Assembly (NCBI GenBank): GCA_041661665.1
Contig: JBAZTW010000004.1
Coordinates: 5,121 to 69,120 of the forward strand
Reading direction: 5' to 3'
DNA: 64,000 bases
Source: Phycisphaerae bacterium
Lineage (GTDB): Bacteria > Planctomycetota > Phycisphaerae > Sedimentisphaerales > UBA12454
The notes under the pieces: model-generated
The model's database searches: none
What the model was told of the DNA's origin: nothing
The model's input: only the letters and a program-made list of their open reading frames with translations
Part shown: positions 1 through 64,000 of the stretch, piece after piece
Layout: every line of letters begins with the position of its first letter
How positions within the stretch are numbered: the stretch's first letter is position 1
Position numbers and translations under genes: made by a program

Positions 1-1
1 C

Positions 2-634
2 CGGCAGCTCGAAAAATTATTCGGCTCTGAAAAATCGAAGGCTGAAAAAGCCATAACACCAAAAAAACAAACGCTGGGCTATCATCATCACGCTCACGAT
101 GGTTCGCAGGTGCATATAGGCATAATGACTCCGACTGTGCCGGCTCAAAGCAGCGACTATTATAATGCCAGAATCGCCGTTGCTGTGCTTTCAGGCGGAA
201 TGAGTTCGAGACTGTTCACCGAAGTAAGGGAAAAACGAGGCCTGTGTTATGCCGTCGGCGCAAAATACAGCAGTCTCAAAGAAATGGCGGGCATTAGCTG
301 CTATTCCGGAACAACACCCGACAAGGCACAGGAAACTTACGACGTGATAATCGCTGAAATGAAAAAACTGGGCAAAGACATCAGCGAAGACGAAATGAAA
401 AGAGCGAAAATCGGCCTCGAAAGCGGCCTGATTATGCAGAGCGAATCGACAATGGCCAGAGCAATGGCAGCCGCAACGGACTTTTATATGCTCGGAAAAG
501 TAAGAAGCCTTGACGAGATTAAACAGCAGATAGAAAAAACCTCCGTAAAAAGCGTACTTGAATTTTTAAATAAAAATCCGTTTGAAAAATTCTGCACAAC
601 AACAATTGGCCCAACAAAAATTAAACCGGTATAA
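2..634 (+). CDS. M16 family peptidase, C-terminal part (likely non-catalytic subunit); 5'-truncated by window edge
   Basis: Frame open from base 2; 'GGMSSRLFTEVREKRGLCY' is a typical M16 C-terminal motif. Confidence 0.85.
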   Translation, partial: RQLEKLFGSEKSKAEKAITPKKQTLGYHHHAHDGSQVHIGIMTPTVPAQSSDYYNARIAVAVLSGGMSSRLFTEVREKRGLCYAVGAKYSSLKEMAGISCYSGTTPDKAQETYDVIIAEMKKLGKDISEDEMKRAKIGLESGLIMQSESTMARAMAAATDFYMLGKVRSLDEIKQQIEKTSVKSVLEFLNKNPFEKFCTTTIGPTKIKPV

Positions 635-635
635 A

Positions 636-1853
636 ATGCAATTCAAACATAAAAAATTAAATAACGGCCTGAACATCATCGGCGAAGTGAACAAAGACGC
701 TCAATCGGCGGCGGTCGGATTTTTCGTCAGAACCGGCGCAAGGGATGAGACTGACCAAATCAGCGGCGTAAGCCATTACCTCGAACATATGCTGTTTAAA
801 GGCACAGAAAAACTGTCCGCCTTGGATGTAAATCTCTGCTTTGATAATCTCGGCGCACAATATAACGCGTTCACGAGCGAAGAGAACACAGTTTTTTACG
901 CAGTGACTTTGCCGGGGCAGCTTGCCGAAGTTACGAACCTGTGGTGCGATTTGCTTCGGCCAAGCCTCAGAGATGACGATTTCAATATGGAAAAGAACGT
1001 CATTCTCGAAGAAATCGCAATGTATAAAGACCTGCCGCAATTTGATGTTATGGACAGGTGCAGGGCATTACATTTCGATAAACATCCCTGCGGAAAAAGC
1101 GTGCTCGGCTCGGAAGAAAGCATCAAAGCTCTGACCAGCGGACAGATGCGGGAATATTTCGCTCGCAGATACGCGCCGAATAACATCACAGCGGTTATCG
1201 CGGGTAATTTTGACTTTGAAAAAATCTGCGGCTGTATCGAAGTTGGCTGCGGCAAATGGCAGCCGAAGCAGGCCGACAGAATTACCGAATATTTCGCAGG
1301 CACATCAAAAAAAGATTCTCTTAAACGAAACAGTCTTAATCGTCAGCACATCTGCCTGGCAAGTCCGACAGTTTCATACCAGGACAAACGATGCTACACC
1401 GCGATGCTGCTTGCCAAAATCATCGGCGACGACTCCGGCTCAAGATTTTTCTGGGAGCTTGTCGATACTGCAATCGCAGAAACCGCCGCGATGCAGTGCG
1501 AAGCAATGGACAAGATTGGCGCATATTACAGCTATATCCAGACCTCGTCTGAAAATGGCGAAAAGGTAATGGAAATTGTCGAGCGGATTTTCAAATCGCT
1601 GCAAAAGGACAAAATTTCAGATTCCGAACTGCAAACAGCCAAAAATAAAGTGCTGTCAGCAATTACCATCAAAAATGAAGTTCCGATGGGTCGATTGGTC
1701 GAATTGGGCTTCAACTGGGTCTATCTCGGCAAATATCAGCCGATTGAGGATGAAATTAGGCGAATAAAAGATGTTACAATTGCTGATTTATACGCCCTGC
1801 TGGAAGAGTTTCCGCTTGTACCATATACTCAGTTTTCGCTCTGCCCAAAATAG
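636..1853 (+). CDS. M16B (pitrilysin/insulinase-family) zinc peptidase
   Basis: Inverted zinc motif HXXEH (HYLEH), 'NAFTSEE'; ATG at 636 just after the upstream stop. Confidence 0.9.
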   Translation: MQFKHKKLNNGLNIIGEVNKDAQSAAVGFFVRTGARDETDQISGVSHYLEHMLFKGTEKLSALDVNLCFDNLGAQYNAFTSEENTVFYAVTLPGQLAEVTNLWCDLLRPSLRDDDFNMEKNVILEEIAMYKDLPQFDVMDRCRALHFDKHPCGKSVLGSEESIKALTSGQMREYFARRYAPNNITAVIAGNFDFEKICGCIEVGCGKWQPKQADRITEYFAGTSKKDSLKRNSLNRQHICLASPTVSYQDKRCYTAMLLAKIIGDDSGSRFFWELVDTAIAETAAMQCEAMDKIGAYYSYIQTSSENGEKVMEIVERIFKSLQKDKISDSELQTAKNKVLSAITIKNEVPMGRLVELGFNWVYLGKYQPIEDEIRRIKDVTIADLYALLEEFPLVPYTQFSLCPK

Positions 1854-1894
1854 TTTTGAGTTTAGGGTTGCCTGCGGCAAAATTATTCTTATGA

Positions 1895-1945
1895 GAATCT
1901 CATCGCCGAAGGCGATTCCATAAATCTTCAATTTTCAATCTTAAA
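1895..1945 (+). repeat. Hairpin+ATTCCA+heptamer-arm repeat (family A), empty copy
   Basis: tcatcgccgaaggcgattccataaatcttcaattttcaat; near-identical to 44641-44727 minus its insert. Confidence 0.75.
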
Positions 1946-1963
1946 TTACCCGTGATACCAATC

Positions 1964-2190
1964 TTAGTTTAATTTTTCCGTATATATCCATAAAGTTTTG
2001 CATATAGATTTGATTAAATCCGCATCATCCCTGATTTGCCGTCATGCATGGCAGAGTGTCTGATATATCGCATTATGGTCAGGGTATAGTATATACGGTT
2101 GCTCATGTAATGGCTTTTCAGATACAGCCATATCAATTCTGATGGATTCAACTCCGGCGAATAAGCAGGCAGCGGTTGAATGGTAAGCCT
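1964..2190 (-). pseudogene. IS630-family transposase C-terminal remnant
   Basis: Minus strand reads RLTIQPLPAYSPELNPSELIWLYLKSHYMSNRIY, then a frameshift to YPDHNAIYQTLCHA*RQIRDDADLIKSICKTLW; LPxYSPELNP..W..LK is the IS630 DDE signature. Confidence 0.8.
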
Positions 2191-2341
2191 TTTTCAATAT
2201 TTCCACAACCTTTGGGACGATAACAAAATTCCTTAAAAAGTTAATATTTTAGGGAGCCTCTATATATTAAAACTGGCAGCCTGCCCACATTGACAGAGCT
2301 CGCTGTGTCAAATGGCTAAAGTGTTACAGAAAACATTTTGC

Positions 2342-3937
2342 TTACCAGAACCACCAATACAAGAAAACCCAAATCACGGCATAAAGAGAAAACCATATAA
2401 TAAGGTTGGCATACCATGGGCGTTTGATTCCATCATCATAGCTTGCCAGCAGGGATGGCCGCCACCAGAATGGCTGCCATTTGCTTTCTTCGGGAGGCGC
2501 GGTATTCAAAGCAATAATCACCATACCAGTCATAATCAACACTTCAGCAATAAATGCAAGATATAACCAGTGAAGATGCCATCCAAACATATTATCCGCA
2601 AACACAATAAGCAGCTGTATCACGATACCGCCAATCAGACCAAACAGCGCGCTGGCATAGTTGGCCCTTTTCCACAGAATTCCCAAAATGATAACAGAAA
2701 TTATCGGCGTGGACAGATAAGTAACCCCTCGCTGGAAATACATGAAAATGCCGCCAAATTGCGAAACAACCGGCGCAAGTATGCCTGCAATCGCAAGGGC
2801 AAGAAACGAAACCATGCGACCGGTCCACACCATCTGTTTATCAGTAGCATCTTTTTTAATTCTTTTATAGATGTCCAGCGAAAATATCGTAGCGGTTGAA
2901 TTCGCCAAGGCGCTTGTGGCAGACATTACTGCCGCCAAAAAACCGGCCAAGATGATACCCTTCAAGCCCCATGTTCCCGCAAATGTCTTGAGGGCGAATG
3001 GAAATGTCGTATCGGGATTCGCCAAAGGCTCGGCCATTTTCATAACATGGATGTAATGGTACACGATAAGGCCGAGAAAACACGTTACCAGCGGACGAAA
3101 CAAATTGATAAAACCGGCAAAAATAATACCCATGATGCCGTCCCATCGTGAGCGGGCGGCAAGCACACGCTGAATCATCACCTGGTTCGTGGCCTGATAA
3201 AAAACAAATAACCCCAGTGTCCCTGTCAGTAATCCCAAAAACGGCGCGACCGGATCTCCGGGCGGATGATAGAGATGAAATCTTTCAGGATTTGCCGCCT
3301 GCATCGCACTCCATCCGCCTGGAATATTCTTTAATGCCAGGAAATAGAGCAATATGCCGCCGCCCAGCAGCATAACACATTGGACAGCGTCAGTGTACAT
3401 AACGGAAATCAGGCCTCCTTTGACCGTATAAAGCCCTATCAAAATAATTGTTGCCCATAGCACGATATAGAAATTCACTCCCGTCAGTTCTGAAAATGCC
3501 AGACTTCCGCCGTATAGAATCGAAACCATAAAGATAAAAACATACGCGAAAAGCATCGTCCAACTGTAAATATCGCCGCACAACTGGCCATACCGTCGCG
3601 TCAGAAGTTCAGGAACGGTTGCTATGCGATTTTTCAAATAGATTGGAATAAAAAATAGGATTAACAATGTATAAGGCGGCAATGCCCACCATTCCCAGTT
3701 CGCTATGCCCATTCCATTCTTGTAGGCCGCCCCGACCGTTCCAACAATCTGCTCGCTGGAAACACTTGTTGAAACAAATGCGGCTCCGATAATCCACCAC
3801 CTCAGTTTGCCCGAAGCGAGAAAGTATCCTCGCGCGGTTTTGTCTTGTCTATGAGTTGCTAATAATCCAACAGCAACTACGATGAGTACTGAGCCGACGA
3901 TTATCAGCGTATCGATAAACGATAGTTCAAAATGCAT
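2342..3937 (-). CDS. Sodium:solute symporter (SSS/SLC5 family)
   Basis: About 13 hydrophobic segments; 'YFLASGKLRWW', 'NQVMIQRVLAARS', 'GFLAAVMS' motifs. Confidence 0.92.
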   Translation of the reverse strand: MHFELSFIDTLIIVGSVLIVVAVGLLATHRQDKTARGYFLASGKLRWWIIGAAFVSTSVSSEQIVGTVGAAYKNGMGIANWEWWALPPYTLLILFFIPIYLKNRIATVPELLTRRYGQLCGDIYSWTMLFAYVFIFMVSILYGGSLAFSELTGVNFYIVLWATIILIGLYTVKGGLISVMYTDAVQCVMLLGGGILLYFLALKNIPGGWSAMQAANPERFHLYHPPGDPVAPFLGLLTGTLGLFVFYQATNQVMIQRVLAARSRWDGIMGIIFAGFINLFRPLVTCFLGLIVYHYIHVMKMAEPLANPDTTFPFALKTFAGTWGLKGIILAGFLAAVMSATSALANSTATIFSLDIYKRIKKDATDKQMVWTGRMVSFLALAIAGILAPVVSQFGGIFMYFQRGVTYLSTPIISVIILGILWKRANYASALFGLIGGIVIQLLIVFADNMFGWHLHWLYLAFIAEVLIMTGMVIIALNTAPPEESKWQPFWWRPSLLASYDDGIKRPWYANLIIWFSLYAVIWVFLYWWFW

Positions 3938-4014
3938 TATTGTTATCTCCTTAAAATATAAAATCCAAATTTATTTTGTGACGTTTTCAACAAATCCATA
4001 TTGCAGGACAACTA

Positions 4015-4857
4015 TCATTGGCTTGGATGACATTGGAAATTGCCTTTGTTTGCTTTGTCTATTACAAATTCAAGTATCTGTCTGGTATCATTATAACTCG
4101 TATCGTGTCCCATTTCCGGCCTATTTACCAAACATACCTCTTTACCCAGTTTTTGCAAAACACCTGCCAAACGCACAGCGCTATCGGGGGGCACTATCGT
4201 ATCTTTTCCGCCTACGCTTATCCCAACGGGGAAATTAAATTTTTCCGGCCAATACTCGGCGCTGCGTTTCTTGTATTCGCCGGGAATATCCTTTTTCGTT
4301 CCGCCAAAAGACTGGGCAATCGCATCCTGAAAACCCTCATATTCCAAATGGTTTGCCATAGGGTTCATTGCCGCAACACCGGCAATCATATCAGGGTGCA
4401 ATACCGCAAAGGTCAGGGCGGACGAACCTCCCATCGAACCGCCGCACAGAAAAACCCTATCTATCTTATAATGCGCCTTGAACTCCTTAATTATTTGCAC
4501 AACATCCGCCTCTGCGGCAGGACCCATCCATGATGTCTTCGCCCTGTAATCGGGCGCCGCAAATATCATGTTTCTGTCCCCTGCAACATCTCTTGGAGCC
4601 ACGCATTGCGGTCTATTCGCTTCGGCAAATTGCAATCTGTCCGAGCCATGCCCATGCAGTGCAATCAGCAGGTCGTGATTCGTACAGTTATTGAAATCCT
4701 CTGGTAATCGCAAAATATATCGCTGCATAGTCTGGTCATAGTCAGACTTAAACTCAATGTCCTCGCTTTTTCCCAGGCCCTTGCCCATAGCAGGAGAAAA
4801 CGCACACACACTGAATAGCACTATAACCGCTATTATTTTTAAATTATTCATAAACAA
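4015..4857 (-). CDS. Secreted alpha/beta-hydrolase (esterase/prolyl-oligopeptidase-like)
   Basis: Signal peptide; LHGHG oxyanion motif; GGSMGG nucleophile; GGKD..V and MGH complete the triad. Confidence 0.85.
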   Translation of the reverse strand: MFMNNLKIIAVIVLFSVCAFSPAMGKGLGKSEDIEFKSDYDQTMQRYILRLPEDFNNCTNHDLLIALHGHGSDRLQFAEANRPQCVAPRDVAGDRNMIFAAPDYRAKTSWMGPAAEADVVQIIKEFKAHYKIDRVFLCGGSMGGSSALTFAVLHPDMIAGVAAMNPMANHLEYEGFQDAIAQSFGGTKKDIPGEYKKRSAEYWPEKFNFPVGISVGGKDTIVPPDSAVRLAGVLQKLGKEVCLVNRPEMGHDTSYNDTRQILEFVIDKANKGNFQCHPSQ

Positions 4858-4918
4858 CTCGCATTTTTTCTAACGAAGATGTTATTCTTACACATAAACC
4901 AAATCGCCTAATTCTGCT

Positions 4919-6118
4919 TTAAAGATGTTCGACTGCGGATGCCTCTGCAGCAGCTCCACAGGTATTTACAAGAATTTCTTTTAATTTAGGTTCAAGCCCT
5001 TCGGCTATCATATAAAATCCCCTATCTGTCAAATGCGTTCCATCAACAGACGGATGATCGCCGCCGACGGGGATAATTTCACCGCTGTCAAAGAGAAATA
5101 CTTTTTTATCGCCCTCAGCCCTGAGCTTATTATATGTATCAAAGACGGGCTCATTGTGACGCTTATATTCGGCCGCCTGCTCAGGCAGGAGTTCTCCTGA
5201 ATAGTGAATCTGCGTCATTAAAAGCACCGGCGTCTGGGGCCTGTTTTTGCGTAATATTCTGACAAATTTTTCATATCTTTCATTCATCAGGTTTATATTC
5301 ATATTTGCAACACTGTCAACAACATAAACTGAAGCATCTATTTGACTGATAATCTGTGCCATTGCAAGCTCACCTAAGCCGCCGGCTGAAAAACCGAGAT
5401 TAACAACGTCACAATTAAGTTTTCGCTCAATCACCGAAACAAAACCATTGGAGCCTCTGGAAGCACAACCGCCTTGCGTTATTGAAGTGCCATAAAAAAC
5501 AATCGGTTTTTTGATTTTATATTCGGTCGGCTTTAAGATTTTGGCATCGGAATCTATGCCTATTTGCAGCTCGGCCAGTTCCGCGTAGCAGGGAAGATAT
5601 AAAGTGAACTCCCTCATCATAGAAGGCAGTTTTTCAAAATAGAGGTATTCGTATTCCTTATTAGGGTCTTGCGGTTTGACTGTCTTCCAATAAGACATCT
5701 GTCCAGGAGAACCGATGTACAAATCTATTCCGCTAACAGCAACCGAGCTCATATGGTACATCGAAACTCCGTTAACAGCGCTCACCTCATACATCGGCAT
5801 ACTGCCTGTCCCAATCATACCATGGTGAATTTTCAATCTTAACGACGTTGAATCGGTCTTAAATCTTATTCTTGCCGAAGACGGACATAAACTCATTAAC
5901 CATGCCGTTTCATTCACATTTTTCTTTTCCGATAAAGGCAGCCTGATAAACTTATGGCCGTTTTGCTCAAACCACGCCAAACCATAAACAACCATATTTA
6001 CATCCTTACACGGATTAAGCCAAACTATATTGCTTTGAGCGTTCACCACAGAAACTAATAAACTAACAATAAAAATGTATTTTAACTTATGCATTCTAAT
6101 CCTTTTATTCGCAGTCAT
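4919..6118 (-). CDS. SGNH/GDSL hydrolase with N-terminal GxDLY domain
   Basis: 'SGIDLY', 'FYGTSITQG', 'NLGFSA', 'DGTHLTDRG'; signal peptide (start may be 6094). Confidence 0.85.
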   Translation of the reverse strand: MTANKRIRMHKLKYIFIVSLLVSVVNAQSNIVWLNPCKDVNMVVYGLAWFEQNGHKFIRLPLSEKKNVNETAWLMSLCPSSARIRFKTDSTSLRLKIHHGMIGTGSMPMYEVSAVNGVSMYHMSSVAVSGIDLYIGSPGQMSYWKTVKPQDPNKEYEYLYFEKLPSMMREFTLYLPCYAELAELQIGIDSDAKILKPTEYKIKKPIVFYGTSITQGGCASRGSNGFVSVIERKLNCDVVNLGFSAGGLGELAMAQIISQIDASVYVVDSVANMNINLMNERYEKFVRILRKNRPQTPVLLMTQIHYSGELLPEQAAEYKRHNEPVFDTYNKLRAEGDKKVFLFDSGEIIPVGGDHPSVDGTHLTDRGFYMIAEGLEPKLKEILVNTCGAAAEASAVEHL

Positions 6119-6220
6119 CCATAGGCGCTCTTATTGAAATCCACTGGTAATCACAAAATATATCGCTGCATAATTTGGCCATAGTCAGACCTGAATTCAA
6201 CATCCTTATTTTTTCCTATC
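6117..6220 (-). pseudogene. Decayed fragment of a paralog of the 4015-4857 hydrolase N-terminus
   Basis: Reads IGKNKDVEFRSDYGQIMQRYIL*LPVDFN vs LGKSEDIEFKSDYDQTMQRYILRLPEDFN; CGA>TGA nonsense change. Confidence 0.8.
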
Positions 6221-7112
6221 AACTACTGCTGCCATTATGCGTATTATGCAATGCCATATTGTCTAAAAACTTCCGGCTATACACCTCATTCTTAAGACAC
6301 CAGCATTCGATGTGTACTTTTTCATCGCCAGGATAAATCGTCTGCATCATTCCCAGCGTTTCTAATTCCACAAAGTCGCGACAGGTATAAACTTCAACAT
6401 TACAGCCGCTATCAGGATAAAGGCTTTCCGACGCTGCGGAATCATAGTACTTAAGGAATGTACTGTCTTTCAGAGACAGCGCCATCCATCCTCTATCGCT
6501 GTACACCCCAATTTTACTTTTTTCGCCATTTGGTTCAACGATTACCGCATCTCGTGTCATATGCCAAAGTGAACTTTTAACACAACGCTCAAAATCGCCG
6601 ATACTTGCCCAATGGCATATTTTATTAATGCGCCACTGATCAGTCCCTAACCCCCACGGAACAATAACCGACCCCTCGGGACGCACCGCTGTAAGCCCCC
6701 ATGCGGCCCCCTGCCACAAGACATCGCCGACATTCCGCAATATATGGCGTAATTCAAACCCGCCGCATCGTGCACATGGCCGAATCTCCAGAATTCGCTG
6801 TATTTTATGGCGTCCGACCGGACAGCTTATCCGCAGCGACTGCTCGCCGCGTATTACTTCGCATGGCGTATTATCTGCCTCGTAGGTATCGGTAGTTTCA
6901 GGAGAAACAGTGAAACGATGACCACCATAAAGTTTAAAATCACCAGATGCCCAACCGGTAGTATCTTCAAATAAAATGTTGCTGCCGTCGGCACGTCGAA
7001 AACAGAGTATGCGAGGCCCAATTTCCGTAACCACAATCAATTCAACTGAATTGTACATACAACGATATGCTGTATTCCAATCGCGATATTTTATTTTTTC
7101 AATCTGCATCAT
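6219..7112 (-). CDS. DUF4380-like / galactose-mutarotase-fold protein
   Basis: 'IGPRIL', 'YGGHRF..SPE', 'YPDSGCNVEVY..FVELETLG' motifs. Confidence 0.6.
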   Translation of the reverse strand: MMQIEKIKYRDWNTAYRCMYNSVELIVVTEIGPRILCFRRADGSNILFEDTTGWASGDFKLYGGHRFTVSPETTDTYEADNTPCEVIRGEQSLRISCPVGRHKIQRILEIRPCARCGGFELRHILRNVGDVLWQGAAWGLTAVRPEGSVIVPWGLGTDQWRINKICHWASIGDFERCVKSSLWHMTRDAVIVEPNGEKSKIGVYSDRGWMALSLKDSTFLKYYDSAASESLYPDSGCNVEVYTCRDFVELETLGMMQTIYPGDEKVHIECWCLKNEVYSRKFLDNMALHNTHNGSSS

Positions 7113-7120
7113 TGTACCGA

Positions 7121-8269
7121 CTATGCTTCAATAGAAACCCAGTTTCCACGTTTTGCGCTTTGAATGACAGCTTCCACCACTACATCCGCGATATGGCCAT
7201 CTGCAAAGGTTGCAAAATCTATTTCTTTAGATTCTCCGGCAATATATCTATATACATTCCGGCAGAAATTTTTTACTGCGCTTGGATAGCCTTCATTATG
7301 ACCTGCCGGGTAATGAGCATAATCTCTTATGCCTTTATCCATCAACACGGCATCTTTCATCTGAAGCTGGTTAGGCTGATTTCTCTGCCCTATCATCAGT
7401 TCGTTAGGCCTTTCGTGGTCCCACCAGACGCTTTTCTCTGTACCGTTAAGCTCAAATACAATATGATTTTTTCTACCTGCCGAAACGTGCGTAATACAGG
7501 TCATACCTTTTGAACCATCATCAAATTGCAGCAGAACGTGGCCGTAATCTTCGGTATTTATTTTTACTTTTTCATAATCGTCCGGTTTTAACTCTTTGCC
7601 GGAGAATGTTTCTATTTGACCTTTTGGTTTTTTACGGTATTCGTGAAGCGTCAGTAAATCTGCAAATACTTTTACGATTTTCTTTCCCGTTACAAACTGA
7701 ATCAAATCAAACCAATGTGAACCGATGTCGCCCATCACCCTGCTGTCGCCGGCCATTTTGGGGTCTAATCGCCAACTCCAGTCTGTATCATACAGCAGCC
7801 AGTCCTGCATATAACAGCCCTGCACGGCGAACACCCTGCCAAGCTGACCGTTCTTAACCATCATTCTCGCCTGCTGAACAAGCGGATAATAACGATAGTT
7901 AAAATTAACCGCGTTGACTAAGCCTTTTTCTTTTGCAAGTTTTACAAGCTCTGCGGATTCTTTGCTATTCATTCCGAGCGGCTTTTCACTGATGCAGTGC
8001 TTACCGGAATTGAGGATGTCTTTATTAACCTGCAGATGCATAAAATTAGGCGTGCAGTTATGAATTACATCAATGCTTTTATCTTTAAGCATTTCTTTGT
8101 AATTGCCATAAGCCGTTGGGACACACAATTGGCCGGCCTTTTTTTCTGCTAATTCCTGATTAGCCTCTGCAACAGCGGCAACTTCAACGTTGCCAAGTCT
8201 TCGCAACGCCTCTATATGTGCCGGTCCGATATAGCCTGTACCAATGATACCAGCTTTGAACTTTTTCAT
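7121..8269 (-). CDS. Gfo/Idh/MocA family NAD-dependent oxidoreductase
   Basis: GIIGTGYIG Rossmann motif, 'SEKPL', 'GDIGSHW'. Confidence 0.92.
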   Translation of the reverse strand: MKKFKAGIIGTGYIGPAHIEALRRLGNVEVAAVAEANQELAEKKAGQLCVPTAYGNYKEMLKDKSIDVIHNCTPNFMHLQVNKDILNSGKHCISEKPLGMNSKESAELVKLAKEKGLVNAVNFNYRYYPLVQQARMMVKNGQLGRVFAVQGCYMQDWLLYDTDWSWRLDPKMAGDSRVMGDIGSHWFDLIQFVTGKKIVKVFADLLTLHEYRKKPKGQIETFSGKELKPDDYEKVKINTEDYGHVLLQFDDGSKGMTCITHVSAGRKNHIVFELNGTEKSVWWDHERPNELMIGQRNQPNQLQMKDAVLMDKGIRDYAHYPAGHNEGYPSAVKNFCRNVYRYIAGESKEIDFATFADGHIADVVVEAVIQSAKRGNWVSIEA

Positions 8270-8273
8270 AGCT

Positions 8274-9305
8274 CTATCCCAACAGATGATTCATTATCAA
8301 AAGGTCGAGTTCTTCATAATCTCGCTGAGCGGTAAGATTTGCGACTTTCGCATCGCTAAGACTTCTTGAGAGCTTCAGCAATCTGAGGAATATTGCTCTG
8401 CTGCTGGTCAAATGCTTTGCCGCCACATTGTCTTTTTGAGTTCTCATAGCCTTTACATCCAGACCGACCCACTGACCGTCTTTGCCGTAATCGTGCTTAT
8501 CGAGAATTCTAACCTGATTGAACGCTCTCCGCAAGTCAACCGAACCGAAAGACTTATCCTGGTCAAATTTCAAACCATTCTGGTCATTAAGATGAACAGA
8601 CCACAGCTTCTTATGAGCAAGTGCATAGCCCATTTCATCCGATGGGTCAAGCCCCGCTAAAATCGCGTGAGCGGATTCAATTACACAGCCAATGCGTGAA
8701 GCGTCATGAGTCAGCATACCAAGACCAATCGCGTGTCCGATTGTCGGAATATATGTATGATCCATAGGCTCGTTGGGCTTGGCTTCAATCGCAATACGAA
8801 CATTAGGATTGTAATCAAGCATAGCATTTATTGCATCTACAAGTCTGTCAACGGCAACTTTACTGTCTTTGGATTCTCTAATATAGGTTCCCTCGCGAGC
8901 TAACCATAAAACAATCAGGTTAGTGCCGAGCGCATCAGCTATATCAATCGCCCTTTTGCTTCTTTCAACTGCGTATTTTCTGTTTTTGGGGTCATTGTTT
9001 GTATAACCGCCGTCAATTGTGCGGGCGTCTTCCCAAAGCCGCGGAGCGACAAACTCTGCAACCAGCCCTTCGTTTTTAAGCTGCTTTGAAAGAGCCGCAG
9101 CCTTTTTAATGATTTGTTCATTCGAAAGCTGATTCATATCCGGCACAGCATCATCATCGTGAAACTGCATACCGTCAAAGCCAAGCTTCTTATACATCTT
9201 CAGTTTTTTGCCAAATGCAACATCTTTTCTTACTGCCGGGCCAAATGGGTCTGCTCCCTGATGGATGTTCCAGGGTCCGAATGTAAATTTAAATTTTCCA
9301 GCCAT
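8274..9305 (-). CDS. Xylose isomerase family TIM-barrel enzyme
   Basis: 'DPFG', 'FHDDD', 'WLAREG', 'EAKPNEP', 'FDQD' metal-binding motifs of class I-like xylose isomerases. Confidence 0.8.
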   Translation of the reverse strand: MAGKFKFTFGPWNIHQGADPFGPAVRKDVAFGKKLKMYKKLGFDGMQFHDDDAVPDMNQLSNEQIIKKAAALSKQLKNEGLVAEFVAPRLWEDARTIDGGYTNNDPKNRKYAVERSKRAIDIADALGTNLIVLWLAREGTYIRESKDSKVAVDRLVDAINAMLDYNPNVRIAIEAKPNEPMDHTYIPTIGHAIGLGMLTHDASRIGCVIESAHAILAGLDPSDEMGYALAHKKLWSVHLNDQNGLKFDQDKSFGSVDLRRAFNQVRILDKHDYGKDGQWVGLDVKAMRTQKDNVAAKHLTSSRAIFLRLLKLSRSLSDAKVANLTAQRDYEELDLLIMNHLLG

Positions 9306-9317
9306 TTTTCAGTCTCC

Positions 9318-10130
9318 TTATCTCAGATATTTAAGCGTTTGTTTTAGTGATTTTGTATGGTCTAATTTCGGGAAATACTCCAGTCCGAAACATCCTTTAT
9401 AACCAAGTTCATCTAACTTCCTGATGATTGCAGGGTAGTTGACTTCTGTATCGAAAAGTTCTGCTCTGCCAGGAACGCCTGCCGAGTGAAAATGCCCGAT
9501 GATGTCTATATTCTTAGAGATAAAATCAATAATATTACCCTGCATAATCTGCATATGATAAACATCATAAAGAAGTTTCAGGTTTGGGCTGTTGATTTTG
9601 CGAACTATTTTTACTGCTTCTGCCATACCATCAATAAAATACCCTGCATGGTCAACCAGGCTATTGAGCGGCTCAAGCAGAAGAGTAACATTCGCCTTTT
9701 CTGCCAACTTTACCGCTTTGGTATAAGCCTTTGTCAGATTGGCAATCATTTTTTCCTTGGACATATTTTTCTGGGTCATACCTGAAAGTATGATGCCGTT
9801 TTTGCAGCCGATTGCATTTGCAAAGTCCAGCATTTTCTTAGTCTGCTCAAGATATTTCGCAAGGTCCTTATCATTGGTAGCATTCCCGCCAATTGAACCA
9901 TCCCATGCGCTAAATGCAAAATCATTGATTGTGATACCGTTATCTTTTGCGGCTTTCTTCAGAGATTTTGCGTCTTTTGCCTGCGAAAAATCCACACCCT
10001 TTCCATCAAAAGTACCTTCCGGGTGCCAGAACTCTACAGCTTTATAACCTATGGCGGCTATTTTTTCGATTCTTTTTTCAAAAGGCAGATTTGTAAAAAA
10101 ACATTCTGCGCATACGCTTAATTTAGCCAT
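9318..10130 (-). CDS. Hydroxypyruvate isomerase-like (Hyi) TIM-barrel protein
   Basis: 'LEPLN', 'LYDVYHMQIMQG', 'AGVPGR', 'GLEY'; ATG at 10130 with RBS. Confidence 0.85.
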   Translation of the reverse strand: MAKLSVCAECFFTNLPFEKRIEKIAAIGYKAVEFWHPEGTFDGKGVDFSQAKDAKSLKKAAKDNGITINDFAFSAWDGSIGGNATNDKDLAKYLEQTKKMLDFANAIGCKNGIILSGMTQKNMSKEKMIANLTKAYTKAVKLAEKANVTLLLEPLNSLVDHAGYFIDGMAEAVKIVRKINSPNLKLLYDVYHMQIMQGNIIDFISKNIDIIGHFHSAGVPGRAELFDTEVNYPAIIRKLDELGYKGCFGLEYFPKLDHTKSLKQTLKYLR

Positions 10131-10146
10131 TTTTATAAACTCCTTT

Positions 10147-11472
10147 TTATTTAAGATAAACGCCGAGAACTTTGTTGATTGCTGTCGATATTTTGTTGCA
10201 GTCTTCATCGCTGTAGTTACATCCGATATCAATGAGAATTGCTTTTGACAACAGCTCAAGCGTTTTTGGACACATATCTTTTGTGTACTTCGGTAATTCG
10301 TTTTTCGGCACTCCGCTCCACGGAAGCTTGTCCGTTGAAACTGACTTGTACTGGAGAATATGCTCCCAGTAATTGTAGGTATGCCAATCTCTTACTTTTG
10401 AGTCGTAAATTCCACCACATGGAACGCCTTCCGCTTTTAATGCCGGCAGCGCTTTTTTAGTTGTCTCAGCATCCGGCAGGAACATAATCAGGCAAATGCC
10501 GGTATCGCCAACTTCATCAGCCAGTCTCCTGAAACTAAGACCTTTAAATTTTTCAATAGCATTCTTAATTTTATTGTTAGCATTTCTATGTCCGGATACG
10601 ATGGCTTTTGCACGTCTGATTTGTGCCAAAGCAACAGCGCCTTCCATTTCGCTCATCCTGTAGTTTTCGCCGCAGAACAAATCTTCATTTTCTTTCTCAG
10701 GTCCAAATCTGTCAGGCCTCCAGCAGGCGGCACAATCGTGCCAATTTAAGGCTCTTGTATAAAGTCTTTCATCGTTTGTTGTGTAGAATCCACCTTCACC
10801 GCTTACAATAATTTTGTAATAGTCAAAGCTGAAGCAGCCGATTTTACCGATACTGCCGAGCATTTTGCCTTTAAATGAACCACCCGCTGCCTGAGCGACA
10901 TCCTCAATTACCGGAACGCCGTGCTTATTGGCAACATCCATAATAGCGTCCATCTGTGCGGGCGCGCCTCTCATATGAACCGGAACAATGGCTTTTGTTC
11001 TCTTGGTTATAGCTTTTTCAATCGCTTTCGGATCCATACAAAGCGTTTCGTCAACATCAACTATAACAGGTATTGCATTTGAGGCGACAACTGTCGCAGA
11101 TGTAGCAAAAAATGTGTACGCCGGAACAATAACCTCATCGCCCATACCGATTCCCAGCGAACGATAAGCCGTTACCAATGCCGATGTGCAGGAATTAGCG
11201 GCCATACAGAACTTTGTGCCGATAAGCTCTTTCATTGCGGTTTCTGCCGCTGACACTTTGCTCGGACGCGGATTGTAATATCTGAAAAGGTGAGGTCCTT
11301 TAAGGTTTTTTTCGCCTTCGATAATCGCTTTAATTTTAGATGTGTTTTCAGGCGACAACTGCCACAAATCAAGCACTTCAAGCAGTTCATCTTTGCCGAT
11401 TTTGGTCGGGAATGGTCCCAGTTTATCCGCTGCTTTTGAGCCGCCTTCAATTGCCAATTTTTGTTTAGCCAT
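10147..11472 (-). CDS. DegT/DnrJ/EryC1/StrS PLP aminotransferase
   Basis: 'VPAYTFFAT', 'IEDVAQA', 'FSFDYYK' (PLP Lys), 'GENYRMSE'. Confidence 0.9.
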   Translation of the reverse strand: MAKQKLAIEGGSKAADKLGPFPTKIGKDELLEVLDLWQLSPENTSKIKAIIEGEKNLKGPHLFRYYNPRPSKVSAAETAMKELIGTKFCMAANSCTSALVTAYRSLGIGMGDEVIVPAYTFFATSATVVASNAIPVIVDVDETLCMDPKAIEKAITKRTKAIVPVHMRGAPAQMDAIMDVANKHGVPVIEDVAQAAGGSFKGKMLGSIGKIGCFSFDYYKIIVSGEGGFYTTNDERLYTRALNWHDCAACWRPDRFGPEKENEDLFCGENYRMSEMEGAVALAQIRRAKAIVSGHRNANNKIKNAIEKFKGLSFRRLADEVGDTGICLIMFLPDAETTKKALPALKAEGVPCGGIYDSKVRDWHTYNYWEHILQYKSVSTDKLPWSGVPKNELPKYTKDMCPKTLELLSKAILIDIGCNYSDEDCNKISTAINKVLGVYLK

Positions 11473-11549
11473 TTATTGCTCCATTTTTTCTAATTATAAA
11501 TTTTGCACTACTGGTTATGTTTATATATACAAAGTCACCGTTATCGTGT

Positions 11550-11577
11550 ACAATAACACACGAACCTTTAGAGTCAA
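11550..11577 (-). promoter_or_regulatory. Sigma70-type promoter of the aminotransferase operon
   Basis: Minus strand TTGACT-N16-TATTGT with TGn extension. Confidence 0.45.
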
Positions 11578-11678
11578 GAAAAAAGGCTCTTGAGATGAGA
11601 TACCCGCCATAAATTGGTAGGATTATTTTTCAGTAACATAGTTATAACTTAGAAATTAGACCTTTTAATGGATATTTT

Positions 11679-12239
11679 GTGGATACAAACAATCTCGGTA
11701 TCGCTCTGAAAAGGCTAAGAACGGAAAAAGGCATAGGATTGCGCCAGTTAAGCCGTCAGGCTGACATTTCGCCGGCATCGCTCGTAGCCATCGAAAAAGG
11801 CACAAGCAGCCCCACACTGGCCACATTAGGGAAAATCCTAAGCGAACTCGGATATGATTTAGCCGATTTCTTTGTAATGTCCAAGAAAAATGTGGATGCC
11901 CCCGTATGCTTTCAATCAGAAATGCAGAGTCTTGCAGATAAAAACAGGATATATAAATATCTTTTGCCTAAAACAGCCAAAAGGCGTTTTATATTAGTTC
12001 ACGAAACCATTGCCCCAACCGAAAAACAAAGTGAATGGGAACAGCACGACTATGATTTGGCAGGCACTATACTTTCAGGCTGTCCGGCTGAATTGGAAAT
12101 AGAAAACCAGGGTCAATGGAAACTTAAAACTGGCGATGCGTTTTATATACCCGCTCATAAGCAGCACCGTCTAACAAATTTATCGAAAAAGCCTTTGAGG
12201 CTGATAACAGTATCCGAAAGCCACAAGCCAAGACGTTAA
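11679..12239 (+). CDS. XRE-family HTH + cupin transcriptional regulator
   Basis: 'LRQLSRQADISPASLVAIEKGTSSPTLATL' HTH; C-terminal cupin 'GDAFYIPAHKQH'; divergent from the catabolic operon. Confidence 0.88.
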   Translation: MDTNNLGIALKRLRTEKGIGLRQLSRQADISPASLVAIEKGTSSPTLATLGKILSELGYDLADFFVMSKKNVDAPVCFQSEMQSLADKNRIYKYLLPKTAKRRFILVHETIAPTEKQSEWEQHDYDLAGTILSGCPAELEIENQGQWKLKTGDAFYIPAHKQHRLTNLSKKPLRLITVSESHKPRR

Positions 12240-12313
12240 TTACCGTAAGCATATATGTTTAGCGTATCAAACTTTGGCGCAGAGAGTATTTTTAACGAAA
12301 TGAACCAAAAGAT

Positions 12314-12346
12314 AAAGCCTTGTAAGGGTTTATCTCACAAGGCTTT
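12314..12346. terminator. Hairpin between convergent regulator gene and tRNA
   Basis: aaagccttgt...acaaggcttt 10-bp stem. Confidence 0.55.
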
Positions 12347-12352
12347 ACACAA

Positions 12353-12426
12353 CGAGGCCGAAGGGGCTCGAACCCTCAACCTTCGGATCGACAGTCCGAC
12401 GCTCTAACCAATTGAGCTACGGCCCC
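12353..12426 (-). tRNA. tRNA-Asp(GTC)
   Basis: GGGGCCG/CGGCCTC acceptor stem, D-loop TAGCTCAATTGGTTAGAGC, anticodon loop CT-GTC-GA, GGTTCGAG T-loop; CCA not encoded. Confidence 0.96.
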
Positions 12427-12935
12427 GAAGTCAAACTCTAAAAACGAGCGTATATAAATAGTGTTTTAAACCATTTTGTCAAGCCATTTAACCTTATTTT
12501 TTGGTAAAATATCAATAAATTGGCTGGCTCATCCACAAAAAAATCACCAAAATCATATTCAAAACCCCTTCGCAGCCCATTCAAATTCACTACACACTAC
12601 AACATATTGTATGTTGCCCATTTTGCCCTGACGATTAAATCTCCGCAAATTAAAAGAAAAAAGGCAAAATAGCCTCAAAATCATAACAACAGAGCCAATA
12701 GCCCCTTTTAACAATCTGTGAACTCGTTTAAAAACATAAAAAAATGGAAATTTTTTTTAAAGTTTTGCTTTTTACACGGTCGATATCAGTACTGGAAGTT
12801 ATGATAGAGACCCGCAACGGAATAGCGGATACACAACATATAGTGGTATAGCGATGTTGAAGCATCGAATACCTTTGGTTTTGACGAGGAAATTGGATTT
12901 CCCCGACCAGAGCCAAAATAGAAAGGTAAAAAGCC

Positions 12936-13220
12936 ATGAATCAGGCCAAAACCGAGATAAGCACCAGCAGACTATTTTCGCGGATTAGCCCTCGTCAAAC
13001 TCTGGGCGCAAAAGATGACCACACAACAGAGGAACTGCTGCAGGCTGATATCCATTCCCCGCTTGGGCAATTGCTCAGTAAAATTGCCGAACTGCCTGAG
13101 GTCAGATTTGAGAAAGTTTTAACTGTTCGAAGACAAATATGCAGAGGGCTGTACAGAGCAGATGAAAAACTCGATACTACAATAGACAGAATGCTCGAAG
13201 ACCTGCTTATCGAGCCATAA
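12936..13220 (+). CDS. FlgM-like anti-sigma-28 factor
   Basis: C-terminal 'PEVRFEKV..VRRQI.RG.Y..DEKLDTTIDRMLEDL' matches the FlgM C-terminal pattern. Confidence 0.65.
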   Translation: MNQAKTEISTSRLFSRISPRQTLGAKDDHTTEELLQADIHSPLGQLLSKIAELPEVRFEKVLTVRRQICRGLYRADEKLDTTIDRMLEDLLIEP

Positions 13221-13284
13221 AAACCACAGCCACTGGTTAGTGAACAATACTCGGATAGTATCCTTCGATACAAAACGAACTGTG

Positions 13285-13938
13285 TTAATCCGCATCCGGT
13301 TTTTTCTGCAAAACTTTGTGTTCGGTTCCTGCGATGAGGCGTTTGATATTTGTTCTGTGCAGGAAAATCACCAGTGAACATAAAACCATCGCCGCTGCGA
13401 TTAAAGGCCACAAGACAGCAAATTTCCAGCTTTTCAAGAAAGCCGTCATAGCAATCATTATAAATGGAAAAACCGCGGCTGAAATAATTGCGGCAAGCGA
13501 GATGTACTTGGAGACGAGAACTATTGTCGCCCAGAGGATAAATACGATAATGCCGGGCAATGTATAATAAGGCCAGATACCCAGAACAACGCCAAAACTT
13601 GTCGCCACGCCTTTACCGCCTCTGAATTTCAGATAGAATGGAAAGATGTGCCCCAGTATCGCCGCTGCGCCGACCGCCAGCCACAGCCAAAAATCTGAAG
13701 AGCCGGCTGCATCGGAAAATAAAAAATATCCGCAAAATGAGGGTATAAACCCCTTGAGCGTATCGAGCAGAAAGCAGACATATGCCCAGTTTTTGCCGCA
13801 GGCTCGCGACAGATTTGTAGCGCCGAGATTGCCTGAGCCGACTTTACGCAGGTCAATTCCTTTTGCTTTTGCGATAATCATCGCAAATGAAATCGAACCA
13901 ATTAAATATGATGTGATTATTAGAAGCAGAGTTTTCAT
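13285..13938 (-). CDS. plsY: Glycerol-3-phosphate acyltransferase PlsY
   Basis: 'YLIGSI', 'GSGNLGATN', 'GHIFPFYLKFRGGKGVAT', 'HRTNIKRLIAGTE'. Confidence 0.95.
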   Translation of the reverse strand: MKTLLLIITSYLIGSISFAMIIAKAKGIDLRKVGSGNLGATNLSRACGKNWAYVCFLLDTLKGFIPSFCGYFLFSDAAGSSDFWLWLAVGAAAILGHIFPFYLKFRGGKGVATSFGVVLGIWPYYTLPGIIVFILWATIVLVSKYISLAAIISAAVFPFIMIAMTAFLKSWKFAVLWPLIAAAMVLCSLVIFLHRTNIKRLIAGTEHKVLQKKPDAD

Positions 13939-15107
13939 AATTTTTTATTTTTAATTTTTTTATATAATTCTAATAGTTTTTTACAATGCGTTTCAATCGA
14001 AACTTTAGTTTTTATATTGTCATCGACAATCGCTTTTTTAGCGGCCGTGATATTTTCAGCATTGCAATAAAATTGCATCGCCTCAGCCAGCGAATCGACA
14101 TCGTCTGGCGAATCAAAGACTCTTCCGTGCCTGCCGGCGACAAATAAATCTTTCGCTCCATTATACTTCGTCGTAATCACAGGTCTGTCCGCCGCCAGAG
14201 CCTCAAGCACAAATCGGCTCGATGGGTCATAATACGTCGGCAAAACCGCAACATCACAAACCGCCAGCAAATAACGAATTGAACCGGCAGGGCCAAGAAA
14301 TAAAATTTTATCTTTTACGCCAAGCTTACCGGCCAATCTGCGGTATTTTCCAGCAGAACCTCTGCCGGAAACAATGACATAGGCAGGCCTTTTGGTAAAT
14401 TTATTAGTTAAAATCGCAATGGCTTTTACCAGTGGGGTAAGCCCTTTGAGTCTGAAATTGTGAGCGCCGAAAAGAAAAAACACAGGCTCATCCGCCTGTT
14501 TGATATTCAATTTATCAAAAATCTGTCTGCGAAGCCTGTCAGCCTTTGCCTTGTCAACTGCGGCAGACGGACGAATGCCGTTGGGTATTACAAAAATTCT
14601 TTCGTCCGGCAGATTATAATATTTCTTAAACTGATTTTTAACGTATTCGCTCAATGCGGCGATGACCGGGGTATCGGAATTTTTACAGATTCGTTTCTCG
14701 GCACAGGCAAGCGAAGTCCTGCGAAAATTAGTTACATTCGTGAGAAGTTTGAAAATACGTATCGCGGTATTATCATAACTTGCGGCATTGCGAATAGCCG
14801 CCTCTGGGTAACTTCCGCCGCGAGGCTGATAAACATCGACAAAATCAAAAGGCAGAACACTGTGGATTATATCGTAGTGATTTTCCTTAAAATGTGCCGA
14901 AAGAGCAATTTTAAACTCTTTTAAGCCGACTCTCTTTTTGCCGCTGCCGCAGAGAATCTCCACCCTTCGCGAACGCGTAGTGCCGGTCGCCGCGAGAATT
15001 TTTACATCAACGCCGAGCAGAACCATTTTGGCCGTAAGCTCAAAAACGCTTCTTTCCGCGCCGCCAAGACGCAAATTCGCTCGTTCTGTTATTATCGCAA
15101 GTTTCAT
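13935..15107 (-). CDS. Glycosyltransferase family 4 (WaaG/RfaG-like)
   Basis: 'GGAERS', 'IPNG', 'KGL', 'YDPSSRFVLEALAA'. Confidence 0.85.
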   Translation of the reverse strand: MKLAIITERANLRLGGAERSVFELTAKMVLLGVDVKILAATGTTRSRRVEILCGSGKKRVGLKEFKIALSAHFKENHYDIIHSVLPFDFVDVYQPRGGSYPEAAIRNAASYDNTAIRIFKLLTNVTNFRRTSLACAEKRICKNSDTPVIAALSEYVKNQFKKYYNLPDERIFVIPNGIRPSAAVDKAKADRLRRQIFDKLNIKQADEPVFFLFGAHNFRLKGLTPLVKAIAILTNKFTKRPAYVIVSGRGSAGKYRRLAGKLGVKDKILFLGPAGSIRYLLAVCDVAVLPTYYDPSSRFVLEALAADRPVITTKYNGAKDLFVAGRHGRVFDSPDDVDSLAEAMQFYCNAENITAAKKAIVDDNIKTKVSIETHCKKLLELYKKIKNKKL

Positions 15108-15134
15108 AAATTAATAGCCAATAGTCATTAGTTC

Positions 15135-15185
15135 GTAGGGTGGGCTCGCCTGTCCTGAGCTTGTCGAAGGGTCAGCCCACGCGGT
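15135..15185 (+). repeat. GTAG-type REP-like palindrome (family B) with nested insert
   Basis: gtagggtgggctcg[cctgtcctgagcttgtcgaagg]gtcagcccacgcgg; near-identical to 29435-29485. Confidence 0.85.
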
Positions 15186-15999
15186 TGTTTTCAAAAGGAG
15201 CATATCTGTTATGTTTTTTATCGTGTTTAGCCATTTGTTTTGCTTTTGATTTAATTTTTCTTATCAGTATCCTATCACAAATAGAAAGTTTTGTTTTGCC
15301 CGTATAAGCCAAATAAAATCTCAACCTGTCAGCCCTGGTAATCACGCTGCCGGGCGAAGAATAATAAAGCTGTGCGAGGTCTTTTACAAGAAACTTCCCG
15401 CCGAAAACCATCGGCTTAAAAACTCTGTTCAAATCTATCAGCGTAAATTTCCCCGCATCATCGCAAAATATATGACACAAATATAAATCACGATGACGAA
15501 AACCGGCCTTGTGAAATTTACTCACAAACGCGGCAAGATGTTCGATAAACTTTTTTCTGCCCTTGAAAAAAAGAGCAGGCAGTCTTTTTTCCAGACTTTC
15601 CGCATTCGGCACTTTTTCTGTAATAATAAAACTTCGCTTTTCAAAAATGCCCTGCCACTGCACGCCGAAAGCGACTGTTTTCGGAACATTTATGCCTAAT
15701 CGGCTTAAAATCTCGGCTGGTCTCCTGTCGCAGTCCATCGTGGAAATCCGCCTTCGCCGCGAAAACCAGTTATCAATCTGTTTGGATGCAGGTATGTTTT
15801 GATAGCGTTTTAAGAATAGCGTCGTTTTTGGGTTTTCAGTCTCAAATTTAATCCGCTGACGAAATGATGCGAGATTTTCCTTAATTAAATTTTGCCCGCC
15901 GGAGAATTTGAAAACATCGTCAATGCTTTCAAGCCCGATTTTCTTAAAGCAGTCGGTGAATTCCGGGATGATGTGCATCATCTCGCTCATTTGCGCCAC
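15172..15999 (-). CDS. LPS core kinase (WaaP/Kdo kinase, InaA family)
   Basis: 'LFLKRY', 'FHKAGFRHRDLYLCHI', 'LIDL', 'KDLAQL'. Confidence 0.85.
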   Translation of the reverse strand: MAQMSEMMHIIPEFTDCFKKIGLESIDDVFKFSGGQNLIKENLASFRQRIKFETENPKTTLFLKRYQNIPASKQIDNWFSRRRRISTMDCDRRPAEILSRLGINVPKTVAFGVQWQGIFEKRSFIITEKVPNAESLEKRLPALFFKGRKKFIEHLAAFVSKFHKAGFRHRDLYLCHIFCDDAGKFTLIDLNRVFKPMVFGGKFLVKDLAQLYYSSPGSVITRADRLRFYLAYTGKTKLSICDRILIRKIKSKAKQMAKHDKKHNRYAPFENNRVG

Positions 16000-17021
16000 T
16001 CGGAAAGAACTTTTTCAGCCGCGGCGCAAACACTCTGAGCGGTTATCGATTGCATACAATAATGTTTATCTTTTTTACAAACAGGTTTGTCGCACGGAGC
16101 ACAGGGCATATCTGCGACAATTTTTATTTCATCATCATAATCGCTTTGTGTCCAGGCCGGATTATTCGGCCCGAAAAGCGTAATAATTTTTTTGCCGAGC
16201 GCAATTGCTATATGCCGCGGGCCGGTGTCGTTGCTGATTACAAGGTCGGAAAAATGAAACAACGCCTTTAATTGACCAAGCGAAACAGGCGTATCGGCCA
16301 GATTAACAGCAGGATGTTTTGCCAGTGAACAAATCTTCTCGGCAATGCGTCTTTCCTGCGCAGCGGGACTTACCGAAATAAAAACATTTGCAGAAAAATT
16401 TTCAACCAGAAAATCAATCACAGCCGCAAATCTTTCTTCCGGCCAAATCTTGCTCGGCCCGAATGCCCCGCCCGGAACGATTATAACCACAGGCTTTGAC
16501 CGAACTAAATAATTCGCAAATTTCTCGCCGATAACTTCGCGGTCGTTTTTGGCAACCTCAAGCTGCATCTTTTTATTCGTTGCAGCTCCGTCAATCGCAT
16601 CCGCTATCGCCAGATAATAATCTATGACAGAGACAGGCTCATACTTAAATGCCGATACCTTTTGAGGATAAAGTTTTCCATTCAGCAAAAAACCTCTCCC
16701 CTCTCTGGCGTAGCCTATTCGTGATTTAATCCCAGCTAAAAAAACCGCCATCGCAGACGCGAAAGAATTTTTAAAAAGTATCGCGGCATCAAATTTATGT
16801 TTTCTCAATTCCGCAGCAATCGCAAACGGATTATTTTTTTTAACTATCACCCAGCCATCGGCGAAAGAAGTCGGACTCAAAACATCAGCAACGGTTTTGC
16901 TTGCGCAAAAATAAATTTTCGTGTCGGCAAAACACTCTCTGATGCTGCGCAGAGCAGGCGTTGCCATTATGGCATCACCCATCGGCGACGGAAGCCAAAT
17001 TAATATGTTTCTTGCACTCAT
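15987..17021 (-). CDS. waaF: LPS heptosyltransferase II
   Basis: 'PSPMGDAIMATP', 'PGGAFGPSKIWP', 'SNDTGPRHIA'. Confidence 0.88.
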   Translation of the reverse strand: MSARNILIWLPSPMGDAIMATPALRSIRECFADTKIYFCASKTVADVLSPTSFADGWVIVKKNNPFAIAAELRKHKFDAAILFKNSFASAMAVFLAGIKSRIGYAREGRGFLLNGKLYPQKVSAFKYEPVSVIDYYLAIADAIDGAATNKKMQLEVAKNDREVIGEKFANYLVRSKPVVIIVPGGAFGPSKIWPEERFAAVIDFLVENFSANVFISVSPAAQERRIAEKICSLAKHPAVNLADTPVSLGQLKALFHFSDLVISNDTGPRHIAIALGKKIITLFGPNNPAWTQSDYDDEIKIVADMPCAPCDKPVCKKDKHYCMQSITAQSVCAAAEKVLSEWRK

Positions 17022-17033
17022 AAATTATAGAGT

Positions 17034-17136
17034 ATTGAAAATTGTAAATTGAAGATTGAAGATTTAGAATTATTAAACAGTTTCCCGACTCATCGGGATT
17101 CCACAATTCTTCAATTTTCATTCTTCAATTTTCATT
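17034..17136 (+). repeat. Family A repeat with both heptamer arms
   Basis: (attgaa/gattgaa)n ... cccgactcatcggg-attccac-(ttcaatt)n. Confidence 0.7.
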
Positions 17137-18301
17137 ATTTGTCCTTGTGCATTACATAAAGCGTAAGCGTCATAATCTGAAAAAAAATTGCAAAACCCAG
17201 CGAGGTATAAACCGCACTATCGGCAGGAGTCAGCGACATTTTGTATCGTATAGCAATAAATACACATGCCGCTGCGACAATCTGCATAAAACCCGCGAAA
17301 AGTTTAAAAACCGAAAACTCCGTGTAAAGCTCCTGACGATTGCGGCTCTTCATCAGCAGTCTGATTTCTTCGAGAAGTTTTTCAGTTTTCGAACTGTCGC
17401 CCGCGGGAACTTTAAATTCCACATTATCGACAGGTTTTTGCCGCTGTGGTTTTTTTTCAATCGTTTCAACAGCCTTTGGCTCTTCCATTTGCTCTTTCTC
17501 TTCTTCTTCGAGCGGCTGCGGAACAATTTCTTTTTCAGCTGGACGCTCAACAACGACAGCCTGCTTAACCTTTATTGGCTCAGGCACCGCAACAGGTTTT
17601 AGAACAGGTTCAGGTTCAACAATAATCGGCTGCGAAACAACGACAGGATTTGTCGCCGGTGATAGCACAGCAACAGGCGGTGCAGAAGGAGCAGTAACCG
17701 GAGTCGGAGCAGGCACAGCCGCGGCGACAACAGGCTTTGGCATCGTTTCTCTTTTTATTATATTGACCGCCTCACGAAGATTGACCGCCTCGAAATCAGC
17801 GTCCTGGTCGCCCTGTTTTTTCACAGGTATTTTCAAAGACTGCTTAATGAGAATCGTTCGACAGCCCGCAGCCTTACCGGCAGCGACATCCTGATAAGTA
17901 TTGCCGACCATCCAGGAGTCCGATAGATTAAGATTCATTTCCTTGGCCGCGGCAAGCAGCATCCCCGGCTTCGGCTTTCGCCAGTCGCTGTCTTTTCTGT
18001 ATTTTTGAATCACACCATCGGGATGATATGGACAATAATATATCCTGTCCAAATAGGCATTTTGCTCAGCTAAAAGCTGTTTGAGTTTTTCGTGAATCTG
18101 GCCGAGAGCCTGTTCGGTAATTATGCCGCGAGCGATGCCGGACTGATTGGAAATAACAACGAGCTTATAGCCCATCTTCCTGAAATCCGCAACCGCAGAT
18201 GATGCGAATTGAAGCAGTTTGACCTGGTCCGGACTATTTATATATCCGGGGTCTTCGATAATTGTATCATCTCTATCAAGAAAAATTGCCTTGTTCGACA
18301 T
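17135..18301 (-). CDS. gmhB: D,D-heptose 1,7-bisphosphate phosphatase (GmhB) with Pro/Ala/Val-rich linker and two C-terminal TM helices
   Basis: 'FLDRDDT', 'SNQSGIARG', 'YYCPYHP', 'RKPKPGML', 'VGNT..DVAAG'; about 200-aa extension. Confidence 0.85.
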   Translation of the reverse strand: MSNKAIFLDRDDTIIEDPGYINSPDQVKLLQFASSAVADFRKMGYKLVVISNQSGIARGIITEQALGQIHEKLKQLLAEQNAYLDRIYYCPYHPDGVIQKYRKDSDWRKPKPGMLLAAAKEMNLNLSDSWMVGNTYQDVAAGKAAGCRTILIKQSLKIPVKKQGDQDADFEAVNLREAVNIIKRETMPKPVVAAAVPAPTPVTAPSAPPVAVLSPATNPVVVSQPIIVEPEPVLKPVAVPEPIKVKQAVVVERPAEKEIVPQPLEEEEKEQMEEPKAVETIEKKPQRQKPVDNVEFKVPAGDSSKTEKLLEEIRLLMKSRNRQELYTEFSVFKLFAGFMQIVAAACVFIAIRYKMSLTPADSAVYTSLGFAIFFQIMTLTLYVMHKDK

Positions 18302-18304
18302 AAT

Positions 18305-18880
18305 CTATTTTCCCTCGGCAAAATGTTTTTCCACAAGTCCGCAGACAATATGATACGCAATCTGATGAATTTCCTGAGTCGCGAAACTTTTTTCCGCATC
18401 AGCGCACAAACAAACATCAGAATTTTTTTCGAGCTTGCTGTTTTTCCTGCCAGTGAACGCAATCACCTTTGCGCCGCGTTTTTTGGCAAATTCGGCTGCC
18501 TTTATAATATTGATACTGCTGCCGCTGGTAGAAAACGCCCAGAGACAGTCATTATTTTTAACTAACCCTTCAACCTGTCTTGCGAAAATATCGTCGAACC
18601 TATAATCGTTGCCGACACTTGTCAGGACTGATGTATCCGTCGAAAGCGCAACCGCAGGCAGAGCCTTTCGCTCTAATAAAAATCTCCCGATAAATTCACC
18701 GGCTATATGCTGACAATCAGCAGCCGAGCCGCCATTGCCGCACAAATAAAGCGTCCCGCCGTTTTCGATACTATCAATTATTATCTTAGCGGTCTTCTCT
18801 ATCGCATCAACACCCGCGACTTCAAGAGCATCGACCATTTTTTTGTGTTTTTTAATCGTCTCAATGATTTGCTGTTTCAT
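18305..18880 (-). CDS. gmhA: Phosphoheptose isomerase
   Basis: 'CGNGGSAADCQH', 'STSGSS', 'QEIHQ'; ATG at 18880. Confidence 0.93.
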   Translation of the reverse strand: MKQQIIETIKKHKKMVDALEVAGVDAIEKTAKIIIDSIENGGTLYLCGNGGSAADCQHIAGEFIGRFLLERKALPAVALSTDTSVLTSVGNDYRFDDIFARQVEGLVKNNDCLWAFSTSGSSINIIKAAEFAKKRGAKVIAFTGRKNSKLEKNSDVCLCADAEKSFATQEIHQIAYHIVCGLVEKHFAEGK

Positions 18881-20364
18881 TTGCCATCCTTCTGAAGCGA
18901 TTTCATTTTTTCTATTGTGTTTGTGGAGCTTTTGCCGTCCACCATCGGCGAAAGAATAACTTTGCCGCCGCGACCTTCGACAAACTCCCTGCCTATAACG
19001 CCCTTTTCCGCCCAATCCTGCCCTTTTATCAAAATGTCAGGTTTTACCTTTGTTATAATCGCCAGCGGGTCCGGCTCATCAAACACAACAACATAATCAA
19101 TACTCTCAAGCGCGGAAAGCACGGCCGCTCTGTCAAGCTGACTGTTAATCGGTCTGTCCGGGCCTTTGATTTTTTTTACGCTGCTGTCGCTGTTAAGGCC
19201 AAGCACAACAATATCGCCCTGCTGTTTGCAGAAGCCCAGATATTCTATATGCCCGCGATGCAGCACATCGAAACAGCCATTGGTGAAAACAATTTTCTGC
19301 CCGTGCGACCTGTGCCTGTCTAGACAAGCTGTAAGCTGTTCTGCGCTTTTGATTTTCGAGCCGCTCTTTTGCTGTCTGCTGATAAGCTCGTTGACAATTT
19401 CTTCAATCGAAACCGTCGCTGTGCCGAATTTTTCAACTTCAATTCCACCGGCGATATTGCAGATTTCGACAGATGTTTTATAATCCACTCCCGCCGCCAG
19501 AGCCGTCGCCAGGGCAGCCAAAACCATATCGCCTGCGCCGCTGACATCATAAACATTCCGAATAACTGTCGGTATATGCTCCTCAACATCGGCTGTTTTT
19601 AAATACGCCCCTTCTTTGTCGAGCGTAATTATCACGGCCTCAAGTTTAAGTTTGTCGTAGAAAATTTTCGCGGCCTTTGCGGCATCGGCAATCGTCTTAA
19701 TCTCAACGCCGGACGCAATCGAAGCCTCCAGCCTATTCGGCGTAATCGCCGATGCGCCGGTGTATTTGGCAAAATCAGCTTTCGGGGCAGGGTCAACTAA
19801 AACGCGTTTGCCGGCCGATTTCGCCAACTTTATCAATTCGCCGCAGAATCGGCTCTCAAAAAATCCCTTGTTATAATCCTGCAAACAGACAATATCAGCC
19901 CGCGAAATTTGGCGCTTATAAATTTCCAAAAGCTGGGCATATTGCCCGTCCGTCAAATTCGTATCAACTTCTTCATCAACCCGCAAAAGCTGCTGCGGAT
20001 GCCTGTGTTGCGCCAGGCCTACATATCTCTGCTTGGCAATCGTGCATCTGTCGGCGGTTTCAATAAGACCGGCAATATCAGCTCCCGCTTGAGAAAGAAG
20101 TTTTCGCAAAATGTCCGCCTCATTATCTTTGCCCAGCGTGCCGAGACAAAAAGTCTTTGCGCCAAGAGCCGCGATGTCCGCTGCCACAGAAGCCGCCCCG
20201 CCGGGTCGATGCTCCTTTTTCACAACCTTCAAAACAGGTACTGGCGCTTCGGGACTTATCCGCACCGCATCGCCATAGATGTAAACATCAAGAATAAAAT
20301 CGCCCGCAAGCAAAACCCTCGGCGAACCGAGCCCGGAAACGATATTTAAAATTTTGTCATACAT
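18877..20364 (-). CDS. hldE: Bifunctional heptose kinase/adenylyltransferase
   Basis: 'RISPEAPVPV', 'DVSGAGD', 'FTNGCFDVLHRGH', 'GLNSDSSV..KG..RP'. Confidence 0.95.
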   Translation of the reverse strand: MYDKILNIVSGLGSPRVLLAGDFILDVYIYGDAVRISPEAPVPVLKVVKKEHRPGGAASVAADIAALGAKTFCLGTLGKDNEADILRKLLSQAGADIAGLIETADRCTIAKQRYVGLAQHRHPQQLLRVDEEVDTNLTDGQYAQLLEIYKRQISRADIVCLQDYNKGFFESRFCGELIKLAKSAGKRVLVDPAPKADFAKYTGASAITPNRLEASIASGVEIKTIADAAKAAKIFYDKLKLEAVIITLDKEGAYLKTADVEEHIPTVIRNVYDVSGAGDMVLAALATALAAGVDYKTSVEICNIAGGIEVEKFGTATVSIEEIVNELISRQQKSGSKIKSAEQLTACLDRHRSHGQKIVFTNGCFDVLHRGHIEYLGFCKQQGDIVVLGLNSDSSVKKIKGPDRPINSQLDRAAVLSALESIDYVVVFDEPDPLAIITKVKPDILIKGQDWAEKGVIGREFVEGRGGKVILSPMVDGKSSTNTIEKMKSLQKDGK

Positions 20365-21418
20365 ATTTTTTTATCGCACTTTCAATAAGACTAATAATTT
20401 CCTGCCGACCGTCAATAAACTCCAGTTCAACCACAAGATGTGCAATCGGGATATCGAATTTTTCCATACACAGCAATGCCGTCTTTATCCAGTCCTTCTG
20501 CGTGGTTATAATCATATCGGCCTGCTTATATCTGCCGTTTCTGCAAATAGTCTCAATATCTTCATCAGTATAATTATGATGGTCATTATATACCTTTGTG
20601 CCGACTATGTTAAGAAACAACTCGCCAAGCGTCTGAAAAAATGCGTCCGGGTTGCCTATCCCGCAAAACGCATAAACTTTCTTTTGCGAAAGCTCATCGA
20701 GCGACATCTTCCTGTCCTTCATAAGCTTCGCGTAAACAGGCTTATGAACCGCCGTCGCGAAAACAATCGCAGGCTTTATCGCAGAAATTCTTTCCTTTAT
20801 ATGATAAATTTTTTCAGGCTGAGTCTGATTGATTCGCGTAATTATCACAGCATCAGCACGCGCAAGCGACTCGACAGGCTCACGAAGCAAGCCGGCAGGC
20901 AGAATTTTCTCTCTGCCGAACGGTTCTGTCGCGTCTATCGCGACAATATTAACATCACGAGCAAGTTTCCTGTGCTGAAATCCATCATCCATAATCAGCA
21001 GCTTGGCGTTATGTCCGGCAATAGCCTTTTTTGCGCCGGCAACTCTGTCGGGATTAACTATTACTTTCGCCTTCGGAGCGGCCTTTACCAGCATCGCAGG
21101 CTCGTCAGCGAAATCATCTTTCCTGGTCTTATATCCTCTCGTCAAAACCGCTGTTGCCACACCTTCCTGCGTAAAGTGATTACACAGATAAGCGACTAAT
21201 GGCGTTTTGCCTGTTCCGCCGGTGGTGATATTTCCGACACTAATAACCGCAGCATTGACTTTTCTCGTTTTAAAAATGGAAAAGTCGTACAGCTTATTCC
21301 TTACAAAAACCACGAAACCGTAAAATGCCGAAAACACCCCCAGTACCAGACGCAGCAACTTATAGCCCAGCGGCGGGTTTTCACAGGTAACAAGTTTTCG
21401 CCAAAATATCGCGTCCAT
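20357..21418 (-). CDS. lpxK: Tetraacyldisaccharide 4'-kinase
   Basis: 'VGNITTGGTGKTP', 'LTRGY', 'DDGFQH..L.RD', 'PAGLLREP'. Confidence 0.93.
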   Translation of the reverse strand: MDAIFWRKLVTCENPPLGYKLLRLVLGVFSAFYGFVVFVRNKLYDFSIFKTRKVNAAVISVGNITTGGTGKTPLVAYLCNHFTQEGVATAVLTRGYKTRKDDFADEPAMLVKAAPKAKVIVNPDRVAGAKKAIAGHNAKLLIMDDGFQHRKLARDVNIVAIDATEPFGREKILPAGLLREPVESLARADAVIITRINQTQPEKIYHIKERISAIKPAIVFATAVHKPVYAKLMKDRKMSLDELSQKKVYAFCGIGNPDAFFQTLGELFLNIVGTKVYNDHHNYTDEDIETICRNGRYKQADMIITTQKDWIKTALLCMEKFDIPIAHLVVELEFIDGRQEIISLIESAIKKYV

Positions 21419-21423
21419 TATAA

Positions 21424-21487
21424 AAATAGTTCTCGGCCTTCATGGCCGAATTCCACATTTTTGATTTTTTATTTTTGATTTTTAATC
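21424..21487 (+). repeat. Family A repeat; arm overlaps the icd-like stop codon
   Basis: tctcggccttcatggccga-attccac-(ttttgat)n. Confidence 0.7.
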
Positions 21488-22554
21488 TTTTTTATAATCG
21501 CATCCGCCATCTGGCTTGTACCGACCGCGGTTGGGTCGTTTCTGTCCGCTTTCATATCGTAGGTAACATACTTGCCTTCGGCAATCACATCTGCGACCGC
21601 TTTTTCGAGCCTGTCCGCTTCCGCCGTTTTGCCAAGATGCCTAAGCATTAAAACGCCGGATAAAATTACCGCACAGGGGTTGACCTTGTTTTGGCCTGCG
21701 TATTTCGGTGCGCTGCCGTGAGTCGCTTCAAAAATCGCGCCTTTATCGCCGATGTTTGCGCCGGGAGCAACGCCAAGTCCGCCGACCAGACCAGCGCACA
21801 AGTCGCTTAAAATATCGCCATACAGATTCGGCAAAACCAGAACATCGTAAAGTTCAGGTTTTTGCACAAGCTGCATACACATATTATCAACAATGCGGTC
21901 TTCAAATTCTATATCCGAATATTTTTTAGCAATCTGTCTGCTAATCTCAAGCCAAAGACCATCGGTGAACTTCATAATATTGGCTTTGTGAACGGATGTT
22001 ACCTTTTTTCTGCCATTGGCGCGGGCATACTCAAAAGCAAACTTGACGATTTTTTCCGTCCCGCTTACTGAAATAGGTTTTATGCTTATACCAGAATCGC
22101 TGGTAATCTGTTTTTTGCTGTGCTTGTTGAGCCAGTTAATAAGTTCAGTCGTATCGTCTTTGCCCTTTTCAAATTCGATACCCGCGTAGAGGTCTTCAGT
22201 ATTCTCACGAACCAATACAAGGTCAATATCCTTATATCTGCTGCGAACGCCCTTATAACTTTTGCAGGGCCGCAGACATGCATAAAGACCAAGTTCCTGA
22301 CGCAGAAAAACATTTATACTTCTAAAACCTGTCCCGACAGGAGTCGTAATCGGCGATTTCAGCGCAACACCATTTTTGCGAACCGAATCAATCGTCGATT
22401 GCGGCAGTGGCGTACCTGTCCTTGCCATCACATCCACGCCAGCCTCGGCAAGTTCCCATTTAATCTCAACGCCGGTTGCGTCAATACACCTTCTCGATGC
22501 CTCTGCGATTTCCGGCCCGATGCCGTCGCCAGTAATCAATGTAACATTTATCAT
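21469..22554 (-). CDS. Isocitrate/isopropylmalate dehydrogenase family (probably NAD-dependent isocitrate dehydrogenase)
   Basis: 'GDGIGPE', 'RENTEDLY', 'HKANIMK', 'NLYGDILSD', 'FEATHGSAP'. Confidence 0.9.
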
Positions 22555-22695
22555 TTTTTCCCTTTTATTCATAAGCCTCAAAAACCCAATATGTTAAGCC
22601 AGTTTCACCCTATTGTCAAGCTGATACTTTTGACTTGATTTTTTATATCTTTATGGTATTAAAGCGGTTAGACAATTTATTGAAAGGACTTTAAA

Positions 22696-23697
22696 ATGGC
22701 GAAAACAAGTTATCCCTGGCAGGGAAAAGTTACAAACCATACCCAAATCGGCGGGATTGAACTGGCGACGCTGGAAAACGGAGCCGGTCGAGGCACGAGA
22801 ATAGCAAACGTCAACACCGGCACAGGCCTGCGATATAAAGTCGTAATCGACCGAGCCTGCGATATAGCCGATGCGTTTTTCAATCAGCATAGTCTCTGCT
22901 GGCACAGCCACGGCGGAATTACCGCCCCTTCGCCGGACAAAAAACCTGGAACTGAATGGCTGTACTCATTCTTCGGCGGACTTGTCGCAACCTGCGGACT
23001 TTCGCACATCGGCGGACCAAACGAAGAAAATGGTCTGCACGGCAGAATCGGCACACAGCCTGCCGAGCTTGTTTCGATAATTCAGCCGGACATCGCCGCA
23101 GGCAAATTAGATATGAGCATTACCGCAATCATCAAAGAGACGAGAGTTTTCGGCCCAAGTCTCGAACTTAAAAGAACCATCAGCTCAACGCTGGGCAAAT
23201 CTACAATCAAAATCTGCGATGTTATTACAAATCGTGCAAATACCCCATCGATGTTGAAATTACTGTACCACTGCAATTTCGGCTGGCCGCTCGTCGATGA
23301 AGGCTCTGAAATTATTTACAATGGAAAATGCACATCTTTCGGCAGAGACAGCGACAACAAAATTTTCAATAGTAAAAACAATTACAAAAAAATCCCCGCT
23401 CCGCTGGAGATTCACAGAAAAACAGGCGAAGCCTGCGCGTATATAGATATAAAGCCGGACAAGAACGGCGTATGCACAACCGGCATCGTCAACAGAAAAA
23501 TCGGACTTTCAGCAATGCTCAAATTCAAAAAGAAACAACTGCCATATCTAACCAACTGGCAGCATTTAGGGCCGGGCGAATATGTAACCGCTCTTGAGCC
23601 AGGCACAAATTCGCCCCTCGACATAGGTGAAAAGAAAATTTTCCTCGACCCAGACCAGAGCAAAACTTTCGAATTAGAGTTCGAAATAGGAAATTAG
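22696..23697 (+). CDS. Aldose 1-epimerase family protein (DUF4432-like)
   Basis: 'GGLVATCGL..IG.P....LHGRI', 'LYHCNFGWP', 'LEPGTN'. Confidence 0.75.
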   Translation: MAKTSYPWQGKVTNHTQIGGIELATLENGAGRGTRIANVNTGTGLRYKVVIDRACDIADAFFNQHSLCWHSHGGITAPSPDKKPGTEWLYSFFGGLVATCGLSHIGGPNEENGLHGRIGTQPAELVSIIQPDIAAGKLDMSITAIIKETRVFGPSLELKRTISSTLGKSTIKICDVITNRANTPSMLKLLYHCNFGWPLVDEGSEIIYNGKCTSFGRDSDNKIFNSKNNYKKIPAPLEIHRKTGEACAYIDIKPDKNGVCTTGIVNRKIGLSAMLKFKKKQLPYLTNWQHLGPGEYVTALEPGTNSPLDIGEKKIFLDPDQSKTFELEFEIGN

Positions 23698-23751
23698 AGT
23701 TTAGGAAGTAGAGAAAAATAAAGGGAGCGACTTCCTTTATTTCCGAATTCA

Positions 23752-24198
23752 TTATTCTTCGCCAATGGCTTCAATATCGGCTATGTCTTTTTTCCTGCCA
23801 AGGGATTTTTTATTTAAGATAAATTCCTTTTTGCCGAGAAAATACACAGGTGTGCCGCCATAATCGCCGGCAACCTTATTGGCCTGCGACTTTTCCCAAT
23901 CAACCCCTGACAGCGATGTAAGAATATCAATGCGTACAGGCGAAACGCCAAGCTGGATTATGTTTTCAATGCGGGTAAAATCCGATTCGCTGAGATTTAA
24001 TGAACCAAACCCAAAATCGCGCAGCGATGCAAGAACACGCCGGGCATTTTCGGCAACCGGCCTGACTAACAAGTCAATATCGCCGGTAAAACGCGGGGCT
24101 CCGTGAAAAGCCAATGCGTAACCGCCGACAACGATATATTCAACTTTGTGAGCGTTGAATAACTCGAGCAACTCTTTGAAGTCTTTCTGTATTTCCAT
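23752..24198 (-). CDS. Minimal nucleotidyltransferase (DUF6036-like)
   Basis: 'VVGGYALAFHG.PRFTGDIDL', 'K..LGRKKD..D'. Confidence 0.8.
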   Translation of the reverse strand: MEIQKDFKELLELFNAHKVEYIVVGGYALAFHGAPRFTGDIDLLVRPVAENARRVLASLRDFGFGSLNLSESDFTRIENIIQLGVSPVRIDILTSLSGVDWEKSQANKVAGDYGGTPVYFLGKKEFILNKKSLGRKKDIADIEAIGEE

Positions 24199-24328
24199 AT
24201 ATTTGACTTCTTAAAAAATCGACAGCCTCCAGCCGTTCCTGCGGCGTTTTACTAAGCCAGTACCCAAGATTCTGCCTGACCTCAGAAAAACCGCCAAGGC
24301 TATGCTTTTTTACCACCTTTTGAATCAT
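24140..24328 (-). CDS. Small protein upstream of the nucleotidyltransferase (possible partner/antitoxin)
   Basis: 'YWLSKTPQERLEAVDFLR' pattern typical of such partner genes; overlaps the MNT start. Confidence 0.6.
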   Translation of the reverse strand: MIQKVVKKHSLGGFSEVRQNLGYWLSKTPQERLEAVDFLRSQIYGNTERLQRVARVIQRSQS

Positions 24329-24419
24329 AAAGTCATTATACCTTATCAGGCCTTTTTTGAAAAGAAGATTTTAGACGCTGGTTTACACGGTTTTTTTGCA
24401 GCGATTTCTATAGTTACAA

Positions 24420-24454
24420 AAATGGCTGTAAGAGTTTAATTCTCACAGCCATTT
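24420..24454 (-). terminator. Hairpin downstream of pabB
   Basis: aaatggctgt...acagccattt stem. Confidence 0.55.
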
Positions 24455-24485
24455 GAAATTCTTAGGTAAAATTATCAAAAGGTTA

Positions 24486-25940
24486 TTATTTTTTTTTGTT
24501 CACGGCATTTAGGCTGGCAAGAAGCGCTTTGGCTTTGACAAGCGTTTCGTGCCATTCGGCATCCGGTTTTGAATCGGCTACGATTCCACCGCCGGTCTGG
24601 GCGTAAGCAACCCCCGCCTTGACAAGAATCGTTCTTATCACAATGTTGAGACTGGCGTTGCCTCTTAAATCAATCCAGCCGATTGAACCTGTGTAAATGC
24701 CGCGAGCGGTCGGTTCAAGAGAATTTATTATATTCATCGCGCTGATTTTCGGCGCGCCGCTAATCGAGCCGCCGGGGAAAACAGCTTTAAGGCAATCGAT
24801 GAAATCCAGACCGGGTTTTATTTCCCCTTCGATTGTCGAAATGGCGTGAAAAACCGTCGCGAAAGTTTCAATTTCCCGCCGGTCTGTTACCTTTATTGAG
24901 CCGGGCTTGCAAATTCTTCCGAGGTCGTTACGCTCAAGGTCGGTAATCATATCAAGCTCGGCCAATTCCTTTTCGCAGGCGAGAAGCTCGGCGTAATTTT
25001 TCGCGTCGATTATTTTGTTGCCGGTTCTCGGTCTTGTGCCTTTAATCGGACTGGTTGTAATTGTGCCGGCGTTTATGTTTATAAACAATTCGGGCGATGC
25101 GCTGATTATCTGATAATCTCCTGCATCAATAAAAGCTGCGTAAGGACTGGGATTGAATTTATTCTGCCATAAAAATAATTCCACAGAATTAAAGGTGTCA
25201 GGAACCTTTATTTCTTTACTAAACCGCTGGGAGAAGTTTATCTGATAGACATCGCCATCGTAAATATACTTTTTTACCTTCGCAATGGACTGAAGATAAT
25301 AATCCTTTGTCATATTGGATTGAAATGCTTTAGTTGTCATTTCGAGCGAGCCGCAGGCGAATCGAGAAATCTGTTTTTCAATAGATTTCTCCCCCGCTCT
25401 TGTTTCGCCCACCGCCCCGCTTCGCGTGAAACGCGGGGGCTGGCAAGAAGCTGCGGGGGTCGAAATGACAGTTGCTGCCTGATTTAAAATATCTTTAAGC
25501 TGGGCAATTTTTTCGCTGCCATTCGGCTCAATCGCAAAAAGATGAAAGCATTTTTCCAGACTGTCAAAGCAGATTACCTTATCGTAGAAACACAATCGTA
25601 TCAGCGGCAATTTCAAATCATCTTTTGCGGGCAAAATAATGGTTTCAATATACTGATTGAGGTCGTAGCTGAAAAAACCAATCCAGCCGATAGTAAAAAT
25701 ATCGTTATCAATTGGACAATCGGTTTTTTCGATACGATACTTGCTTAAAACCGTTCTTAATTTTTCAAAAGGGTTTTTATCGCCGATTTTAAATTCAAAA
25801 ATTTCGGCTGGTTCGGCGGCGAAATAACTGCATCTGCCGCCTGTGAGAATCGCAGGATTTGGCAATGATGAAAAAAAGTGTGCCAGTGAAGAAACTTCTA
25901 CATCGGCGAATATTTTAGCGTTAGTCAGAATTCTGGCCAT
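24486..25940 (-). CDS. pabB: Aminodeoxychorismate synthase component I, carrying an in-frame repeat insertion
   Basis: 'GDVYQINFSQRF', 'SASPELF', 'PIKGTRPR', 'AELDMITDLERNDLGR', 'FPGGSISGAPK', 'RGIYTGSIG'. Confidence 0.9.
   Translation of the reverse strand: MARILTNAKIFADVEVSSLAHFFSSLPNPAILTGGRCSYFAAEPAEIFEFKIGDKNPFEKLRTVLSKYRIEKTDCPIDNDIFTIGWIGFFSYDLNQYIETIILPAKDDLKLPLIRLCFYDKVICFDSLEKCFHLFAIEPNGSEKIAQLKDILNQAATVISTPAASCQPPRFTRSGAVGETRAGEKSIEKQISRFACGSLEMTTKAFQSNMTKDYYLQSIAKVKKYIYDGDVYQINFSQRFSKEIKVPDTFNSVELFLWQNKFNPSPYAAFIDAGDYQIISASPELFININAGTITTSPIKGTRPRTGNKIIDAKNYAELLACEKELAELDMITDLERNDLGRICKPGSIKVTDRREIETFATVFHAISTIEGEIKPGLDFIDCLKAVFPGGSISGAPKISAMNIINSLEPTARGIYTGSIGWIDLRGNASLNIVIRTILVKAGVAYAQTGGGIVADSKPDAEWHETLVKAKALLASLNAVNKKK
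25336..25470. repeat. Inverted doublet of GTCATTTCGA..GAGAAATCT palindromic elements inside pabB
   Basis: gtcatttcgagcgagccgcaggcgaatcgagaaatct (25336-25372) and inverted agatttctc...gtcgaaatgac (25383-25469) with nested hairpins. Confidence 0.8.
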
Positions 25941-26785
25941 TATACAGGATTTGCGGTCTGGGCTGGTTCGGTTTGTTTTTCGGTCTTTGGGGTTTTGCCC
26001 TGCAAAAATTGGGCAATCAGGCGGTAATCCTCAGCGCCATTGCAGGTCGGCTCATATTCAAAAATCGTTTTGCCATAGCTTGGCGCTTCGGCAAGTTTGA
26101 TATTTCTGCGAACGAAAACAGGAATAACCTCCGCCCTGCTCCAGGGGCAGTCGGTTTCCCTTGCGCCGGCAAGAAATCCGTCGATATTGCTTTTCACTTC
26201 TTCCGAAAGCGAGGTTCTGGTGTCGAACATACAAAGCAAAATGCCGCTTACTTTCAGGGCAGGATTGATTCTTCTGCTGACGAGCGAAACGGTCTGAAGC
26301 AGTTTGCCCATACCCTGCAAAGCGAGGAAATGCGGCTGCAAAGGAATAATCACCTCATCGGCAGCGGCAAGTGCATTGAGCGTCAACAGACCCAGCGATG
26401 GCGGGCAGTCGATAATCAGATAATCGAAATTGTGTTTGCTTCGGGCGATTGCTTCGCGAAAAATTATTTCTCTGCCGACAACGCTTACAAGTTCGCTTTC
26501 TGCGCCGACAAGGTCGATATTTGCGCCGAGCAGGAAAAGGTTAGGCCTTATTTCGGTTATACAGTCGTCAAATTCCGCAGAATCGGTTAATAATTTATAA
26601 GCGCCGCCCTCGATACTGTCGGGCTCAACGCCGAGATGAATTGTAAGATGCGATTGCGGGTCGAAATCAGCGACGACGACTTTTGCGCCATTTGCGGCAA
26701 GAGCGGCAGCGATATTGACAACTGATGTTGTTTTGCCCACTCCGCCTTTTTGGTTTAACATTGCTATTTTACGCATTTTTGCCAT
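25940..26785 (-). CDS. ParA/Soj family ATPase
   Basis: 'NQKGGVGKTT', 'DFDPQ', 'IDCPPSLG', 'LAEAPSYG'. Confidence 0.92.
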   Translation of the reverse strand: MAKMRKIAMLNQKGGVGKTTSVVNIAAALAANGAKVVVADFDPQSHLTIHLGVEPDSIEGGAYKLLTDSAEFDDCITEIRPNLFLLGANIDLVGAESELVSVVGREIIFREAIARSKHNFDYLIIDCPPSLGLLTLNALAAADEVIIPLQPHFLALQGMGKLLQTVSLVSRRINPALKVSGILLCMFDTRTSLSEEVKSNIDGFLAGARETDCPWSRAEVIPVFVRRNIKLAEAPSYGKTIFEYEPTCNGAEDYRLIAQFLQGKTPKTEKQTEPAQTANPV

Positions 26786-27197
26786 CCGCTTCCGATTTTA
26801 TTTTTTTGTAAATAGCGTCGAGAACGCCGTTGACGAAGCCCGGCGAGAATTCGCCGCTGTATTTTTTCGCCAGCTCAATCGCTTCGTTGATGACTACTTT
26901 GGCAGGGATGTCGTCGCAGTATTTTAACTGGTATGTGCCGAGCCGGAGAATACATCTGTCCACCTGATTAAGTCTCGACATTTCCCATTTTGCCGCCGCG
27001 GCTGAAACAAAGGCATCGCACTCAGCGTGTTTTTCCCAAAGCCCTCGCGTCCATTTGTCCGCGAGTTGGCGAATAATATCGTCTTCGGCGTTTTCCTTAA
27101 AGAATCGGCTCAAGACATCGAGGCCGGCTGCGCCCTGCACATCAAGCAGACAGGCCGCCTGCATCGCCAATTCCCTTGCTTTGCTTCTTCTATCCAT
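26769..27197 (-). CDS. nusB: Transcription antitermination factor NusB
   Basis: 'RRSKARELAMQ', 'DRCILRLG', 'INEAIELAKKY', 'FVNGVLD'. Confidence 0.95.
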   Translation of the reverse strand: MDRRSKARELAMQAACLLDVQGAAGLDVLSRFFKENAEDDIIRQLADKWTRGLWEKHAECDAFVSAAAAKWEMSRLNQVDRCILRLGTYQLKYCDDIPAKVVINEAIELAKKYSGEFSPGFVNGVLDAIYKKIKSEADGKNA

Positions 27198-27217
27198 TGT
27201 TCACTTGTCAACGTAAA

Positions 27218-27277
27218 TTAGTCTCGGCCTTTAGGCCGATTCCATATTTTTTATTTTTAATCTTTTATTTTTGATTT
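27218..27277 (+). repeat. Family A repeat
   Basis: tctcggcctttaggccg-attccata-T-rich heptamer arm. Confidence 0.7.
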
Positions 27278-27279
27278 AG

Positions 27280-27747
27280 CTATTTTATCTGGCTCATAAC
27301 GTCAACCATTTCCATCGCGTTTGCCGCAGCATTAACGCCTGCGTTGCCGGACTTTGTGCCTGCCCGTTCAATCGCCTGTTCGATTGTGTCGCAGGTCAAA
27401 ACACCGAATATTGTCGGAACGCCCGTGTCGTAGTTCACCTGGCCGAGACCTCTGGAAACCTGCTGGCATACATAATCGTAGTGGCTTGTCTGGCCGCGAA
27501 TCACAGCGCCGAGACAAATCACAGCGTTATACTTTCCGCTGGTCGCTAATTTTTTGGCGGCAGGCGTAATCTCTATCGAGCCGGGAACCCAGACAACGGT
27601 AATTTGGCCGTCGGTCGCTCCGTGTCTTTGCAGCGCATCGACCGCGCCGTCGAGCAATTTGGATGTGATAAAATCGTTAAACCTGCTCACGACTATCGCA
27701 TAGTTTGCTTTACCGGCACTCAAGTTGCCTTTTATGTGTTTTATCAT
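27280..27747 (-). CDS. ribH: 6,7-dimethyl-8-ribityllumazine synthase
   Basis: '[10 protein letters not shown]', 'VPGSIE', '[15 protein letters not shown]', 'IFGVLTCD'. Confidence 0.96.
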
Positions 27748-28022
27748 ATTTCGGACTCCTTATTTTTTGTACTGAATTAGTGCAGTATTATAAGACTAAA
27801 CGTCTGTTTTTACCAGAAAAACGACTTTTTTATCGCCGCGACACTATCGAATCGCAAATTGCCGACCTCATAACTGTCGTTATTATAATAGGTTAAGGCG
27901 AAATTTCCACTTAAATTATTTTCATAAATGTTTTTTTGGAAAGTCCGAATTTCCCGCCAAAGACGCCGCGAAATTATGCCGAATCTTAGCATAGCAAAAA
28001 GTGCAGTATTTACGGAGAAATT

Positions 28023-29411
28023 ATGAATTCTGACAATGGATTTGAATCTTTCGAGCAGGACGATGAATTGTTAAATTCCTGGGGCAGCGCAGAGCGAAAA
28101 GCGATAAAGGCTTTCGAGCTTTACGAAAACGGGCAAATGGACGATGCGCTTGTCGCGATGAATGAGGCTTTGGATATAAATCCCGCGAATGACCGGTGGC
28201 ATTTCAATAAGGCTCTTACGCTTGACGCGATGGACAGATTCGACGAGGCGATAGCGGAATATAAACTTGCCATTGAGCTGAATCCAAATGATATCGAGAC
28301 GCTCAACTGCCTGGCGGTAGATTACACACGCAGCGGACAGTATGACCTTGCGCTGGAAGTTTTCGAGCGGATAGAAAAACACAATCCTGATTTCGAGCCG
28401 AGCTACTGCAACAGGATAATCACATACACCGAAACCGGCAATTATGAAATGGCTGAGCAGATGTTTTATATGGCTCAGCAGCTCAACGATAAATGTCCGC
28501 TGTGTTTTTATAACATCGGGAATTTATTTTTCATTCGCGGAGAGTACAAAAAAGCCGCCTGGTGCTGGGAAAAGACCGCTTCGCTTGAACCGAGCCATCC
28601 GCAAATAAATTATCGAATTGCGCAGGCCTGCTGGAATATGGGCGACAGGGACTTGGCGTATAAAAAATTCATTGAAGAGCTTAAATGCAACCCCGGCGAT
28701 ACGGATGTGATTTTTGATTTCGGATTATTTTTACTGCATGGCGGAAACATCACCGCCGCCGCTGAAAAGTTCAACCGCATACTTGAAACCCAGCCGGATT
28801 ATGCCCCAGCAATTTTTTATCTCGGTGAAATCGAATTGAATAGAAAAAATTTCGCCGCTGCCGAGAACTATTACAAAAAAGCGATTAAATGCGACAACAG
28901 ACTCCCCGGCCCCAGATTCAGACTTGGCCAGATGACTTTCAGCCGCGGCAGCAGAGATGAAGCGTTCGGCCTTTTGGTCAGCGAACTTGAGCTTGATGTC
29001 GAGCAGGCGGAAGTTTTGATTCCGATTGGCCTTATAATGATGGAAATGGGGCAGATTGATTATGCCGTTCATTGCTTTTTAAAGGTGTCGGAGATTGATT
29101 CCACAAACGCCGTCAATTATCTGCATTTGGCAAACGCGCTGGCCCTTCGCGGCGAAGACGAAGATGCCCAGCAGTTCCTCGATTACGCCGCAGAGCTTGC
29201 ACCTGAAAATTACAAACTGATTTGCAATGCCGCCAGAGCATATCTTCGGATGCAAAATCCGCAAAAAGCTCTTTTGCTGTTATCGCAATGCCCGCAGGAG
29301 CAGATGGAGTTGACAGGTAAACTGCTTGAGCTTAAAGCTAAATTCGAGATTTTTAAGACTGATGTTAAAGAGAGAATTTCGTTTCTGCTGAGAAATTTCA
29401 GACGCAGATAA
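28023..29411 (+). CDS. Tetratricopeptide repeat protein
   Basis: Multiple 34-aa helical repeats (A..L.P..... pattern). Confidence 0.85.
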   Translation: MNSDNGFESFEQDDELLNSWGSAERKAIKAFELYENGQMDDALVAMNEALDINPANDRWHFNKALTLDAMDRFDEAIAEYKLAIELNPNDIETLNCLAVDYTRSGQYDLALEVFERIEKHNPDFEPSYCNRIITYTETGNYEMAEQMFYMAQQLNDKCPLCFYNIGNLFFIRGEYKKAAWCWEKTASLEPSHPQINYRIAQACWNMGDRDLAYKKFIEELKCNPGDTDVIFDFGLFLLHGGNITAAAEKFNRILETQPDYAPAIFYLGEIELNRKNFAAAENYYKKAIKCDNRLPGPRFRLGQMTFSRGSRDEAFGLLVSELELDVEQAEVLIPIGLIMMEMGQIDYAVHCFLKVSEIDSTNAVNYLHLANALALRGEDEDAQQFLDYAAELAPENYKLICNAARAYLRMQNPQKALLLLSQCPQEQMELTGKLLELKAKFEIFKTDVKERISFLLRNFRRR

Positions 29412-29434
29412 AAGCAAAAGTGTATAATAGTTTT

Positions 29435-29485
29435 GTAGGGTGGGCTCGCCTGCCCTGAGCTTGTCGAAGGGTCAGCCCACGCGGT
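29435..29485 (+). repeat. Family B REP-like palindrome with nested insert
   Basis: gtagggtgggctcg[cctgccctgagcttgtcgaagg]gtcagcccacgcgg. Confidence 0.85.
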
Positions 29486-29978
29486 TTTGTATTTTTTTTG
29501 TTTTCTTCATTTTTCCAAAGCACGCGAATGACACCAGCACAAGACCCGCTCCACAGACAAAAAGTATTACACGATTTTCATTTTTTGTGCTTCTTTGCAG
29601 CCACATAGGCGGCTGCGGCAGACTGGCCGCATCATCCTGACTATTTAGCACAGCCTTTGCCCGGTCCAACATTTCAGCGGTTATATTTGCCCGTCGTTCG
29701 TTTGGGTCGTTAACCGCGTGTGGGTCGCTGCCAAGCGTAAGCGGTGCGATTTTGGCAAGGATATTGGGGTCGGCGGCGATTTGCCCGGTGAGAACTTCGT
29801 GGTCTTTTATTATCTGCTCTATTTTGACATTATTTCGCTCGGTTTGAATAACCGCCGCTTTGGTATCGTAAAGGCTTTTCCATTCCGGGCCAAGCGTTGC
29901 CAGAGATATAGACAGAATGCCAGCCGCTGAGCAAATCACAAACAACAACAATCTTAAAACAGCTTCCAGCTTTTGCAC
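29472..29978 (-). CDS. Membrane protein, TM + coiled coil + TM (weak FtsB/DivIC-like resemblance)
   Basis: N-terminal TM, coiled coil ending 'ADPNILAKIA', C-terminal TM. Confidence 0.55.
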   Translation of the reverse strand: MQKLEAVLRLLLFVICSAAGILSISLATLGPEWKSLYDTKAAVIQTERNNVKIEQIIKDHEVLTGQIAADPNILAKIAPLTLGSDPHAVNDPNERRANITAEMLDRAKAVLNSQDDAASLPQPPMWLQRSTKNENRVILFVCGAGLVLVSFACFGKMKKTKKIQNRVG

Positions 29979-30025
29979 GTTTCTGCCCTGAATTTAATGC
30001 CGCTCCATAATGGCCGCGGCTCTGA

Positions 30026-30165
30026 ACACCCTGCGCTTTCGCTTGGGCTCTGAATGACACCTGCGGTATTCTAAAGCAGAAAACTTAAAAAACCACTTTT
30101 TTTTTATTTTATAACAAGTAGAATAGCCGCCGGCATCTAATCAGAGCCCAAGCGACAGCGCAGGG
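30026..30165. repeat. Inverted pair of CAGAGCCCAAGCG..AGCGCAGGG elements (family C)
   Basis: 28-nt inverted repeat with one mismatch at 30026-30053 (-) and 30141-30168 (+). Confidence 0.8.
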
Positions 30166-30188
30166 TGTGGTTTATTGGAGCAGTATTT

Positions 30189-31043
30189 ATGAACAAGGTG
30201 TTTTTTAATAATAGTATCGTTGATTCCGCCCAGGCTATGATAAACCATAGCGACACGGGTTTTTTGTATGGCGCAGGGCTGTTCGAGACTATGCGGACGG
30301 CAAACGGCGTGGTTTTCGCCCTGGAAGACCATCTCGACAGACTTTTTAACAGCGCAGCCAAACTTGGTATAAAACTGACAGGCGATAAAAAGTTTTGCAC
30401 CGACGCGATATATCAAACTCTCAAAGCCAACGACCTGAAAGAGGCTCGGCTTCGTCTGACCGCAACCAGCGGCACGGTCAACGCTGACGATGAAGCAGTG
30501 CCGACGCTGCTTATTACCGCGGTAAATTTTGAACCTTATCCGAAAGATTATTATCAAAAGGGTGTGCTGGCGGTTTTAAGTCCGTACAGGCAAAATTACA
30601 CTGACGGGCTGGCGGGACATAAAACGACAAATTATTTTTCAAGATTGCTCGCCCTTTCGCAGGCTCGGCAAAAACACGCCGCAGAGGCGCTGTGGTTCAC
30701 CTTTGAAGGCTTGCTGGCCGAGGGAAGCGTCAGCAATGTTTTTGTTGTGAAGGATTCTATCGTTTATACCCCCCCGCTTGAGATTGGCGTTCTGCCAGGC
30801 ATAGCCAGAAAACACGTTTGTGCTCTTGCAATGAAAAATTCGCTCAAACTCGAAGAGAAAGATTTGACGATTAAAGAGCTTTTGGCCGCTGATGAGGTCT
30901 TTATTACGAATGTTATTATGCAGGTGATGCCCGTGATAAAAATCGAGGCGCACGATGTAAAAGACGCAAAACCGGGAGCGATTACAAAGAAAATAATGAC
31001 TCTTTACGCAGAGCATTTTAACAAAGAAACTGGAATGGCATAA
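30189..31043 (+). CDS. Class IV aminotransferase (4-amino-4-deoxychorismate lyase PabC/IlvE-like)
   Basis: 'YGAGLFETMR', 'HLDRL', 'HKTTNY', 'EGSVSNVF', 'LPGIAR', 'ADEVFITN'. Confidence 0.88.
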   Translation: MNKVFFNNSIVDSAQAMINHSDTGFLYGAGLFETMRTANGVVFALEDHLDRLFNSAAKLGIKLTGDKKFCTDAIYQTLKANDLKEARLRLTATSGTVNADDEAVPTLLITAVNFEPYPKDYYQKGVLAVLSPYRQNYTDGLAGHKTTNYFSRLLALSQARQKHAAEALWFTFEGLLAEGSVSNVFVVKDSIVYTPPLEIGVLPGIARKHVCALAMKNSLKLEEKDLTIKELLAADEVFITNVIMQVMPVIKIEAHDVKDAKPGAITKKIMTLYAEHFNKETGMA

Positions 31044-31044
31044 G

Positions 31045-31150
31045 AAATCAAAAATCAAAATGCAAATATCAAAATGACAAAGCAAAAATTAAAAATAGTT
31101 ATGCCGAAGGCATTCCATAATTTTTATTTTTAATTTTTAATTTTTGATAT
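31045..31150 (+). repeat. Family A repeat with both arms
   Basis: (aaaatca)n ... tgccgaaggca-ttccata-(tttttaa)n. Confidence 0.7.
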
Positions 31151-31174
31151 TATTATGTATTTGAGGGAGTTAAA

Positions 31175-32287
31175 TTGAAAATTATGGTTAAGATTAAAGA
31201 TGTAATAAAACATATCGAATGTATCGCTCCGCCGAAATTGGCGCAAAGCTGGGATAACACCGGCCTGCTAATCGGCGACGGCAATTCGAAAATCAAAAAA
31301 ATCCTGCTTACAATCGATATTACCGCCGAGGTCGTCAAAGAAGCAAAGAAGTTCGGCTGCAATTTCATCATTAGCTATCACCCGGTAATCTGGGATGGGC
31401 TGAAAAAAGTTCTCGCAGACTCTGTTGTTTATGACATTATCCAATCGGGCATAAGCGTTTATTCCATTCATACCGCCCTCGATGCCGTCAAAGGCGGCGT
31501 GAACGATGGTCTTGCTGAAATGGTCGGCATTAAAAATCCAGCTCCCATCGGCGACTGGGTAGAAACAGGTCAGAAAAATTACAAGCTGATGTTTTTTGTG
31601 CCGGTCGAGTCGCTCCAGAAAGTCGCCGACGCGGTTTTCAAAGCCGGGGCAGGCTCAATAGGAAATTACAGCCATTGCAGCTTCAATACCGCAGGGCTTG
31701 GAACATTCGTCCCGCTTGAAGGCTCAAATCCGACCATCGGCAAAAAGGGCGAACTTGAAAACGTCCACGAAATAAAATTCGAGTCGATTGTGCCTGCCGA
31801 GAAGGTTGCCGATTGCGTAAAAGCGATGAAGGCCGCGCATCCTTACGAAATGCCTGCGTTCGATGTTGTCAAACTTTATGATGTTGAGGACAAAATCGGG
31901 CTTGGCAGAATCGGAAAATTGGCAAAACCGACCCAGCTAAACGCGATTCTCAAAAAAATTAAATCGGCCACCGGTGCAAACATTGCCGGAATCGTCGGCC
32001 CAAATAAACGATTGGTAAAAAAGGCTGCCGTCTGTGCCGGCTCGTGCAGCAAACTCATTATGAACGTAATTGCCGAAGGCTGCGACCTTTACCTAACCGG
32101 CGAAATCAAACACCATCAGGCAATGGCCGCCGCCGAAGCCGGTATGACCGTCATTTGCCTCAGCCATACGGTCTCCGAGCGATTTATCCTTAAAAAAATC
32201 GCAAAAGAGCTTCAAAAACAGATAAAAGATGTTAAAATCCTGACAAGTAAAAAGGATAAAGACCCGTTTGAATGGACAAAAATATGA
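31175..32287 (+). CDS. Nif3-like dinuclear metal hexameric protein with PII-like insert
   Basis: 'AQSWDNTGL', 'ISYHP', 'HTALD', 'AHPYEMPAFD', 'TGEIKHH', 'H..SE'. Confidence 0.92.
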   Translation: MKIMVKIKDVIKHIECIAPPKLAQSWDNTGLLIGDGNSKIKKILLTIDITAEVVKEAKKFGCNFIISYHPVIWDGLKKVLADSVVYDIIQSGISVYSIHTALDAVKGGVNDGLAEMVGIKNPAPIGDWVETGQKNYKLMFFVPVESLQKVADAVFKAGAGSIGNYSHCSFNTAGLGTFVPLEGSNPTIGKKGELENVHEIKFESIVPAEKVADCVKAMKAAHPYEMPAFDVVKLYDVEDKIGLGRIGKLAKPTQLNAILKKIKSATGANIAGIVGPNKRLVKKAAVCAGSCSKLIMNVIAEGCDLYLTGEIKHHQAMAAAEAGMTVICLSHTVSERFILKKIAKELQKQIKDVKILTSKKDKDPFEWTKI

Positions 32288-32949
32288 GCGATGAGCTTGA
32301 CCAGGATATTGAGAACACCGAAAATACCGAGAACACCGATATTACTGAATCGGCGGCTCTTCAGGAACAGATTCAGCAAAATCAGGATTTACAAATGCCA
32401 AATGTTTCGATTGAGTCGGTAATCGAAGCGATACTCTTTGCCTCCGATGAGCCGCTGTCCATCGACAGATTAGTTTCAATTTCCGAGTTCACAGGCGGCG
32501 CAAAGCAGGTGCGTCAGTGCATCGAAACGCTCAATCAGCAATATACCGATGCCGCCAGGTCGTTCAGGATTGAAGAAATCGCCGGCGGCTTTCAAATGAT
32601 GACAATGCCGGAATATAATATCTGGCTCAAAAAATTACTGCGCGACCGCGGCGACAATAAACTCACTTCCGTTGCCTTGGAAACGCTCGCTATCATTGCA
32701 TATAAACAGCCGATTATCAGGGCTGACATCGAGGCAATTCGCGGCGTTGCCTGCGGCGAAATGATTCGTTCGCTGATGTATAAAGGTCTGGTCAAAATCG
32801 TCGGCAAAGCCGAGATTCTCGGCAGGCCGCTGCTCTACGGCACAACCAAAAAATTCCTCGAAATCTTCGGCCTCAGCACACTAAAAGACCTCCCAAAAGT
32901 TGAAGAGCTCAAAGAGCCAGGCAAGGAAATGGTAAAGAGTGAAGAGTGA
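32284..32949 (+). CDS. scpB: SMC-Scp complex subunit ScpB
   Basis: 'IEAILFAS', 'LETLAIIAYKQPI.RA.IEAIRGV', 'GRPLLYGTT..FL..FGL'. Confidence 0.95.
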   Translation: MSDELDQDIENTENTENTDITESAALQEQIQQNQDLQMPNVSIESVIEAILFASDEPLSIDRLVSISEFTGGAKQVRQCIETLNQQYTDAARSFRIEEIAGGFQMMTMPEYNIWLKKLLRDRGDNKLTSVALETLAIIAYKQPIIRADIEAIRGVACGEMIRSLMYKGLVKIVGKAEILGRPLLYGTTKKFLEIFGLSTLKDLPKVEELKEPGKEMVKSEE

Positions 32950-32990
32950 ACCTGTTATAGTAATTAAGGGTATCTCTAAAAATGCGTAAA

Positions 32991-33019
32991 TCAGAGCCGC
33001 GAGCGTAAGCGACCGGTCA
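32991..33019 (+). repeat. Family C-related palindrome
   Basis: tcagagccgcgagcgtaagcgaccggtca. Confidence 0.6.
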
Positions 33020-33064
33020 AAAACAACGTTTATTATGTTTGATTGTCAATTTTTAGAGGTTGCC

Positions 33065-34039
33065 TTAATCCATAAGCCAATTCTGAGCAAAAATAGCGGA
33101 ATCAGCAAAATTAACTTTCCCATTGGCCTGAAAATCCGCGCCCTCACAGGAGAGGAGAGTTCCGTTGACACAATCCGTGCGCAGCCATTGGCTGGTAAAA
33201 ATGGCAAAATCGAACTCATCAACCTTACTGTCCCTGTTGAGGTCTCCTACCGGATAGTCCGCAGGGGAATTAATTATTCCGTTTATCCACGGGGCATAAG
33301 AACTTATTCTGGCGCCCCAAAACGTGTCGCCAAACCATGTTTCGTACAGCCTTTGAACAGAAACCGTCAACGCGGCGAGCTTCCAGATTCCACCTTGATT
33401 AATAAACCATCCGCCGCCGGAATCATACATGGCTGGGGCTGCCTCATAGGGTCTTCCATTCAGGTCGAAATCGGCATATACGGTTTCGACAGTAGGATAA
33501 AGTTGATAGCCCTCTATTATATTCTGTCCCCATCTCAAAGTATCATTTGAGCCTGTCCATGAATATCCGTTAGAAAGAGTAGTTCCTCTATGTTGACCAT
33601 AGCCGCCTATCACAATATCCTTATATATCTCGTCGGTATCTGTATATGGAGGTGCGTATGCAAGATTAGGATCTGAGCCATCGAGGTTTTTGAGCCTTAT
33701 CAGACGGATGTCGTAGCTGCCGTTTGCACTGCCGATGGTGCCGCCTATCCACCGAGGATTGTAGATGCAGTTGTAGGTAACGCCGTTGATATTTACTGTT
33801 GCAGGATTAGAATTTTGGTGGCGGGTGGTGATAATCCACTTGGGGGAGACAACCACAAATGAGGCGTTACTGCTCCATCTTCCCACAACGGCGTTCACCG
33901 GCCTATCCGTCCAGGTCAGCAAATTCGGCTCTCCTGTGGGGTGAAGAATAATGCTTAGACCAGTAGTAGGTGTCAGCAGCACAAATACACACAAACATAC
34001 GCCTTGCCAGGCGTTATAGCTGCGCCAAAGCTTCTTCAA
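33065..34039 (-). CDS. Secreted trypsin-like serine protease with dockerin-like C-terminus
   Basis: Signal peptide; 'ITTRH', 'YDIRLIRL', 'YDSGGG' triad motifs; 'GDLNRDSKVDEFDF..F..QWL'. Confidence 0.7.
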   Translation of the reverse strand: MKKLWRSYNAWQGVCLCVFVLLTPTTGLSIILHPTGEPNLLTWTDRPVNAVVGRWSSNASFVVVSPKWIITTRHQNSNPATVNINGVTYNCIYNPRWIGGTIGSANGSYDIRLIRLKNLDGSDPNLAYAPPYTDTDEIYKDIVIGGYGQHRGTTLSNGYSWTGSNDTLRWGQNIIEGYQLYPTVETVYADFDLNGRPYEAAPAMYDSGGGWFINQGGIWKLAALTVSVQRLYETWFGDTFWGARISSYAPWINGIINSPADYPVGDLNRDSKVDEFDFAIFTSQWLRTDCVNGTLLSCEGADFQANGKVNFADSAIFAQNWLMD

Positions 34040-34224
34040 ATCCTACCATCCTTTTTGGGGCATATAAAACAAGTACTTTATTAACCGGGATTGCCCGTAT
34101 GATGCCTGCTGCTGTTCATCTATGACGCCAAAACCCCCATTTTTAGCGATGGTATCAGACCTATTATAAAAAGTCAAGCTTTTTAATTTTATCTCGAAGT
34201 TTTCAATGTGCCTCGAAAGACAAA

Positions 34225-35823
34225 TCAGGCGCAGCATTCATTTTGCTGTTTTTGTGACAACGGCCACTTATCGTGATTTTCAGCGTAAGCATTTTTAAAC
34301 GCTTCTACCACTTCCGGGTCGAATTGAGTGCCTGCAAGGCTTACAATTTCGCTTATTGTGTCGTCTGCGGATTTGGGATTGACGTTCCAGTGTTTGGAAG
34401 TCATCGCGTCAAAGGTATTTGCGACAGCGAGGATTCTTGAGCCAAACGGGATATTCCTGCCGACTAAGCCGTTGGGATAACCTGTGCCGTCGAAATTTTC
34501 GTGATGATGGCGGATAATAATCGCTTCCTGATTGAATATGCCTATTGGAGTGATAATTTCAGCGCTGGAAATCGGATGCCTTTCAACGATTCTTCGCTCG
34601 TCATCGGTAAGAGCCGTATTCTTTCGCAGGATATGATTTGGAATAATAATTTTGCCGAGGTCGTGAAGAGCCGCCGCTGTTGCAAGCTGTTCTGCCAGAA
34701 CTCCGGAAACATTCATTTGCTTTGCAATCGCCGATACATATATTTTTACATTCTCAACGTGCCGGGCAAGATAATCGTCCTTTGCCGCGATAGCTTTCGC
34801 AAAGGCCGTTATCATACCGATAGTCTGAGATTTTACCTGCTGTGCGAGCGTTGATATTTTTGTTTGAAGTTCGCGGAAATCTTCGCCCTGATGTTCCTGA
34901 ATATGTTCGTCGGGATTGACCTGGTCGTAGGAAACAACGCAGTTTCTGCCGCGATGTTTGGCGGCATACAGTGCATCATCCGCTTTTCTGATAAGCTCGT
35001 AAGGGTCGGTAGTGTCGGCGCCGTCAAAAACGGCAACGCCCACGCTGCACGTAACAGATATGGGTTTGTTGGCGGCTTCCCAGCTATATTTGTCAACCAT
35101 CGAACGCAGCTTGTCAGCCCTCTGTGCGGCAATTTCGACAGGCATTCCGGGCATAACAACGATGAATTCCTCGCCGCCATAGCGACCTGCAATATCGAGA
35201 GGATAGATATTTTCGTTGAGAATTTTGCCGACCTGCTGAAGAATTCTATCGCCTGTCAAATGGCCGTATGTATCATTTACATTTTTGAAGTGGTCAACAT
35301 CAAACATCATAACCGCGATTGAACCGCCGCGGATTTTCGCCTGAAGAATTTCACGTTCGAGAATTTCAAAAAAGTGTCGTCTGTTTGAAAGCCCCGTTAG
35401 TTCATCGGTATTGGCAAGCAAAAGCAGCCTTTCCTGAAGTTCAATCATTTGCAGAACTATGCCTATTCTCGCCTGAAGTTCGCCCTTGTTAAAAGGCTTG
35501 GTTATGTAATCTATCGCGCCGAGTTTAAGCCCTGCGATTTTGTCCTCGCTCTGGTCTTTTGCGGAAACAAAAATTATTGGAATCGAAGAGGTGCGAACAT
35601 CCGCCTTTAATCTCCTGCACGCCTCAAAACCATCGAGGTCGGGCATCATTATATCAAGAAGAATAATGTCAGGCCGCTGTTCCGCCGCGAGCGCCAGCCC
35701 CTGTTCAGCGCTTTCCGCCAGCAGCACAACAAGCCCCATATTGCCCAGATGCGCCTTGAGAAGAATAAGATTCGCCTGGCTGTCGTCAACTACAAGAACT
35801 TTCCGCTGCTTTTTTATTTTCAT
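34225..35823 (-). CDS. REC-GGDEF-HD-GYP c-di-GMP signalling protein
   Basis: 'VLVVDD', 'LLDIMMP', 'DELTGL', 'RYGGEEF', 'LHDLGK', 'HHENFDGTGYP'. Confidence 0.92.
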   Translation of the reverse strand: MKIKKQRKVLVVDDSQANLILLKAHLGNMGLVVLLAESAEQGLALAAEQRPDIILLDIMMPDLDGFEACRRLKADVRTSSIPIIFVSAKDQSEDKIAGLKLGAIDYITKPFNKGELQARIGIVLQMIELQERLLLLANTDELTGLSNRRHFFEILEREILQAKIRGGSIAVMMFDVDHFKNVNDTYGHLTGDRILQQVGKILNENIYPLDIAGRYGGEEFIVVMPGMPVEIAAQRADKLRSMVDKYSWEAANKPISVTCSVGVAVFDGADTTDPYELIRKADDALYAAKHRGRNCVVSYDQVNPDEHIQEHQGEDFRELQTKISTLAQQVKSQTIGMITAFAKAIAAKDDYLARHVENVKIYVSAIAKQMNVSGVLAEQLATAAALHDLGKIIIPNHILRKNTALTDDERRIVERHPISSAEIITPIGIFNQEAIIIRHHHENFDGTGYPNGLVGRNIPFGSRILAVANTFDAMTSKHWNVNPKSADDTISEIVSLAGTQFDPEVVEAFKNAYAENHDKWPLSQKQQNECCA

Positions 35824-35866
35824 ATCTGCACACGCGCTCTAAAGGTTAGTAGTTTATATACGGTAT

Positions 35867-35893
35867 TTATCGACTTATTTTGAGGCCATATTA
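35867..35893 (-). promoter_or_regulatory. Putative sigma-28 (FliA)-type promoter
   Basis: TAAT-N15-GTCGATAA vs consensus TAAA-N15-GCCGATAA, 44 nt upstream of the start. Confidence 0.45.
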
Positions 35894-35997
35894 AGCTATT
35901 TATCACACCATTTTTTAACTTTAACCCGCATTTTCAGTACAAAAAACGCCTTTTTTAAACAAATAACGAAAAAAACCTGATATAAAGACACTTTTGT

Positions 35998-36026
35998 TTG
36001 ACAAAATAATCCTTTATACCTATATT
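35998..36026 (+). promoter_or_regulatory. Sigma70-type promoter
   Basis: TTGACA-N17-TATATT. Confidence 0.65.
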
Positions 36027-36176
36027 TAGCGGCAGATTAGAGATTCGGATTGCAGGTGTCAGGCGGAGGCGCAGTCTCAAAGGTCGTTGTGGACTCCAAT
36101 TCCAATTGCATCACTTTTACTTTAGCCGCTAATACAAAAAAATTGAGAAACTCATTTAATTTTATAGGAGAAAGAA

Positions 36177-37583
36177 ATGACAGCACCTAAAGTTAGCGTA
36201 ACATTTATTGTATTCACCCTTATTGCCTGTTCATCAATTTCAAAGGCCGCAGACCCAAATAGCTTTCCTATCTGCAGATGGACGGGAGAGCAAAGTTATC
36301 CGGCAGTCAGCGGCAGCTACGTTGTCTGGCAGGACTATCGTTCAGGCTACTATAACATTTTTCATAATGACCCTGATAATACGGGCAATGTAGATGGTAT
36401 TGGAATTGATATTAGAACAAAACATCAAAAATTTCCTGCTATCAGCGGCACAAGAGTTGTCTGGGAAGATTTTCGGACAGGTACCAACTCTCCAAATATT
36501 TATTACTGTGACTTGTCATCTGGTTCACCTACAGCGTTAAACTTTATTATCGGTGAACAAACATATCCAGCCATAAGCGGTACAAATATTGTTTGGCAGG
36601 ATGTCTACAGCGATGCCGGTGATATTTACTGCAATGGAAATCCAGCGGGAATTTGTGTACGCAGCGGCGAACAATCGTACCCTGCCATCAGCGGTAATAT
36701 GGTGGTTTGGCAGGAGATTATCAGCGGCACTGACAAAGATGTTTATCGTTATCTTTTGCCATCTGGACCCAGAACATCGGTATGTTCTCTTGTCGGCAGT
36801 ATACAGGAAAAACCGGCCATAAGCGGCAATTATGTTGTCTGGCAGGATAATCGCAATGGCGATTCTGATATTTATGGCAGGGATATTTACGGGCAGGAAT
36901 TTGAGATTTGCAAATATGCCGGCAGAGAACAAATCAATCCCGCTATCAGCGACGATATAGTGGTGTGGGAAGACTACCGCAATGGTTTAAACAATGCCGA
37001 TATTTATGGCTACAGAATTTCAACGAAGGAAGTATTCGCAATCTGCAGAAGTTCCGGCCACCAAAAGAATCCCGCAATCGACTGCAACTTCGTTGTTTGG
37101 GAGGATTATCGAAATGGCAACGCTGATATTTACGGAGCGTATATCCCTGAGCCTGCTCCACTTCCGGTTATTACCGTGCTTGACCCCAATGGCGGCGAAT
37201 CACTGCCGGCAGGTTCAAAGCACTGGATAAGATGGAAAAACAGCGGTTCTATCAGCCGTGTGAAAATCGAAGACTCAAATGATAATGGTCTGACTTTTTC
37301 TGTAATTGATGCGAATGTTGCAAATAATGATAACGGCGAAAGTGTATATCTTTGGACAATACCGGCAGACGTGAATTCGGAGCAATGTCGAATAAGAATA
37401 AGCGATAAGAGCGCTCCCGACATCAACGATACCAGCAATAACGTTTTTACGATTTTCCAGTGCGACCAATCGCTTACAGCCGACCTTAGCGGCGACTGCA
37501 AAGTTGATTTCACAGACTTCGCTTTATTCAGCGGACAATGGCTAACCTGCGGCAATCCCCACGACCAAAATTGGTGCCCGTAA
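36177..37583 (+). CDS. Secreted beta-propeller repeat protein (Methanosarcina surface-protein type) + Kre9/Ig-like domain + dockerin-like C-terminus
   Basis: Seven 'Q..PAISG..VVW.D.R....DIY' repeats; 'V..PNGGE.L..G...I.W'; 'ADLSGDCKVDFTDF'. Confidence 0.85.
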   Translation: MTAPKVSVTFIVFTLIACSSISKAADPNSFPICRWTGEQSYPAVSGSYVVWQDYRSGYYNIFHNDPDNTGNVDGIGIDIRTKHQKFPAISGTRVVWEDFRTGTNSPNIYYCDLSSGSPTALNFIIGEQTYPAISGTNIVWQDVYSDAGDIYCNGNPAGICVRSGEQSYPAISGNMVVWQEIISGTDKDVYRYLLPSGPRTSVCSLVGSIQEKPAISGNYVVWQDNRNGDSDIYGRDIYGQEFEICKYAGREQINPAISDDIVVWEDYRNGLNNADIYGYRISTKEVFAICRSSGHQKNPAIDCNFVVWEDYRNGNADIYGAYIPEPAPLPVITVLDPNGGESLPAGSKHWIRWKNSGSISRVKIEDSNDNGLTFSVIDANVANNDNGESVYLWTIPADVNSEQCRIRISDKSAPDINDTSNNVFTIFQCDQSLTADLSGDCKVDFTDFALFSGQWLTCGNPHDQNWCP

Positions 37584-37692
37584 GAATTTGAAAGACAATG
37601 AAATAAATAAAAGCTCTGGTCTTTTTAGTGGAAAACGTATAAATCAGCAAGGCAGTTTAGGCCAATGGCCGGTTCCAAATTCTATCTTCTGA

Positions 37693-37962
37693 TTATTTTT
37701 CCTCTGGAGATGTAGCTTTCGATTTCATATAGGCCTTTTCCATATAAAACCACATAAAATATCCCCAGAAGATTCCACCAATAGGAAGTGTAATTAGATT
37801 GATTGGCAGCATTTTCAGAAAAGATTTATCGCCTATAATAGAGGAAAAAAAGGCGGCAAATATCGCGCTACCAATACCCCAAATCAGCACACCATGTTTA
37901 ATTATATAATTCCATTTGCCTTTTTGGCGTATCTTTTCCCACTTAGCGAATTTGTCAGACAT
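37693..37962 (-). CDS. Small membrane protein, two TM helices
   Basis: 'WEKIRQKGKWNYIIKHGVLIWG' followed by hydrophobic segments; RBS aaggag. Confidence 0.65.
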   Translation of the reverse strand: MSDKFAKWEKIRQKGKWNYIIKHGVLIWGIGSAIFAAFFSSIIGDKSFLKMLPINLITLPIGGIFWGYFMWFYMEKAYMKSKATSPEEK

Positions 37963-38030
37963 TTGGTTGCTCCTTATATTTACTAACTATATATTACCCG
38001 AAAACAATCAAAACAGCAAGTGGATAAATG

Positions 38031-38075
38031 GGCTGATTCCGCAATTTTTATTTTTTATCTTTTATTTTTGATATT
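38031..38075 (+). repeat. Family A repeat, degenerate
   Basis: ctg-attccgc-aattttttattttttatcttttatttttgat. Confidence 0.45.
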
Positions 38076-38163
38076 CATCATTCCCTATATCCGCGTCCGG
38101 CAGGCGTTTTTAAAATAAAAACTATTTTGCATCCCTGTATTCTTGTGGTAAAATCCAATTGAG

Positions 38164-39237
38164 ATGGATACCGCAAAAAATTTCAATCCTGATACTATTT
38201 TGCTCTGGGATAAAGTATCCGGCAGCTTCGAAGCCCAGAGAATAATCAGTCTGTTCAAAAATGCTGAGGTAAAAATAATCACCGAGCAAAAGCTGAAATA
38301 TGCCGAACCAATATCCGCAGAACTGGCATTGCGAAAAAGCAAAAAAACTTTGATGATTGGCGAAACATCCTCATTCATAAATCAATTCGATGGCAATATC
38401 GGCGAAAACATGAGGTGTTTTCCTTATTATAAATTAGTCCCGCTTTCAAACGGCTGCCCATACAACTGCGTCTATTGCTATCTCGCCTATGTTTATAGAA
38501 AGTACGGCGCTTTTATAAAAATGAATATAAATTACGATAAAATGCTTCGGCAAATCGATAGACTCGCCAAAAATAACCCGCACAAAATTTGCTTCAATCT
38601 TGGCGAAATGCTCGACAGCCTTGCGCTCGACCACATCACAAACCTGACAACAATGCTTGTCCCGCTTTTTAGAAAATACGAAAACAAATATCTGATGATG
38701 CTGACAAAAAGCAGCAATATCGACAATCTTATGAAAATGAAGCCTAATCGCCAAATTATCGTTTCGTGGAGTCTTAATCCGCAGATAGTCATTGACAATT
38801 TTGAATTTGGAACTGCCTCACTTGACGAAAGATTAGCCGCCGCGAAAAAATGTCAGGAACTTGGCTACAGAATAAGATTCAGAATCGACCCAGGCATTCT
38901 CTGCGACGACTGGAAAACCGCCTATGCCATGTTAATACAGAAAATATTTGACCGCACAGAACCGGAAAACATCACAATTGGATTGCTGAGGCTTTTCAAG
39001 GGGCACATAAATCTATCCAAAAAAGCTTATGACTTAAAAACATTTGAGCATCTGCCGGAAACCGCCAAAGACAATAAACTGCGATATCCTACCGAACGCT
39101 GCGTTGAATTTTATGAACATTTAATTAATGTTATACTTGGTTATAGCAATAAAACCAGCATAGGAATATGCAGAGAAAGTCAGGACATTCTTAACCAGTT
39201 GAATTTCAAAACCAGCACCTGCAACTGCATTGCATAA
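38164..39237 (+). CDS. Radical SAM protein, spore photoproduct lyase (SplB)-like
   Basis: CxxxCxxC (CPYNCVYC), 'GEMLDSL', 'TKS', 'WSLNP', 'ASLDERL.AA'. Confidence 0.8.
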   Translation: MDTAKNFNPDTILLWDKVSGSFEAQRIISLFKNAEVKIITEQKLKYAEPISAELALRKSKKTLMIGETSSFINQFDGNIGENMRCFPYYKLVPLSNGCPYNCVYCYLAYVYRKYGAFIKMNINYDKMLRQIDRLAKNNPHKICFNLGEMLDSLALDHITNLTTMLVPLFRKYENKYLMMLTKSSNIDNLMKMKPNRQIIVSWSLNPQIVIDNFEFGTASLDERLAAAKKCQELGYRIRFRIDPGILCDDWKTAYAMLIQKIFDRTEPENITIGLLRLFKGHINLSKKAYDLKTFEHLPETAKDNKLRYPTERCVEFYEHLINVILGYSNKTSIGICRESQDILNQLNFKTSTCNCIA

Positions 39238-39246
39238 AATACAGAT

Positions 39247-40086
39247 TCATTCATTGCCTTGAATCAATGAGCCATAATATTCATAAGTATATGTATCATT
39301 GTTGTTTTGCTTTGAATACACTCTGTGTGTAACATTTCTACTCTCTGGCTCATTATCTATTTGCCTGACTAAATCTTCATTATACTTATCCTGAACAATC
39401 AATATTCGCCCATTTGGGGCACAAAGTTTTTTTATGTTTAGTATTTCAGAGTGAATATTGATATCTTGTTCGGTTAAAGGTACTACTACATATGAAAAAT
39501 TTGCAATATTGACTGTACCCAGATTTTTAAAAATTCTTTCAATTTGGGGCATTGTTTTAGGAAATGGTCTTTCCAGAAAAAAAGCGTTGCCCATAAAAAT
39601 ATTATGAGTTCTTCCGCTCAATTTAAAATAATCAAATAATATCTCTTTACCAAGCCCCAAACATATATCAGAAGTATCATTTAACAAAAAATTTAATTTC
39701 ACTTTATAAGCAATACTTCTCTGCTTTGATAAAGCATCCATAATACAAGAGAACATATCCGCTATCGCCAGTGAAGCTACCGCCGGCCCAGAACCAATAT
39801 CCATAACATTTATACAATTGTCAGAAACTGATCCCAGAAAAAATTCAGATGTCATATAATCCAACAAACTGTCTTGTATTTGAAAATAATGCCTTGCAAA
39901 AAACTTATCGAGATAAGCTCCCATACCATCTTTTGTTGTAGGATATCGTTCTTCAGTTTCTGCAACATCTCTGCAAGGAAATCTGGCTATGATATTCTTG
40001 TAAATCGATAGCATAAAATCACTAAAATGCCAAATTCCATCAGAACATAATTTTTCCTTTACATTATCTTTCAAAATATTATTCAT
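39247..40086 (-). CDS. Putative class I SAM-dependent methyltransferase
   Basis: 'MDIGSGPAVASLA' motif I and 'NFSYV' motif IV-like; AT-rich. Confidence 0.55.
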   Translation of the reverse strand: MNNILKDNVKEKLCSDGIWHFSDFMLSIYKNIIARFPCRDVAETEERYPTTKDGMGAYLDKFFARHYFQIQDSLLDYMTSEFFLGSVSDNCINVMDIGSGPAVASLAIADMFSCIMDALSKQRSIAYKVKLNFLLNDTSDICLGLGKEILFDYFKLSGRTHNIFMGNAFFLERPFPKTMPQIERIFKNLGTVNIANFSYVVVPLTEQDINIHSEILNIKKLCAPNGRILIVQDKYNEDLVRQIDNEPESRNVTHRVYSKQNNNDTYTYEYYGSLIQGNE

Positions 40087-40104
40087 AGTAAAATCTCCTT
40101 TGTT

Positions 40105-40374
40105 CTACATTCCACTGCCATTTCCTATATCCGCATCGGGCAGGCGTTTTTCGATTGCTCGCAGGCGGTATTCATAACCAACACTGGCTGTGTTCAGATG
40201 CTCAACCTGCTGCTGAAATTGTTTTTGCGATTCTAAAAGTCTGTTTATATCGCTTCGCAAAAGCAGAAGCTGATTTTGCAGATTCACCCATGTGCCTACA
40301 ATCAGCGAGGCGAGAAACACAAGCTGAATAAGCACAGAAATATCAATCTGTTTTATAAATCGCCAGTTTTTCAT
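40105..40374 (-). CDS. Small TM + coiled-coil protein at the end of the head module (holin/XhlA-like topology)
   Basis: One N-terminal TM helix then a heptad coil; RBS aaggtg. Confidence 0.6.
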   Translation of the reverse strand: MKNWRFIKQIDISVLIQLVFLASLIVGTWVNLQNQLLLLRSDINRLLESQKQFQQQVEHLNTASVGYEYRLRAIEKRLPDADIGNGSGM

Positions 40375-40422
40375 TTCATCACCTTAAAAAATAGCCACAG
40401 AGAACACAGAGAAATAAGTTTT

Positions 40423-40447
40423 GTAGGGTGGGCTCTTAGCCCACGCT
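40423..40447 (+). repeat. Family B REP-like palindrome, empty form
   Basis: gtagggtgggctcttagcccacgct. Confidence 0.8.
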
Positions 40448-40451
40448 GCAA

Positions 40452-41114
40452 TTATCCTCTTGTAAGTTTTACACTCGCTCCGCTGCTGACAGAATCGCTT
40501 TGGCCATCATCGCCCAAATCTACGGATACCTTGCATCGCTGCAATGCCTTTTCATAAAGGCCGGTATAGTATTGGCTCTTTTCCCAAAAACTTTTCGTTT
40601 CATCGTTATCGCTGCCGCAAAGAGTCGCGTAAATTATCGAAAGCGTTTTATAAACCGCCGCCTGCCTCAACACCGAAACATCGAGAACATCATCAACGCT
40701 GTATTTGCTGTCAGGATTGCCAGGCCTCAAATCAAAATACGCTGCAAGATGCAAAAACACCTCGCTGCTCTGCGGCTGATAACTGCAAACTCGATAAGTT
40801 ATCGCCGAGCCGTCAATAAGCGCGATTGGAGCAGAGGCATTATCAGCACGCAAAACGGAAATAACAAGCGAAGTGGCGCTTCCAACCGAAACAATCTCAT
40901 AAACTCCGTCAATCGCACCATCAGCGGATTTTAGATATATAACCATCCCCGCCGTTATTTGAGCCGCGTTAAAATCCGCACCTGCCGCTGTGAACGTCGT
41001 GCCTGCGATAACACCATCGCTGCCGCTTGCCAGAATCTGATTTGCGAAATACAAATCGTCGAACAAGCTTGGCTCATACCGCAAAATATCAACATCATTT
41101 GAAAAAGTATTCAT
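40452..41114 (-). CDS. Putative head-tail adaptor/connector protein with inserted beta domain
   Basis: Directly follows the capsid gene; N-terminal 'FS...DI' helix and 'LRQAAVY..L..IY....K..YY..LY..AL' helical bundle typical of adaptors. Confidence 0.6.
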   Translation of the reverse strand: MNTFSNDVDILRYEPSLFDDLYFANQILASGSDGVIAGTTFTAAGADFNAAQITAGMVIYLKSADGAIDGVYEIVSVGSATSLVISVLRADNASAPIALIDGSAITYRVCSYQPQSSEVFLHLAAYFDLRPGNPDSKYSVDDVLDVSVLRQAAVYKTLSIIYATLCGSDNDETKSFWEKSQYYTGLYEKALQRCKVSVDLGDDGQSDSVSSGASVKLTRG

Positions 41115-41133
41115 TTTTATATCCCTTTAAAAT

Positions 41134-41302
41134 GGCTGGGTGTGGAGCAGTCTAATCTTTAAGGTATCATTATTTTTTAGATGTCCATACCCAGCCGACT
41201 CCTCAGAAAACCGCGTGGGCTAAGAGCCCACCCTACGCAAACTGGATTCCCGCTTTCGCGGGAATGACAAGCTTGTAGGGTGGACAGCTTGCTGTCCACG
41301 CG
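41134..41302. repeat. Composite palindrome cluster in the capsid-adaptor gap
   Basis: 13-bp IR 41134-41196; family B copy on - (41211-41236); ctggattcccgctttcgcgggaatgac (41242-41268); family B copy on + (41275-41302). Confidence 0.8.
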
Positions 41303-41307
41303 TGCCG

Positions 41308-42462
41308 TTAATTCGTTGACAAGCCCCTGATAAGCCCGTGCGCTGATTCATTCTTGAACTCGAGCGTGTATTCGCCAATGAGCTGGCCGCACTCATAATC
41401 TCCGCTGCTTGCTAAAGGTTTGAAGTGGAAGCTCCTGCCGGCCAGAGGCAGCACGCCGATGCGCGATGAATCGAGAAGCAGAACAGCGTCCTGCGGAACG
41501 TATCTGCTGGCAACGATTTTGCAAACACCGAAATCGCTTTCATAAACGCTTACCATATCCTTGTAAGCGGTATCCGAGGCGCCGAAGCTTCTGCTTGCGG
41601 TGAGGAACGAATTGATTTTGCGTTTCTGAAATCCGCCAACAACAATCAAATCGACGCTGCCGCTGCTGTTTTCCCAAATCTGCCGCAGAACATAGTTAAT
41701 CATTTCCTCCGTCAAAGCGCTGCCCGTCGGAAAACCCGAATCGCCCGCAGAATAAAGGTGCGTCGCGATGTGCGGCAGAATACCTTTCATACTCCTGCGA
41801 ACAGATGCCGAACCCTGCGGATTTGCGGAAGGCCTGCCGCCATTGATTACCGTGTTCTCAAGGTCGCGAATCATCTCCCGCAGTCTTTCCGATTTCTGAT
41901 AATCCATCTCACCGGAAATTCCCAGATGATTTGCCGCGATGTTTGTGCCGCTGACCTCGACCGAAGCGGTGAAAATCTGCGTGTAATTTCCGCAGCGAAC
42001 ACGATTGGTAAATCTCGCGGCGGGCTTGTCGTCGCCTTCGAGAGCGGCATTGCCGAGAATGTTAATCACCTGGCCGGTCGCGATATCTTCAGCAGTTGTG
42101 CCTGCGTATCCGCGAACAACCGTAATCGTATTTCCGCTCACGCTGGAAACGAGCATCAGTTCCGTTGCTCCTGCAACCTGAATCTGGTCGCCTGCTCTGA
42201 ATCTGCCGCCGTTTGCGACATCGAAGCTTGTCTCGCCGTCCGGGTCGCTGATTGAACTATCGCTAATCGCGTCCTTGTTCGGCACAAGCGAATCCTCGAG
42301 CCATTCGTGATATGTACTCTGTGCCTGCCGAAGCGGGTCGCCGATTGCGTCGAGCAGCGGAGTCTCGTAAGGCGACACGATGCCGATAAGGTCTGATACG
42401 TCTTCCGCAAGTTCAGGCAGATTAGTGCCCGCTGAATATGTTGCTTTTCCTGTAAATGCCAT
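41308..42462 (-). CDS. Major capsid protein, DUF5309/SU10-like HK97 fold
   Basis: 'EDVSDLIGIVSPYETPLL', 'HEWLED', 'N.TQIFT..V.VSGT', 'YQ....L.E..RDLE...I.G', 'R.M.GI', 'Y.SDFG', 'G...GEYTLE.KNE.AHG'. Confidence 0.85.
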   Translation of the reverse strand: MAFTGKATYSAGTNLPELAEDVSDLIGIVSPYETPLLDAIGDPLRQAQSTYHEWLEDSLVPNKDAISDSSISDPDGETSFDVANGGRFRAGDQIQVAGATELMLVSSVSGNTITVVRGYAGTTAEDIATGQVINILGNAALEGDDKPAARFTNRVRCGNYTQIFTASVEVSGTNIAANHLGISGEMDYQKSERLREMIRDLENTVINGGRPSANPQGSASVRRSMKGILPHIATHLYSAGDSGFPTGSALTEEMINYVLRQIWENSSGSVDLIVVGGFQKRKINSFLTASRSFGASDTAYKDMVSVYESDFGVCKIVASRYVPQDAVLLLDSSRIGVLPLAGRSFHFKPLASSGDYECGQLIGEYTLEFKNESAHGLIRGLSTN

Positions 42463-42524
42463 TTTTATTTCCTTTCAATTATTTTGTTATTTGTGCCTTT
42501 GTGGCTTTGTGCCTCTGTGCCTTT

Positions 42525-43040
42525 TTACATAAAACTTCTTCTCGTCCGCAGGTACTCCTGCAAATCCGTTCTTGAGCCGGTCTTTGCCGCTTTCTTAGCC
42601 GACCGCTCAATCGCTCCTGCCGTTGGTGACAGCCGTTCCTTAACTCCGCTTGTTTTACTTGTCGCAGCAGAAGGCAAGTTGTCCGCAAACAAATAGCTTT
42701 TCTCTTTCTTCAATTGCGTAACAATATCCGCCGCTGTTGCCTGCGTATCAGCCACAAGCTTTGCCTTGCCGATAATCACTGCCGCGTCAAGGTCTCGCAC
42801 ACCCGATGCCGCCAGCTTCTCAATCAACTGCCTTTCAATGGTCATATCTGAAAGACTTTTATTAAGCCTCTCAACCTCGGCTTTGCTCTGATTGAGTTCC
42901 TGCTCAAGCGTTGTCTGTTTCTGCTCCGCGCTCTGCGCCCTTTTGCGATAGCGAATCGCTTCACTGACATCAACTAACCTTTCGCTTCGCTGCTCTTGTT
43001 CGTCTGAACCATCAATTTTTTCTGCGTCTGTCTGACTCAT
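42525..43040 (-). CDS. Phage capsid scaffolding protein
   Basis: Lies between portal and MCP; charged coiled coil; 'QLKKEKSYLF' motif typical of scaffolds. Confidence 0.7.
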   Translation of the reverse strand: MSQTDAEKIDGSDEQEQRSERLVDVSEAIRYRKRAQSAEQKQTTLEQELNQSKAEVERLNKSLSDMTIERQLIEKLAASGVRDLDAAVIIGKAKLVADTQATAADIVTQLKKEKSYLFADNLPSAATSKTSGVKERLSPTAGAIERSAKKAAKTGSRTDLQEYLRTRRSFM

Positions 43041-43064
43041 CTTTGAACCCTTTCAATTTTTTTG

Positions 43065-43090
43065 GTAGGGTGGGCTCTTAGCCCACGCGG
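43065..43090 (+). repeat. Family B REP-like palindrome, empty form
   Basis: gtagggtgggctcttagcccacgcgg. Confidence 0.8.
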
Positions 43091-43095
43091 TTTTT

Positions 43096-44616
43096 TTAAT
43101 ATCCAAGCTCTCTCAACACCGTTTCTTCCGGCACACCAAGTTCCTTTTTGAGTTTCGCTTCATTAAGTTTTTCAAGCGTATTCTCAGGCAGCGGACTTGG
43201 AAAAATCACATCAAAATTCCTCTCATCCTTACTGTTCGGATAAATCCCCGTCGCATCAAACATCTGCATTACCATCGCCGCGATTTCCTTAATCCCCTGA
43301 CCATACACAAATCGCTTTCTGTCGGTCTTGGCCAGCATTCCCATCAGCGTCATTCGCAGCGCGACAGCGCTCGTCAAATTTCCAACCTTGTTTTTCAGAA
43401 TGCCCGCAGCGACAGGCGTTACGCCGCTGGCCTTATCCATCGCCTCTCGAATCTGGTCGATGTGCGTATCCTCGCTGGGCATAACCGCGTCGCCGCCGAA
43501 CTGCTCAATCGCGGCATCAGGATTATCCGTACACCAAATCCGACCCGGCGAAACCACACGACCATCAACGCCCTCAATCCCCTTGGCAAGATACATCTTG
43601 AACGCCTGAAAAGTTATCCTGCTGGCGCGGTCGCTCAACCGCGTATTCAATTCATCCTGCAAAGCAACCAGCGGCTCAACATCGCTCACTCCCTCGTAAT
43701 ACAGTGGCTGAGCGATATTCTGAATATGCACGACAGGCACAACGCCCATCACGTTCCGCCCTTCTGCCGTAAGCTCCTTCTCCTCATACCTCTGCCAGAA
43801 ATCCGCCGCGATGATTTCCGTAACCGCCGCTGACTGCCTTGCCGAATTCCTTCCTCTGCCGCCTAAAAGTCTGCGAATGAAATTCCCCTCGCTTGCCACC
43901 TCGTTTTTCTGCTCGATGAAATGCTGAACGTAAAAATTGATTTTCCTGTAATCCTTTTCATCAAGAACAGGCAGCGCTCTTGGCGCTTCAATCAATTCCA
44001 GACCGCAATCCGAAACAAGTTCCATTACACGTTGTAGGGGCAGACCTGTGTGTCTGCCCAATGAAGAAGAATTTGAAACTTCAAATATCTTCTGCCCCGG
44101 CCTGACAACGCAATCCACGAACCCATAAACCGCGCCGAGCGTTGCCATATCCTGAAAGAATCGCACTCCGCCGTTTGCGTAGAATACTTCTTTGATGATT
44201 CTGTCGATTTCGCCGCGGCGGTTTTTATCTTCCGCCTTGCTCACGACATCAACGCTTTTGCCGAACAGGAAATCCACCATCGCGTTGATTCGCCAGCCGA
44301 TATCGTTTTCGATAACGACTTCCTTGCGTTCGATATCCGCCACTGCCCTGCCGCCGAAAAGGCCGCCCGTTTCGCTCCGCTTGATTCCCGTAATTCTCGC
44401 CGGCAAGCCCATTTCCTGTGCCTGCACATACAACCGCGCCGATTCGTTGAGTTTTGAATCCGCCGCAAGAAGCCCCGCCGTTGAATACATCGGATTTTGG
44501 TAGTAGTCCCACAGCCTGCCGAAATGCGACTGCATATCGACCCACTGCTCATCGACGAGCCAATCGACAAAGTCGGGATTTAATTCGCTCTTAAATTCTC
44601 TAAATTCAAACGCCAT
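43096..44616 (-). CDS. Phage portal protein (SPP1 gp6-like)
   Basis: 'N.IGWRINAMVDFLFGK', 'VPVVHIQN..', 'G.SD.EPL..LQDELN..LSD', 'F.SPLPEN'; 506 aa; RBS ggag. Confidence 0.85.
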   Translation of the reverse strand: MAFEFREFKSELNPDFVDWLVDEQWVDMQSHFGRLWDYYQNPMYSTAGLLAADSKLNESARLYVQAQEMGLPARITGIKRSETGGLFGGRAVADIERKEVVIENDIGWRINAMVDFLFGKSVDVVSKAEDKNRRGEIDRIIKEVFYANGGVRFFQDMATLGAVYGFVDCVVRPGQKIFEVSNSSSLGRHTGLPLQRVMELVSDCGLELIEAPRALPVLDEKDYRKINFYVQHFIEQKNEVASEGNFIRRLLGGRGRNSARQSAAVTEIIAADFWQRYEEKELTAEGRNVMGVVPVVHIQNIAQPLYYEGVSDVEPLVALQDELNTRLSDRASRITFQAFKMYLAKGIEGVDGRVVSPGRIWCTDNPDAAIEQFGGDAVMPSEDTHIDQIREAMDKASGVTPVAAGILKNKVGNLTSAVALRMTLMGMLAKTDRKRFVYGQGIKEIAAMVMQMFDATGIYPNSKDERNFDVIFPSPLPENTLEKLNEAKLKKELGVPEETVLRELGY

Positions 44617-44640
44617 AACATTTCTCCATTAATAAAAATT

Positions 44641-44727
44641 TCATCGCCGACCTGTCGCGTCGAAGCCTTTGGCGAAGACGGAAGGCGATTCCACAAATCT
44701 TCAATTTTCATTTTTCAATCTTCAATG
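44641..44727 (+). repeat. Family A repeat, filled copy with a 32-nt nested insert
   Basis: tcatcgccga[cctgtcgcgtcgaagcctttggcgaagacgga]aggcgattccacaaatcttcaattttca. Confidence 0.8.
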
Positions 44728-44970
44728 TTTCTCTACCCTTACTGGGGACTTGCGCGTTTTTATCGAAATTTGACCGAAAATTCTTTTATGCGTTTTTGTA
44801 AGTGCTTATTTGATATGGAGAAAAATTTTTTAATTTTTTTTATCCGCGCAAGTTTTTACTTGCGCAAATGGCTGATATTTTGTCATTTCGACCAAAATGA
44901 GTCCCGATTTTCGGGACGAATGAAGCGGAGAAATCTATTTTAAATCCCCCGTTTAATCTCACTATTTCCC

Positions 44971-44998
44971 TTGACAATCCCTACTTTTCGGATATACT
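44971..44998 (+). promoter_or_regulatory. Sigma70-type promoter for the PEP-CTERM genes
   Basis: TTGACA-N16-TATACT. Confidence 0.6.
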
Positions 44999-45171
44999 GT
45001 TTGTTTTGGGAAAAGAAAAAGAAGATTTTGAAGATTTTTGGAGGAAGGGAAAATGAAACACTTCGTTAATTCATCGTAAGAAGGTCACTGCGCACTTATT
45101 TTCGGTCATTCCCATGCAGATGGGAATCCACAATTAAATTTCACTAAACAATTTTCAAAGGACGGAGAAAT

Positions 45172-45978
45172 ATGTTAAAATTCAGTCTTGTGCGAAGTAG
45201 TCAGATTTTCTTGTTTTTGGTTATTTGGTTTCAAGTTAATGTATCCATAAATGCTCAAGTTGTGTATTCAAATAATTTCAACAATGGCACGGCATCGTTG
45301 TCAGATTTTACCATAAGGACGGTAGCGGGAAACATAGGAACCTACTCAGTTACTGCAGATTCTGGCCAACTCAAAATTGCCACTGGCAATACTACTCCTT
45401 GTTATGGTTTCGCAGTCATTAATACTGCAAACTTTGCTGCCCCCTACCAAACTACTCTAAAAAACAATTCCGGTCTGGTAAGCTGGTCATTTAATGTTTC
45501 AAATTTGGATGGCCAATGGAACAATTCTTTTTATTTTACACTGGCGAGCAATTCATCAGACCCATTGGTCTACACCTCAACCTCTTATGTATTTGCTGGT
45601 GGCGGGTATGTTGGCAACAGAATGATGATTTTCCGACAAGGATACAACCCAAGTGATCATACACATATTATTGATATCACAAATGGATTGCCTATAGGAT
45701 ACAATGGAAGCATTCGGATTACCTATGATCCCAAGACGGATATTTGGTCTCTTTATGGCGTATGGGGCAGTTCTTATGTTGCCCCGGAATTAGTAGCGAA
45801 TCTATTAGGGACTTGCCATGATAGTACGTACACAGGATTAAATTTACCATATATGGGGATGGGCGGTTCTACCTCAGGAATTGATTATTTTGATAATCTG
45901 ACAGTAAGTGTAGTTCCCGAGCCCGCAACAATTCTTTTACTCACCCTCGGCGGATTGGTTTTGCGAAGAAAAAAATAA
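45172..45978 (+). CDS. PEP-CTERM sorting domain protein
   Basis: Signal peptide; C-terminal VVPEPATILLLTLGGLVLRRKK. Confidence 0.88.
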   Translation: MLKFSLVRSSQIFLFLVIWFQVNVSINAQVVYSNNFNNGTASLSDFTIRTVAGNIGTYSVTADSGQLKIATGNTTPCYGFAVINTANFAAPYQTTLKNNSGLVSWSFNVSNLDGQWNNSFYFTLASNSSDPLVYTSTSYVFAGGGYVGNRMMIFRQGYNPSDHTHIIDITNGLPIGYNGSIRITYDPKTDIWSLYGVWGSSYVAPELVANLLGTCHDSTYTGLNLPYMGMGGSTSGIDYFDNLTVSVVPEPATILLLTLGGLVLRRKK

Positions 45979-46009
45979 AATATTAACAATTTTTGGAAGG
46001 AAGAAGAGA

Positions 46010-46618
46010 ATGAAGAAGAAATCGATAGTGGTCCTGTTAATTGGTTGCACAATGTCATTTCCGACATACGCTAATACCATAATAACTTTTAACACACCCG
46101 CAGTAGCATTCCAAGATGGTTATGGCCAAGGCAGGCCTTACGTTGAAGGCGACTATTGTATGTCAACAGTCAATACTCCTGGGAATTACGGTTCTATAAT
46201 AAGGTTCAATCCACTTACTCAGAATGCCCTAGTTCCAAATAATGGCACTGTACATATGGGAGTTACTTTGTTTGCAAATCCTTGGCTGCAAAAAACTGAT
46301 GGTGGTCCATTTAATCTAATCGGATTAGACCTCGCTGAATATAGCGAGTACACCAACTGGGTAAATAGCGTATCCATGGTGGGTTATCGTCAGGACGGAT
46401 CAACTCTCACTGCAACTCTTGCCATAGATAGAATTTTTGACGGATATGGTGGAGTTAACGATTTTCAGCATTATAATCTAAACTGGAAGAATCTAATACG
46501 AGTAGAATTTCACAGTACATGTTTTAGTATGGATAATATTGAAGTTCTAGCGGTTCCCGAACCGGCGACGATTCTTTTACTCACCCTCGGCGGGTTGATT
46601 TTAAGAAAAAAACGCTAA
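46010..46618 (+). CDS. PEP-CTERM sorting domain protein
   Basis: Signal peptide; C-terminal AVPEPATILLLTLGGLILRKKR. Confidence 0.88.
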   Translation: MKKKSIVVLLIGCTMSFPTYANTIITFNTPAVAFQDGYGQGRPYVEGDYCMSTVNTPGNYGSIIRFNPLTQNALVPNNGTVHMGVTLFANPWLQKTDGGPFNLIGLDLAEYSEYTNWVNSVSMVGYRQDGSTLTATLAIDRIFDGYGGVNDFQHYNLNWKNLIRVEFHSTCFSMDNIEVLAVPEPATILLLTLGGLILRKKR

Positions 46619-46636
46619 ACAAACAATCAAACCAAC

Positions 46637-46666
46637 AAAAAGGCCGGGCTAAAACCGGCCTTTTTT
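46637..46666 (+). terminator. Rho-independent terminator
   Basis: aaaaggccgg-gctaaaa-ccggcc-tttttt. Confidence 0.8.
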
Positions 46667-46729
46667 ATTTATTGCCTCAAAAGTAAAATCCCTTATAATC
46701 CCGGAAGATAAACTTATGGAAGGATAAAA

Positions 46730-47032
46730 ATGATGTATCCCGTTAGACTTTCTTGGTTTTATACCTATGTCTTAAAATGCGAAAAGACAGGTACTTTTTA
46801 CACGGGTTGCACAAATGACTTGAAACAGAGAATAGAACAGCATACAAAAGGTAAAGTCTGTTACACGAAACACAGATTGCCTATTAAGTTAATTTATTCT
46901 GAGGCCTGCTTAAACAAGGACGATGCGTATCGCAGAGAAAGATATTTAAAAACCGGAATAGGTAAAAGGTATATTAAAAACAGACTAAAGGGGTGGCTGA
47001 CTGATGGGATGAATCCCGTTAGACCTCTTTAA
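46730..47032 (+). CDS. Small GIY-YIG nuclease (UPF0213/YhbQ-like)
   Basis: 'YTYVLKC', 'FYTGCTNDL..RI.QH', 'YSE', 'A.RRE..LK.G.GK'. Confidence 0.85.
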   Translation: MMYPVRLSWFYTYVLKCEKTGTFYTGCTNDLKQRIEQHTKGKVCYTKHRLPIKLIYSEACLNKDDAYRRERYLKTGIGKRYIKNRLKGWLTDGMNPVRPL

Positions 47033-47110
47033 TATAATATATATGTTGAAAATAGTGAAAAGATAAACAAATTGTACAAATTAATAAATTTAATGGAGGT
47101 CTAACGGGAT
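47013..47110. repeat. 15-bp perfect inverted repeat (ATCCCGTTAGACCTC) around an AT-rich spacer; third direct copy at 46737-46748
   Basis: atcccgttagacctc 47013-47027 and gaggtctaacgggat 47096-47110. Confidence 0.85.
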
Positions 47111-47564
47111 GGAACAGTTTAAAATCGTCGATGACATTTTGGATTTCGCAATTGAAGGCGAGGTTGAGGCGCACAAATTCTATACCGACCTGGCGGCGAA
47201 AATGCCCGACAAAACAATGAAGCAGGTTTTTCTCGATTTCGCAGCAGAAGAACTTGGTCATAAAAAACTTCTCGAAGACGCAAAGGCAGGCAAAAAAGTT
47301 CTGCTCAAAAAAGAGCATGTCGCCGATTTGAAAATCGCCGAGTTCACCGTCGCAGTAAAACCGACGCCGAATATGAACTTCAAAGACGCTCTGATTCTGG
47401 CAATGCAGAAAGAGAAAAAAGCGTTTCAACTTTACACCAGACTTGCGGGATTGATGACCGACAAAACTGCCGCCGAACTTTTCGCCGCTCTTGCCCAGCA
47501 GGAAGCAAAACACAAACTCCGCTTCGAACTTGAATATGATGATGTCGTTCTAAAAGAAGATTAA
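47109..47564 (+). CDS. Rubrerythrin/ferritin-like protein
   Basis: Duplicated E..E/E..H diiron motifs ('EELGH', 'QEAKH'). Confidence 0.85.
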   Translation: MEQFKIVDDILDFAIEGEVEAHKFYTDLAAKMPDKTMKQVFLDFAAEELGHKKLLEDAKAGKKVLLKKEHVADLKIAEFTVAVKPTPNMNFKDALILAMQKEKKAFQLYTRLAGLMTDKTAAELFAALAQQEAKHKLRFELEYDDVVLKED

Positions 47565-47617
47565 TTTTTTTCTCTGTGAACTCTGCCTGTCCTGAGCGGA
47601 GTCGAAGGGGTGTCTTT

Positions 47618-48529
47618 ATGGCTGAAATTAAACTCTGGTTGAAAGAATTACGATTGCAGTTCTGCGTAGCAAGCGTGATGCCGGTGCTAATCGGCTCAGC
47701 TCTCGCTTATAAACAAATCGGCAATATAAATTATACGCTGGCTATCCTTGCGCTTCTGGCGACAGTCGCGTTCCAAATCGCATCAAATATCGCCAACGAT
47801 TATTTCGACCACCGCAGCAAAAATGATATTCTAAATGAAAACAGAACGCCGTTTTCAGGCGGAAGCGGATTGCTCCCAAAAGGCCTGATAGCCCCAAATA
47901 AAGCACTTATAGCCTCACTGCTGTTTTTCGCAATCGGAGCAAGTTTAGGAATTGCAATTTTAATTATCACAAAAAAACCTGCTGTGCTTGCACTGGGTTT
48001 AGCGGGAATTCTCGGCGGATTTTTCTACACCGCCGGGCCATTGAAACTCGGATACCGAACCACAGGCGAAATCATAATCGCCTTACTCTTCGGCATCCTG
48101 CCTGTTTATGGAGCGTATTACATCCAGACAAGCGTTTGGAATTTGATTCCTCTTTTGCCTTCGCTGGTCGTAGCCGTTTTGATATTTCTTGTGATATTCG
48201 CAAATGAGTTCCCCGATTTCGAGGCTGATAAAGCAGTCAACAAACGCACGCTCGTCGTAACTCTGGGCATAAACAAAGCGGCAATACTTTACAAAGCCGC
48301 ATTATTCATTCTCTTTTTTATCATTTGTATTTGTGGTGGAATAAATCTTAGCCCATCTGGCGGCGGAGTCTTGATAGTCGCACTAAACATATTGGGCGTG
48401 TATTGTTTTATAGCCGCTAATCCCAATAAATTAGCTCAAAAGAACTACACCACATTGAGCAAAGCAACAATCCTTTTACATACATTCGTCTGCCTTGCTC
48501 TTTTTATCGCGATACTAATTAGCACATAA
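47618..48529 (+). CDS. menA: 1,4-dihydroxy-2-naphthoate prenyltransferase (UbiA family)
   Basis: 'NIANDYFD', 'FYTAGP..LGY', 'NEFPD..AD....K.TL.V.LG'. Confidence 0.8.
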   Translation: MAEIKLWLKELRLQFCVASVMPVLIGSALAYKQIGNINYTLAILALLATVAFQIASNIANDYFDHRSKNDILNENRTPFSGGSGLLPKGLIAPNKALIASLLFFAIGASLGIAILIITKKPAVLALGLAGILGGFFYTAGPLKLGYRTTGEIIIALLFGILPVYGAYYIQTSVWNLIPLLPSLVVAVLIFLVIFANEFPDFEADKAVNKRTLVVTLGINKAAILYKAALFILFFIICICGGINLSPSGGGVLIVALNILGVYCFIAANPNKLAQKNYTTLSKATILLHTFVCLALFIAILIST

Positions 48530-48634
48530 CCCCTGCAATACAGGCAGTTTACCCGTATATACTGTTGTATGATGGGTCTTAAATAACATTGAATTTTCGT
48601 ATTGACATTCCGAATATTCAATGTTGGAAGTTCA

Positions 48635-49423
48635 TCACTTTCCAAGTCTGCTTGAGACATTTGTTCTATATTCGCTCTGGCCGATTTTGCCTTCGCCACG
48701 ATAACCTTTTGCGGCAATCTCCTGCTGCAGATAGCCGATTCGGTTTTCAGGATTTGGGTGCGTCGATAAAAATTCAATCGTTCGAGAACCGCTTTGCCTT
48801 TGCAGAATTTCCATCGTCTCAGTCATTCCAAAAGGTGTGTAGCCTGCCTTAACCAAATAATCCAGGCCGATTTGGTCTGCCTGACGCTCGTGTTCTCTGC
48901 TGTACGACATTCCCTGAAGCTGAGTGATAATGCTCGCGGCTGTGCCTGCCATTCCCTCACCGACTGCGCTTACGCCTGCGTTGATTATCAAATCTCTGCT
49001 CATTGTTACGGCAGAGTGCCTTGCGGTTACGTGCGCTGTTTCGTGTGCCAGAATGGACGCAAGCTGCGCCTCGGTGTTCAACACTTTCAGCAGACCTGTC
49101 GTAATATAAATATATCCGCCCGGCAAAGCAAATGCGTTGACTGTATTGGAGTCGATGGCCTTATAACTAAACCCTTCGGTCGGCGTATGGCAAACACGAG
49201 CGATACCCTGGCCGACAGAACCAATATAACTTTGAAGCTGCGTATCTTTTACGCTCTGGCCGAGTTCCTTTTCAACCTGTTTGGAATACTCAAAACCCAT
49301 TTGCTTTTGCTCTTCCGGGCTGTAGAGATTAAACTCATTTTTGCCAGTTACGGGATTAACCTGACAGCCGGCAAAGATAAAACTCAAGCCTGCTGCCGCT
49401 AAAAACAAATATAAATTTTTCAT
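48635..49423 (-). CDS. M48 family metallopeptidase lipoprotein
   Basis: Lipobox FAGC; 'NAFALPGG', HEXXH (HETAH), 'YSREHERQAD', 'STHP'. Confidence 0.9.
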   Translation of the reverse strand: MKNLYLFLAAAGLSFIFAGCQVNPVTGKNEFNLYSPEEQKQMGFEYSKQVEKELGQSVKDTQLQSYIGSVGQGIARVCHTPTEGFSYKAIDSNTVNAFALPGGYIYITTGLLKVLNTEAQLASILAHETAHVTARHSAVTMSRDLIINAGVSAVGEGMAGTAASIITQLQGMSYSREHERQADQIGLDYLVKAGYTPFGMTETMEILQRQSGSRTIEFLSTHPNPENRIGYLQQEIAAKGYRGEGKIGQSEYRTNVSSRLGK

Positions 49424-49581
49424 AAAATCCCTTTCTAAAATTCGATTTCTATTCCATATTAAGTAGCCTTATGTCGCCAAATGTCAAGTTGGAAAAAAAT
49501 TTGTTACTTTTTGCAAAAAAACAGCCACTAACTAATTTATATTGAAATGCACATCATATATAAGATAATTACCCACTTTCT

Positions 49582-50976
49582 ATGGAAAGACTCCGGTTAA
49601 TGCGTAAAAATGTATCGTTGCTGATACTTGCTGTAAGCCTTGTTATGGTCGGCGGTTGTAATACGCCGAAAGAGCAGCTATTGACGTTTGACAGGCACTT
49701 TGAATCATCCGATTATCAGGCTGCGGCAGCGTTCGCTGAAAAAAACATCAAAAACAAAACAAACCCAGCCCGTGAGGATTTACTCTGGACGCTTCAGGCG
49801 GCAGCGGCAAAAAGAGCCTTAAAAGATTACGCCTCCAGCACAAGCGACTTCGACAAGGCCGAGGAATTTTTGAAGTATTACGACCTTCGCTTCTCCGCGG
49901 CGGACGATATGGCCGCGACGGCAGTCAACGACAATATTATTCCGTACAAGGGGCAGGAATACGACGGCGTAATGGTGAATGTATATAAAGCCTTAAATTT
50001 CCTGGCAGAGGGAAATTACGACCTTGCAAAAGTGGAATTCAACAGAGCATTAGACCGGCAGAGAAGAAGCAAAGAACACTTTGAAAAGGAAATAGCCAAA
50101 ACAAAAGAAAGCATCGACAAGGCAAAATACGCCAGCCTCATAAACGACCCGAATACGCAAAAAACTATTCAGAGTCAATATCCAGAACTTAATGAATACG
50201 AGCCTTACAGAGATTACGTCAACCCATTCGTAACCTATTTAGCATCGATATATTTCAACGCAACCGGCGACATCTCGACCGCACGCAATCTGCTCAAAGA
50301 AACCTGCGGCCTTGTACCGGAAAATAAAAGAATAGCTGATGAATTCGCGGAAACGGAAGCGGCTATTTTCACCGGTCGGACAATCAAAAATACCGTATGG
50401 GTTATTTTTGAAAATGGTTTGGGGCCGAGGAAAGATGAGTTCAGAATCGACCTGCCGCTTTTCATAGTAACAGACAGAGTGCAATATGTCGGCATCGCCC
50501 TGCCGAGGCTTACATACAGAGACATCGCGTTTCCATATTTGCTGATTGACGCTAATGACGCCAAATACAACACAACCGTCGTCGGCGATATGGACAGAGT
50601 TATAGGCGCAGAGTTCAAAAAAGATTTTAACGGAATTCTGGCAAGAGCGATAATTTCGACAACGGGCAAAGCCCTTACACAGTACGCGATGACCAACCAG
50701 AATTCCAATGAAGCGGATATTGGTTCGATTATGGTAGCCATATATTCATTCCTCACCAACGCCGCTGATGTGCGAATCTGGACTGCGCTGCCTAAGGATT
50801 TCCAGTTCGCAAGATTGCAAATACCTGAAAATAAAGAGCTTATGATAACACCCGCAGGCGGACAGCCTATTGACATTCACCTGCCGAATTGCGATAATGT
50901 ATTGGTCTATATTAAAATCACACAAAGGGGTTCGACACCGATTTATGAAGTGATTCCTTTTGGAAAAAGATTTTAA
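49582..50976 (+). CDS. COG3014-family lipoprotein
   Basis: Lipobox VGGC (start probably 49600); 'Y.G..YD...N.YKAL', 'AD.R.W..LP..FQ'. Confidence 0.7.
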   Translation: MERLRLMRKNVSLLILAVSLVMVGGCNTPKEQLLTFDRHFESSDYQAAAAFAEKNIKNKTNPAREDLLWTLQAAAAKRALKDYASSTSDFDKAEEFLKYYDLRFSAADDMAATAVNDNIIPYKGQEYDGVMVNVYKALNFLAEGNYDLAKVEFNRALDRQRRSKEHFEKEIAKTKESIDKAKYASLINDPNTQKTIQSQYPELNEYEPYRDYVNPFVTYLASIYFNATGDISTARNLLKETCGLVPENKRIADEFAETEAAIFTGRTIKNTVWVIFENGLGPRKDEFRIDLPLFIVTDRVQYVGIALPRLTYRDIAFPYLLIDANDAKYNTTVVGDMDRVIGAEFKKDFNGILARAIISTTGKALTQYAMTNQNSNEADIGSIMVAIYSFLTNAADVRIWTALPKDFQFARLQIPENKELMITPAGGQPIDIHLPNCDNVLVYIKITQRGSTPIYEVIPFGKRF

Positions 50977-50988
50977 GGAAATACTGAT

Positions 50989-51426
50989 ATGAAAAAGTTT
51001 TTGCTGATGATGTTTTTTACTGTTTCTGTTTTTGTTTTTTGCGGCTGCACCCCCAGCGATAAGAGGGTTAATGCTGCAGTCGGCGTCAAAAGCGACAACG
51101 TCGCGAACAATATCCTGACAAGGCCATTTTACGGAGCATATAGTTTGCTTGCCGGTGAAGGCATTGACATCAAGGATGTAAAAACGTGGAGAAATGATGC
51201 CGGCTTTATGGAGCTTCAGGTCAGTGGCCGCAATCGCGCCGTTTATACCAAACAATTTGAATACAGAGTTGAATGGCTCAATGATAAGGGCGTGCGGATA
51301 GAGGCTCAACAGACTGTCTGGCTGCGGGTTTCAGCAAAGGCTATGTCTGATTTCAGCTTCACCGCCACGGCGCCATCTAAAGATGCCGTTGACTTCAAAA
51401 TTAACACAAGAAAAGCGAAAGGATAA
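50989..51426 (+). CDS. YcfL/DUF1425-like lipoprotein
   Basis: Lipobox; 'F.YRVEW....G', 'A.APS..AVDFKI'. Confidence 0.65.
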   Translation: MKKFLLMMFFTVSVFVFCGCTPSDKRVNAAVGVKSDNVANNILTRPFYGAYSLLAGEGIDIKDVKTWRNDAGFMELQVSGRNRAVYTKQFEYRVEWLNDKGVRIEAQQTVWLRVSAKAMSDFSFTATAPSKDAVDFKINTRKAKG

Positions 51427-51430
51427 AACT

Positions 51431-52042
51431 ATGAAAAAATTAGCAATGTTATTTATCGCAACGGCTTTTATGGCTGGCTGCGAAAAAGTTACGAAAATTG
51501 ACACGACAAACGATGCGGGAAAACAGGTTATGGCTCTGGATTACAGAGACTTCGACCAGGCAGCAAGCGAAATGATTCAATCGCTGCTTCATTCCGGCTC
51601 TCTGAACAGACAAGACGGCGGTAAATATGTTCTGACCACAAGCGTTGTCACAAACGACACGATGCAGAGAATCGACACTGATTTGCTTACTTCCAAAATA
51701 GAAGAAGACCTCAGCAGCAGCGGGCAGGTTGTTATGACCTCCGCGGTCGGAGGCAAGGATAGCAACCGCGACTCTATGGTCAACGATATAAGAGATGTCC
51801 GCGACTCAGCGAAAGGCGATGAATTCGACCGGAACACTATGCCGAACAAAGGCACGCTCATTGCTCCGGATTTGAGCCTGTCGGGAAAAATATATCAGAA
51901 TAATCTTCGCTACGACAAAAAAAATCAGCAGGTCGAGTATTATTTCCAGTTGAAATTAACAGACCTGAAGACCGGCAAACGCTTCTGGCAGAAGGAAGTT
52001 TTAATCGGCAAACGCGGCAGTAACAAAACTGTTGCGTGGTAA
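51431..52042 (+). CDS. lpoB: Penicillin-binding protein activator LpoB
   Basis: Lipobox MAGC; 'LDYRDF..AA..M..SL', 'N.TMQRID', 'YYFQLKL.DL.TG...W'; follows ycfL-like gene. Confidence 0.75.
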   Translation: MKKLAMLFIATAFMAGCEKVTKIDTTNDAGKQVMALDYRDFDQAASEMIQSLLHSGSLNRQDGGKYVLTTSVVTNDTMQRIDTDLLTSKIEEDLSSSGQVVMTSAVGGKDSNRDSMVNDIRDVRDSAKGDEFDRNTMPNKGTLIAPDLSLSGKIYQNNLRYDKKNQQVEYYFQLKLTDLKTGKRFWQKEVLIGKRGSNKTVAW

Positions 52043-52063
52043 TTCAATATCAGGGTAAATAAA

Positions 52064-52963
52064 ATGAAAACGATAAAATACATACTAATGATAATAGTTT
52101 TAGCTGCTGTAATCTCTATTACAGCGACAGATGCTATGGCTCGCGGCCACGGTCATACATCTGTCAGCATCGGCGTGGGGTTCGGCGGCCCTTCTTATTA
52201 TGGCTCTTATTGGTATGGACCGCGACATCATAGGCACTATGATATGGGCTTCTATTATGGCTACCCTTATTATCCCTACTATGATTATCCTGTGGTTGTC
52301 GAAAGGCCGGTCGTCGTCGAAAGACCCGTTGTAATCACTCAGCCGGCGCCAGTAGTAGTGTCGCCGCCGGCGCCGGTAGTGGAAAGGTTAGTGGATGGTA
52401 GAGCTAAAGACGAAGTTTCCAGCAGTCCGCAGACTAACAACCAGACTAACACCCAGACTACTGTAATCTGGATTAAAAACGATAATGGTTCGCAGACGCC
52501 TGTAACGCTTCGGCAGCAGGGAGCGGGCTTTGTCGGGCCATCGAATGAATATTATTCAACATTGCCGACGGAAGATATGCTTAAAGCTCAGTATGGCTTG
52601 AAATCCAATGCGCAGTCTGCTGGTACGGCTGCTCCAGCGGTTAAATCCGAAAGTGTTGTGATATTCATCGACAATGGCAACGGCTCAAAAACTCCGATTA
52701 CTCTGAAAAAAGAAGGTATGAATTACATCGGGCCTGCGGGCGAAAAATATACCACCCTGCCGACCGAAGAACAGCTAAAGGCTTTGTACGGCACAGCCGC
52801 AGACACAAACCAGACTGATTTTAAGGTCGAAATTACAAAAGCTGACGGCAGAAAGGTTGTCGTTGCCCTGAAAAAAGAGGGAACGGAATTTGTCGGCCCA
52901 AAAGGTGAACGCTATCCAACTATGCCTACCGAAGAACAATTAAAGCTAATCTATGGCAAATAA
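52064..52963 (+). CDS. Secreted protein with Gly/Tyr-rich low-complexity region and three ~46-aa repeats
   Basis: Three copies of 'L..EG..F.GP.GE.Y.TLPTEEQLK..YG'. Confidence 0.75.
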   Translation: MKTIKYILMIIVLAAVISITATDAMARGHGHTSVSIGVGFGGPSYYGSYWYGPRHHRHYDMGFYYGYPYYPYYDYPVVVERPVVVERPVVITQPAPVVVSPPAPVVERLVDGRAKDEVSSSPQTNNQTNTQTTVIWIKNDNGSQTPVTLRQQGAGFVGPSNEYYSTLPTEDMLKAQYGLKSNAQSAGTAAPAVKSESVVIFIDNGNGSKTPITLKKEGMNYIGPAGEKYTTLPTEEQLKALYGTAADTNQTDFKVEITKADGRKVVVALKKEGTEFVGPKGERYPTMPTEEQLKLIYGK

Positions 52964-53002
52964 ATAAAACGTAATACTTTAGCCAAGTGTCAAATACGAC
53001 TT

Positions 53003-53162
53003 ATCATTCCCGCGACCCGTGGTGAGCATAGTCGAACCAAAGCGGGAATCAAGTTGTAGGGTGGACTCTTCCTGTCCGCCATAGCCTTGGCGACGGCGGA
53101 AGCCCACGCGGTTGTCATTGCGAGCGCAGCCTGCCATGAGCTTGTCGAATGATCGCAATGAC
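53003..53162 (+). repeat. Array of three different palindromes, each with a nested insert
   Basis: tcattcccgc[..]gcgggaatc; gtagggtggactctt[..]agcccacgcg; gtcattgcgag[..]tcgcaatgac. Confidence 0.8.
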
Positions 53163-53203
53163 AAATGACATTTTTAGAGGTTGCCTTAATTTTTGATTTT
53201 CTT

Positions 53204-54580
53204 CTAATGCTCTGCCGGCTCGCCAAGTATTTTTTCTATTTCAGCAAGCTGCTTATTGAGTACGTCCTTTGTTTTCGCCTCGATGTTAAGCCTCAAAAAC
53301 GGCTCGGTATTGCTCGGCCTGCAATTAAACCACCAATCCTTAAACTGAATTGTAATGCCGTCAAGGTCGTCTGCTTCGCCCTGACCGAACTTTTTGCTCA
53401 GTTCCTTCATCATCGCCTCTTTATCATCGACGGCAAAATTGATTTCGCCGCTCGAAAAATATCTTCGCAATGGCTTGACAAGTTCGCTAATAGGCTGCGA
53501 TGCCCTGCTTAAAACGTTGATTAAATGAACAAGCGTTATAAACCCTGAATCCGCGAAGAAATTATCGCGGTAGTAAAAATGACCGCTCAACTCGCCGCCG
53601 AAAATCGCCCTTGCCGTGCGCAGCGTCTTTTTCATAAACGAATGCCCCACTCTTTCGCGTCTCGGCACGCCGCCATATTTCAAAACTTCCTCACGAACGA
53701 CCCAACTGCTTCGCAGGTCATAAACTATCGCCGCATTTGGCGTTTTTTCGAGAAAATATCTCGCCAAAAGAGCCGTCAGAATATCGCATCCGATAGTCTC
53801 GCCCTTTTCGTCAACCATAATCAGCCTGTCGGCATCGCCGTCAAAACATATTCCAACATCAGCTTTGCGCTTTTTCACCGCGGCCTTAAGCTCGGTCAGA
53901 TTGCTTTCAACCAACGGATTAGGCTCGTGCTTAAACGTGCCGTTGTGTTCAAAATTCAGCCTGATAATCTCAATACCCAACCCCTCAAAAATCAGCGGCG
54001 CCATTTTGCCGGCCATTCCATTCGACGCGTCAATAACCATTTTCAAAGGCTTAACCTTTGCATCGAGAAATTTCAGAATATGCTGCTTATAAGCCTCTGT
54101 AATATCATATTTTTCAATCGCGCCATCCATAACACCGCGCGTATGAAGCAATGCGGTCGATATATGCTTTATTTCCTTAAGGCCGGTATCCTGCCCGACA
54201 GGCTTGGCCTCAAGACCGGAAATTTTAAAACCGTTATACTGTGCAGGGTTGTGCGATGCCGTAACCTGAACGCCGCCGCAGGTGCCGAGATGATTTATCG
54301 CGAAATAAATCTGAGGCGTATCAATCATTCCGATATCTATTACATTCGCGCCTGCTGCGTTCATACCAGCTATCAGCGCATCGGCCAAACCCTGACTGTG
54401 CGTCCGCATATCGTGGCCGACACATAAACTCTGACGATTCGCCAAACCACGTTCATAACCCCGCAAAAGCGACCGCAAAAATGATGCTGTCGCGTTGCCT
54501 ATCTTCCACGCGGCATCTTCGTTTAACTGGTCGGGATAAAGTCCTCGAATGTCATAAGCCTTAAAAATTTTCGGGTCCAT
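53204..54580 (-). CDS. Phosphomannomutase/phosphoglucomutase
   Basis: 'IFKAYDIRG', 'TASHNP', 'FDGDADR', 'GELSGH'. Confidence 0.93.
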   Translation of the reverse strand: MDPKIFKAYDIRGLYPDQLNEDAAWKIGNATASFLRSLLRGYERGLANRQSLCVGHDMRTHSQGLADALIAGMNAAGANVIDIGMIDTPQIYFAINHLGTCGGVQVTASHNPAQYNGFKISGLEAKPVGQDTGLKEIKHISTALLHTRGVMDGAIEKYDITEAYKQHILKFLDAKVKPLKMVIDASNGMAGKMAPLIFEGLGIEIIRLNFEHNGTFKHEPNPLVESNLTELKAAVKKRKADVGICFDGDADRLIMVDEKGETIGCDILTALLARYFLEKTPNAAIVYDLRSSWVVREEVLKYGGVPRRERVGHSFMKKTLRTARAIFGGELSGHFYYRDNFFADSGFITLVHLINVLSRASQPISELVKPLRRYFSSGEINFAVDDKEAMMKELSKKFGQGEADDLDGITIQFKDWWFNCRPSNTEPFLRLNIEAKTKDVLNKQLAEIEKILGEPAEH

Positions 54581-54723
54581 TAGGTATCTCCATAAAATAT
54601 ATACTGTTGCGGGAATTGTACTTACGACCATACAGAAGGTCAAATGAAAATATCATAACGCAAAAAGTTTTGACTACTGATTACTGGCTATTGACTACCG
54701 GCTATGGTAGAATGCTCCGCCTT

Positions 54724-55758
54724 ATGGATAAAGATTTAAAGAATAAAACGCTGTCAGAACTTGAGCAAATCACCGCGAAATTCGGCGTAAAACCGTATAT
54801 CGCCAAATATATCTTCACGTTTATTCACCAAAAAGATGCCGCCGATATCAATAACTTAACCACCTTGAGCAAAGATTTACGCGCATCGCTGACAGAGGCA
54901 GGCTATTTCATCTCACAGCTCAAAATCGTCGAAAAACTCTCCGACCCGGACGGAACAGAAAAATATCTCTTTGAAACCTCCGATGGGCAGAATATCGAAT
55001 CCGTCCTGCTCGACGAAAGAGAGCGAAAAACAATATGCCTTTCAACGCAAATCGGCTGCCGGCTCGGCTGCAAATTCTGCGCAACGGGCTATCTTAAATT
55101 CAAACGCTCGCTGACTGCAGGCGAAATCATCGACCAGGTCAACGCCATTTCTAAAGACGCCAAATGCAAAATAAACAACATCGTCTTTATGGGAATGGGC
55201 GAACCATTCGAAAATTATGACAATACCATAAAAGCCGTGCGAATTTTAGCTCATCCGTTCGGCAAAAACATCGGCATCCGAAGACAAACCATTTCGACAG
55301 TCGGAATTCCCGCAGGCATAAAAAAACTCGCCGATGAGGATATCCACCCGCGCCTGGCCGTTTCGCTGCACGCGCCGGACGATGAATTGAGAAAACAAAT
55401 CGTACCAGCCGCCAATAAATATCCGTTCAGCGAAATTTTAAACGCATTAAAGTTATATAACAGCAAAACAAGTCGCAGAATAACCATTGAATACTGTCTA
55501 ATCGACGGAATAAACGACAGCAGCGAATGTGCAAAGAAACTCGCTGCGGTTTTAGCCCCTCTCGACACAAGCGTAAATCTGATTGAGTACAATCCGCATC
55601 CCGGCTGCGACTTTTTGCCGGCAAATCGTGAAAAGATAAAACTTTTTAAGGACATCCTGATGCAGCGGGGCTTTGAAACCATAATTAGATTTCGCCGCGG
55701 AACAAACATTAAAGCCGCCTGCGGCCAGCTCGGCGCAGACAGAATAAAGACAGAATAA
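54724..55758 (+). CDS. rlmN: 23S rRNA m2A2503 methyltransferase
   Basis: 'STQIGC.LGCKFCATG', 'FMGMGEP', 'SLHAP', 'AACGQL'. Confidence 0.93.
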   Translation: MDKDLKNKTLSELEQITAKFGVKPYIAKYIFTFIHQKDAADINNLTTLSKDLRASLTEAGYFISQLKIVEKLSDPDGTEKYLFETSDGQNIESVLLDERERKTICLSTQIGCRLGCKFCATGYLKFKRSLTAGEIIDQVNAISKDAKCKINNIVFMGMGEPFENYDNTIKAVRILAHPFGKNIGIRRQTISTVGIPAGIKKLADEDIHPRLAVSLHAPDDELRKQIVPAANKYPFSEILNALKLYNSKTSRRITIEYCLIDGINDSSECAKKLAAVLAPLDTSVNLIEYNPHPGCDFLPANREKIKLFKDILMQRGFETIIRFRRGTNIKAACGQLGADRIKTE

Positions 55759-55761
55759 AAT

Positions 55762-56418
55762 ATGACCACGCTTCCCAAAGGCATTATCTTCGATATGGAC
55801 GGCGTTTTACTCGATTCCGAACCGTTTATCACAAAGGCCGCAATAAAAATGTTCGCTGAACTCGGCCTGAAAGTTCAGCCGCACGACTTTCAACCATTCA
55901 CCGGCACTGGCGAAGACCGTTTTCTCGGAGGAGTAGCGGAAAAATATAATTTCCCATTTAATGTCGAAACCGGCAAGAACCGCACCTACGATATTTACCT
56001 CGAAATCATCAAGGACAAATTAAGTCCGCTAAACGGCGCATGGAAGTTCATCGCAAAATGCCGAGCGGCAGGTAAAAAACTCGCCATCGCCTCAAGCGCA
56101 GATATGCGAAAAGTAAAAGGCAATCTTGCCGAGATAAAAATCAACCCGGATACTTTTGACGCGGTTATTACTGGAAGCGATGTTGTGCATAAAAAACCTG
56201 CGCCGGACATTTTCCTGCTTGCCGCACAGAAAATCTGCCTTGCCCCGAAAGATTGCTTAGTGGTCGAAGATGCCCCCAGCGGAATAGCCGCGGCAAAAGC
56301 GGCAGGCTGTAAATGCCTTGCGATAACATCAAGTTTCACGCCAGATAACCTCCTCGGTGCTGATTTCTATGCCCAGGATTTAGCAAACGTACCAACCGAT
56401 GCGCTAAAGTGGAAATAA
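55762..56418 (+). CDS. HAD-family phosphatase (beta-PGM-like)
   Basis: 'FDMDGVLLDSE', 'KPAPDIF', 'VEDAPSG'. Confidence 0.9.
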   Translation: MTTLPKGIIFDMDGVLLDSEPFITKAAIKMFAELGLKVQPHDFQPFTGTGEDRFLGGVAEKYNFPFNVETGKNRTYDIYLEIIKDKLSPLNGAWKFIAKCRAAGKKLAIASSADMRKVKGNLAEIKINPDTFDAVITGSDVVHKKPAPDIFLLAAQKICLAPKDCLVVEDAPSGIAAAKAAGCKCLAITSSFTPDNLLGADFYAQDLANVPTDALKWK

Positions 56419-56461
56419 AAAACAATTCAAAAAAACTAATTTGACTGATGCCTGCAGATAT

Positions 56462-56514
56462 GTTAACCTATATAAACAAGTTAACTTGTGTTAACAAGTT
56501 TGATATTGGTTAAC
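56462..56514. promoter_or_regulatory. Candidate autoregulatory operator array of the HTH-Doc pair
   Basis: Four GTTAAC sites (56462, 56480, 56490, 56509), including the perfect palindrome acaagttaacttgt. Confidence 0.55.
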
Positions 56515-56541
56515 ACGTAACATCTTTTATTGGAACAAGTT

Positions 56542-56793
56542 ATGAAAAAACACTTAACAATACCTGAATTTGCCGACCTTTTGGGTATCAGTAGAATAGC
56601 CGTTTATAAAAAGGTAAAAGCCGGTAAAATCCCCGCTGAAAAAATCGGCAGAAATTACTGTATAACCGATAAAACAGTCCAACAGATACTGGGCAATACC
56701 CTTTCAGAAAGCAAAAAGAAACAAATCGACCTCGCTGTCAAAAAAGTCGTAAAACAGTATGGCGCACTGCTTAAAAAACTGGGGAGTGAGTAA
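56542..56793 (+). CDS. Excisionase-like HTH (HTH_17) protein, putative antitoxin
   Basis: 'LTIPEFADLLGISRIAVYKKVK.GKIPAEKIG'; stop overlaps the next start. Confidence 0.8.
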   Translation: MKKHLTIPEFADLLGISRIAVYKKVKAGKIPAEKIGRNYCITDKTVQQILGNTLSESKKKQIDLAVKKVVKQYGALLKKLGSE

Positions 56794-57239
56794 TGACACC
56801 GCTTACTGTTAAGGAAGTGGAATATATGGCCTTTCGTCTGGCACAGGAATTTTTAAGGTTTGACGAACCTATTCCTGATTTTACCACAAGATTCCCAAAT
56901 ATACTTGAAAGCAGTCTATTTACACCATTTCAGAAATTTAGCAGAAAATACCTATACAAAACACTTGTCGCAAAGGCGGCAATGCTATTCTATTTAATGA
57001 TAAAAAATCATCCCTTTCAGAATGGAAATAAAAGAATTGCTATTACTACTCTTTTAATTTTTCTCATCAAGACAGATCGGTGGATTGATGTGAACATTCA
57101 GGAATTTTATAATTTTACGGTATGGGTCGCACAAAGTCCGGCCAAAGAAAAACAATATGTTCTTTATGCCATAGAGGGTTTTTTCGATAAGCATCTCACA
57201 TATGTTAACATCGCCAAACATATTAAAAAATTCAGATAG
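56793..57239 (+). CDS. Fic/Doc family toxin
   Basis: HPFQNGNKR Doc-type motif. Confidence 0.88.
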   Translation: MTPLTVKEVEYMAFRLAQEFLRFDEPIPDFTTRFPNILESSLFTPFQKFSRKYLYKTLVAKAAMLFYLMIKNHPFQNGNKRIAITTLLIFLIKTDRWIDVNIQEFYNFTVWVAQSPAKEKQYVLYAIEGFFDKHLTYVNIAKHIKKFR

Positions 57240-57530
57240 TTCCTTTTTGGAATATACTGTTGCGATTTCTTAAATCTTCATTTTACTTTGTGCCCGAAGA
57301 TGCGACAAACTGGCAATAGATGTGGGCTGTCTCCAGTGGATGGCTGTAAGCATTTTCCCCTACAAAGAAAACATATATATCCCCGATTTACGCAAGTTGA
57401 AATTGTGTTATCATAAACGCCGGTTCTTGATGCAATCTGTCTTCAGATAAGAATATAAAGAAAGCGGGTTTTGCAAATCCAGAAAATCGAAACAAAAAAA
57501 CAATTAGACACTTTTTAAGGAGTATTTGAA

Positions 57531-57686
57531 ATGTTACGAAAAATTCTGACAATCATTGTTATCATTGGTATTGCAGTAACTTTCGGCTGCAAAAAGACAA
57601 CTACTGAGACCACCAAGAAAACAGTAACTACGACTAAGGAAGTCGAAAAGGCGGTCCCACAAGACGGAACTCAAACACCCAAATAA
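57531..57686 (+). CDS. Small (51 aa) Thr/Lys-rich lipoprotein, below the ORF-track cutoff
   Basis: RBS aaggag; MLRKILTIIVIIGIAVTFG-C lipobox; followed by a hairpin. Confidence 0.7.
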   Translation: MLRKILTIIVIIGIAVTFGCKKTTTETTKKTVTTTKEVEKAVPQDGTQTPK

Positions 57687-57710
57687 AAATACCATTGAAC
57701 TTCACAAAAA

Positions 57711-57737
57711 AGCTCCTCTGCCCCAGGCAGAGGAGCT
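57711..57737. terminator. Terminator hairpin between convergent genes
   Basis: agctcctctgcc-cca-ggcagaggagct, A-tract on left. Confidence 0.7.
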
Positions 57738-57864
57738 AACTTAAAACCTTCTCGATTTGCCGGTATGAAAAATAGAAAACCAATACTCAGCCTTAATTTT
57801 CTTGGTTTCCTGTTTCCAATCTGGCTTCAACCTCCTGCAAACCGAGTTAACCGCTTAATGGCCA

Positions 57865-58623
57865 TTAAGTACAACATGCTTGCGCATCAAAGGCGCAATA
57901 TCCCATCTCTTCACCGAGCTGTTTTATACGTCGCCATACTTTTTCATCCTGAACGACATCCAGCGCAATCGGATACAAAATATTATCCTCCTGGAAAATA
58001 TGCTCTCTTACAATCGGGACAATTGCGCAGGACAGAGCGTTAACCTGAATCTTGAATTGCTCCGGCTCAAAATGTTTAAAATTATTTACCGCCATAGTCA
58101 GATTGCTGACCATATTTTTTATTCGCCAGTGTGCCTTTTGCAGAACAACGCAAATGCTCCTGCACGGATATTGCTCCAGAGCCGGAAAAATAAGGTCGTC
58201 TTCACGCTGGTCGTGAACGTCTATCGACTGCAAATGCGCTGCGACGTGTTCAAGCCTGCGAAACTCGCTGCTTAGTTCAGTTAGATTCTCGGCATCCTGA
58301 ATTTCCACATTGGCCTCGGCGAGGTCTGCCAAAAAACAATCGAACATTTCGTGTTCCGCCAGAATAAGCCTGACAGGATGATTGGCCGGCAAATTTGCCC
58401 GAAGCAACGCAAACTGGTCGCCAAGAATAGAAGCGAATGCGTAAACGAGCATTCGAAGCTCGTTCAGCGACATACCCGTCCCAAGCATATATTTTTGAGC
58501 CTTGCTTATGTCGCTTAATCTAAGAGTTGCCAAAAGCTGACGTGATTGACTTCTCACTTTTGCCGGGTCCTCACCATCCCGAACGCGCCCAAGTATATCC
58601 GCAAGTTTTCGCGCCTTTTCCAT
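57865..58623 (-). CDS. DUF438/hemerythrin-domain protein
   Basis: 'HPV..I.AEH', 'H..RED.LIFP.LE', 'HIFQEDNILYP.AL'. Confidence 0.75.
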   Translation of the reverse strand: MEKARKLADILGRVRDGEDPAKVRSQSRQLLATLRLSDISKAQKYMLGTGMSLNELRMLVYAFASILGDQFALLRANLPANHPVRLILAEHEMFDCFLADLAEANVEIQDAENLTELSSEFRRLEHVAAHLQSIDVHDQREDDLIFPALEQYPCRSICVVLQKAHWRIKNMVSNLTMAVNNFKHFEPEQFKIQVNALSCAIVPIVREHIFQEDNILYPIALDVVQDEKVWRRIKQLGEEMGYCAFDAQACCT

Positions 58624-58886
58624 AGTCTGCCTCCTTTTCTACAAAGCCCAGGCTGAAACGAATCAGCCTGCTGTGCATCACTGAACACGCACTTACAGCT
58701 TTCTATGCTATATACGAACAAGCCGGAGAATGTTTCGCAAAAAAATTAAAAAAGCGCATATTTTTTTAAAACTGTGCTAACGAATGTTAAGACAGGCAAA
58801 ACAGGCCAATTATGATGAATTTGTCCATTGGAAATGGTCGATATTCTCATCAACAAACATTAACATCCACAGATTGATAACTATTT

Positions 58887-59663
58887 TCACATCGTATAGT
58901 TATGGATATCGGCAAAAATTCTCGGCAGATTCACCCACAGCACCGTTATAACAATAAAGACAAATCCTGCAAAAATCCATATACTATTGATTTTCGCGTA
59001 TTTCACGCCGGTAATATAGCTTTGATGAAAATACGCGATATATATAAGCCACGCCGCAAGTGCCCACATCTCTTTGGGGTCCCAACTCCAATAATCTCCC
59101 CAGGCCTGCTTCGCCCACACACTCCAAAGCACAAGTCCAAGCGTAAGAAGCGGAAAACCAAGACAAACTAATTTATAAGCGGAAAGTTCGCAATCGTTAT
59201 TCGACTTTTTAACCAGCCCCGCTCCCGCCTGACAGACGGCTTTTGCCATTATGATATACGCCAGGATAGAAATAGCAAGGTACGGCACAACCAGCGGACT
59301 TTGCAGAGATGGCAAAAGTTTTTGTATCGTCCCGCTGAATATAGACACCGCGGCACAAAGTACAATTGCGCCGATAAGCATATCAAAATGCTCGCCGTCG
59401 ATTTTCAGAACTTTTTTGCATATAACGCTTAGAGGAAAAACCGATATACCCAAAAACAAAAATACTTCAAACAGGTTTTGAAGCGGAAAACGCCCGACTA
59501 TAAATCCGCGATAAACCCCCGATATCAGCGAAACCACAAAACCGAGACTATAAACAAACCACGCCGCTTTTCTGTGCCGCAGTTTGTAAATCGTAAATGC
59601 CAGTATATATATCATCATCGTCTGATATATAAGCAAATACTGAATTGTAAAATTCATATTCAT
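58887..59663 (-). CDS. ccsA: Cytochrome c biogenesis protein CcsA/ResC
   Basis: WWD motif WGDYWSWDPKE; 'AYFH', 'IHNY'. Confidence 0.85.
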   Translation of the reverse strand: MNMNFTIQYLLIYQTMMIYILAFTIYKLRHRKAAWFVYSLGFVVSLISGVYRGFIVGRFPLQNLFEVFLFLGISVFPLSVICKKVLKIDGEHFDMLIGAIVLCAAVSIFSGTIQKLLPSLQSPLVVPYLAISILAYIIMAKAVCQAGAGLVKKSNNDCELSAYKLVCLGFPLLTLGLVLWSVWAKQAWGDYWSWDPKEMWALAAWLIYIAYFHQSYITGVKYAKINSIWIFAGFVFIVITVLWVNLPRIFADIHNYTM

Positions 59664-59669
59664 AACTTT

Positions 59670-60389
59670 CTAATATCTTTTTTTAGCCAAACGCTCAAAC
59701 CAAAAGTGCCAAAAGGTTCCAAAACAAACAAACGCAAAACCGGCGTAGACAATTATAACGCCGGTATCAGAAATAATTTCGAGAATGATATATCTGCCGA
59801 GATTCTCGTCTAAGCTGAACTGATAAAAATGATAACCAGCATAATGCAAAGGCTTATTAATCTCGATGGAAGCCGTTTTGACAACATTTGCGCCTTCTAT
59901 TATTTCAACATCGCTGAAATAACCCTTAACCAAATTCGGCTCTTCCGGATTTTGCTTCGGATAATACTCAACTCTAAAATTATTCAGCTTAACGCTAAAC
60001 GGCAGCGTTTTGGGAACGCCATAGGGTTCGGTTCTTATAAGATTGGTGCTCTGACCCTCAAATAAAATTATTTTCCCTCTATTAATTTTACCGATTCCGA
60101 ACCTGTCAGTAATTGCGCTGTAATTCTCGGTCTCAGACATCGAGCCGAGGATTACCAGCGCAAACCCGAAATGCATCGCGAACATTGCCGGATTTGTGAA
60201 AATATTTCGGAATGAAAAAATCCCCGCCAGTAAAAGCGATATGAATCCCGTCCAGAACACGGCAAAAGGAACACTGCTAAACGCTCTTTCCGTAGGTTCT
60301 GCGCCGAGAAATGCGCCGATAACACAAAGTATTATCAGAGCTATAATCAGCGTAAAACTTATGGTCAGAATAATATTTTTATTCAGCAC
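59670..60389 (-). CDS. Cytochrome c biogenesis protein ResB/CcsB-like (short)
   Basis: 'AMHFG...VILG', 'INKPLHYAGYHFYQ', 'D.GV.IVY.GF'; adjacent to ccsA. Confidence 0.75.
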   Translation of the reverse strand: MLNKNIILTISFTLIIALIILCVIGAFLGAEPTERAFSSVPFAVFWTGFISLLLAGIFSFRNIFTNPAMFAMHFGFALVILGSMSETENYSAITDRFGIGKINRGKIILFEGQSTNLIRTEPYGVPKTLPFSVKLNNFRVEYYPKQNPEEPNLVKGYFSDVEIIEGANVVKTASIEINKPLHYAGYHFYQFSLDENLGRYIILEIISDTGVIIVYAGFAFVCFGTFWHFWFERLAKKRY

Positions 60390-60760
60390 CGCAAATCCTT
60401 GAGAACGAGTGCATTATACTTCATTCCCATATTTTGCACAGCTTTTTTATTTAGCTGTCAACTGCGCTGGCGGCTCTATATTTTCGACTGCTGGAATTTA
60501 TTTGAATGCTGTTTGATGTTTTGGTTGGTTTTAGGCTTAATCGGTGATTAAATATCATAAACCCTATCAATAACGTATGATATATTTCGCACATTATTAT
60601 CGGGCGTTTTTCTTTACTCCGCAAAAACTAAAGAAAAAGCCTGCGATCTGGTCAATGGAATAGCGCAGGCAAAAAACATCTAAACAGAGAAATAACCGGC
60701 ATTCCCCATATAGCATATATAGTCCTGCTCAACTACGCCGCAATGAACACTGCTTCTTAC

Positions 60761-61747
60761 TTATCCCTTGAATAATCCTTCCAGCAGCGGACGACGCATA
60801 ATAGCTTGTCCCCTAAAGAACCAATCAGTTGTCATATCGGCGCTGCCTTTGGGTGGAATAAGACCTTTGGCATACTTCGGATTCACAGGAGGTTTGGCGA
60901 TTACCAAATCAAGAGGCACGGCGGAATTTTCGTTCACAACCGCAAGTTCGACATTGCCGGGATGTATATTGCTCCAGGCGTGCGCACAAGGACCAAAATG
61001 AGTAGTGGCAACATATAGTTTTTCGCCTCTATGCAATACTACAGGCACAAGACCATCAACCTCGCCATCCAAGCCCTTTGGTATCACAAACTCACCGGCC
61101 ATCTTTCTACCTCGTGCACAAGCCTCTTTTAAATACGGGCGACTCTTGTTAACAGGATGCTCAAAGGCTTTGGGGTCTATAAAAATACATACGTTGCTCC
61201 TGGCTTGATCGCTTAGCATTGTAAAATCTTCGAACTTGGCGGGAATCATATCAATGTACCCTTTTTCCTGCCAAAGACTTTGAAAACTGCGGGAAGGATC
61301 TTCGACCATCACGTATGTCCAATCCCCGCCCCATGTAGGATGGGGCGGCTCAAAGCCCGACAGAATCTTCTTGGCATCGATAGTTCCTGATGGAACGGCG
61401 GTGCCGCCGGCATAGACCTGCGGATTAAACGCAAATACATTATTATGGCCGTGCCTAACCAGAAACGGCGTTACAAGCCCTTTATTACAGACCGCGTCGT
61501 TGATGCCGACATAGACAGCGAGAACCGTCTCAGGTATCTCTGGTATCAGGTGCGCAAGTTCAAGCACATTGATATCATCGTCTGGTGTAAGATAATGGGG
61601 AGCTTGCGACATCAGGCCAAAAGCTTTGGCGAGAAACTCTTGGTATTCTTTGGCGTTCAATGAACACCGGTCAAAAACATTTATCTTCCGCTTTAATATA
61701 TTCCTATTCATATTTATCTCCATTAATATTTCTTTTTTCTTCACCAC
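60761..61747 (-). CDS. Hypothetical protein
   Basis: Long open frame overlapping the UroD-family stop; no motif recognised. Confidence 0.6.
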   Translation of the reverse strand: MVKKKEILMEINMNRNILKRKINVFDRCSLNAKEYQEFLAKAFGLMSQAPHYLTPDDDINVLELAHLIPEIPETVLAVYVGINDAVCNKGLVTPFLVRHGHNNVFAFNPQVYAGGTAVPSGTIDAKKILSGFEPPHPTWGGDWTYVMVEDPSRSFQSLWQEKGYIDMIPAKFEDFTMLSDQARSNVCIFIDPKAFEHPVNKSRPYLKEACARGRKMAGEFVIPKGLDGEVDGLVPVVLHRGEKLYVATTHFGPCAHAWSNIHPGNVELAVVNENSAVPLDLVIAKPPVNPKYAKGLIPPKGSADMTTDWFFRGQAIMRRPLLEGLFKG

Positions 61748-62798
61748 GGATTTTTTGTACAGCTTTCACCATCGAAAGATACCCTTCAACAGGAATGTAA
61801 TCAGGAATGGAATTGCCCGAGCCAAGGGCATAGCCCTGAGCCAATGTCCTGTAGTGCCTGCCTCTTTCCAAAACGATTTCATATATTTCATCGGGCGAAT
61901 TTCGGCACAGGATGTCAACGTCAATGCCGCCGAAAAAACCTATGTGGCCTCCATAGCGGCTGATCCACGTTTCAAACGGCGCCACAGCATCCTCATTCGA
62001 GTGCTTTGCATCGATACCCAGGGCAATGACCTCATCCATGACATCGAAAATATTACCGCAGGAATGCCACAGAAACGGCAGACCGGCATCATGCACTAAT
62101 TTAATGATGCGGCCATACTGAGAGGCAATGTGCTTGCGGAAAACCGTCGGACTGGTTAGAAGCCCGGTCTTAAAGCCCAGGTCGTCACCAAAACGGCAGA
62201 CACAAAAATATTGACCGTATTTTTTAAGAAAACGATTCCAAATGTTATACATCAAATCGCCAATCCTTGCGTATATTTCCTCAAACAGTGCCGGCTCATC
62301 TGCCTGCATAAATGGCAGATACTCAAATCCTACCAAATCTTCACTGATCTCAAAGACCCCGTTGCCTACGCCGCCAACCGCTTTCATACCTGCTGGAAGT
62401 TTTTTTACAAGCGCAGCGAATTGCCTCTCAGCGGTATCCCAAAATCGCCGAGGTATATCATCCCATGGAAAAGCGTCAAAATCTTTCCTGCTTTGGATAG
62501 GCCCAGGCCTGCCGCCCATAATCGCTCCCCAATTCGGAAGAGAGGGTATGATACACACTTCAAATGAAACTGTATCGTAAGTCATCTCCTTAAAGAAACG
62601 ACAGTAATTTTCAAAAAAATAATCTACGTCAATTTTGTCGCCTTCCAGTGAATCGGCAAATGTCAGCCCTAATATCTTTTCCATAATCTTCGGGCTTATG
62701 ATATGCTCATATAATGGCAAGCGGGCAGGCTTTTTATTTTGCGCAGCCGCGACAAGATGCCGGTAATCAGGCCTAAACTCCATAACCTTATTTTCCAT
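61704..62798 (-). CDS. Uroporphyrinogen decarboxylase/MtaA-CmuA family protein
   Basis: 'GDDLGFKTGLL.SP', 'HSCGN', 'GGIDVD.L', 'GYALGSGNSIP'. Confidence 0.85.
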   Translation of the reverse strand: MENKVMEFRPDYRHLVAAAQNKKPARLPLYEHIISPKIMEKILGLTFADSLEGDKIDVDYFFENYCRFFKEMTYDTVSFEVCIIPSLPNWGAIMGGRPGPIQSRKDFDAFPWDDIPRRFWDTAERQFAALVKKLPAGMKAVGGVGNGVFEISEDLVGFEYLPFMQADEPALFEEIYARIGDLMYNIWNRFLKKYGQYFCVCRFGDDLGFKTGLLTSPTVFRKHIASQYGRIIKLVHDAGLPFLWHSCGNIFDVMDEVIALGIDAKHSNEDAVAPFETWISRYGGHIGFFGGIDVDILCRNSPDEIYEIVLERGRHYRTLAQGYALGSGNSIPDYIPVEGYLSMVKAVQKIRGEEKRNINGDKYE

Positions 62799-62844
62799 TA
62801 CTTCGTACCACTGTTAATTGCGATGTTTTTCAAGAACAGCAACC

Positions 62845-63999
62845 TTATCTCGCTTGTTTTGAAATTAGGTCGCTCGGACCAGCCCACAGGGCATAGTCTT
62901 TTGCGTACTTCCATCCGCCGGACTCAATATGCGCATCTATCATCGGCATATTTTCCTTAATCATTCGCGTTGTTTCATCCCACGTTTTTATTCCGCTTAC
63001 AGCATCAAGCACACGAACATTCTGAAGGCCGACGCAGGTGGCGTATTTTAATGCATCTTCAATGGAAAGACCACGCAAAAAAGCGCTCAAAAAGCCAGCT
63101 ATCGACGAATCGCCGGAGCCTGTTGCGCTGCCGAAGTTGTCCACTACAAATGCCGGCGCCCAAAGTTCACGATTTGACCAGTTGTCAAAATCTTTCGGTT
63201 TTGCCTCGCCCATCTTCGCAAAGCCCTCTTTGGAGCCGGTCTTAACATAAAAGCCGCGATGGCCGGACTTGAGAGCCGTCATTTTAGCGCCCATTGCGAG
63301 AATCTCGTCAGCAGTCTTTGAATATTCCTGCGGCGTGATGTAATTGATAAGTTCCGCGTTGTTATGCTTGGCCTTTCTCGCGAGAAACTCTTCCGGCCAG
63401 AGCATATAGAATGTTTCCTCTATCGAGGGAAGGTGTATGTCGATATACGGCAGAATCCGCTGCAATATCTTTCGCCATGGCGCCTTGCCGGATGGTGAGG
63501 ATGGGTCGGGCAGCGTCATATCGCAGGAAGTTGTAGCGCCGGAGTCTTTAGCTGTTTTAAAGATTTTTTCAAGCTCTCTGCCTTCATCCGCGAACATCCT
63601 GCCCATCAGCGGAGGATAGCCAAAATGAAAATGACGGCACTGCTGTATAAGTTTGGGATTAAGATTTTCAGAACCGAAATAATTGTTGGTGCCGGGATTA
63701 TGCAAAAAAATACGGTCGATATTCGGAGGCGCGACAACTATCGTATAAGAACTCGATTGGCCGGACATCACTCCAATACCTTCGGCGTTGCCGCTTGCCT
63801 TGAGTATATCGACAGTAAGCTTGCCCAAAGTATCGTCGCCGGCACACGCGCAGAAACACACTTTGCTGCCCAGTGTCTTCATATTGAGGCCGGTATTGGA
63901 AACCGGTCCGCCTGTGCTGATTTTCGCATCGCCGACATTAACCAATTTGCCGGGACGCATTATATCGGAGATATTTCTCAATCCCGTATCTGGAAAACG
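62845..63999 (-). CDS. PfkB/ribokinase-family carbohydrate kinase; 5'-truncated by window edge
   Basis: 'GG.VSNTG', 'SATGSGDSSIAGF'; frame open to window end. Confidence 0.88.
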   Translation of the reverse strand, partial: RFPDTGLRNISDIMRPGKLVNVGDAKISTGGPVSNTGLNMKTLGSKVCFCACAGDDTLGKLTVDILKASGNAEGIGVMSGQSSSYTIVVAPPNIDRIFLHNPGTNNYFGSENLNPKLIQQCRHFHFGYPPLMGRMFADEGRELEKIFKTAKDSGATTSCDMTLPDPSSPSGKAPWRKILQRILPYIDIHLPSIEETFYMLWPEEFLARKAKHNNAELINYITPQEYSKTADEILAMGAKMTALKSGHRGFYVKTGSKEGFAKMGEAKPKDFDNWSNRELWAPAFVVDNFGSATGSGDSSIAGFLSAFLRGLSIEDALKYATCVGLQNVRVLDAVSGIKTWDETTRMIKENMPMIDAHIESGGWKYAKDYALWAGPSDLISKQAR

Positions 64000-64000
64000 A

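Follow-up and report, generated by a model that had tools for sequence, protein, structure and literature searches.

A conserved DegT aminotransferase and Hyi-like TIM-barrel pair in a putative amino-sugar catabolic operon of an uncultured groundwater planctomycete

The established role of DegT-family enzymes is to make the amino sugars of antibiotics and cell surfaces, and the routes by which bacteria are known to feed on amino sugars are few (NagA/NagB, AgaS and glucosaminate lyase). KdnA of Shewanella oneidensis, which forms Kdo8N together with the iron alcohol dehydrogenase KdnB, is biosynthetic and takes as its substrate a free sugar that is not linked to a nucleotide. A Gfo/Idh/MocA (GFO) dehydrogenase and a DegT-family aminotransferase, again working on a sugar that carries no nucleotide, are also combined in the kanosamine pathway of Bacillus subtilis (NtdC/NtdA/NtdB); this pathway is biosynthetic, operates on glucose 6-phosphate, needs a phosphatase and has no importer, esterases or Hyi-like partner. 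Several keto-sugar pathways combine a GFO dehydrogenase with xylose-isomerase-like TIM barrels and follow the same keto-sugar logic as the operon described below; they comprise the levoglucosan proteins LgdA/B1/B2/C, YcjS/YcjR of Escherichia coli, the Agrobacterium 3-keto-glucoside enzymes (AtHYD) and Bacteroides BT2157-2159 (PMC8121099). In all these keto-sugar systems the keto group originates from the oxidation of a hydroxyl, whereas the conserved first enzyme of the operon is a transaminase. The literature searched yielded no paper on a catabolic DegT-Hyi module or on a transaminative catabolic route for kanosamine or other amino sugars, and nothing on the sugar transaminases 7b0m/7b0d.

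The locus lies in a window of 64,000 nucleotides, the whole stretch of DNA analysed and the reference for all coordinates, from the genome (95% complete) of an uncultured groundwater planctomycete; among DNA data sets only two, both from groundwater, are listed as containing the stretch, one being its probable source, and no RNA data set is listed for it. All nine genes are intact, with eight open reading frames on the minus strand and one on the plus strand (11679-12239), and their coordinates and families agree with those given in the initial annotation, the XRE-cupin regulator being divergent from the operon. The gaps measure 4-16 nt among the first five operon genes and 61-100 nt among the last three, and no riboswitch or other Rfam family was found in the operon leader. 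The operon is real and regulator-controlled. All matches to NCBIfam equivalog models fall far short of the respective cut-offs. The earlier description of a catabolic-style locus built around a DegT aminotransferase is supported by the gene content and by the related loci, and we consider it probable that the operon is inducible and serves the catabolism of an imported amino sugar without a nucleotide handle, either free or glycosidically bound.

The aminotransferase (10147..11472, minus strand, 441 aa) is a pyridoxal phosphate (PLP) enzyme of the DegT/DnrJ/EryC1 family and a member of a KdnA-like subfamily, matching PF01041 at 1e-76 with 259 bits against a Pfam gathering cut-off of 19.8. Its best solved relative is KdnA (5k8b), both by sequence (9e-66; 225 bits, versus 164 for the next solved relative) and by fold (Foldseek rank 1, TMt 0.85). 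Lys220 is invariant in 38 sequences and corresponds to the KdnA lysine of the ...SFD..K motif; the presence of this Schiff-base lysine argues for an aminotransferase rather than a His-type dehydratase. The two proteins have the PLP lysine and a C-terminal extension in common, but their identity is just 34-40%, KdnA lacks the conserved WHDCAACWRPDRF insertion, and the partner here, in an importer-linked operon, is a Hyi-like TIM barrel. The conserved WHDCAACW insertion falls in a low-confidence region of the model (pLDDT 53-67), and its cysteines were considered as a candidate metal site. Orthologues from different phyla share 57-93% identity. NDP-keto-sugars are the usual substrates of the DegT family. 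The closest solved relatives, namely KdnA, Fic25 and BtrR, use substrates without a nucleotide handle, which, together with the lack of a nucleotidyltransferase in the operon, speaks indirectly against an enzyme restricted to NDP-sugars; NtdA (4k2b) is a distant relative (1e-26). Since transaminases are reversible, the context is the only guide to the direction of the reaction. Among the longer proteins searched there was no DegT-Hyi or DegT-GFO fusion, which is weak evidence.

The gene directly downstream encodes a predicted metal-dependent TIM-barrel ketol isomerase or keto-sugar epimerase resembling Hyi and OtnI (9318..10130, minus strand, 270 aa, PF01261 5e-40). Its start is placed at the ATG at 10130, which has an AAAGGAG ribosome-binding site and lies 16 nt past the DegT stop, in place of the TTG at 10259 that would open the longer frame 9318-10259. 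The protein reaches 161 bits against TIGR03234 (hydroxypyruvate isomerase, cut-off 353) and 151 bits against NF043033 (2-oxo-tetronate isomerase, cut-off 325). Hyi and OtnI (YgbM, PDB 1k77) are its best matches in sequence and fold, and the nearest folds of its AF2 model (pLDDT 94) are 3ngf and 1k77 (TM 0.84-0.91), followed by ketose 3-epimerases, YcjR and AtHYD. The residues E153, D189, H215 and E251 are invariant and, by analogy, may form the Glu-Asp-His-Glu metal site of the barrel. In contrast to Hyi and OtnI, the locus has no glyoxylate or tetronate pathway genes nearby, and the partner is an aminotransferase.

The third enzyme (8274..9305, minus strand, 343 aa) is a short homologue of class I xylose isomerases, matching those of Actinoplanes and Streptomyces (3xim/1xim) at about 4e-44 over 290 residues although it is 50 residues shorter. 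The motifs FHDDD, E(A/P)KPNEP, ESAH, FDQD and LDVK are retained, and with them the catalytic His/Asp and Lys and most metal ligands, but in 23/23 orthologues VHLNDQ stands where xylose isomerase has IDLNGQ, so that the metal-1 aspartate (D245 equivalent) is replaced by His and the set of metal ligands is incomplete. The score against TIGR02631 (Arthrobacter type) is 196 bits, below the cut-off of 447. The GFO NAD(P) oxidoreductase (7121..8269, minus strand, 382 aa) carries no signal peptide and aligns over its full length with the levoglucosan dehydrogenase model NF052479 (191 bits, cut-off 650) and with the levoglucosan dehydrogenase 6a3f (2e-42), its nearest relative; the scyllo-inositol dehydrogenase 5ya8 is matched at 2e-30. 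The next protein (6219..7112, minus strand, 297 aa), mutarotase-like, matches Pfam DUF4380 at just 3.5e-4 but has a full-length match, below cut-off, to the TTE1925 family mutarotase model NF052227 (2e-32). No solved relative of it was found by sequence, and a literature search on TTE1925 returned nothing.

The last three genes of the operon encode two secreted esterases and a symporter. The first esterase (4919..6118, minus strand, 399 aa) combines a GxDLY domain with an SGNH/GDSL domain (PF14606 8e-43, PF14607 4e-28) and has an N-terminus resembling a Sec signal peptide; the second (4015..4857, minus strand, 280 aa) matches several alpha/beta-hydrolase Pfam families, is nearest to the esterase/PHA-depolymerase type and has a signal-peptide-like N-terminus. 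The initial annotation placed a de-acylation between uptake and transamination; however, because these two hydrolases alone in the operon bear signal peptides and they belong to O-acyl esterase families, both are probably active extracytoplasmically, ahead of import, and leave the amine untouched. A PIG-L deacetylase encoded on another contig of the genome (C24) is a better candidate for freeing the amine. The SSS-family Na+/sugar symporter (2342..3937, minus strand, 531 aa, PF00474 5e-62) exceeds the TIGR00813 superfamily cut-off (263 bits against 184) and is nearest to Na+/galactose and Na+/glucose carriers: vSGLT (2xq2) is matched at 1e-61, versus 5e-24 for SiaT, and the nearest structures are vSGLT and SGLT1/2.

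Divergent from the operon, the XRE-cupin transcription regulator (11679..12239, plus strand, 186 aa) consists of HTH_3 (1.6e-10) and Cupin_2 (9e-13) domains, as in PuuR-type regulators, where the HTH_3 domain is likewise followed by a cupin sensor domain and a palindromic operator lies over the promoter. The score against PuuR itself (NF007408) is 62 bits with a cut-off of 211, and the HTH plus cupin architecture is all that the two share. Orthologues of the regulator (46-90% identity) adjoin the DegT gene in 23 of the related loci, and cross-locus comparison revealed a 20-bp palindrome, CGTTATCGTGTACAATAACA (11539..11558; consensus YGTTAY-N8-RTAACR). This palindrome overlaps the -10 hexamer of a promoter-like site found upstream of DegT by a consensus scan (TTGACT-N16-TATTGT with an extended -10 TG; 11550..11577, minus strand). 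Because 15/23 regulator-bearing loci have it in a matching, fixed position ahead of the XRE or DegT gene, it is likely the operator of the XRE-cupin regulator, an element new here and delineated purely by comparison. Strict matches number 13 in 1.2 Mb of loci, 10 of them at the fixed place, and TTGAC with the following palindrome is conserved in three loci (L013, L014 and L016). Extra matches genome-wide stay at chance level, and there is no matching palindrome at a paralogous regulator on contig C32.

The comparison set comprised 80 related loci from about six phyla, 67 of them with a callable DegT gene. The Hyi-like gene directly follows DegT in 58 of these 67, a frequency that makes a chance clustering untenable, and the adjacency is also found in an independent genome sample. 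The pair occurs in bins of Planctomycetota, Verrucomicrobiota, Kiritimatiellia, Lentisphaerae, Hydrogenedentota and Latescibacterota. Around it the content varies: the SSS gene is present in 24 loci, the XylA-like gene in 23 and GFO in 12, each time after the XylA-like gene, while the DUF4380-like gene appears in 3, alpha/beta-hydrolase orthologues in about 6 (fused to an NPCBM domain in L021 and L030) and the SGNH esterase in none of the 80, so that it is known from the present locus only. The conserved unit is thus DegT-Hyi(-XylA-GFO) and not the eight-gene set, which recurs in full in close relatives only; of the neighbourhood conservation that the initial annotation had proposed to check, the core held and the complete set did not. 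Unlike in the Lgd, Ycj, AtHYD and BT2157-2159 pathways, the dehydrogenase is optional in DegT-Hyi loci (12/67), and since GFO and the XylA-like gene are found in so few loci the steps after the Hyi-like enzyme are lineage-specific. Several partners are typical of glycan breakdown, including giant secreted CBM51 proteins in about 20 loci, PIG-L de-N-acetylases in 12, CE4 de-N-acetylases in 5, and GH36, GH2, GH42, DUF2961 and a GH32/43-like protein; in L021 and L030 all these partners and the pair share one 13-gene operon. MttB/URO-D-like methyltransferase-type genes accompany the pair in 18 loci and are outside what the pathway proposed below explains.

In this pathway the two secreted esterases would strip O-acyl groups from the external substrate, the vSGLT-type symporter would import it, and an N-acetyl group, if any, would be removed by a PIG-L-type deacetylase, which in relatives is encoded inside the operon. 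The KdnA-like enzyme would then transfer the amine to a 2-oxo acid, leaving a keto- or aldehydo-sugar; removal of the amine by an aminotransferase in place of the usual deaminase is the most likely reading. The Hyi/OtnI-like barrel would shift or epimerise the alpha-hydroxy-carbonyl, the levoglucosan-dehydrogenase-like oxidoreductase would reduce the keto-sugar, and the xylose-isomerase homologue with the mutarotase-like protein would turn the product into a common hexose or ketose. The preferred, unproven chemistry runs from 2-amino to 2-keto (DegT), from 2-keto to 3-keto (Hyi/OtnI-like) and from 3-keto to hydroxyl (GFO), the second step being modelled on OtnI with 2-oxo-tetronate and the reduction on levoglucosan dehydrogenase with 3-keto-glucose. 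Repression by the XRE-cupin protein, exerted at the palindrome, would be lifted once the substrate or an intermediate is bound by its cupin domain. The PIG-L, CE4 and glycosidase-like partners in relatives fit an N-acetyl amino sugar. De-N-acetylated hexosaminides are handled poorly by ordinary glycosidases, and it is conceivable, if unlikely, that the DegT-Hyi pair itself cleaves their glycosidic bonds: in an imported glycoside, conversion of the 2-amino group to 2-keto by transamination and then to a C3 carbonyl by the OtnI-like isomerase would permit beta-elimination of the aglycone, as modelled on the levoglucosan and 3-keto-glucoside pathways, and GFO would regenerate glucose.

Other substrates and the opposite direction have to be weighed against an ordinary amino sugar. 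If the amine were terminal and beside a hydroxyl (R-CHOH-CH2NH2), as in a 6-amino-6-deoxy sugar or an amino-polyol, DegT would produce an alpha-hydroxy-aldehyde, which is the KdnA reaction at C8 of Kdo in reverse, and the Hyi-like enzyme a hydroxy-ketone, in the manner of the tartronate-semialdehyde/hydroxypyruvate reaction of Hyi. The pair alone would thereby yield a ketose, and this would account for DegT and Hyi being the only universal genes; the nearest relatives agree with such a substrate, KdnA (terminal aldehyde) being by far the closest solved one and sharing the C-terminal extension, and Hyi/OtnI being closest to the second enzyme. This reading is nevertheless doubtful: the identity to KdnA is low, profile searches found no KdnB-type alcohol dehydrogenase in the operon, and such amines are rare in nature, while the PIG-L and CE4 partners suggest ordinary N-acetyl amino sugars. 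The initial annotation had also left room for an aminocyclitol such as scyllo-inosamine, which DegT would convert to an inosose for inositol-type enzymes. The nearest folds to DegT include BtrR-type inosose aminotransferases, the oxidoreductase also resembles scyllo-inositol dehydrogenase, and the SGLT family includes inositol carriers. The cyclitol half of that proposal is nonetheless weakened, and very improbable beside a free or glycosidic amino sugar, because IolB has no match in the 95%-complete genome and IolD only a sub-threshold match to a ThDP enzyme (225 of 715 bits). Moreover, the TIM barrel matches IolE at 7e-6 versus 2.5e-47 for Hyi, glycosidases and de-N-acetylases occur in related loci, and the mutarotase-like protein and the true xylose-isomerase homologue, which would have no role on a cyclitol, point to an aldose.

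A synthetic direction, with an imported sugar oxidised by GFO and aminated by DegT to an envelope amino sugar, is equally hard to credit. To our knowledge, the GFO and DegT pairs described to date (NtdC/NtdA, GnnA/GnnB and WbpB/WbpE) are all biosynthetic, and LPS core genes adjoin the operon (13285-21418). Yet the regulator and a tRNA separate these genes from the operon, they were not found in any of the 80 related loci, and GFO is missing from most loci. Profile searches detected no nucleotidyltransferase, glycosyltransferase or acetyltransferase in the operon, and its importer and secreted esterases, with the glycosidases and deacetylases of related loci, are catabolic company.

Of the canonical amino-sugar catabolic enzymes, the genome offers no NagB or NagA above cut-off (37 of 237 and 26 of 226 bits, respectively). 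The absence of NagB is not specific to carriers of the operon, because almost the entire order lacks the gene: it was found in 1/15 sampled genomes, and there sub-threshold. An anticorrelation of NagB and DegT is thus uninformative, and one carrier (G015) has both.

All parts come from known enzyme families, which limits the value of the system. If the catabolic reading is true, a conserved catabolic DegT, governed by a dedicated regulator and operator, would extend the few known modes of amino-sugar feeding by one that a transaminase initiates, and a function would be given to a gene pair carried by about a hundred uncultured species from communities of anoxic groundwater, sediments and reactors; if the pair cleaves glycosidic bonds, it would represent a novel way into the cleavage of glycans without hydrolysis and the first case of a DegT enzyme acting in catabolism. 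The question is testable at the bench, because both proteins are small and soluble and express easily, and the regulator with its operator offers a direct ligand screen. Orthologues are rare, being present in 2/300 sampled genomes of the phylum and 4/120 of the class.

The DegT aminotransferase and the Hyi-like TIM-barrel protein encoded directly 3' of it form a real, conserved and probably catabolic module. Eight minus-strand ORFs and one plus-strand ORF were found precisely where the initial annotation had placed them, and each gene family assigned there was confirmed by Pfam and NCBIfam. Read from the promoter side, the minus-strand genes encode the DegT aminotransferase (10147-11472), the Hyi/OtnI-like TIM barrel (9318-10130), a XylA-like TIM barrel (8274-9305), a Gfo/Idh/MocA oxidoreductase (7121-8269), a DUF4380/TTE1925-mutarotase-like protein (6219-7112), a GxDLY plus SGNH esterase (4919-6118), an alpha/beta hydrolase (4015-4857) and a sodium:solute symporter (SSS; 2342-3937), with an XRE-cupin regulator divergent on the plus strand (11679-12239). 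The first five genes are separated by 4-16 nt and the last three by gaps of 61-100 nt; the Hyi-like gene starts with the ATG at 10130, with an AAAGGAG site upstream, 16 nt past the DegT stop. The window is part of contig C4 of a 2.3 Mb genome bin that is 95% complete, and its DNA is present in groundwater metagenomes. Related loci and the top protein matches assign it to Planctomycetota, class Phycisphaerae, close to the Sedimentisphaerales.

A total of 80 loci with DegT orthologues (57-93% identity) were collected, one genome per species, their ORFs were called and clustered, and recurrent clusters were annotated. The Hyi-like gene directly follows DegT in 58 of the 67 loci in which DegT was called, in bins labelled Planctomycetota, Verrucomicrobiota, Kiritimatiellia, Lentisphaerae, Hydrogenedentota and Latescibacterota, and the same pattern recurs in an independent sample of the class (L005-L008). 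The orthologues are rare and patchy, being found in 4 of 120 sampled genomes of the class and in 2 of 300 of the phylum. The block DegT-Hyi-XylA-oxidoreductase occurs in 12 loci, the DUF4380 gene in three, and the SGNH esterase gene, among the related loci, in the window's operon only. Therefore, the lack of conservation that the initial annotation had named as refuting its reading holds for the full eight-gene set, but not for the DegT-Hyi core.

The most frequent partners of the pair are the SSS symporter (24 loci), the XylA-like gene (23), the XRE-cupin regulator (19 loci in the clustering, 23 with tblastn) and a family of giant secreted proteins (clusters c11, c12 and c18; about 20); other partners are AraC regulators (14 and 9 loci), the LGDH (levoglucosan dehydrogenase)-like oxidoreductase (12), a BshB1-like PIG-L de-N-acetylase (12) and a CE4 deacetylase (5), as well as GH36, GH2, GH42, DUF2961 and a GH32/43-like protein. 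In two class relatives (L009, L010) a DegT paralogue, 45% identical, stands immediately before a gene of the giant c12 family, so the link of this aminotransferase clade with giant proteins reaches its paralogues. An MttB-superfamily protein comes after the pair in about 18 loci (L006-L008, L031-L034, L038, L043, L045, L047-L050, L053, L060, L063, L078, L080, L090), often with URO-D-like proteins (about 15 loci) and, in two operons, with a B12-binding protein, a pattern suggesting that the substrate is methylated in the MttB-bearing lineages; the window's operon has no MttB, URO-D-like or B12-binding gene.

The closest solved relative of DegT is KdnA, both by sequence (9e-66) and by Foldseek (rank 1, 34% identity, TMt 0.85), a Kdo8N transaminase that acts on free 8-oxo-Kdo. 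It is followed by a sugar transaminase from a metagenome, Fic25 and BtrR, with NDP-sugar enzymes ranking lower. The invariant Lys220 aligns with the lysine of KdnA, and a C-terminal extension is common to both proteins. In contrast, an invariant WHDCAACWRPDRF insertion (residues 244-256) is present in the window's DegT clade and not in KdnA; this segment, modelled with low confidence (pLDDT 53-67), might form a metal site or a lid. Three cysteines (C213, C250 and C267) are invariant and three more (C95, C401 and C425) nearly invariant.

The Hyi-like protein (model pLDDT 94) has 3ngf and YgbM/OtnI as nearest folds, followed by ketose 3-epimerases, YcjR (a 3-keto-glucoside 4-epimerase) and AtHYD (a 2-hydroxy-3-keto-glucal hydratase), each of them a metal enzyme deprotonating the carbon beside a sugar carbonyl; its Glu153, Asp189, His215 and Glu251 are invariant. 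The XylA-like protein is a true homologue of class-I xylose isomerases (4e-44) and keeps the catalytic motifs with one exception: each of the 23 orthologues has 'VHLNDQ' in place of 'IDLNGQ'. The oxidoreductase can be aligned from end to end with levoglucosan dehydrogenase 6a3f (2e-42). The symporter is nearest to vSGLT and human SGLT1/2 (1e-61) and distant from the sialic-acid carrier, and N-termini resembling signal peptides occur, within the operon, on the two esterases only.

The 206 bp divergent region holds a promoter-like site, TTGACT-N16-TATTGT, overlapped by a 20-bp palindrome (11539-11558; consensus YGTTAY-N8-RTAACR) that, in 15 of the 23 loci with a regulator, lies at a fixed position 5' of either the regulator gene or DegT. 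Strict matches number 13 in 1.2 Mb of loci, 10 of them at the fixed position, and elsewhere in the genome only chance-level matches are found. From this sequence pattern, the palindrome is likely the operator. Since the regulator and the DegT-Hyi pair have moved together, the regulator probably senses the substrate or product of the pair. Between the regulator and a block of LPS core genes (13285-21418) sit a tRNA gene (12353-12426, minus strand; Rfam 71 bits) and a strong terminator-like hairpin (12312-12348).

Gene content, synteny and operator conservation are the parts of this picture that are directly observed, and on balance we favour an inducible operon that breaks down an amino sugar lacking a nucleotide handle. 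By analogy with the chemistry of each family, O-acyl groups would be taken off by the secreted esterases and the sugar or small glycoside imported via the SGLT-type carrier; a PIG-L enzyme would cleave the N-acetyl group, DegT would pass the amine to a 2-oxo acid, and the Hyi-like enzyme would shift or epimerise the alpha-hydroxy-carbonyl product. A common hexose would then be reached, in the window's lineage, through the LGDH-like reductase, the xylose-isomerase homologue and the mutarotase-like protein. NagA and NagB have no match above cut-off in the genome, which says little, because NagB is absent from nearly all of the order and one genome carries NagB and DegT together.

The regiochemistry is more tentative. 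The unproven order 2-amino, 2-keto, 3-keto, hydroxyl is preferred because every enzyme would then do what its nearest characterised relative does, and even so it is rather doubtful. A terminal amine, processed as by KdnA and Hyi, would suit the first-ranked relative of DegT and is unlikely. An aminocyclitol, named beside an amino sugar in the initial annotation, is a very improbable substrate; in the 95% complete bin IolB has no match and IolD a sub-threshold one only. Equally slight is the probability that the operon works in the biosynthetic direction; the LPS core genes adjoining the regulator show no synteny in any of the 80 related loci.

The catabolic reading shares its way of working with the keto-sugar pathways in which Gfo/Idh/MocA enzymes act with TIM barrels (levoglucosan Lgd, YcjQRS, BT2157-2159), but here the carbonyl would be made by a transaminase. 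In a literature search, no paper was found on such a transaminase-led keto-sugar route, and all curated equivalog families score the proteins below their cut-offs. New aspects are the nucleotide-free nearest relatives of DegT, the conserved palindrome as likely operator, the changed metal site in the XylA-like protein, the predicted secreted location of the esterases and the dispersed partner loci of the genome.

Partners that relatives carry inside the operon, nearly all of them united in one 13-gene operon in loci L021 and L030, are scattered in the window's genome. An operon on contig C24 (L093, 26000-38831) encodes a beta-helix protein, a PIG-L de-N-acetylase (44% to the PIG-L that relatives encode within the operon), a PfkB-like kinase, an MFS carrier, an MtlD-like dehydrogenase (61% to the L035 partner) and a cytoplasmic GH38, and it probably supplies steps that L021 and L030 encode within the DegT operon. 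The minus strand carries another sugar operon, which spans 60761-64000 and continues on C4 past the window end (L095); it comprises a 664-aa SSS carrier, a 949-aa GH38, a PfkB-like kinase, a 328-aa unknown, 416- and 397-aa proteins without Pfam match, and a URO-D-like protein that has no MttB or corrinoid partner there. On contig C32 (L094, 1-8805), an operon for two secreted proteins of 1225-1238 aa with an N-terminal NPCBM/CBM51 domain starts with a paralogue (44% identity) of the window's XRE-cupin gene; a further NPCBM ORF, the third, lies at the edge of the contig. As a lead only, their language-model look-alikes have (alpha/alpha)6 glycosidase domains (MGH1-like, GDE_C, trehalase). These NPCBM/CBM51 proteins are members of the giant family, which is found alongside DegT-Hyi in about 20 other loci.

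What the first reader, a model, noticed from the sequence alone, without database searches (positions are those of the whole stretch)
25336..25470. About 45-codon palindromic repeat doublet translated in frame inside pabB
Seen: two inverted copies of a GTCATTTCGA...GAGAAATCT element, one containing further nested hairpins, lie inside the ORF. They encode roughly VISTPAASCQPPRFTRSGAVGETRAGEKSIEKQISRFACGSLEMT between the N-terminal and chorismate-binding domains, with the frame preserved. Known: Rickettsia palindromic elements create new peptide segments this way. Inference: repeat-driven protein evolution in a planctomycete folate enzyme.
Basis: partly seen in the sequence, partly recalled or inferred. 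Interest (0 to 1): 0.65.

Follow-up and report, generated by a model that had tools for sequence, protein, structure and literature searches.

The report
Palindromic repeat translated inside pabB
A 135-base hairpin-forming DNA repeat sits in frame in a floppy linker of a planctomycete folate-pathway enzyme; about half of related bacteria carry some repeat in that linker, and this copy arrived by recombination from another genus.

Summary
Window 25335-25470 is a 136-nt palindrome with perfect 11-nt ends, a central hairpin and a nested GC-rich hairpin. It is read as 45 codons (aa 158-202) of an intact 484-aa PabB-type gene.

It is one copy of a dispersed, modular repeat family built from GTCATTTCGA...GAGAAATC units. 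The units occur singly and as inverted doublets, and most copies are intergenic.

AlphaFold gives a confident enzyme core and a disordered insert. The rest of the gene is under purifying selection (dN/dS about 0.15). The insert therefore looks like a tolerated passenger, as Rickettsia palindromic elements are.

- The same roughly 20-aa linker is a hot spot. About half of 60 family-level PabB sequences carry repeat-derived peptides there, of seven repeat types.
- This allele is a mosaic. About 285 nt (aa 146-240, element included) matches another genus at 89-91%, against 68-69% elsewhere (Fisher p = 1e-11). An independent assembly confirms it.

No transposase partner was found. Y1/RAYT genes flank other repeat types, and the link to GIY-YIG genes is weak. 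This is a known kind of event in a repeat family that I could not find described.

The parts
24486..25940 (-). PabB-type aminodeoxychorismate synthase component I gene (484 aa), intact, with the element in its inter-domain linker
   Evidence: ORF and translation. Pfam Anth_synt_I_N 55-130 and Chorismate_bind 212-469. Best solved relatives are PabB 7pi1/7qu9/1k0e. The PIKGT lysine K300 is invariant in 25 orthologues. dN/dS is 0.07-0.16 outside the linker.
25335..25470 (-). Whole palindromic doublet (136 nt with the T/A extension; 134 nt from GTCATTTCGA to TCGAAATGAC), read as codons 158-202
   Evidence: Perfect 11-nt terminal inverted repeat. Fold -67 kcal/mol, z -5.15. Translation. pLDDT below 50 for residues 164-201.
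25336..25371 (+). Plain 36-nt unit GTCATTTCGAGCGAGCCGCAGGCGAATCGAGAAATC. It is the 3' unit in the coding sense and encodes ..QISRFACGSLEMT
   Evidence: Matches the unit pattern. This variant is unique in the genome. It is 95-97% identical to units in G005 pabB, G033 and G026.
25364..25391 (.). Central hairpin GAGAAATC-loop-GATTTCTC joining the two units. Its 12-nt loop lacks the in-frame TAA that the usual TTTAAA-type loops would give
   Evidence: Inverted repeat I4. Loops of other copies. Intergenic TTTCGA doublets have 0-1 of six frames open; the two intragenic ones have 3.
25384..25469 (-). Inverted 86-nt unit (the 5' unit in the coding sense) with a composite hairpin. It encodes VISTPAASCQPPRFTRSGAVGETRAGEKS
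   Evidence: The outer stem CCCCCGCAGCTTCTTGCC is shared with copies at G000:C11:18758 and C24:2643. The composite module is 82-93% identical to copies in G011, G021, G006, G005 and G013.
25408..25443 (.). Nested GC-rich mini-hairpin of about 36 nt in the loop of the larger unit. It is itself a separate small repeat
   Evidence: It occurs alone at 89-97% identity in G021 (six sites), G011, G016, G002 and G005. Copies at C11 and C24 carry a different loop here.
25221..25505 (-). Recombination tract (aa ~146-240, including the element) derived from a lineage of another genus (g4: G005/G019/G013-like)
   Evidence: Sliding-window identity. Informative sites inside the tract are 1 own-genus: 21 other-genus, against 139: 39 outside, Fisher p = 1e-11, and the tree topology switches. 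Only this genome shows the pattern.

Best explanation
The segment is a non-autonomous, hairpin-forming repeat element. It is an inverted doublet of two GTCATTTCGA...GAGAAATC units, with a second small palindrome nested in one arm. It belongs to a modular repeat family dispersed through Sedimentisphaerales genomes.

It lies in the surface linker between the N-terminal and chorismate-binding domains of a PabB-type enzyme. Its length is a multiple of three and it has no stop codon in the frame used. It is therefore transcribed and translated as a disordered 45-residue loop in an enzyme that still works. This is a tolerated passenger, behaving as Rickettsia palindromic elements do.

The linker is a permissive hot spot. 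In the family it has been occupied, trimmed and re-occupied by at least seven repeat types.

In this genome the element-bearing linker, with about 36 nt upstream and 115 nt downstream, was imported from a different genus by a short homologous-recombination (gene-conversion) tract.

Shown: the anatomy, the repeat family, the intact frame, purifying selection on the enzyme core, the disorder prediction, the hot spot and the mosaic tract.

Inferred: that the protein is made and active, that the loop is functionally neutral, and how the element first entered the linker.
For: - Anatomy and structure.
- Repeat family: 56 exact terminal 10-mers against about 5 expected. There are 23 exact units in the genome and none for the reversed control pattern. 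There are about 10 full doublets of 80-147 nt with interchangeable inner hairpins.
- Mostly intergenic: 20% deep in long ORFs against 61% for random positions.
- Other in-frame cases in the same genome: HypF, confirmed by Pfam with the insert splitting HypF_C_2, and a 404-aa ORF on contig C22.
- The orthologue linkers differ. Of 60 family-level PabB sequences, 27-29 are native (23 plain, 4 with an extra SPRLWRTS-type insert, and two or three unclassified native-like ones). 25 carry one of the other six repeat types in the linker, so 29 carry some repeat-derived peptide. All are open.
- AlphaFold2: mean pLDDT 85 and pTM 0.85, with residues 164-201 below 50.
- dN/dS is 0.16 against the same-genus orthologue.
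- Catalytic-motif residues are invariant.
- Mosaic tract.
- An independent MEGAHIT assembly from another ENA record (ERZ27249449) has the same gene. It differs at 5 of 1455 nt, none in the element, and is 99.9% identical over 7.4 kb.
Against:
- No mobilising enzyme was identified. The five Y1/RAYT-like genes of the genome are flanked by other repeat types. Thirty Y1 loci in relatives are not enriched in these units (0.07 per kb, against 0.11 genome-wide).
- No target-site duplication is evident. Filled and empty alleles within the genus differ by replacement of native codons, not by clean insertion. The entry mechanism is therefore unknown.
- The exact donor of the tract is not among the sampled genomes; the best match is about 91%.
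- NCBIfam PabB equivalogs score below their cut-offs, so the name PabB rests on family level plus the PIKGT motif.
Confidence: 0.8

Rival explanations
1. The element transposed directly into pabB in this lineage. The resemblance of the flanks to another genus would then be coincidental or due to selection.
For: Same-genus relatives (P0003, P0005, G001) already carry GTCATTTCGA units at the same left junction. The outer stem of the larger unit is shared with two other copies in this genome. The central loop begins like the same-genus alleles (GAGAAATCTATTG.AA).
Against: Of 22 informative sites in the flanks of the element, 21 match the other genus, including synonymous sites. Outside the tract the counts are 139 own-genus to 39 other-genus (p = 1e-11), and the tree topology switches. 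The 36-nt unit variant is unique in this genome and near-identical to the one in G005 pabB.
Confidence: 0.1
2. The insert is a selected functional module. It could be a new regulatory or interaction loop of PabB, or an mRNA hairpin that tunes translation, co-translational folding or mRNA stability between the two domains.
For: The hairpin is very stable (-67 kcal/mol). The frame is kept open in every element-bearing orthologue. The central loop lacks the stop that the usual loops would give. The insert is identical in two strains.
Against: Peptide sequence and length differ completely between close relatives. Seven unrelated repeat types and a native linker all coexist in the family. The insert is predicted disordered. 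What is conserved is the DNA repeat shared with intergenic copies, not a pabB-specific peptide. An open frame is simply the condition for the gene to survive. The two strains are 99.9% identical overall, so their identical insert carries no information.
Confidence: 0.07
3. It is an artefact or a dead gene: a chimeric metagenome assembly, or a pabB pseudogene whose frame is open by chance.
For: The genome is a MAG of 98 contigs with 3.9% contamination. Mosaic genes can arise from co-assembly of related populations.
Against: An independent assembly from another ENA record reproduces the whole locus, including both tract junctions. dN/dS is 0.16. Catalytic residues are conserved. The full-length fold is predicted with confidence.
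Confidence: 0.03

Closest known systems
Rickettsia palindromic elements (RPE-1 to RPE-10; Ogata et al. 2000, as summarised in PMC10969869)
   Same: Both are hairpin-forming repeats of about 100-150 bp with many genomic copies. Some copies sit in frame inside unrelated housekeeping genes, add a peptide segment at a structurally tolerant site and leave the gene functional.
   Different: The phylum differs (Planctomycetota, free-living sediment and groundwater bacteria). There is no sequence similarity. There is no CGTC tag, which PMC3733652 reports for RPEs. The element is built as an inverted doublet of short units with swappable and nested inner hairpins. Only a minority of copies are intragenic, whereas nearly half are for some RPE families.
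REP / REPIN elements with RAYT (TnpA-REP, HUH-Y1) transposases, including the intragenic REPs catalogued by Di Nocera et al. 2013 (PMC3733652), Bertels & Rainey 2011 (PMC3116915) and Quentin et al. 2018 (PMC6006769)
   Same: Both have short palindromic units that occur as singlets and as inverted doublets folding into a long hairpin. Both are mostly intergenic and come in several families per genome. Intragenic in-frame copies are known, and different REPs at about the same site of recB in two Xanthomonas species have been reported. In this genome true REPtron-like arrangements exist for other repeat types.
   Different: The GTCATTTCGA units lack the GTAG or CGTC tag. Neither in this genome nor in 30 Y1 loci of relatives do they flank a Y1 transposase gene. 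The units are longer (33-57 nt) and have a variable inner hairpin.
Bacterial MITEs (for example Nezha, Correia and ERIC elements; review PMC10969869)
   Same: Both have perfect terminal inverted repeats, a length near 130 bp, no coding capacity for a transposase, multiple dispersed copies and occasional in-frame fusions with host ORFs.
   Different: No target-site duplication is evident. No parent insertion sequence with matching ends was found. The modular unit structure is more REP-like than MITE-like.

Membership tests
Rickettsia palindromic elements (RPE) | Repeated palindromic element present in many copies in the genome | tested here: met
   56 terminal 10-mers against about 5 expected, 23 exact units, and about 10 full doublets.
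Rickettsia palindromic elements (RPE) | In-frame insertion in protein-coding genes that remain intact | tested here: met
   pabB, HypF and the ORF on contig C22.
Rickettsia palindromic elements (RPE) | Sequence relationship to RPE families, including the CGTC terminal tag (PMC3733652) | tested here: not met
   The termini are T|GTCATTTCGA with no CGTC tag. The host is a planctomycete. It works like an RPE but is not a member.
REP/REPIN-RAYT (REPtron) | Short palindromic units occurring as singlets and inverted doublets | tested here: met
   Single units and doublets are listed.
REP/REPIN-RAYT (REPtron) | Conserved 5' tetranucleotide tag GTAG (or CGTC) | tested here: not met
   Units start (T)GTCA. 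In the same genome, GTAG- and CGTC-tagged repeats are other families.
REP/REPIN-RAYT (REPtron) | A Y1 (RAYT) transposase gene flanked by the same units | tested here: not met
   The five Y1 genes of the genome are flanked by other repeats or by none. Thirty Y1 loci in 25 relatives hold 0.07 units per kb, against 0.11 genome-wide.
MITE | Terminal inverted repeats | tested here: met
   The 11-nt arms are perfect.
MITE | Target-site duplication | tested here: inconclusive
   AGTT flanks this copy on both sides, but the other copies show no duplication. Filled and empty alleles differ by replacement of native codons.
MITE | Parent autonomous IS with matching ends | not tested
   Only the flanks of Y1 and GIY-YIG genes were inspected. 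No systematic search of IS ends was made.
PabB (aminodeoxychorismate synthase component I) | Anth_synt_I_N plus Chorismate_bind architecture | tested here: met
   Pfam E = 7e-14 and 3e-84.
PabB (aminodeoxychorismate synthase component I) | Active-site lysine in the PIKGT motif (K274 of E. coli PabB; TrpE has PIAGT). This rests on established knowledge, not on a test here | tested here: met
   SPIKGTRPR is present, and I299, K300, G301 and T302 are invariant in 25 orthologues. A separate TrpE-like paralogue lies at G000:C6:53548-54378.
PabB (aminodeoxychorismate synthase component I) | Score above the NCBIfam equivalog cut-off | tested here: not met
   TIGR00553 scores 311.8 against a cut-off of 328.4, and TIGR01824 scores 331.3 against 408.55. 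The insert and linker lower the score. Sources name relatives either 'para-aminobenzoate synthetase component 1' or 'anthranilate synthase component I family protein'.

The most novel reading that the evidence does not exclude
The PabB inter-domain linker may be a lineage-wide landing pad in which palindromic repeats actively drive their own turnover. Resident hairpins would attract new repeat insertions and provoke breaks. Those breaks would be repaired by short-tract recombination, sometimes with DNA from another genus. Element-bearing linker cassettes would then move horizontally between genera inside an otherwise vertically inherited essential gene. Linked to this, the GTCATTTCGA/GAGAAATC family would be mobilised by an enzyme that is neither a RAYT nor a classical IS transposase.
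Probability: 0.2. Interest if true: 0.7.

Novelty: new member of a known kind. Interest (0 to 1): 0.45.

Why it matters
This case shows that the Rickettsia-style phenomenon is also common in free-living Phycisphaerae: selfish palindromic DNA read through as protein. Inter-domain linkers of housekeeping enzymes there can turn over rapidly through repeat insertion and replacement.

The finding has three practical consequences:
- Such segments depress equivalog scores. Here PabB falls below the NCBIfam cut-offs.
- They create apparent 'novel domains' that are only translated repeats.
- They can carry recombination tracts that distort single-gene phylogenies.

The locus also gives a clean natural series for studying how such repeats enter genes and how much loop a chorismate-utilising enzyme tolerates. 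The series runs from the native linker through one unit to a doublet, a doublet with a nested element, and other repeat families.

Tried and rejected
- GIY-YIG nuclease as mobiliser. In this genome, two of four small GIY-YIG genes (C1:64224, C17:11614) sit in clusters of the units. In 30 GIY-YIG loci of relatives, most have no unit. The density there is 0.35 per kb, or about 0.24 per kb once the genome's own C1 locus is excluded (my arithmetic from the counts), against 0.11 per kb genome-wide. The link is not supported as general.
- RAYT/Y1 as mobiliser: no association was found.
- The idea that the 'native' linker IEDEQIFKPCDSFDI is a decayed copy of the ..IEKQISRFACGSLEMT unit. I considered this because of a loose similarity. 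I rejected it because the native motif is conserved in 27-29 of 60 sequences, and a native-type linker also occurs in the window's own genus (P0002, P0007).
- General exchange of linker cassettes among all lineages: only the window's genome shows excess identity in the flanks.
- Rfam: no match.
- Intrinsic-terminator-like sites in or beside the element: none.
- An exact look-up of the window's own protein in public contigs returned nothing. A 99.6%-identical cluster member did return a contig.

Full report
OBSERVATION

Window 25335-25470 reads TGTCATTTCGA...TCGAAATGACA. The two 11-nt ends are perfectly complementary, and an inner pair GAGAAATCTGTT / AATAGATTTCTC lies at 25364-25391. Read on the + strand, the element has these parts:
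- a plain 36-nt unit, GTCATTTCGAGCGAGCCGCAGGCGAATCGAGAAATC (25336-25371);
- a 12-nt loop;
- an inverted 86-nt unit (25384-25469), whose inner hairpin carries a further GC-rich hairpin (about 25408-25443).

As RNA in the coding sense it folds at -67 kcal/mol, with z = -5.15, and none of 200 shuffles folds as well. GC reaches 0.58 in the element, against 0.33-0.42 beside it.

The minus-strand ORF 24486-25940 (484 aa) runs through it. This lies between Pfam Anth_synt_I_N (55-130) and Chorismate_bind (212-469).

THE HOST GENE AND ORGANISM

Relatives found in named genomes are MAGs of Planctomycetota, Phycisphaerae, Sedimentisphaerales. The same-genus genome is 'Planctomycetes bacterium GWC2_45_44'.

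The protein is a chorismate-utilising enzyme:
- Its best solved relatives are PabB of Bacillus subtilis and E. coli.
- It has the PIKGT lysine typical of E. coli-type PabB (established knowledge; the residue is invariant in 25 orthologues).
- The genome has a separate TrpE-like paralogue.
- NCBIfam PabB equivalogs score just below their cut-offs.
- A class IV aminotransferase gene (the PabC/IlvE family) lies 4 kb away at 30165-31043.

I therefore call it PabB-type, with the caveat that the NCBIfam cut-offs are not reached.

A DISPERSED, MODULAR REPEAT FAMILY

The own genome is 2.31 Mb, 98 contigs and 44% GC.
- GTCATTTCGA and its complement occur 56 times, against about 5 expected.
- The unit pattern GTCATTTCGA-N12-42-GAGAAATC occurs 23 times, and the reversed control pattern never.
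- Units occur singly and as inverted doublets of 80-147 nt. The small inner hairpins differ from copy to copy.
- Sister variants exist: GTCATTGCGA (44 copies) and GTCATTCCCG (58 copies).

Only 11 of the 56 terminal 10-mers lie deep inside long ORFs, against 61% of random positions. Several of those 11 are chance matches in MutS, SecA and other genes. The family is therefore mainly intergenic.

Genuine in-frame cases besides pabB include:
- HypF, where a 37-aa insert splits the HypF_C_2 domain, and a second repeat-derived stretch SRLRGNDKEIAASSRSGTPRND lies upstream;
- a 404-aa ORF on contig C22 with a 48-aa insert of the GTCATTGCGA type.

The modules of the pabB copy are themselves repeats shared across the order:
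- The 36-nt unit recurs at 95-97% identity in G005, G033 and G026.
- The composite hairpin recurs at 82-93% in five genomes.
- The nested mini-hairpin occurs alone at many sites.

Across 150 other Planctomycetota the exact unit is rare and patchy. One distant family holds 14 near-identical copies. Rfam has no match.

THE INSERT IS A TOLERATED LOOP

AlphaFold2 on a 25-sequence alignment gives mean pLDDT 85 and pTM 0.85. Confidence is high throughout except for residues 164-201, which fall below 50.

Outside the linker, dN/dS is 0.16 against the same-genus orthologue (dS 0.55) and 0.07-0.15 against others. Catalytic-region residues are invariant.

There is no terminator-like site in or beside the element.

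Intergenic TTTCGA-type doublets have 0-1 of six frames open. The two intragenic ones have three. The usual central loop (..TCTATTTAAACAG..) would place a TAA stop in the pabB frame, and the pabB copy has ..TCTATTGAAAAACAG.. instead. Only stop-free copies of 3n length can persist in a gene that is needed.

THE LINKER IS A HOT SPOT

Orthologues from other families of the order have a short, unrelated linker (..ISVARPRQGDLSRIDFSQIQAN..). Many members of the own family share a conserved native linker (..NIEDEQIFKPCDSFDIREFRSN..).

Among 60 family-level sequences from the 5.8-billion-protein collection:
- 27-29 are native: 23 plain, 4 with an extra SPRLWRTS-type insert just before MTK, and two or three unclassified native-like ones;
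- 25 carry one of the other six repeat types in the linker, so 29 carry some repeat-derived peptide.

Seven repeat types are seen:
- GTCATTTCGA 5' unit (VIST..EKS);
- GTCATTTCGA 3' unit (..LEMT);
- GTCATTCCCGC (VIPAE..);
- GTCATTGCGA (CHCEE..TKQS);
- a GTTTAGC-type pair of hairpins (CLAAA..GAN);
- a GTAG-tagged type (GEPMCSP..GQTRRSAPT);
- the SPRLWRTS type.

The DNA shows the corresponding palindromes. Close relatives differ. G005, G019 and G013 carry three different states, and G013 keeps the last 12 nt (GCTCGAAATGAC) of an older element next to a newer one. Every allele is open.

In the own genus, P0002 and P0007 are native. P0003 and P0005 each carry a different unit. G001 carries both of those units in tandem. 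In each case the repeat replaces native codons rather than being cleanly inserted, and no target-site duplication is seen.

The GTAG-type and GTTTAGC-type repeats are the ones that flank Y1 transposase genes in the own genome, at C9:19710 and C12:4188. Those are REPtron-like arrangements of the kind described in PMC3733652 and PMC6006769.

THIS ALLELE IS A MOSAIC

Along most of the gene the window is 82-96% identical in nucleotides to its same-genus relative G001, and 60-78% identical to genus g4 (G005, G019, G013). From about aa 146 to aa 240 the relation inverts: identity is 83-93% to g4 and 49-72% to G001.

At sites where G001 differs from a unanimous g4, the counts are as follows:

| Region | Window matches own genus (G001) | Window matches g4 |
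|---|---|---|
| Inside the tract | 1 | 21 |
| Outside the tract | 139 | 39 |

Fisher's exact test gives p = 1e-11. A tree of the 150 flanking nucleotides places the window with G019 and G005. The remaining 1125 nt place it with G001. The alignment shows the switch directly, synonymous positions included. No other pair of genomes shows such an excess.

The tract is about 285 nt (window about 25221-25505) and contains the element.

This is not an assembly chimera. A MEGAHIT contig from another ENA record (ERZ27249449, 52 kb) carries the same gene. It has five nucleotide differences, none in the element, and is 99.9% identical over 7.4 kb.

The near-identity of the 36-nt unit between the window and G005 pabB is thus explained by import of the whole linker cassette. 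Because such units are also 95% conserved between families, the unit alone would not have been proof. The flanks are.

WHAT MOVES THE FAMILY IS UNKNOWN

The five Y1 genes of the genome are flanked by other repeats or by none. Thirty Y1 loci in relatives are not enriched in these units.

Two of four small GIY-YIG genes of the genome lie in clusters of the units. The codons for the nuclease's YIGMT motif (ATCGGAATGAC) resemble the unit terminus. In relatives, however, most GIY-YIG loci have no unit. I treat this link as unsupported.

COMPARISON WITH WHAT IS KNOWN

The behaviour matches Rickettsia palindromic elements (summarised in PMC10969869). It also matches the intragenic REPs catalogued by Di Nocera et al. 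(PMC3733652), who note different REPs at about the same site of recB in two Xanthomonas species. The architecture of singlets and inverted doublets resembles REPINs (PMC3116915).

Membership in each of these families fails on a defining feature:
- no CGTC or GTAG tag;
- no associated RAYT gene;
- no target-site duplication and no parent IS, as a MITE would have.

The element works like an RPE or REPIN, in a repeat family that I could not find described.

Earlier notes of this scan report the same kind of event in other Phycisphaerae genes (valS, mqnE, lysS, gatB, mfd, an ABC permease), including 'other repeats in the same loop'. They are unchecked AI notes and I used them only as leads. They suggest that the phenomenon is general in this class, which lowers the surprise of this single case.

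VERDICT

This is a real, well-defined in-frame palindromic repeat of a known kind.

Noticed in passing
G000:C2:104300-105257 (own genome, outside the window): The HypF carbamoyltransferase gene carries two in-frame repeat-derived segments. One is SRLRGNDKEIAASSRSGTPRND, of the GTCATTCCCG/GTCATTGCGA type. The other is a 109-nt GTCATTTCGA doublet read as LSFRPEFVPKIGTNEAEKSVLNRFLDSGDKVASTRND, in a different phase from pabB. It splits the Pfam HypF_C_2 domain.
   Followed up: partly
G000:C22:29028-29170: A 143-nt GTCATTGCGA-type doublet with nested elements is read as 48 aa (VIARSPSGTTKQS...PKGLAMT) inside a 404-aa ORF that has no Pfam match.
   Followed up: partly
G000:C1:64026-64772 and C17:11292-11829: Small GIY-YIG nuclease genes are embedded in clusters of ten or more GTCATTTCGA/CGGAATGAC units. 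The codons of the nuclease's YIGMT motif (ATCGGAATGAC) resemble the unit terminus. The association did not hold in relatives.
   Followed up: yes
G000:C9:19710-19886, C12:4188-4442, C49:4267-4626: Y1 (IS200-like/RAYT-like) transposase genes are flanked by their own palindromic repeats: GTAG-tagged TGTAGGGGCGAAC..., CGTC-tagged CGTCGTTTAGCAG..., and TGTAGGGTGGACAG... These are REPtron-like arrangements. The first two repeat types are the ones found in the pabB linker of other family members.
   Followed up: partly
window 44882-44935 (G000:C4:50002-50055): A single GTCATTTCGA...GAGAAATC unit lies in intergenic DNA of the same window and is followed by a T/A-rich run. Many single units in the genome end ...GGAGAAATCTTTTTAAAT, which suggests a position at gene ends.
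   Followed up: no
L041/L064 (G021) and proteins P0018, P0026, P0038, P0040: A second, separate 10-aa insert, PPSPRLWRTS, is encoded by another short palindrome (CCGCCTTCGCCAAGGCTATGGCGGAC). It sits directly before the conserved MTK of PabB in alleles that otherwise keep the native linker.
   Followed up: no
G079 (another family of Planctomycetota), 14 sites: There are fourteen near-identical copies of a 35-nt variant unit, GTCATTTCGATGAGGCTTTATGCCGAAGAGAAATC, in one distant genome, while almost all other sampled Planctomycetota have none. The distribution is patchy and may reflect horizontal spread of the repeat family.
   Followed up: no
window 25940-26785 (-) and 25938-25942: The pabB start codon overlaps the stop codon of an upstream ParA/CbiA-like ATPase gene. 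This gene order (NusB, ParA-like, PabB) is kept in the independent assembly and in same-genus contigs.
   Followed up: partly

Follow-up and report, generated by a model that had tools for sequence, protein, structure and literature searches.

A vertically inherited phage-type head operon of Phycisphaerae, probably one half of a split GTA-like system

Experimentally established families of GTAs are few (five), and we know of no GTA described in the Planctomycetota, a phylum with little genetics. VSH-1 (BhGTA) of Brachyspira is a domesticated head, tail and lysis cluster whose packaging enzyme lies outside the structural operon, and its tailed particles transfer DNA in experiments. The system described here likewise keeps its packaging enzyme out of the structural operon, but belongs to a different phylum and to different gene families. 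Capsid-forming PICIs (cf-PICIs) are documented to produce tail-less capsids that pirate tails (bioRxiv 10.1101/2022.09.08.507074; 10.1101/2025.02.11.637232). In the literature, we found no publication describing the Phycisphaerae system. The window analyzed was a stretch of 64,000 nt from a 98-contig MAG of a Phycisphaerae bacterium with 95% completeness, and absences from the genome hold within that margin.

The head operon and its packaging locus

ORF calling placed five intact ORFs, all on the minus strand, in window positions 40105-44616 (Table 1). The co-oriented intact head ORFs, ribosome-binding sites, flanks, lack of an integrase and host repeats in the gaps that an earlier note on this DNA had described were all confirmed. 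Ribosome-binding sites were of the GGAG/AGGTGA type and preceded the portal, scaffold, 220-aa and 89-aa starts. Neighboring genes encode an SPL-type radical SAM protein, two PEP-CTERM proteins, GIY-YIG, rubrerythrin, UbiA and M48. Pfam and PHROG scans of genes in 34225-50976 detected no family of integrase, protease, terminase or tail proteins. The head locus contained no att site or replication module, and the sole tRNA of the window was located at 12352. The operon gaps are filled by host REP-like hairpins: the palindrome GTGGGCTnnnAGCCCAC occurs in them at 40428, 41215 and 43070, and had 84 both-strand matches on 24 contigs of the genome (~42 copies if each copy was counted on both strands). 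The spacer next to the portal gene matched no Rfam family, and no minus-strand sigma-70 site in it was convincing. GC3 of the portal and capsid genes was 0.59, ~2 SD over the genome mean (0.474), which weighs against the reading proposed below.

Table 1 Features of the head locus, in window positions
Feature	Position	Strand	Basis
Portal protein, 506 aa	43096..44616	-	PF05133 SPP1_portal 1.9e-16; phrog_64 9e-21
Scaffolding protein, 171 aa	42525..43040	-	phrog_194 head scaffolding 6.8e-7; position kept in relatives
Major capsid protein (MCP), SU10/DUF5309 type, 384 aa	41308..42462	-	PF17236 SU10_MCP 1e-87
220-aa structural protein (P4), head-completion/adaptor position, identity putative	40452..41114	-	AF2 pLDDT 88.7; ortholog follows MCP
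89-aa membrane-anchored coiled-coil protein (P5), last gene of operon	40105..40374	-	Sequence by eye
279-aa accessory gene	39247..40086	-	Same position in some relatives, after membrane-protein gene
REP-like hairpin then T-run, terminator-like, directly 3' of capsid gene	41215..41231	-	Palindrome shared with 43070 and 40428
555-bp non-coding spacer, presumed control region, portal gene to divergent PEP-CTERM gene	44617..45171	.	

The MCP scored 294.8 bits against PF17236 (curated cut-off, 24.1 bits), and its profile matched solved HK97-fold capsids in the PDB (9ny2_A, 2e-39; VP1 9in6_M, 9e-26; SU10 7z45_A, 3e-14). By homology to these capsids it is predicted to be an HK97-fold capsid protein, as the earlier note had called it. 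The scaffold matched Pfam Phage_scaffold at 24 bits, under the family cut-off. The portal sequence had no match in the PDB, and portal orthologs were found in syntenic position throughout the order and class.

The 220-aa protein had no match in Pfam, PHROG, PDB sequences or GenBank phages, and a member-by-member PHROG scan of its family returned matches with E > 0.01 only. Its AF2 model comprises a beta-barrel (27-110) and three long helices and had no significant whole-fold match in Foldseek. The matches were at domain level only (phage fibre/endosialidase barrels, VP1 capsid chain), with a single weak BFVD match named 'head to tail adaptor' (E 1.3e-3, TM 0.28) amid many barrel-domain matches. 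An ortholog was located after the MCP in 84 loci, and "adaptor" is a putative label of position only. The 89-aa protein shows, by eye, an N-terminal hydrophobic segment followed by heptad-rich sequence; its ortholog closes the cluster in both the long and the short forms described below, and it may act in release or membrane anchoring. Orthologs of the 279-aa gene (35-46% identity) held the equivalent position in roughly a dozen loci, and an HMM built from them scored 327 bits on 39247-40086. This gene had no significant match in Pfam or in a PDB profile search, matched the N-terminal region of PADLOC RT_UG35 (1.6e-8), and had a GC3 of 0.246 vs. the genome mean of 0.474. The methyltransferase-like label that the earlier note gave to this gene is putative.

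A search of the rest of the genome, which the earlier note had proposed, recovered a large terminase (TerL) and a TerS-like gene on contig C33. TerL (10287-11768 of that contig; Terminase_6C, 30.1 bits, over the cut-off; phrog_2, 1e-20) sits between rnpB and PBP2, its Walker A, Walker B and nuclease aspartates were invariant in 19 orthologs, and it is predicted to be catalytically intact. The TerS-like gene (phrog_2538, 2.8e-4) lies upstream of TerL, and the packaging genes of the contig comprise an HTH protein (the first gene of the packaging operon), an ABC-type ATPase, a 254-aa protein, a ParB-N protein, a 155-aa protein, the TerS-like protein and TerL. The operon upstream of TerL, with the TerS-like gene, was contiguous with TerL in three genomes (G444, G061 and G176), and a 155-165-aa gene that belongs to the packaging operon here stood at the end of the head locus in G005 and G014. 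Pfam and PHROG scans of the two loci and their flanks detected no genes for integration, replication or control of lysogeny. The distance from TerL to the head genes ranged from 10 kb to about 1 Mb among genomes. Because the intact TerL and the TerS-like gene have been inherited together with the capsid genes throughout the class, the head operon is one half of a system of at least two loci, and its earlier description as "stand-alone" and "without terminase" does not hold.

Inheritance, selection and loss

The MCP was found in 89 of 151 genomes of the class and a TerL ortholog in 99; both were present in 86 genomes, TerL only in 13, MCP only in three and neither in 49. Among 61 relatives, the MCP was single-copy in 51 and TerL in 58. 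MCP identity was 93% within the genus, 75-85% within the family and 60-75% within the order, and some other families of the phylum also carried the MCP at about 50% identity. In genomes of the same family, the cluster was located between the same host genes (Rbr-UbiA-M48 to one side, a GGDEF regulator to the other), and the chromosomal site of the head cluster was constant across genera. The MCP, portal and TerL trees were congruent with each other and with family codes and taxonomy. Thus, the capsid system is inherited vertically in Phycisphaerae and is chromosomally fixed.

When the five head genes were compared with those of a same-genus genome (G001; dS 0.45-0.69), dN/dS was 0.072 for the MCP, 0.098 for the portal, 0.147 for the scaffold, and 0.155 for both the 220-aa protein and the 89-aa membrane protein. 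All five head genes are kept by purifying selection. The dN/dS of TerL was 0.13; a value of 0.52 for G014 vs. G012 was left out, the G012 copy being interrupted by an internal stop. A search of RNA-seq runs found none with the MCP gene. The capsid was better conserved (83-84% amino acid identity) than the flanking Rbr, UbiA, M48 and GGDEF genes (55-79%). Domestication of the capsid system is therefore well supported, and vertical inheritance, the conserved site, dN/dS of 0.07-0.16 and the host repeats agree with the earlier proposal of a host-maintained, long-resident capsid system rather than a fresh prophage. The refuting outcomes set out in the earlier note did not refute its call: several genomes carry the locus, dN/dS is far below 1, the relatives do not lie inside complete prophages, and the MCP is homologous to solved HK97-fold capsids.

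In some lineages, TerL was present without a detectable MCP, yet under purifying selection (dN/dS 0.075 in the f108 pair); one of these is a complete genome (G061). Because TerL is kept in such lineages, the head and packaging halves are not strictly interdependent. The head locus was reduced to an 80-aa portal remnant in G006, and the MCP contained stops in G400 and G411. The head locus is dispensable, and it is lost or decaying in some lineages.

The usual architecture in Sedimentisphaerales was Por-Sc-MCP-P4-x1..x8-P5(-P6), with eight extra genes between those for the 220-aa protein and the membrane protein. These genes were absent from the locus in the source genome. Elsewhere in that genome, tblastn gave no match for x1-x8 and HMMs for x1-x5, x7 and x8 found nothing; with the same P4-P5 junction also seen in the sister genome, relocation of the block was rejected. 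The short form was nested in the long-form clade, had at least three origins, and was also found in two complete genomes (G038 and G043). The tail-less state is therefore derived, the genus having deleted x1-x8 in a loss that also occurred independently in two or more other lineages, and the head genes stayed under purifying selection after the deletion. The description "without tail" in the earlier note was true of the source genome, but not of the ancestral state, most relatives having the eight additional genes. Most lineages retain x1-x8 under purifying selection. PHROG and Pfam scans of x1-x8 gave nothing usable and no recognizable family, PDB profile searches with x2, x3 and x7 gave nothing significant, and the AF2 model of x7 was poor (pLDDT 43.6). 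Their position, one hypervariable member and a weak fibre match suggest that x1-x8 are neck/tail genes.

No GenBank phage exceeded 32% MCP identity, and no true phage contig of IMG/VR exceeded 42%. Genuine phage contigs whose MCP is related carried a homolog of the C33 TerL 3-6 kb upstream of the MCP, and in metagenomic phages a related TerL preceded portal-scaffold-MCP. Viral relatives were detectable for the MCP and TerL only, plus weakly for the portal and scaffold; the 220-aa protein, x1-x5, x7, x8 and the membrane protein had no detectable homolog in related phages, where only the x6 HMM matched. Part of a real phage lies on another contig of the same MAG (C47); it includes tail genes, and its capsid belongs to the same family as the MCP. 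IMG/VR enters at least one host-like contig (L119), bearing the whole cluster, as a viral genome. This bears on virus-prediction pipelines.

Proposed mechanism and rival explanations

The operon is probably the head half of a split, vertically inherited GTA-like system of Phycisphaerae that is ancient, phage-derived and, in this genome, tail-less. We infer particle formation, DNA content, cell-to-cell DNA transfer and a tail built by x1-x8. Scaffold and capsid protein would assemble on the portal into procapsids, which TerS and TerL would fill with DNA via the portal; the 220-aa protein may close or complete the portal vertex, and the membrane protein may aid release or anchor the particle. 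Most relatives would also fit a short tail, encoded by x1-x8 and variable in its receptor-binding part, and so build a GTA-like particle. In the source genus, with x1-x8 deleted, the product would therefore be a tail-less, portal-bearing capsid that is still maintained by selection. A tail-less particle of the source genome cannot perform the delivery step of a classical GTA. Packaging of the whole system in one of its own capsids seems implausible where the loci are 0.3-1 Mb apart. A possible, though doubtful, reading is that the selected function is independent of an own tail: lineages that independently deleted x1-x8, the source genus included, would go on producing tail-less, portal-bearing capsids filled with DNA. 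These would borrow the tails of infecting phages, as a chromosomal and vertically inherited equivalent of the chimeric particles of cf-PICIs, or serve as decoys for phage packaging. Strain ZRK32, a cultured member of the Phycisphaerae, yields ~30-nm tail-less hexagonal particles by non-lytic release (PMC10945688), and these could be products of such tail-less capsid machinery.

It is rather unlikely that the conserved set of capsid and terminase genes is kept for anything but self-contained gene transfer. Three variants were considered: (a) tail-less DNA-filled capsids are fitted with the tails of infecting phages, in the manner of capsid-forming PICIs; (b) host procapsids and terminase form an anti-phage device that intercepts or mis-packages invading phage DNA; and (c) protected DNA is exported and recipients take it up by competence. 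The repeated loss of x1-x8, while the head genes, the membrane protein and TerL stay under purifying selection, favors this explanation, since the selected function would then need no own tail. The persistence of TerL without the MCP in some lineages and the phage fragment on C47, with its tail genes and related capsid, also agree with it. However, most lineages keep x1-x8 under selection, no protein of the set convincingly matched a PADLOC defence model, and defence genes, which as a rule turn over fast, seldom show class-wide vertical conservation with dN/dS near 0.07. Neither C47 nor any of 76 related viral contigs carried a homolog of the 220-aa protein, which lends no support to compatibility with foreign tails.

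An encapsulin-like protein nanocompartment, enclosing enzymes and not DNA, would account for the conservation of a chromosomal HK97-fold shell protein, but was rejected as very improbable: the portal and scaffold are conserved alongside the shell gene, a terminase predicted to be catalytically intact co-occurs, and no cargo-type gene is fused or adjacent. Nothing specific was found in favor of the portal-bearing nanocompartment suggested in the earlier note. A mobile satellite (cf-PICI-like or another phage-inducible island) with its own capsid and dependent on a helper would fit the cf-PICI gene content seen here, head and packaging genes without a tail; it is extremely improbable and was rejected on the missing integrase, att site and replication module, the lack of a nearby tRNA, the placement of head and packaging genes in separate loci among core genes, the constant site across genera and the gene trees that match taxonomy. 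Hardly credible, too, is a decaying prophage remnant whose other genes were deleted and which has no host function: the cluster has no tail, lysis-enzyme, integrase or replication genes and is lost or pseudogenized in some lineages, but the selection and distribution data contradict this explanation, with five intact ORFs under constraint, an MCP better conserved than its housekeeping neighbors and a single-copy, syntenic locus across the entire class.

If the GTA-like reading is true, then an independent class-wide system in Planctomycetota would broaden known virus domestication and could account for gene flow among bacteria that abound in sediment and groundwater. The series of long and short forms, all under selection, offers a handle on what benefit maintains such particles.

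Comparison with known systems

The features expected of GTAs and viriforms were found in chromosomal fixation with vertical inheritance, purifying selection, and the lack of integration, replication and lysogeny-control genes; the means of delivery was lacking in the source genome, where tblastn and HMM searches found the presumed tail x1-x8 absent. Like RcGTA of Alphaproteobacteria (viriforms; PMC5721377), the system consists of head and packaging genes that stem from a phage and have become fixed in the host chromosome, is vertical over a large clade with sporadic loss, lacks integrase and replication genes, is kept by purifying selection, and has components spread over more than one locus. 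Unlike RcGTA, it is of unrelated ancestry, with an SU10/DUF5309-type MCP and a scaffold and no prohead protease, its presumed tail module was lost repeatedly, and its particles and DNA transfer are predicted. Rhodogtaviriformidae are characterized by an HK97-type MCP with a prohead protease and a gene order that starts TerS-TerL-portal, whereas here there is a PF17236 MCP with a scaffold, no protease, and TerL at a separate locus.

With the SU10/VP1-like phages (PF17236; 7z45, 9in6, 9ny2), the system shares a homologous MCP, of predicted HK97 fold with an inserted domain. Like cf-PICIs (bioRxiv 10.1101/2022.09.08.507074; 10.1101/2025.02.11.637232), and in the source genome only, it has its own portal, capsid, protein in the head-completion position, TerS-like protein and TerL, and no tail. 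However, cf-PICIs are mobile, with integrase, replication and regulatory modules, and are patchy and near-identical across species, whereas the Phycisphaerae system is immobile, split, class-wide and vertical, and its ancestral form carried x1-x8, which we read as its own tail.

The head cluster and its flanks

The five ORFs of the head cluster were recovered intact by ORF calling, arranged head-to-tail, and Shine-Dalgarno-like motifs were present upstream of the predicted starts that were inspected. The earlier note described a five-gene head cluster, its flanking genes and the lack of an integrase, and this was confirmed by the intact ORFs, the family matches and the identity of the flanking genes. 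These encode an SPL-type radical-SAM protein, two PEP-CTERM proteins, a GIY-YIG nuclease, rubrerythrin, UbiA and an M48 peptidase; neither an integrase nor a nearby tRNA was found around the cluster. The call of a capsid protein had been made to depend on an HK97 fold, which is predicted from the homology of its ortholog profile to three solved capsid structures (9ny2_A, 2e-39; Vibrio phage VP1, 9in6_M, 9e-26; SU10, 7z45_A, 3e-14). The 220-aa protein had no match in Pfam, PHROG, PDB sequences or GenBank phages. Its AlphaFold model was confident (pLDDT 88.7, pTM 0.85), and Foldseek matched only the barrel, to phage fibres, endosialidases and the VP1 capsid chain (9in6_M), with a single weak match of the model to an annotated podovirus head-to-tail adaptor. 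The name "adaptor" is a guess from gene position.

Features of the head and terminase loci and of related sites (dN/dS is given against the same-genus genome)
Feature	Position	Strand	Length (aa)	Matches and characteristics	dN/dS
Head cluster	40105-44616	-		Five ORFs	
Portal, SPP1-type		-	506	PF05133 1.9e-16; phrog_64 9e-21	0.098
Scaffold		-	171	phrog_194 6.8e-7; Pfam Phage_scaffold match under its cut-off	0.147
Capsid protein, SU10/DUF5309 family	41308-42462	-	384	PF17236 1e-87, 294.8 bits	0.072
220-aa protein	40452-41114	-	220	AlphaFold: beta-barrel at residues 27-110, then three long helices	0.155
Membrane protein		-	89	Hydrophobic N-terminal segment; heptad-rich C-terminus	0.155
279-aa gene	39247-40086	-	279	After membrane-protein gene; GC3 0.246	
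GIY-YIG nuclease	46730-47032	+	100	Stand-alone; between PEP-CTERM genes and rubrerythrin	
Palindrome GTGGGCTnnnAGCCCAC	40428, 41215, 43070			Within cluster gaps	
TerL	C33 (locus L035):10287-11768		~490	Terminase_6C 30.1 bits, above Pfam cut-off; phrog_2 1e-20	
RNase P RNA	C33 (L035):9696-10152	-		Rfam RF00010, 284.8 bits	
x1-x8 (relatives)			~123, 250, 150-260, 370-540, 146, 224-540, 610, 110	Co-oriented	
x4 (in a relative)	L016:12539-13654			Weak beta-helix-associated signal	
Syntenic site, relative G006	L214, G006:C15:12000-31900			Remnant: first 80 portal codons and fragment of 165-aa gene	
Syntenic site, relative G022	L216, G022:C15:1-19900			~8 kb of other DNA replaces cluster	
Partial long form, other class	L033, G106:C1:70000-89900			Capsid 31% identical, then clear homologs of 220-aa, x1, x2, x6, x7	
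Second capsid gene, same MAG	C47 (L036:1-12686)			SU10-type; at contig end	

Searching both strands for the palindrome found in the cluster gaps gave 84 hits spread over 24 contigs, or approximately 42 copies if each palindrome was found on both strands. One copy lies directly 3′ of the capsid gene and is followed by a T-run, which together look like a terminator. The GIY-YIG gene was missing from the syntenic region in two relatives (G005 and G014). The 279-aa gene, whose GC3 of 0.246 is extremely low against a genome mean of 0.474, follows the cluster in only approximately 12 relatives and was absent from that position in the sister genome; its product matched RT_UG35, a DRT defence protein, over the N-terminal region of that protein (1.6e-8), and carries an hhDhGxGxG-like motif. 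The second capsid gene of the MAG is 32% identical to that of the window, and behind it lie tail-protein, amidase-bearing and tail-fibre genes. That contig is a fragment of genuine phage or prophage DNA that was binned with the MAG and is separate from the domesticated cluster.

The terminase locus

The cluster had been described as being without a terminase. This was overturned: the same genome encodes a TerL on contig C33 that has the conserved motifs and co-occurs with the capsid gene. A weak Terminase_6N signal recurred in an ORF of approximately 490 aa in almost every relative. Among 19 orthologs class-wide, the Walker A (R77, G79, G80, K81, T82) and Walker B (D168, E169) residues, the Q152-S153 motif and the acidic residues of the nuclease (D318, D375, D469, D473) were invariant. 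Four cysteines between the ATPase and nuclease domains (C234, C240, C243, C249) were also invariant, and may form a zinc-binding insert. The TerL frame of family f105 measured 550-700 aa, with the match split into three pieces, which suggests insertions.

The gene lies between core genes, with the RNase P RNA directly upstream and a PBP2-type transpeptidase directly downstream. A single-copy ortholog was present in 58 of the 61 relatives, and TerL was found in 99 of the 151 genomes sampled class-wide (TerL and capsid in 86, TerL only in 13, capsid only in 3, neither in 49). The distance between TerL and capsid genes ranged from approximately 10 kb to approximately 1 Mb. The head locus measures approximately 4.5 kb and the packaging locus approximately 9 kb. 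One family without a detectable capsid gene had a TerL dN/dS of 0.075, and the complete genome G061 also keeps TerL without a detectable capsid gene.

The operon upstream of TerL is conserved, and the two are contiguous in the distant relatives G444, G061 and G176; an insertion of approximately 4 kb parts them in the source genome. This operon encodes an HTH/sigma-region-4-like protein, an ABC-type ATPase, a 254-aa protein, a ParB-N protein and a 136-aa protein that weakly matches TerS (phrog_2538, 2.8e-4). It also holds here a gene of 155-165 aa that closes the head locus of G005 and G014, a switch of position that links the head and terminase loci. Metagenomic phage contigs with a capsid protein 35-42% identical also encoded a TerL sharing 24-29% identity with that of C33, and its gene preceded the capsid gene by 3-6 kb, which supports a common origin of capsid and TerL.

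Clear viral relatives existed only for these two genes, with best identities no higher than 32% in GenBank phages and 42% in IMG/VR; the other cluster genes, x6 excepted, had no clear viral relative in either collection. One entry listed as viral in IMG/VR (L119, IMGVR_UViG_3300031673_016560) holds the whole host-type cluster, and two others (L117 and L118) hold host-like capsid genes (63-64% identity) but matched the other cluster genes rarely or not at all; the three seem to be host sequences miscalled as viral.

Descent, selection and loss

The head cluster is inherited vertically and is under selection. The window is C4:5121-69120 of the source genome, a 2.31-Mb MAG from groundwater (98 contigs, estimated 95% complete), whose nearest relative among Sedimentisphaerales/Phycisphaerae MAGs is "Planctomycetes bacterium GWC2_45_44". 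The capsid gene was single-copy in 51 of the 61 relatives, was present in 89 of the 151 class genomes and recurred in a few further families of the phylum (identity approximately 50%); relatives of the capsid protein are encoded by more than 588 species genomes. Capsid identity followed kinship (93% within the genus, 75-85% within the family, 60-75% within the order), and the order portal-scaffold-capsid-220-aa gene was kept across order and class. The capsid, portal and terminase genes gave maximum-likelihood trees with shared family groupings and one common deep split. Two other genera of the family carry the cluster in the host-gene context seen here, flanked on one side by Rbr-UbiA-M48 plus a 464-aa gene and on the opposite side by a GGDEF response regulator. 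The GC3 of capsid and portal (41308-44616; 0.59) and of TerL (0.54) was raised relative to the genome mean (0.474, sd 0.06) despite ancient residence.

The dN/dS values (Nei-Gojobori) were obtained pairwise at an unsaturated dS of 0.45-0.69; in comparisons wider than the genus or close family, pairwise dN/dS is saturated. At the family level, capsid protein identity was 83-84%, compared with 55-79% for adjacent housekeeping genes. The proposal of a host-maintained particle thus survives, the cluster being found in more than one strain, with homologs that do not sit in complete prophages, with dN/dS of 0.07-0.16 and with a capsid protein of predicted HK97 fold. Some capsid genes carry stops, and the head locus was lost or decaying in scattered lineages; in G006 and G022, where the syntenic site has lost the cluster, TerL was intact.

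The cluster had also been described as being without a tail, which is accurate for this genome but is likely a derived state. Most Sedimentisphaerales carry eight co-oriented genes (x1-x8) after the 220-aa gene, followed by the membrane-protein gene and, in some of these long-form loci, by an ortholog of the 279-aa gene. In the source and sister genomes x1-x8 are absent and the 220-aa gene adjoins the membrane-protein gene; HMMs of x1-x5, x7 and x8 found nothing anywhere in the MAG, where absences carry a margin of approximately 5% because the assembly is fragmented. Scans of Pfam and PHROG matched no family to x1-x8, and the genes tested were under purifying selection (0.08-0.33, pairs with dS >0.1). 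The x4 gene was hypervariable (31% identity vs. 60-76% for its neighbors) and was replaced or absent in many loci. Beta-helix-associated signals are frequent in receptor-binding proteins, and x4 behaves as would be expected of one. We infer that x1-x8 form a neck/short-tail module.

In a capsid tree built from 90 loci, a long-form clade enclosed the short-form pair with strong support, and the short form, which also occurs in two complete genomes of another family (G038 and G043), required at least three changes. Because the long form was also found in a different order (G176) and, in part, in another class of the phylum (L033), it is likely the ancestral state; the L033 locus, with its divergent capsid gene, may be a prophage or a second domesticated lineage. 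After loss of x1-x8, constraint on the head genes was similar in strength to that in long-form pairs (capsid, 0.07 vs. 0.03-0.15; portal, 0.10 vs. 0.06-0.22), with a slightly higher value for the 220-aa protein (0.155 vs. 0.05-0.13).

Function of the proposed particle

The system is confined to structural and packaging genes, lies in separate loci among core genes, descends vertically with occasional losses and is under strong purifying selection. This pattern defines domesticated phage-derived particles such as RcGTA (PMC5721377), and the system is probably one of them. GTA-like DNA transfer is the leading candidate for its function. In the simplest mechanism, procapsids bearing the portal would assemble on the scaffold and would then be loaded with DNA by TerS/TerL; the vertex would next be closed, and long-form lineages would finish by adding a short tail.

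The classical GTA model is limited by the repeated loss of the presumed tail without loss of head constraint, by the constraint on TerL in lineages without a detectable capsid gene and by the scattered loss or decay of the head locus (the G006 remnant, the capsid stops). These same observations are compatible with tail piracy like that of cf-PICIs (10.1101/2022.09.08.507074; 10.1101/2025.02.11.637232), with defence against phages or with the export of protected DNA.

Full-text literature searches turned up no account of a GTA, or of a conserved capsid/terminase system, in Planctomycetota. A possible experimental lead is a cultured member of Phycisphaerae that sheds tail-less hexagonal particles of approximately 30 nm non-lytically, which the authors of that study ascribe to an extrachromosomal phage (PMC10945688).
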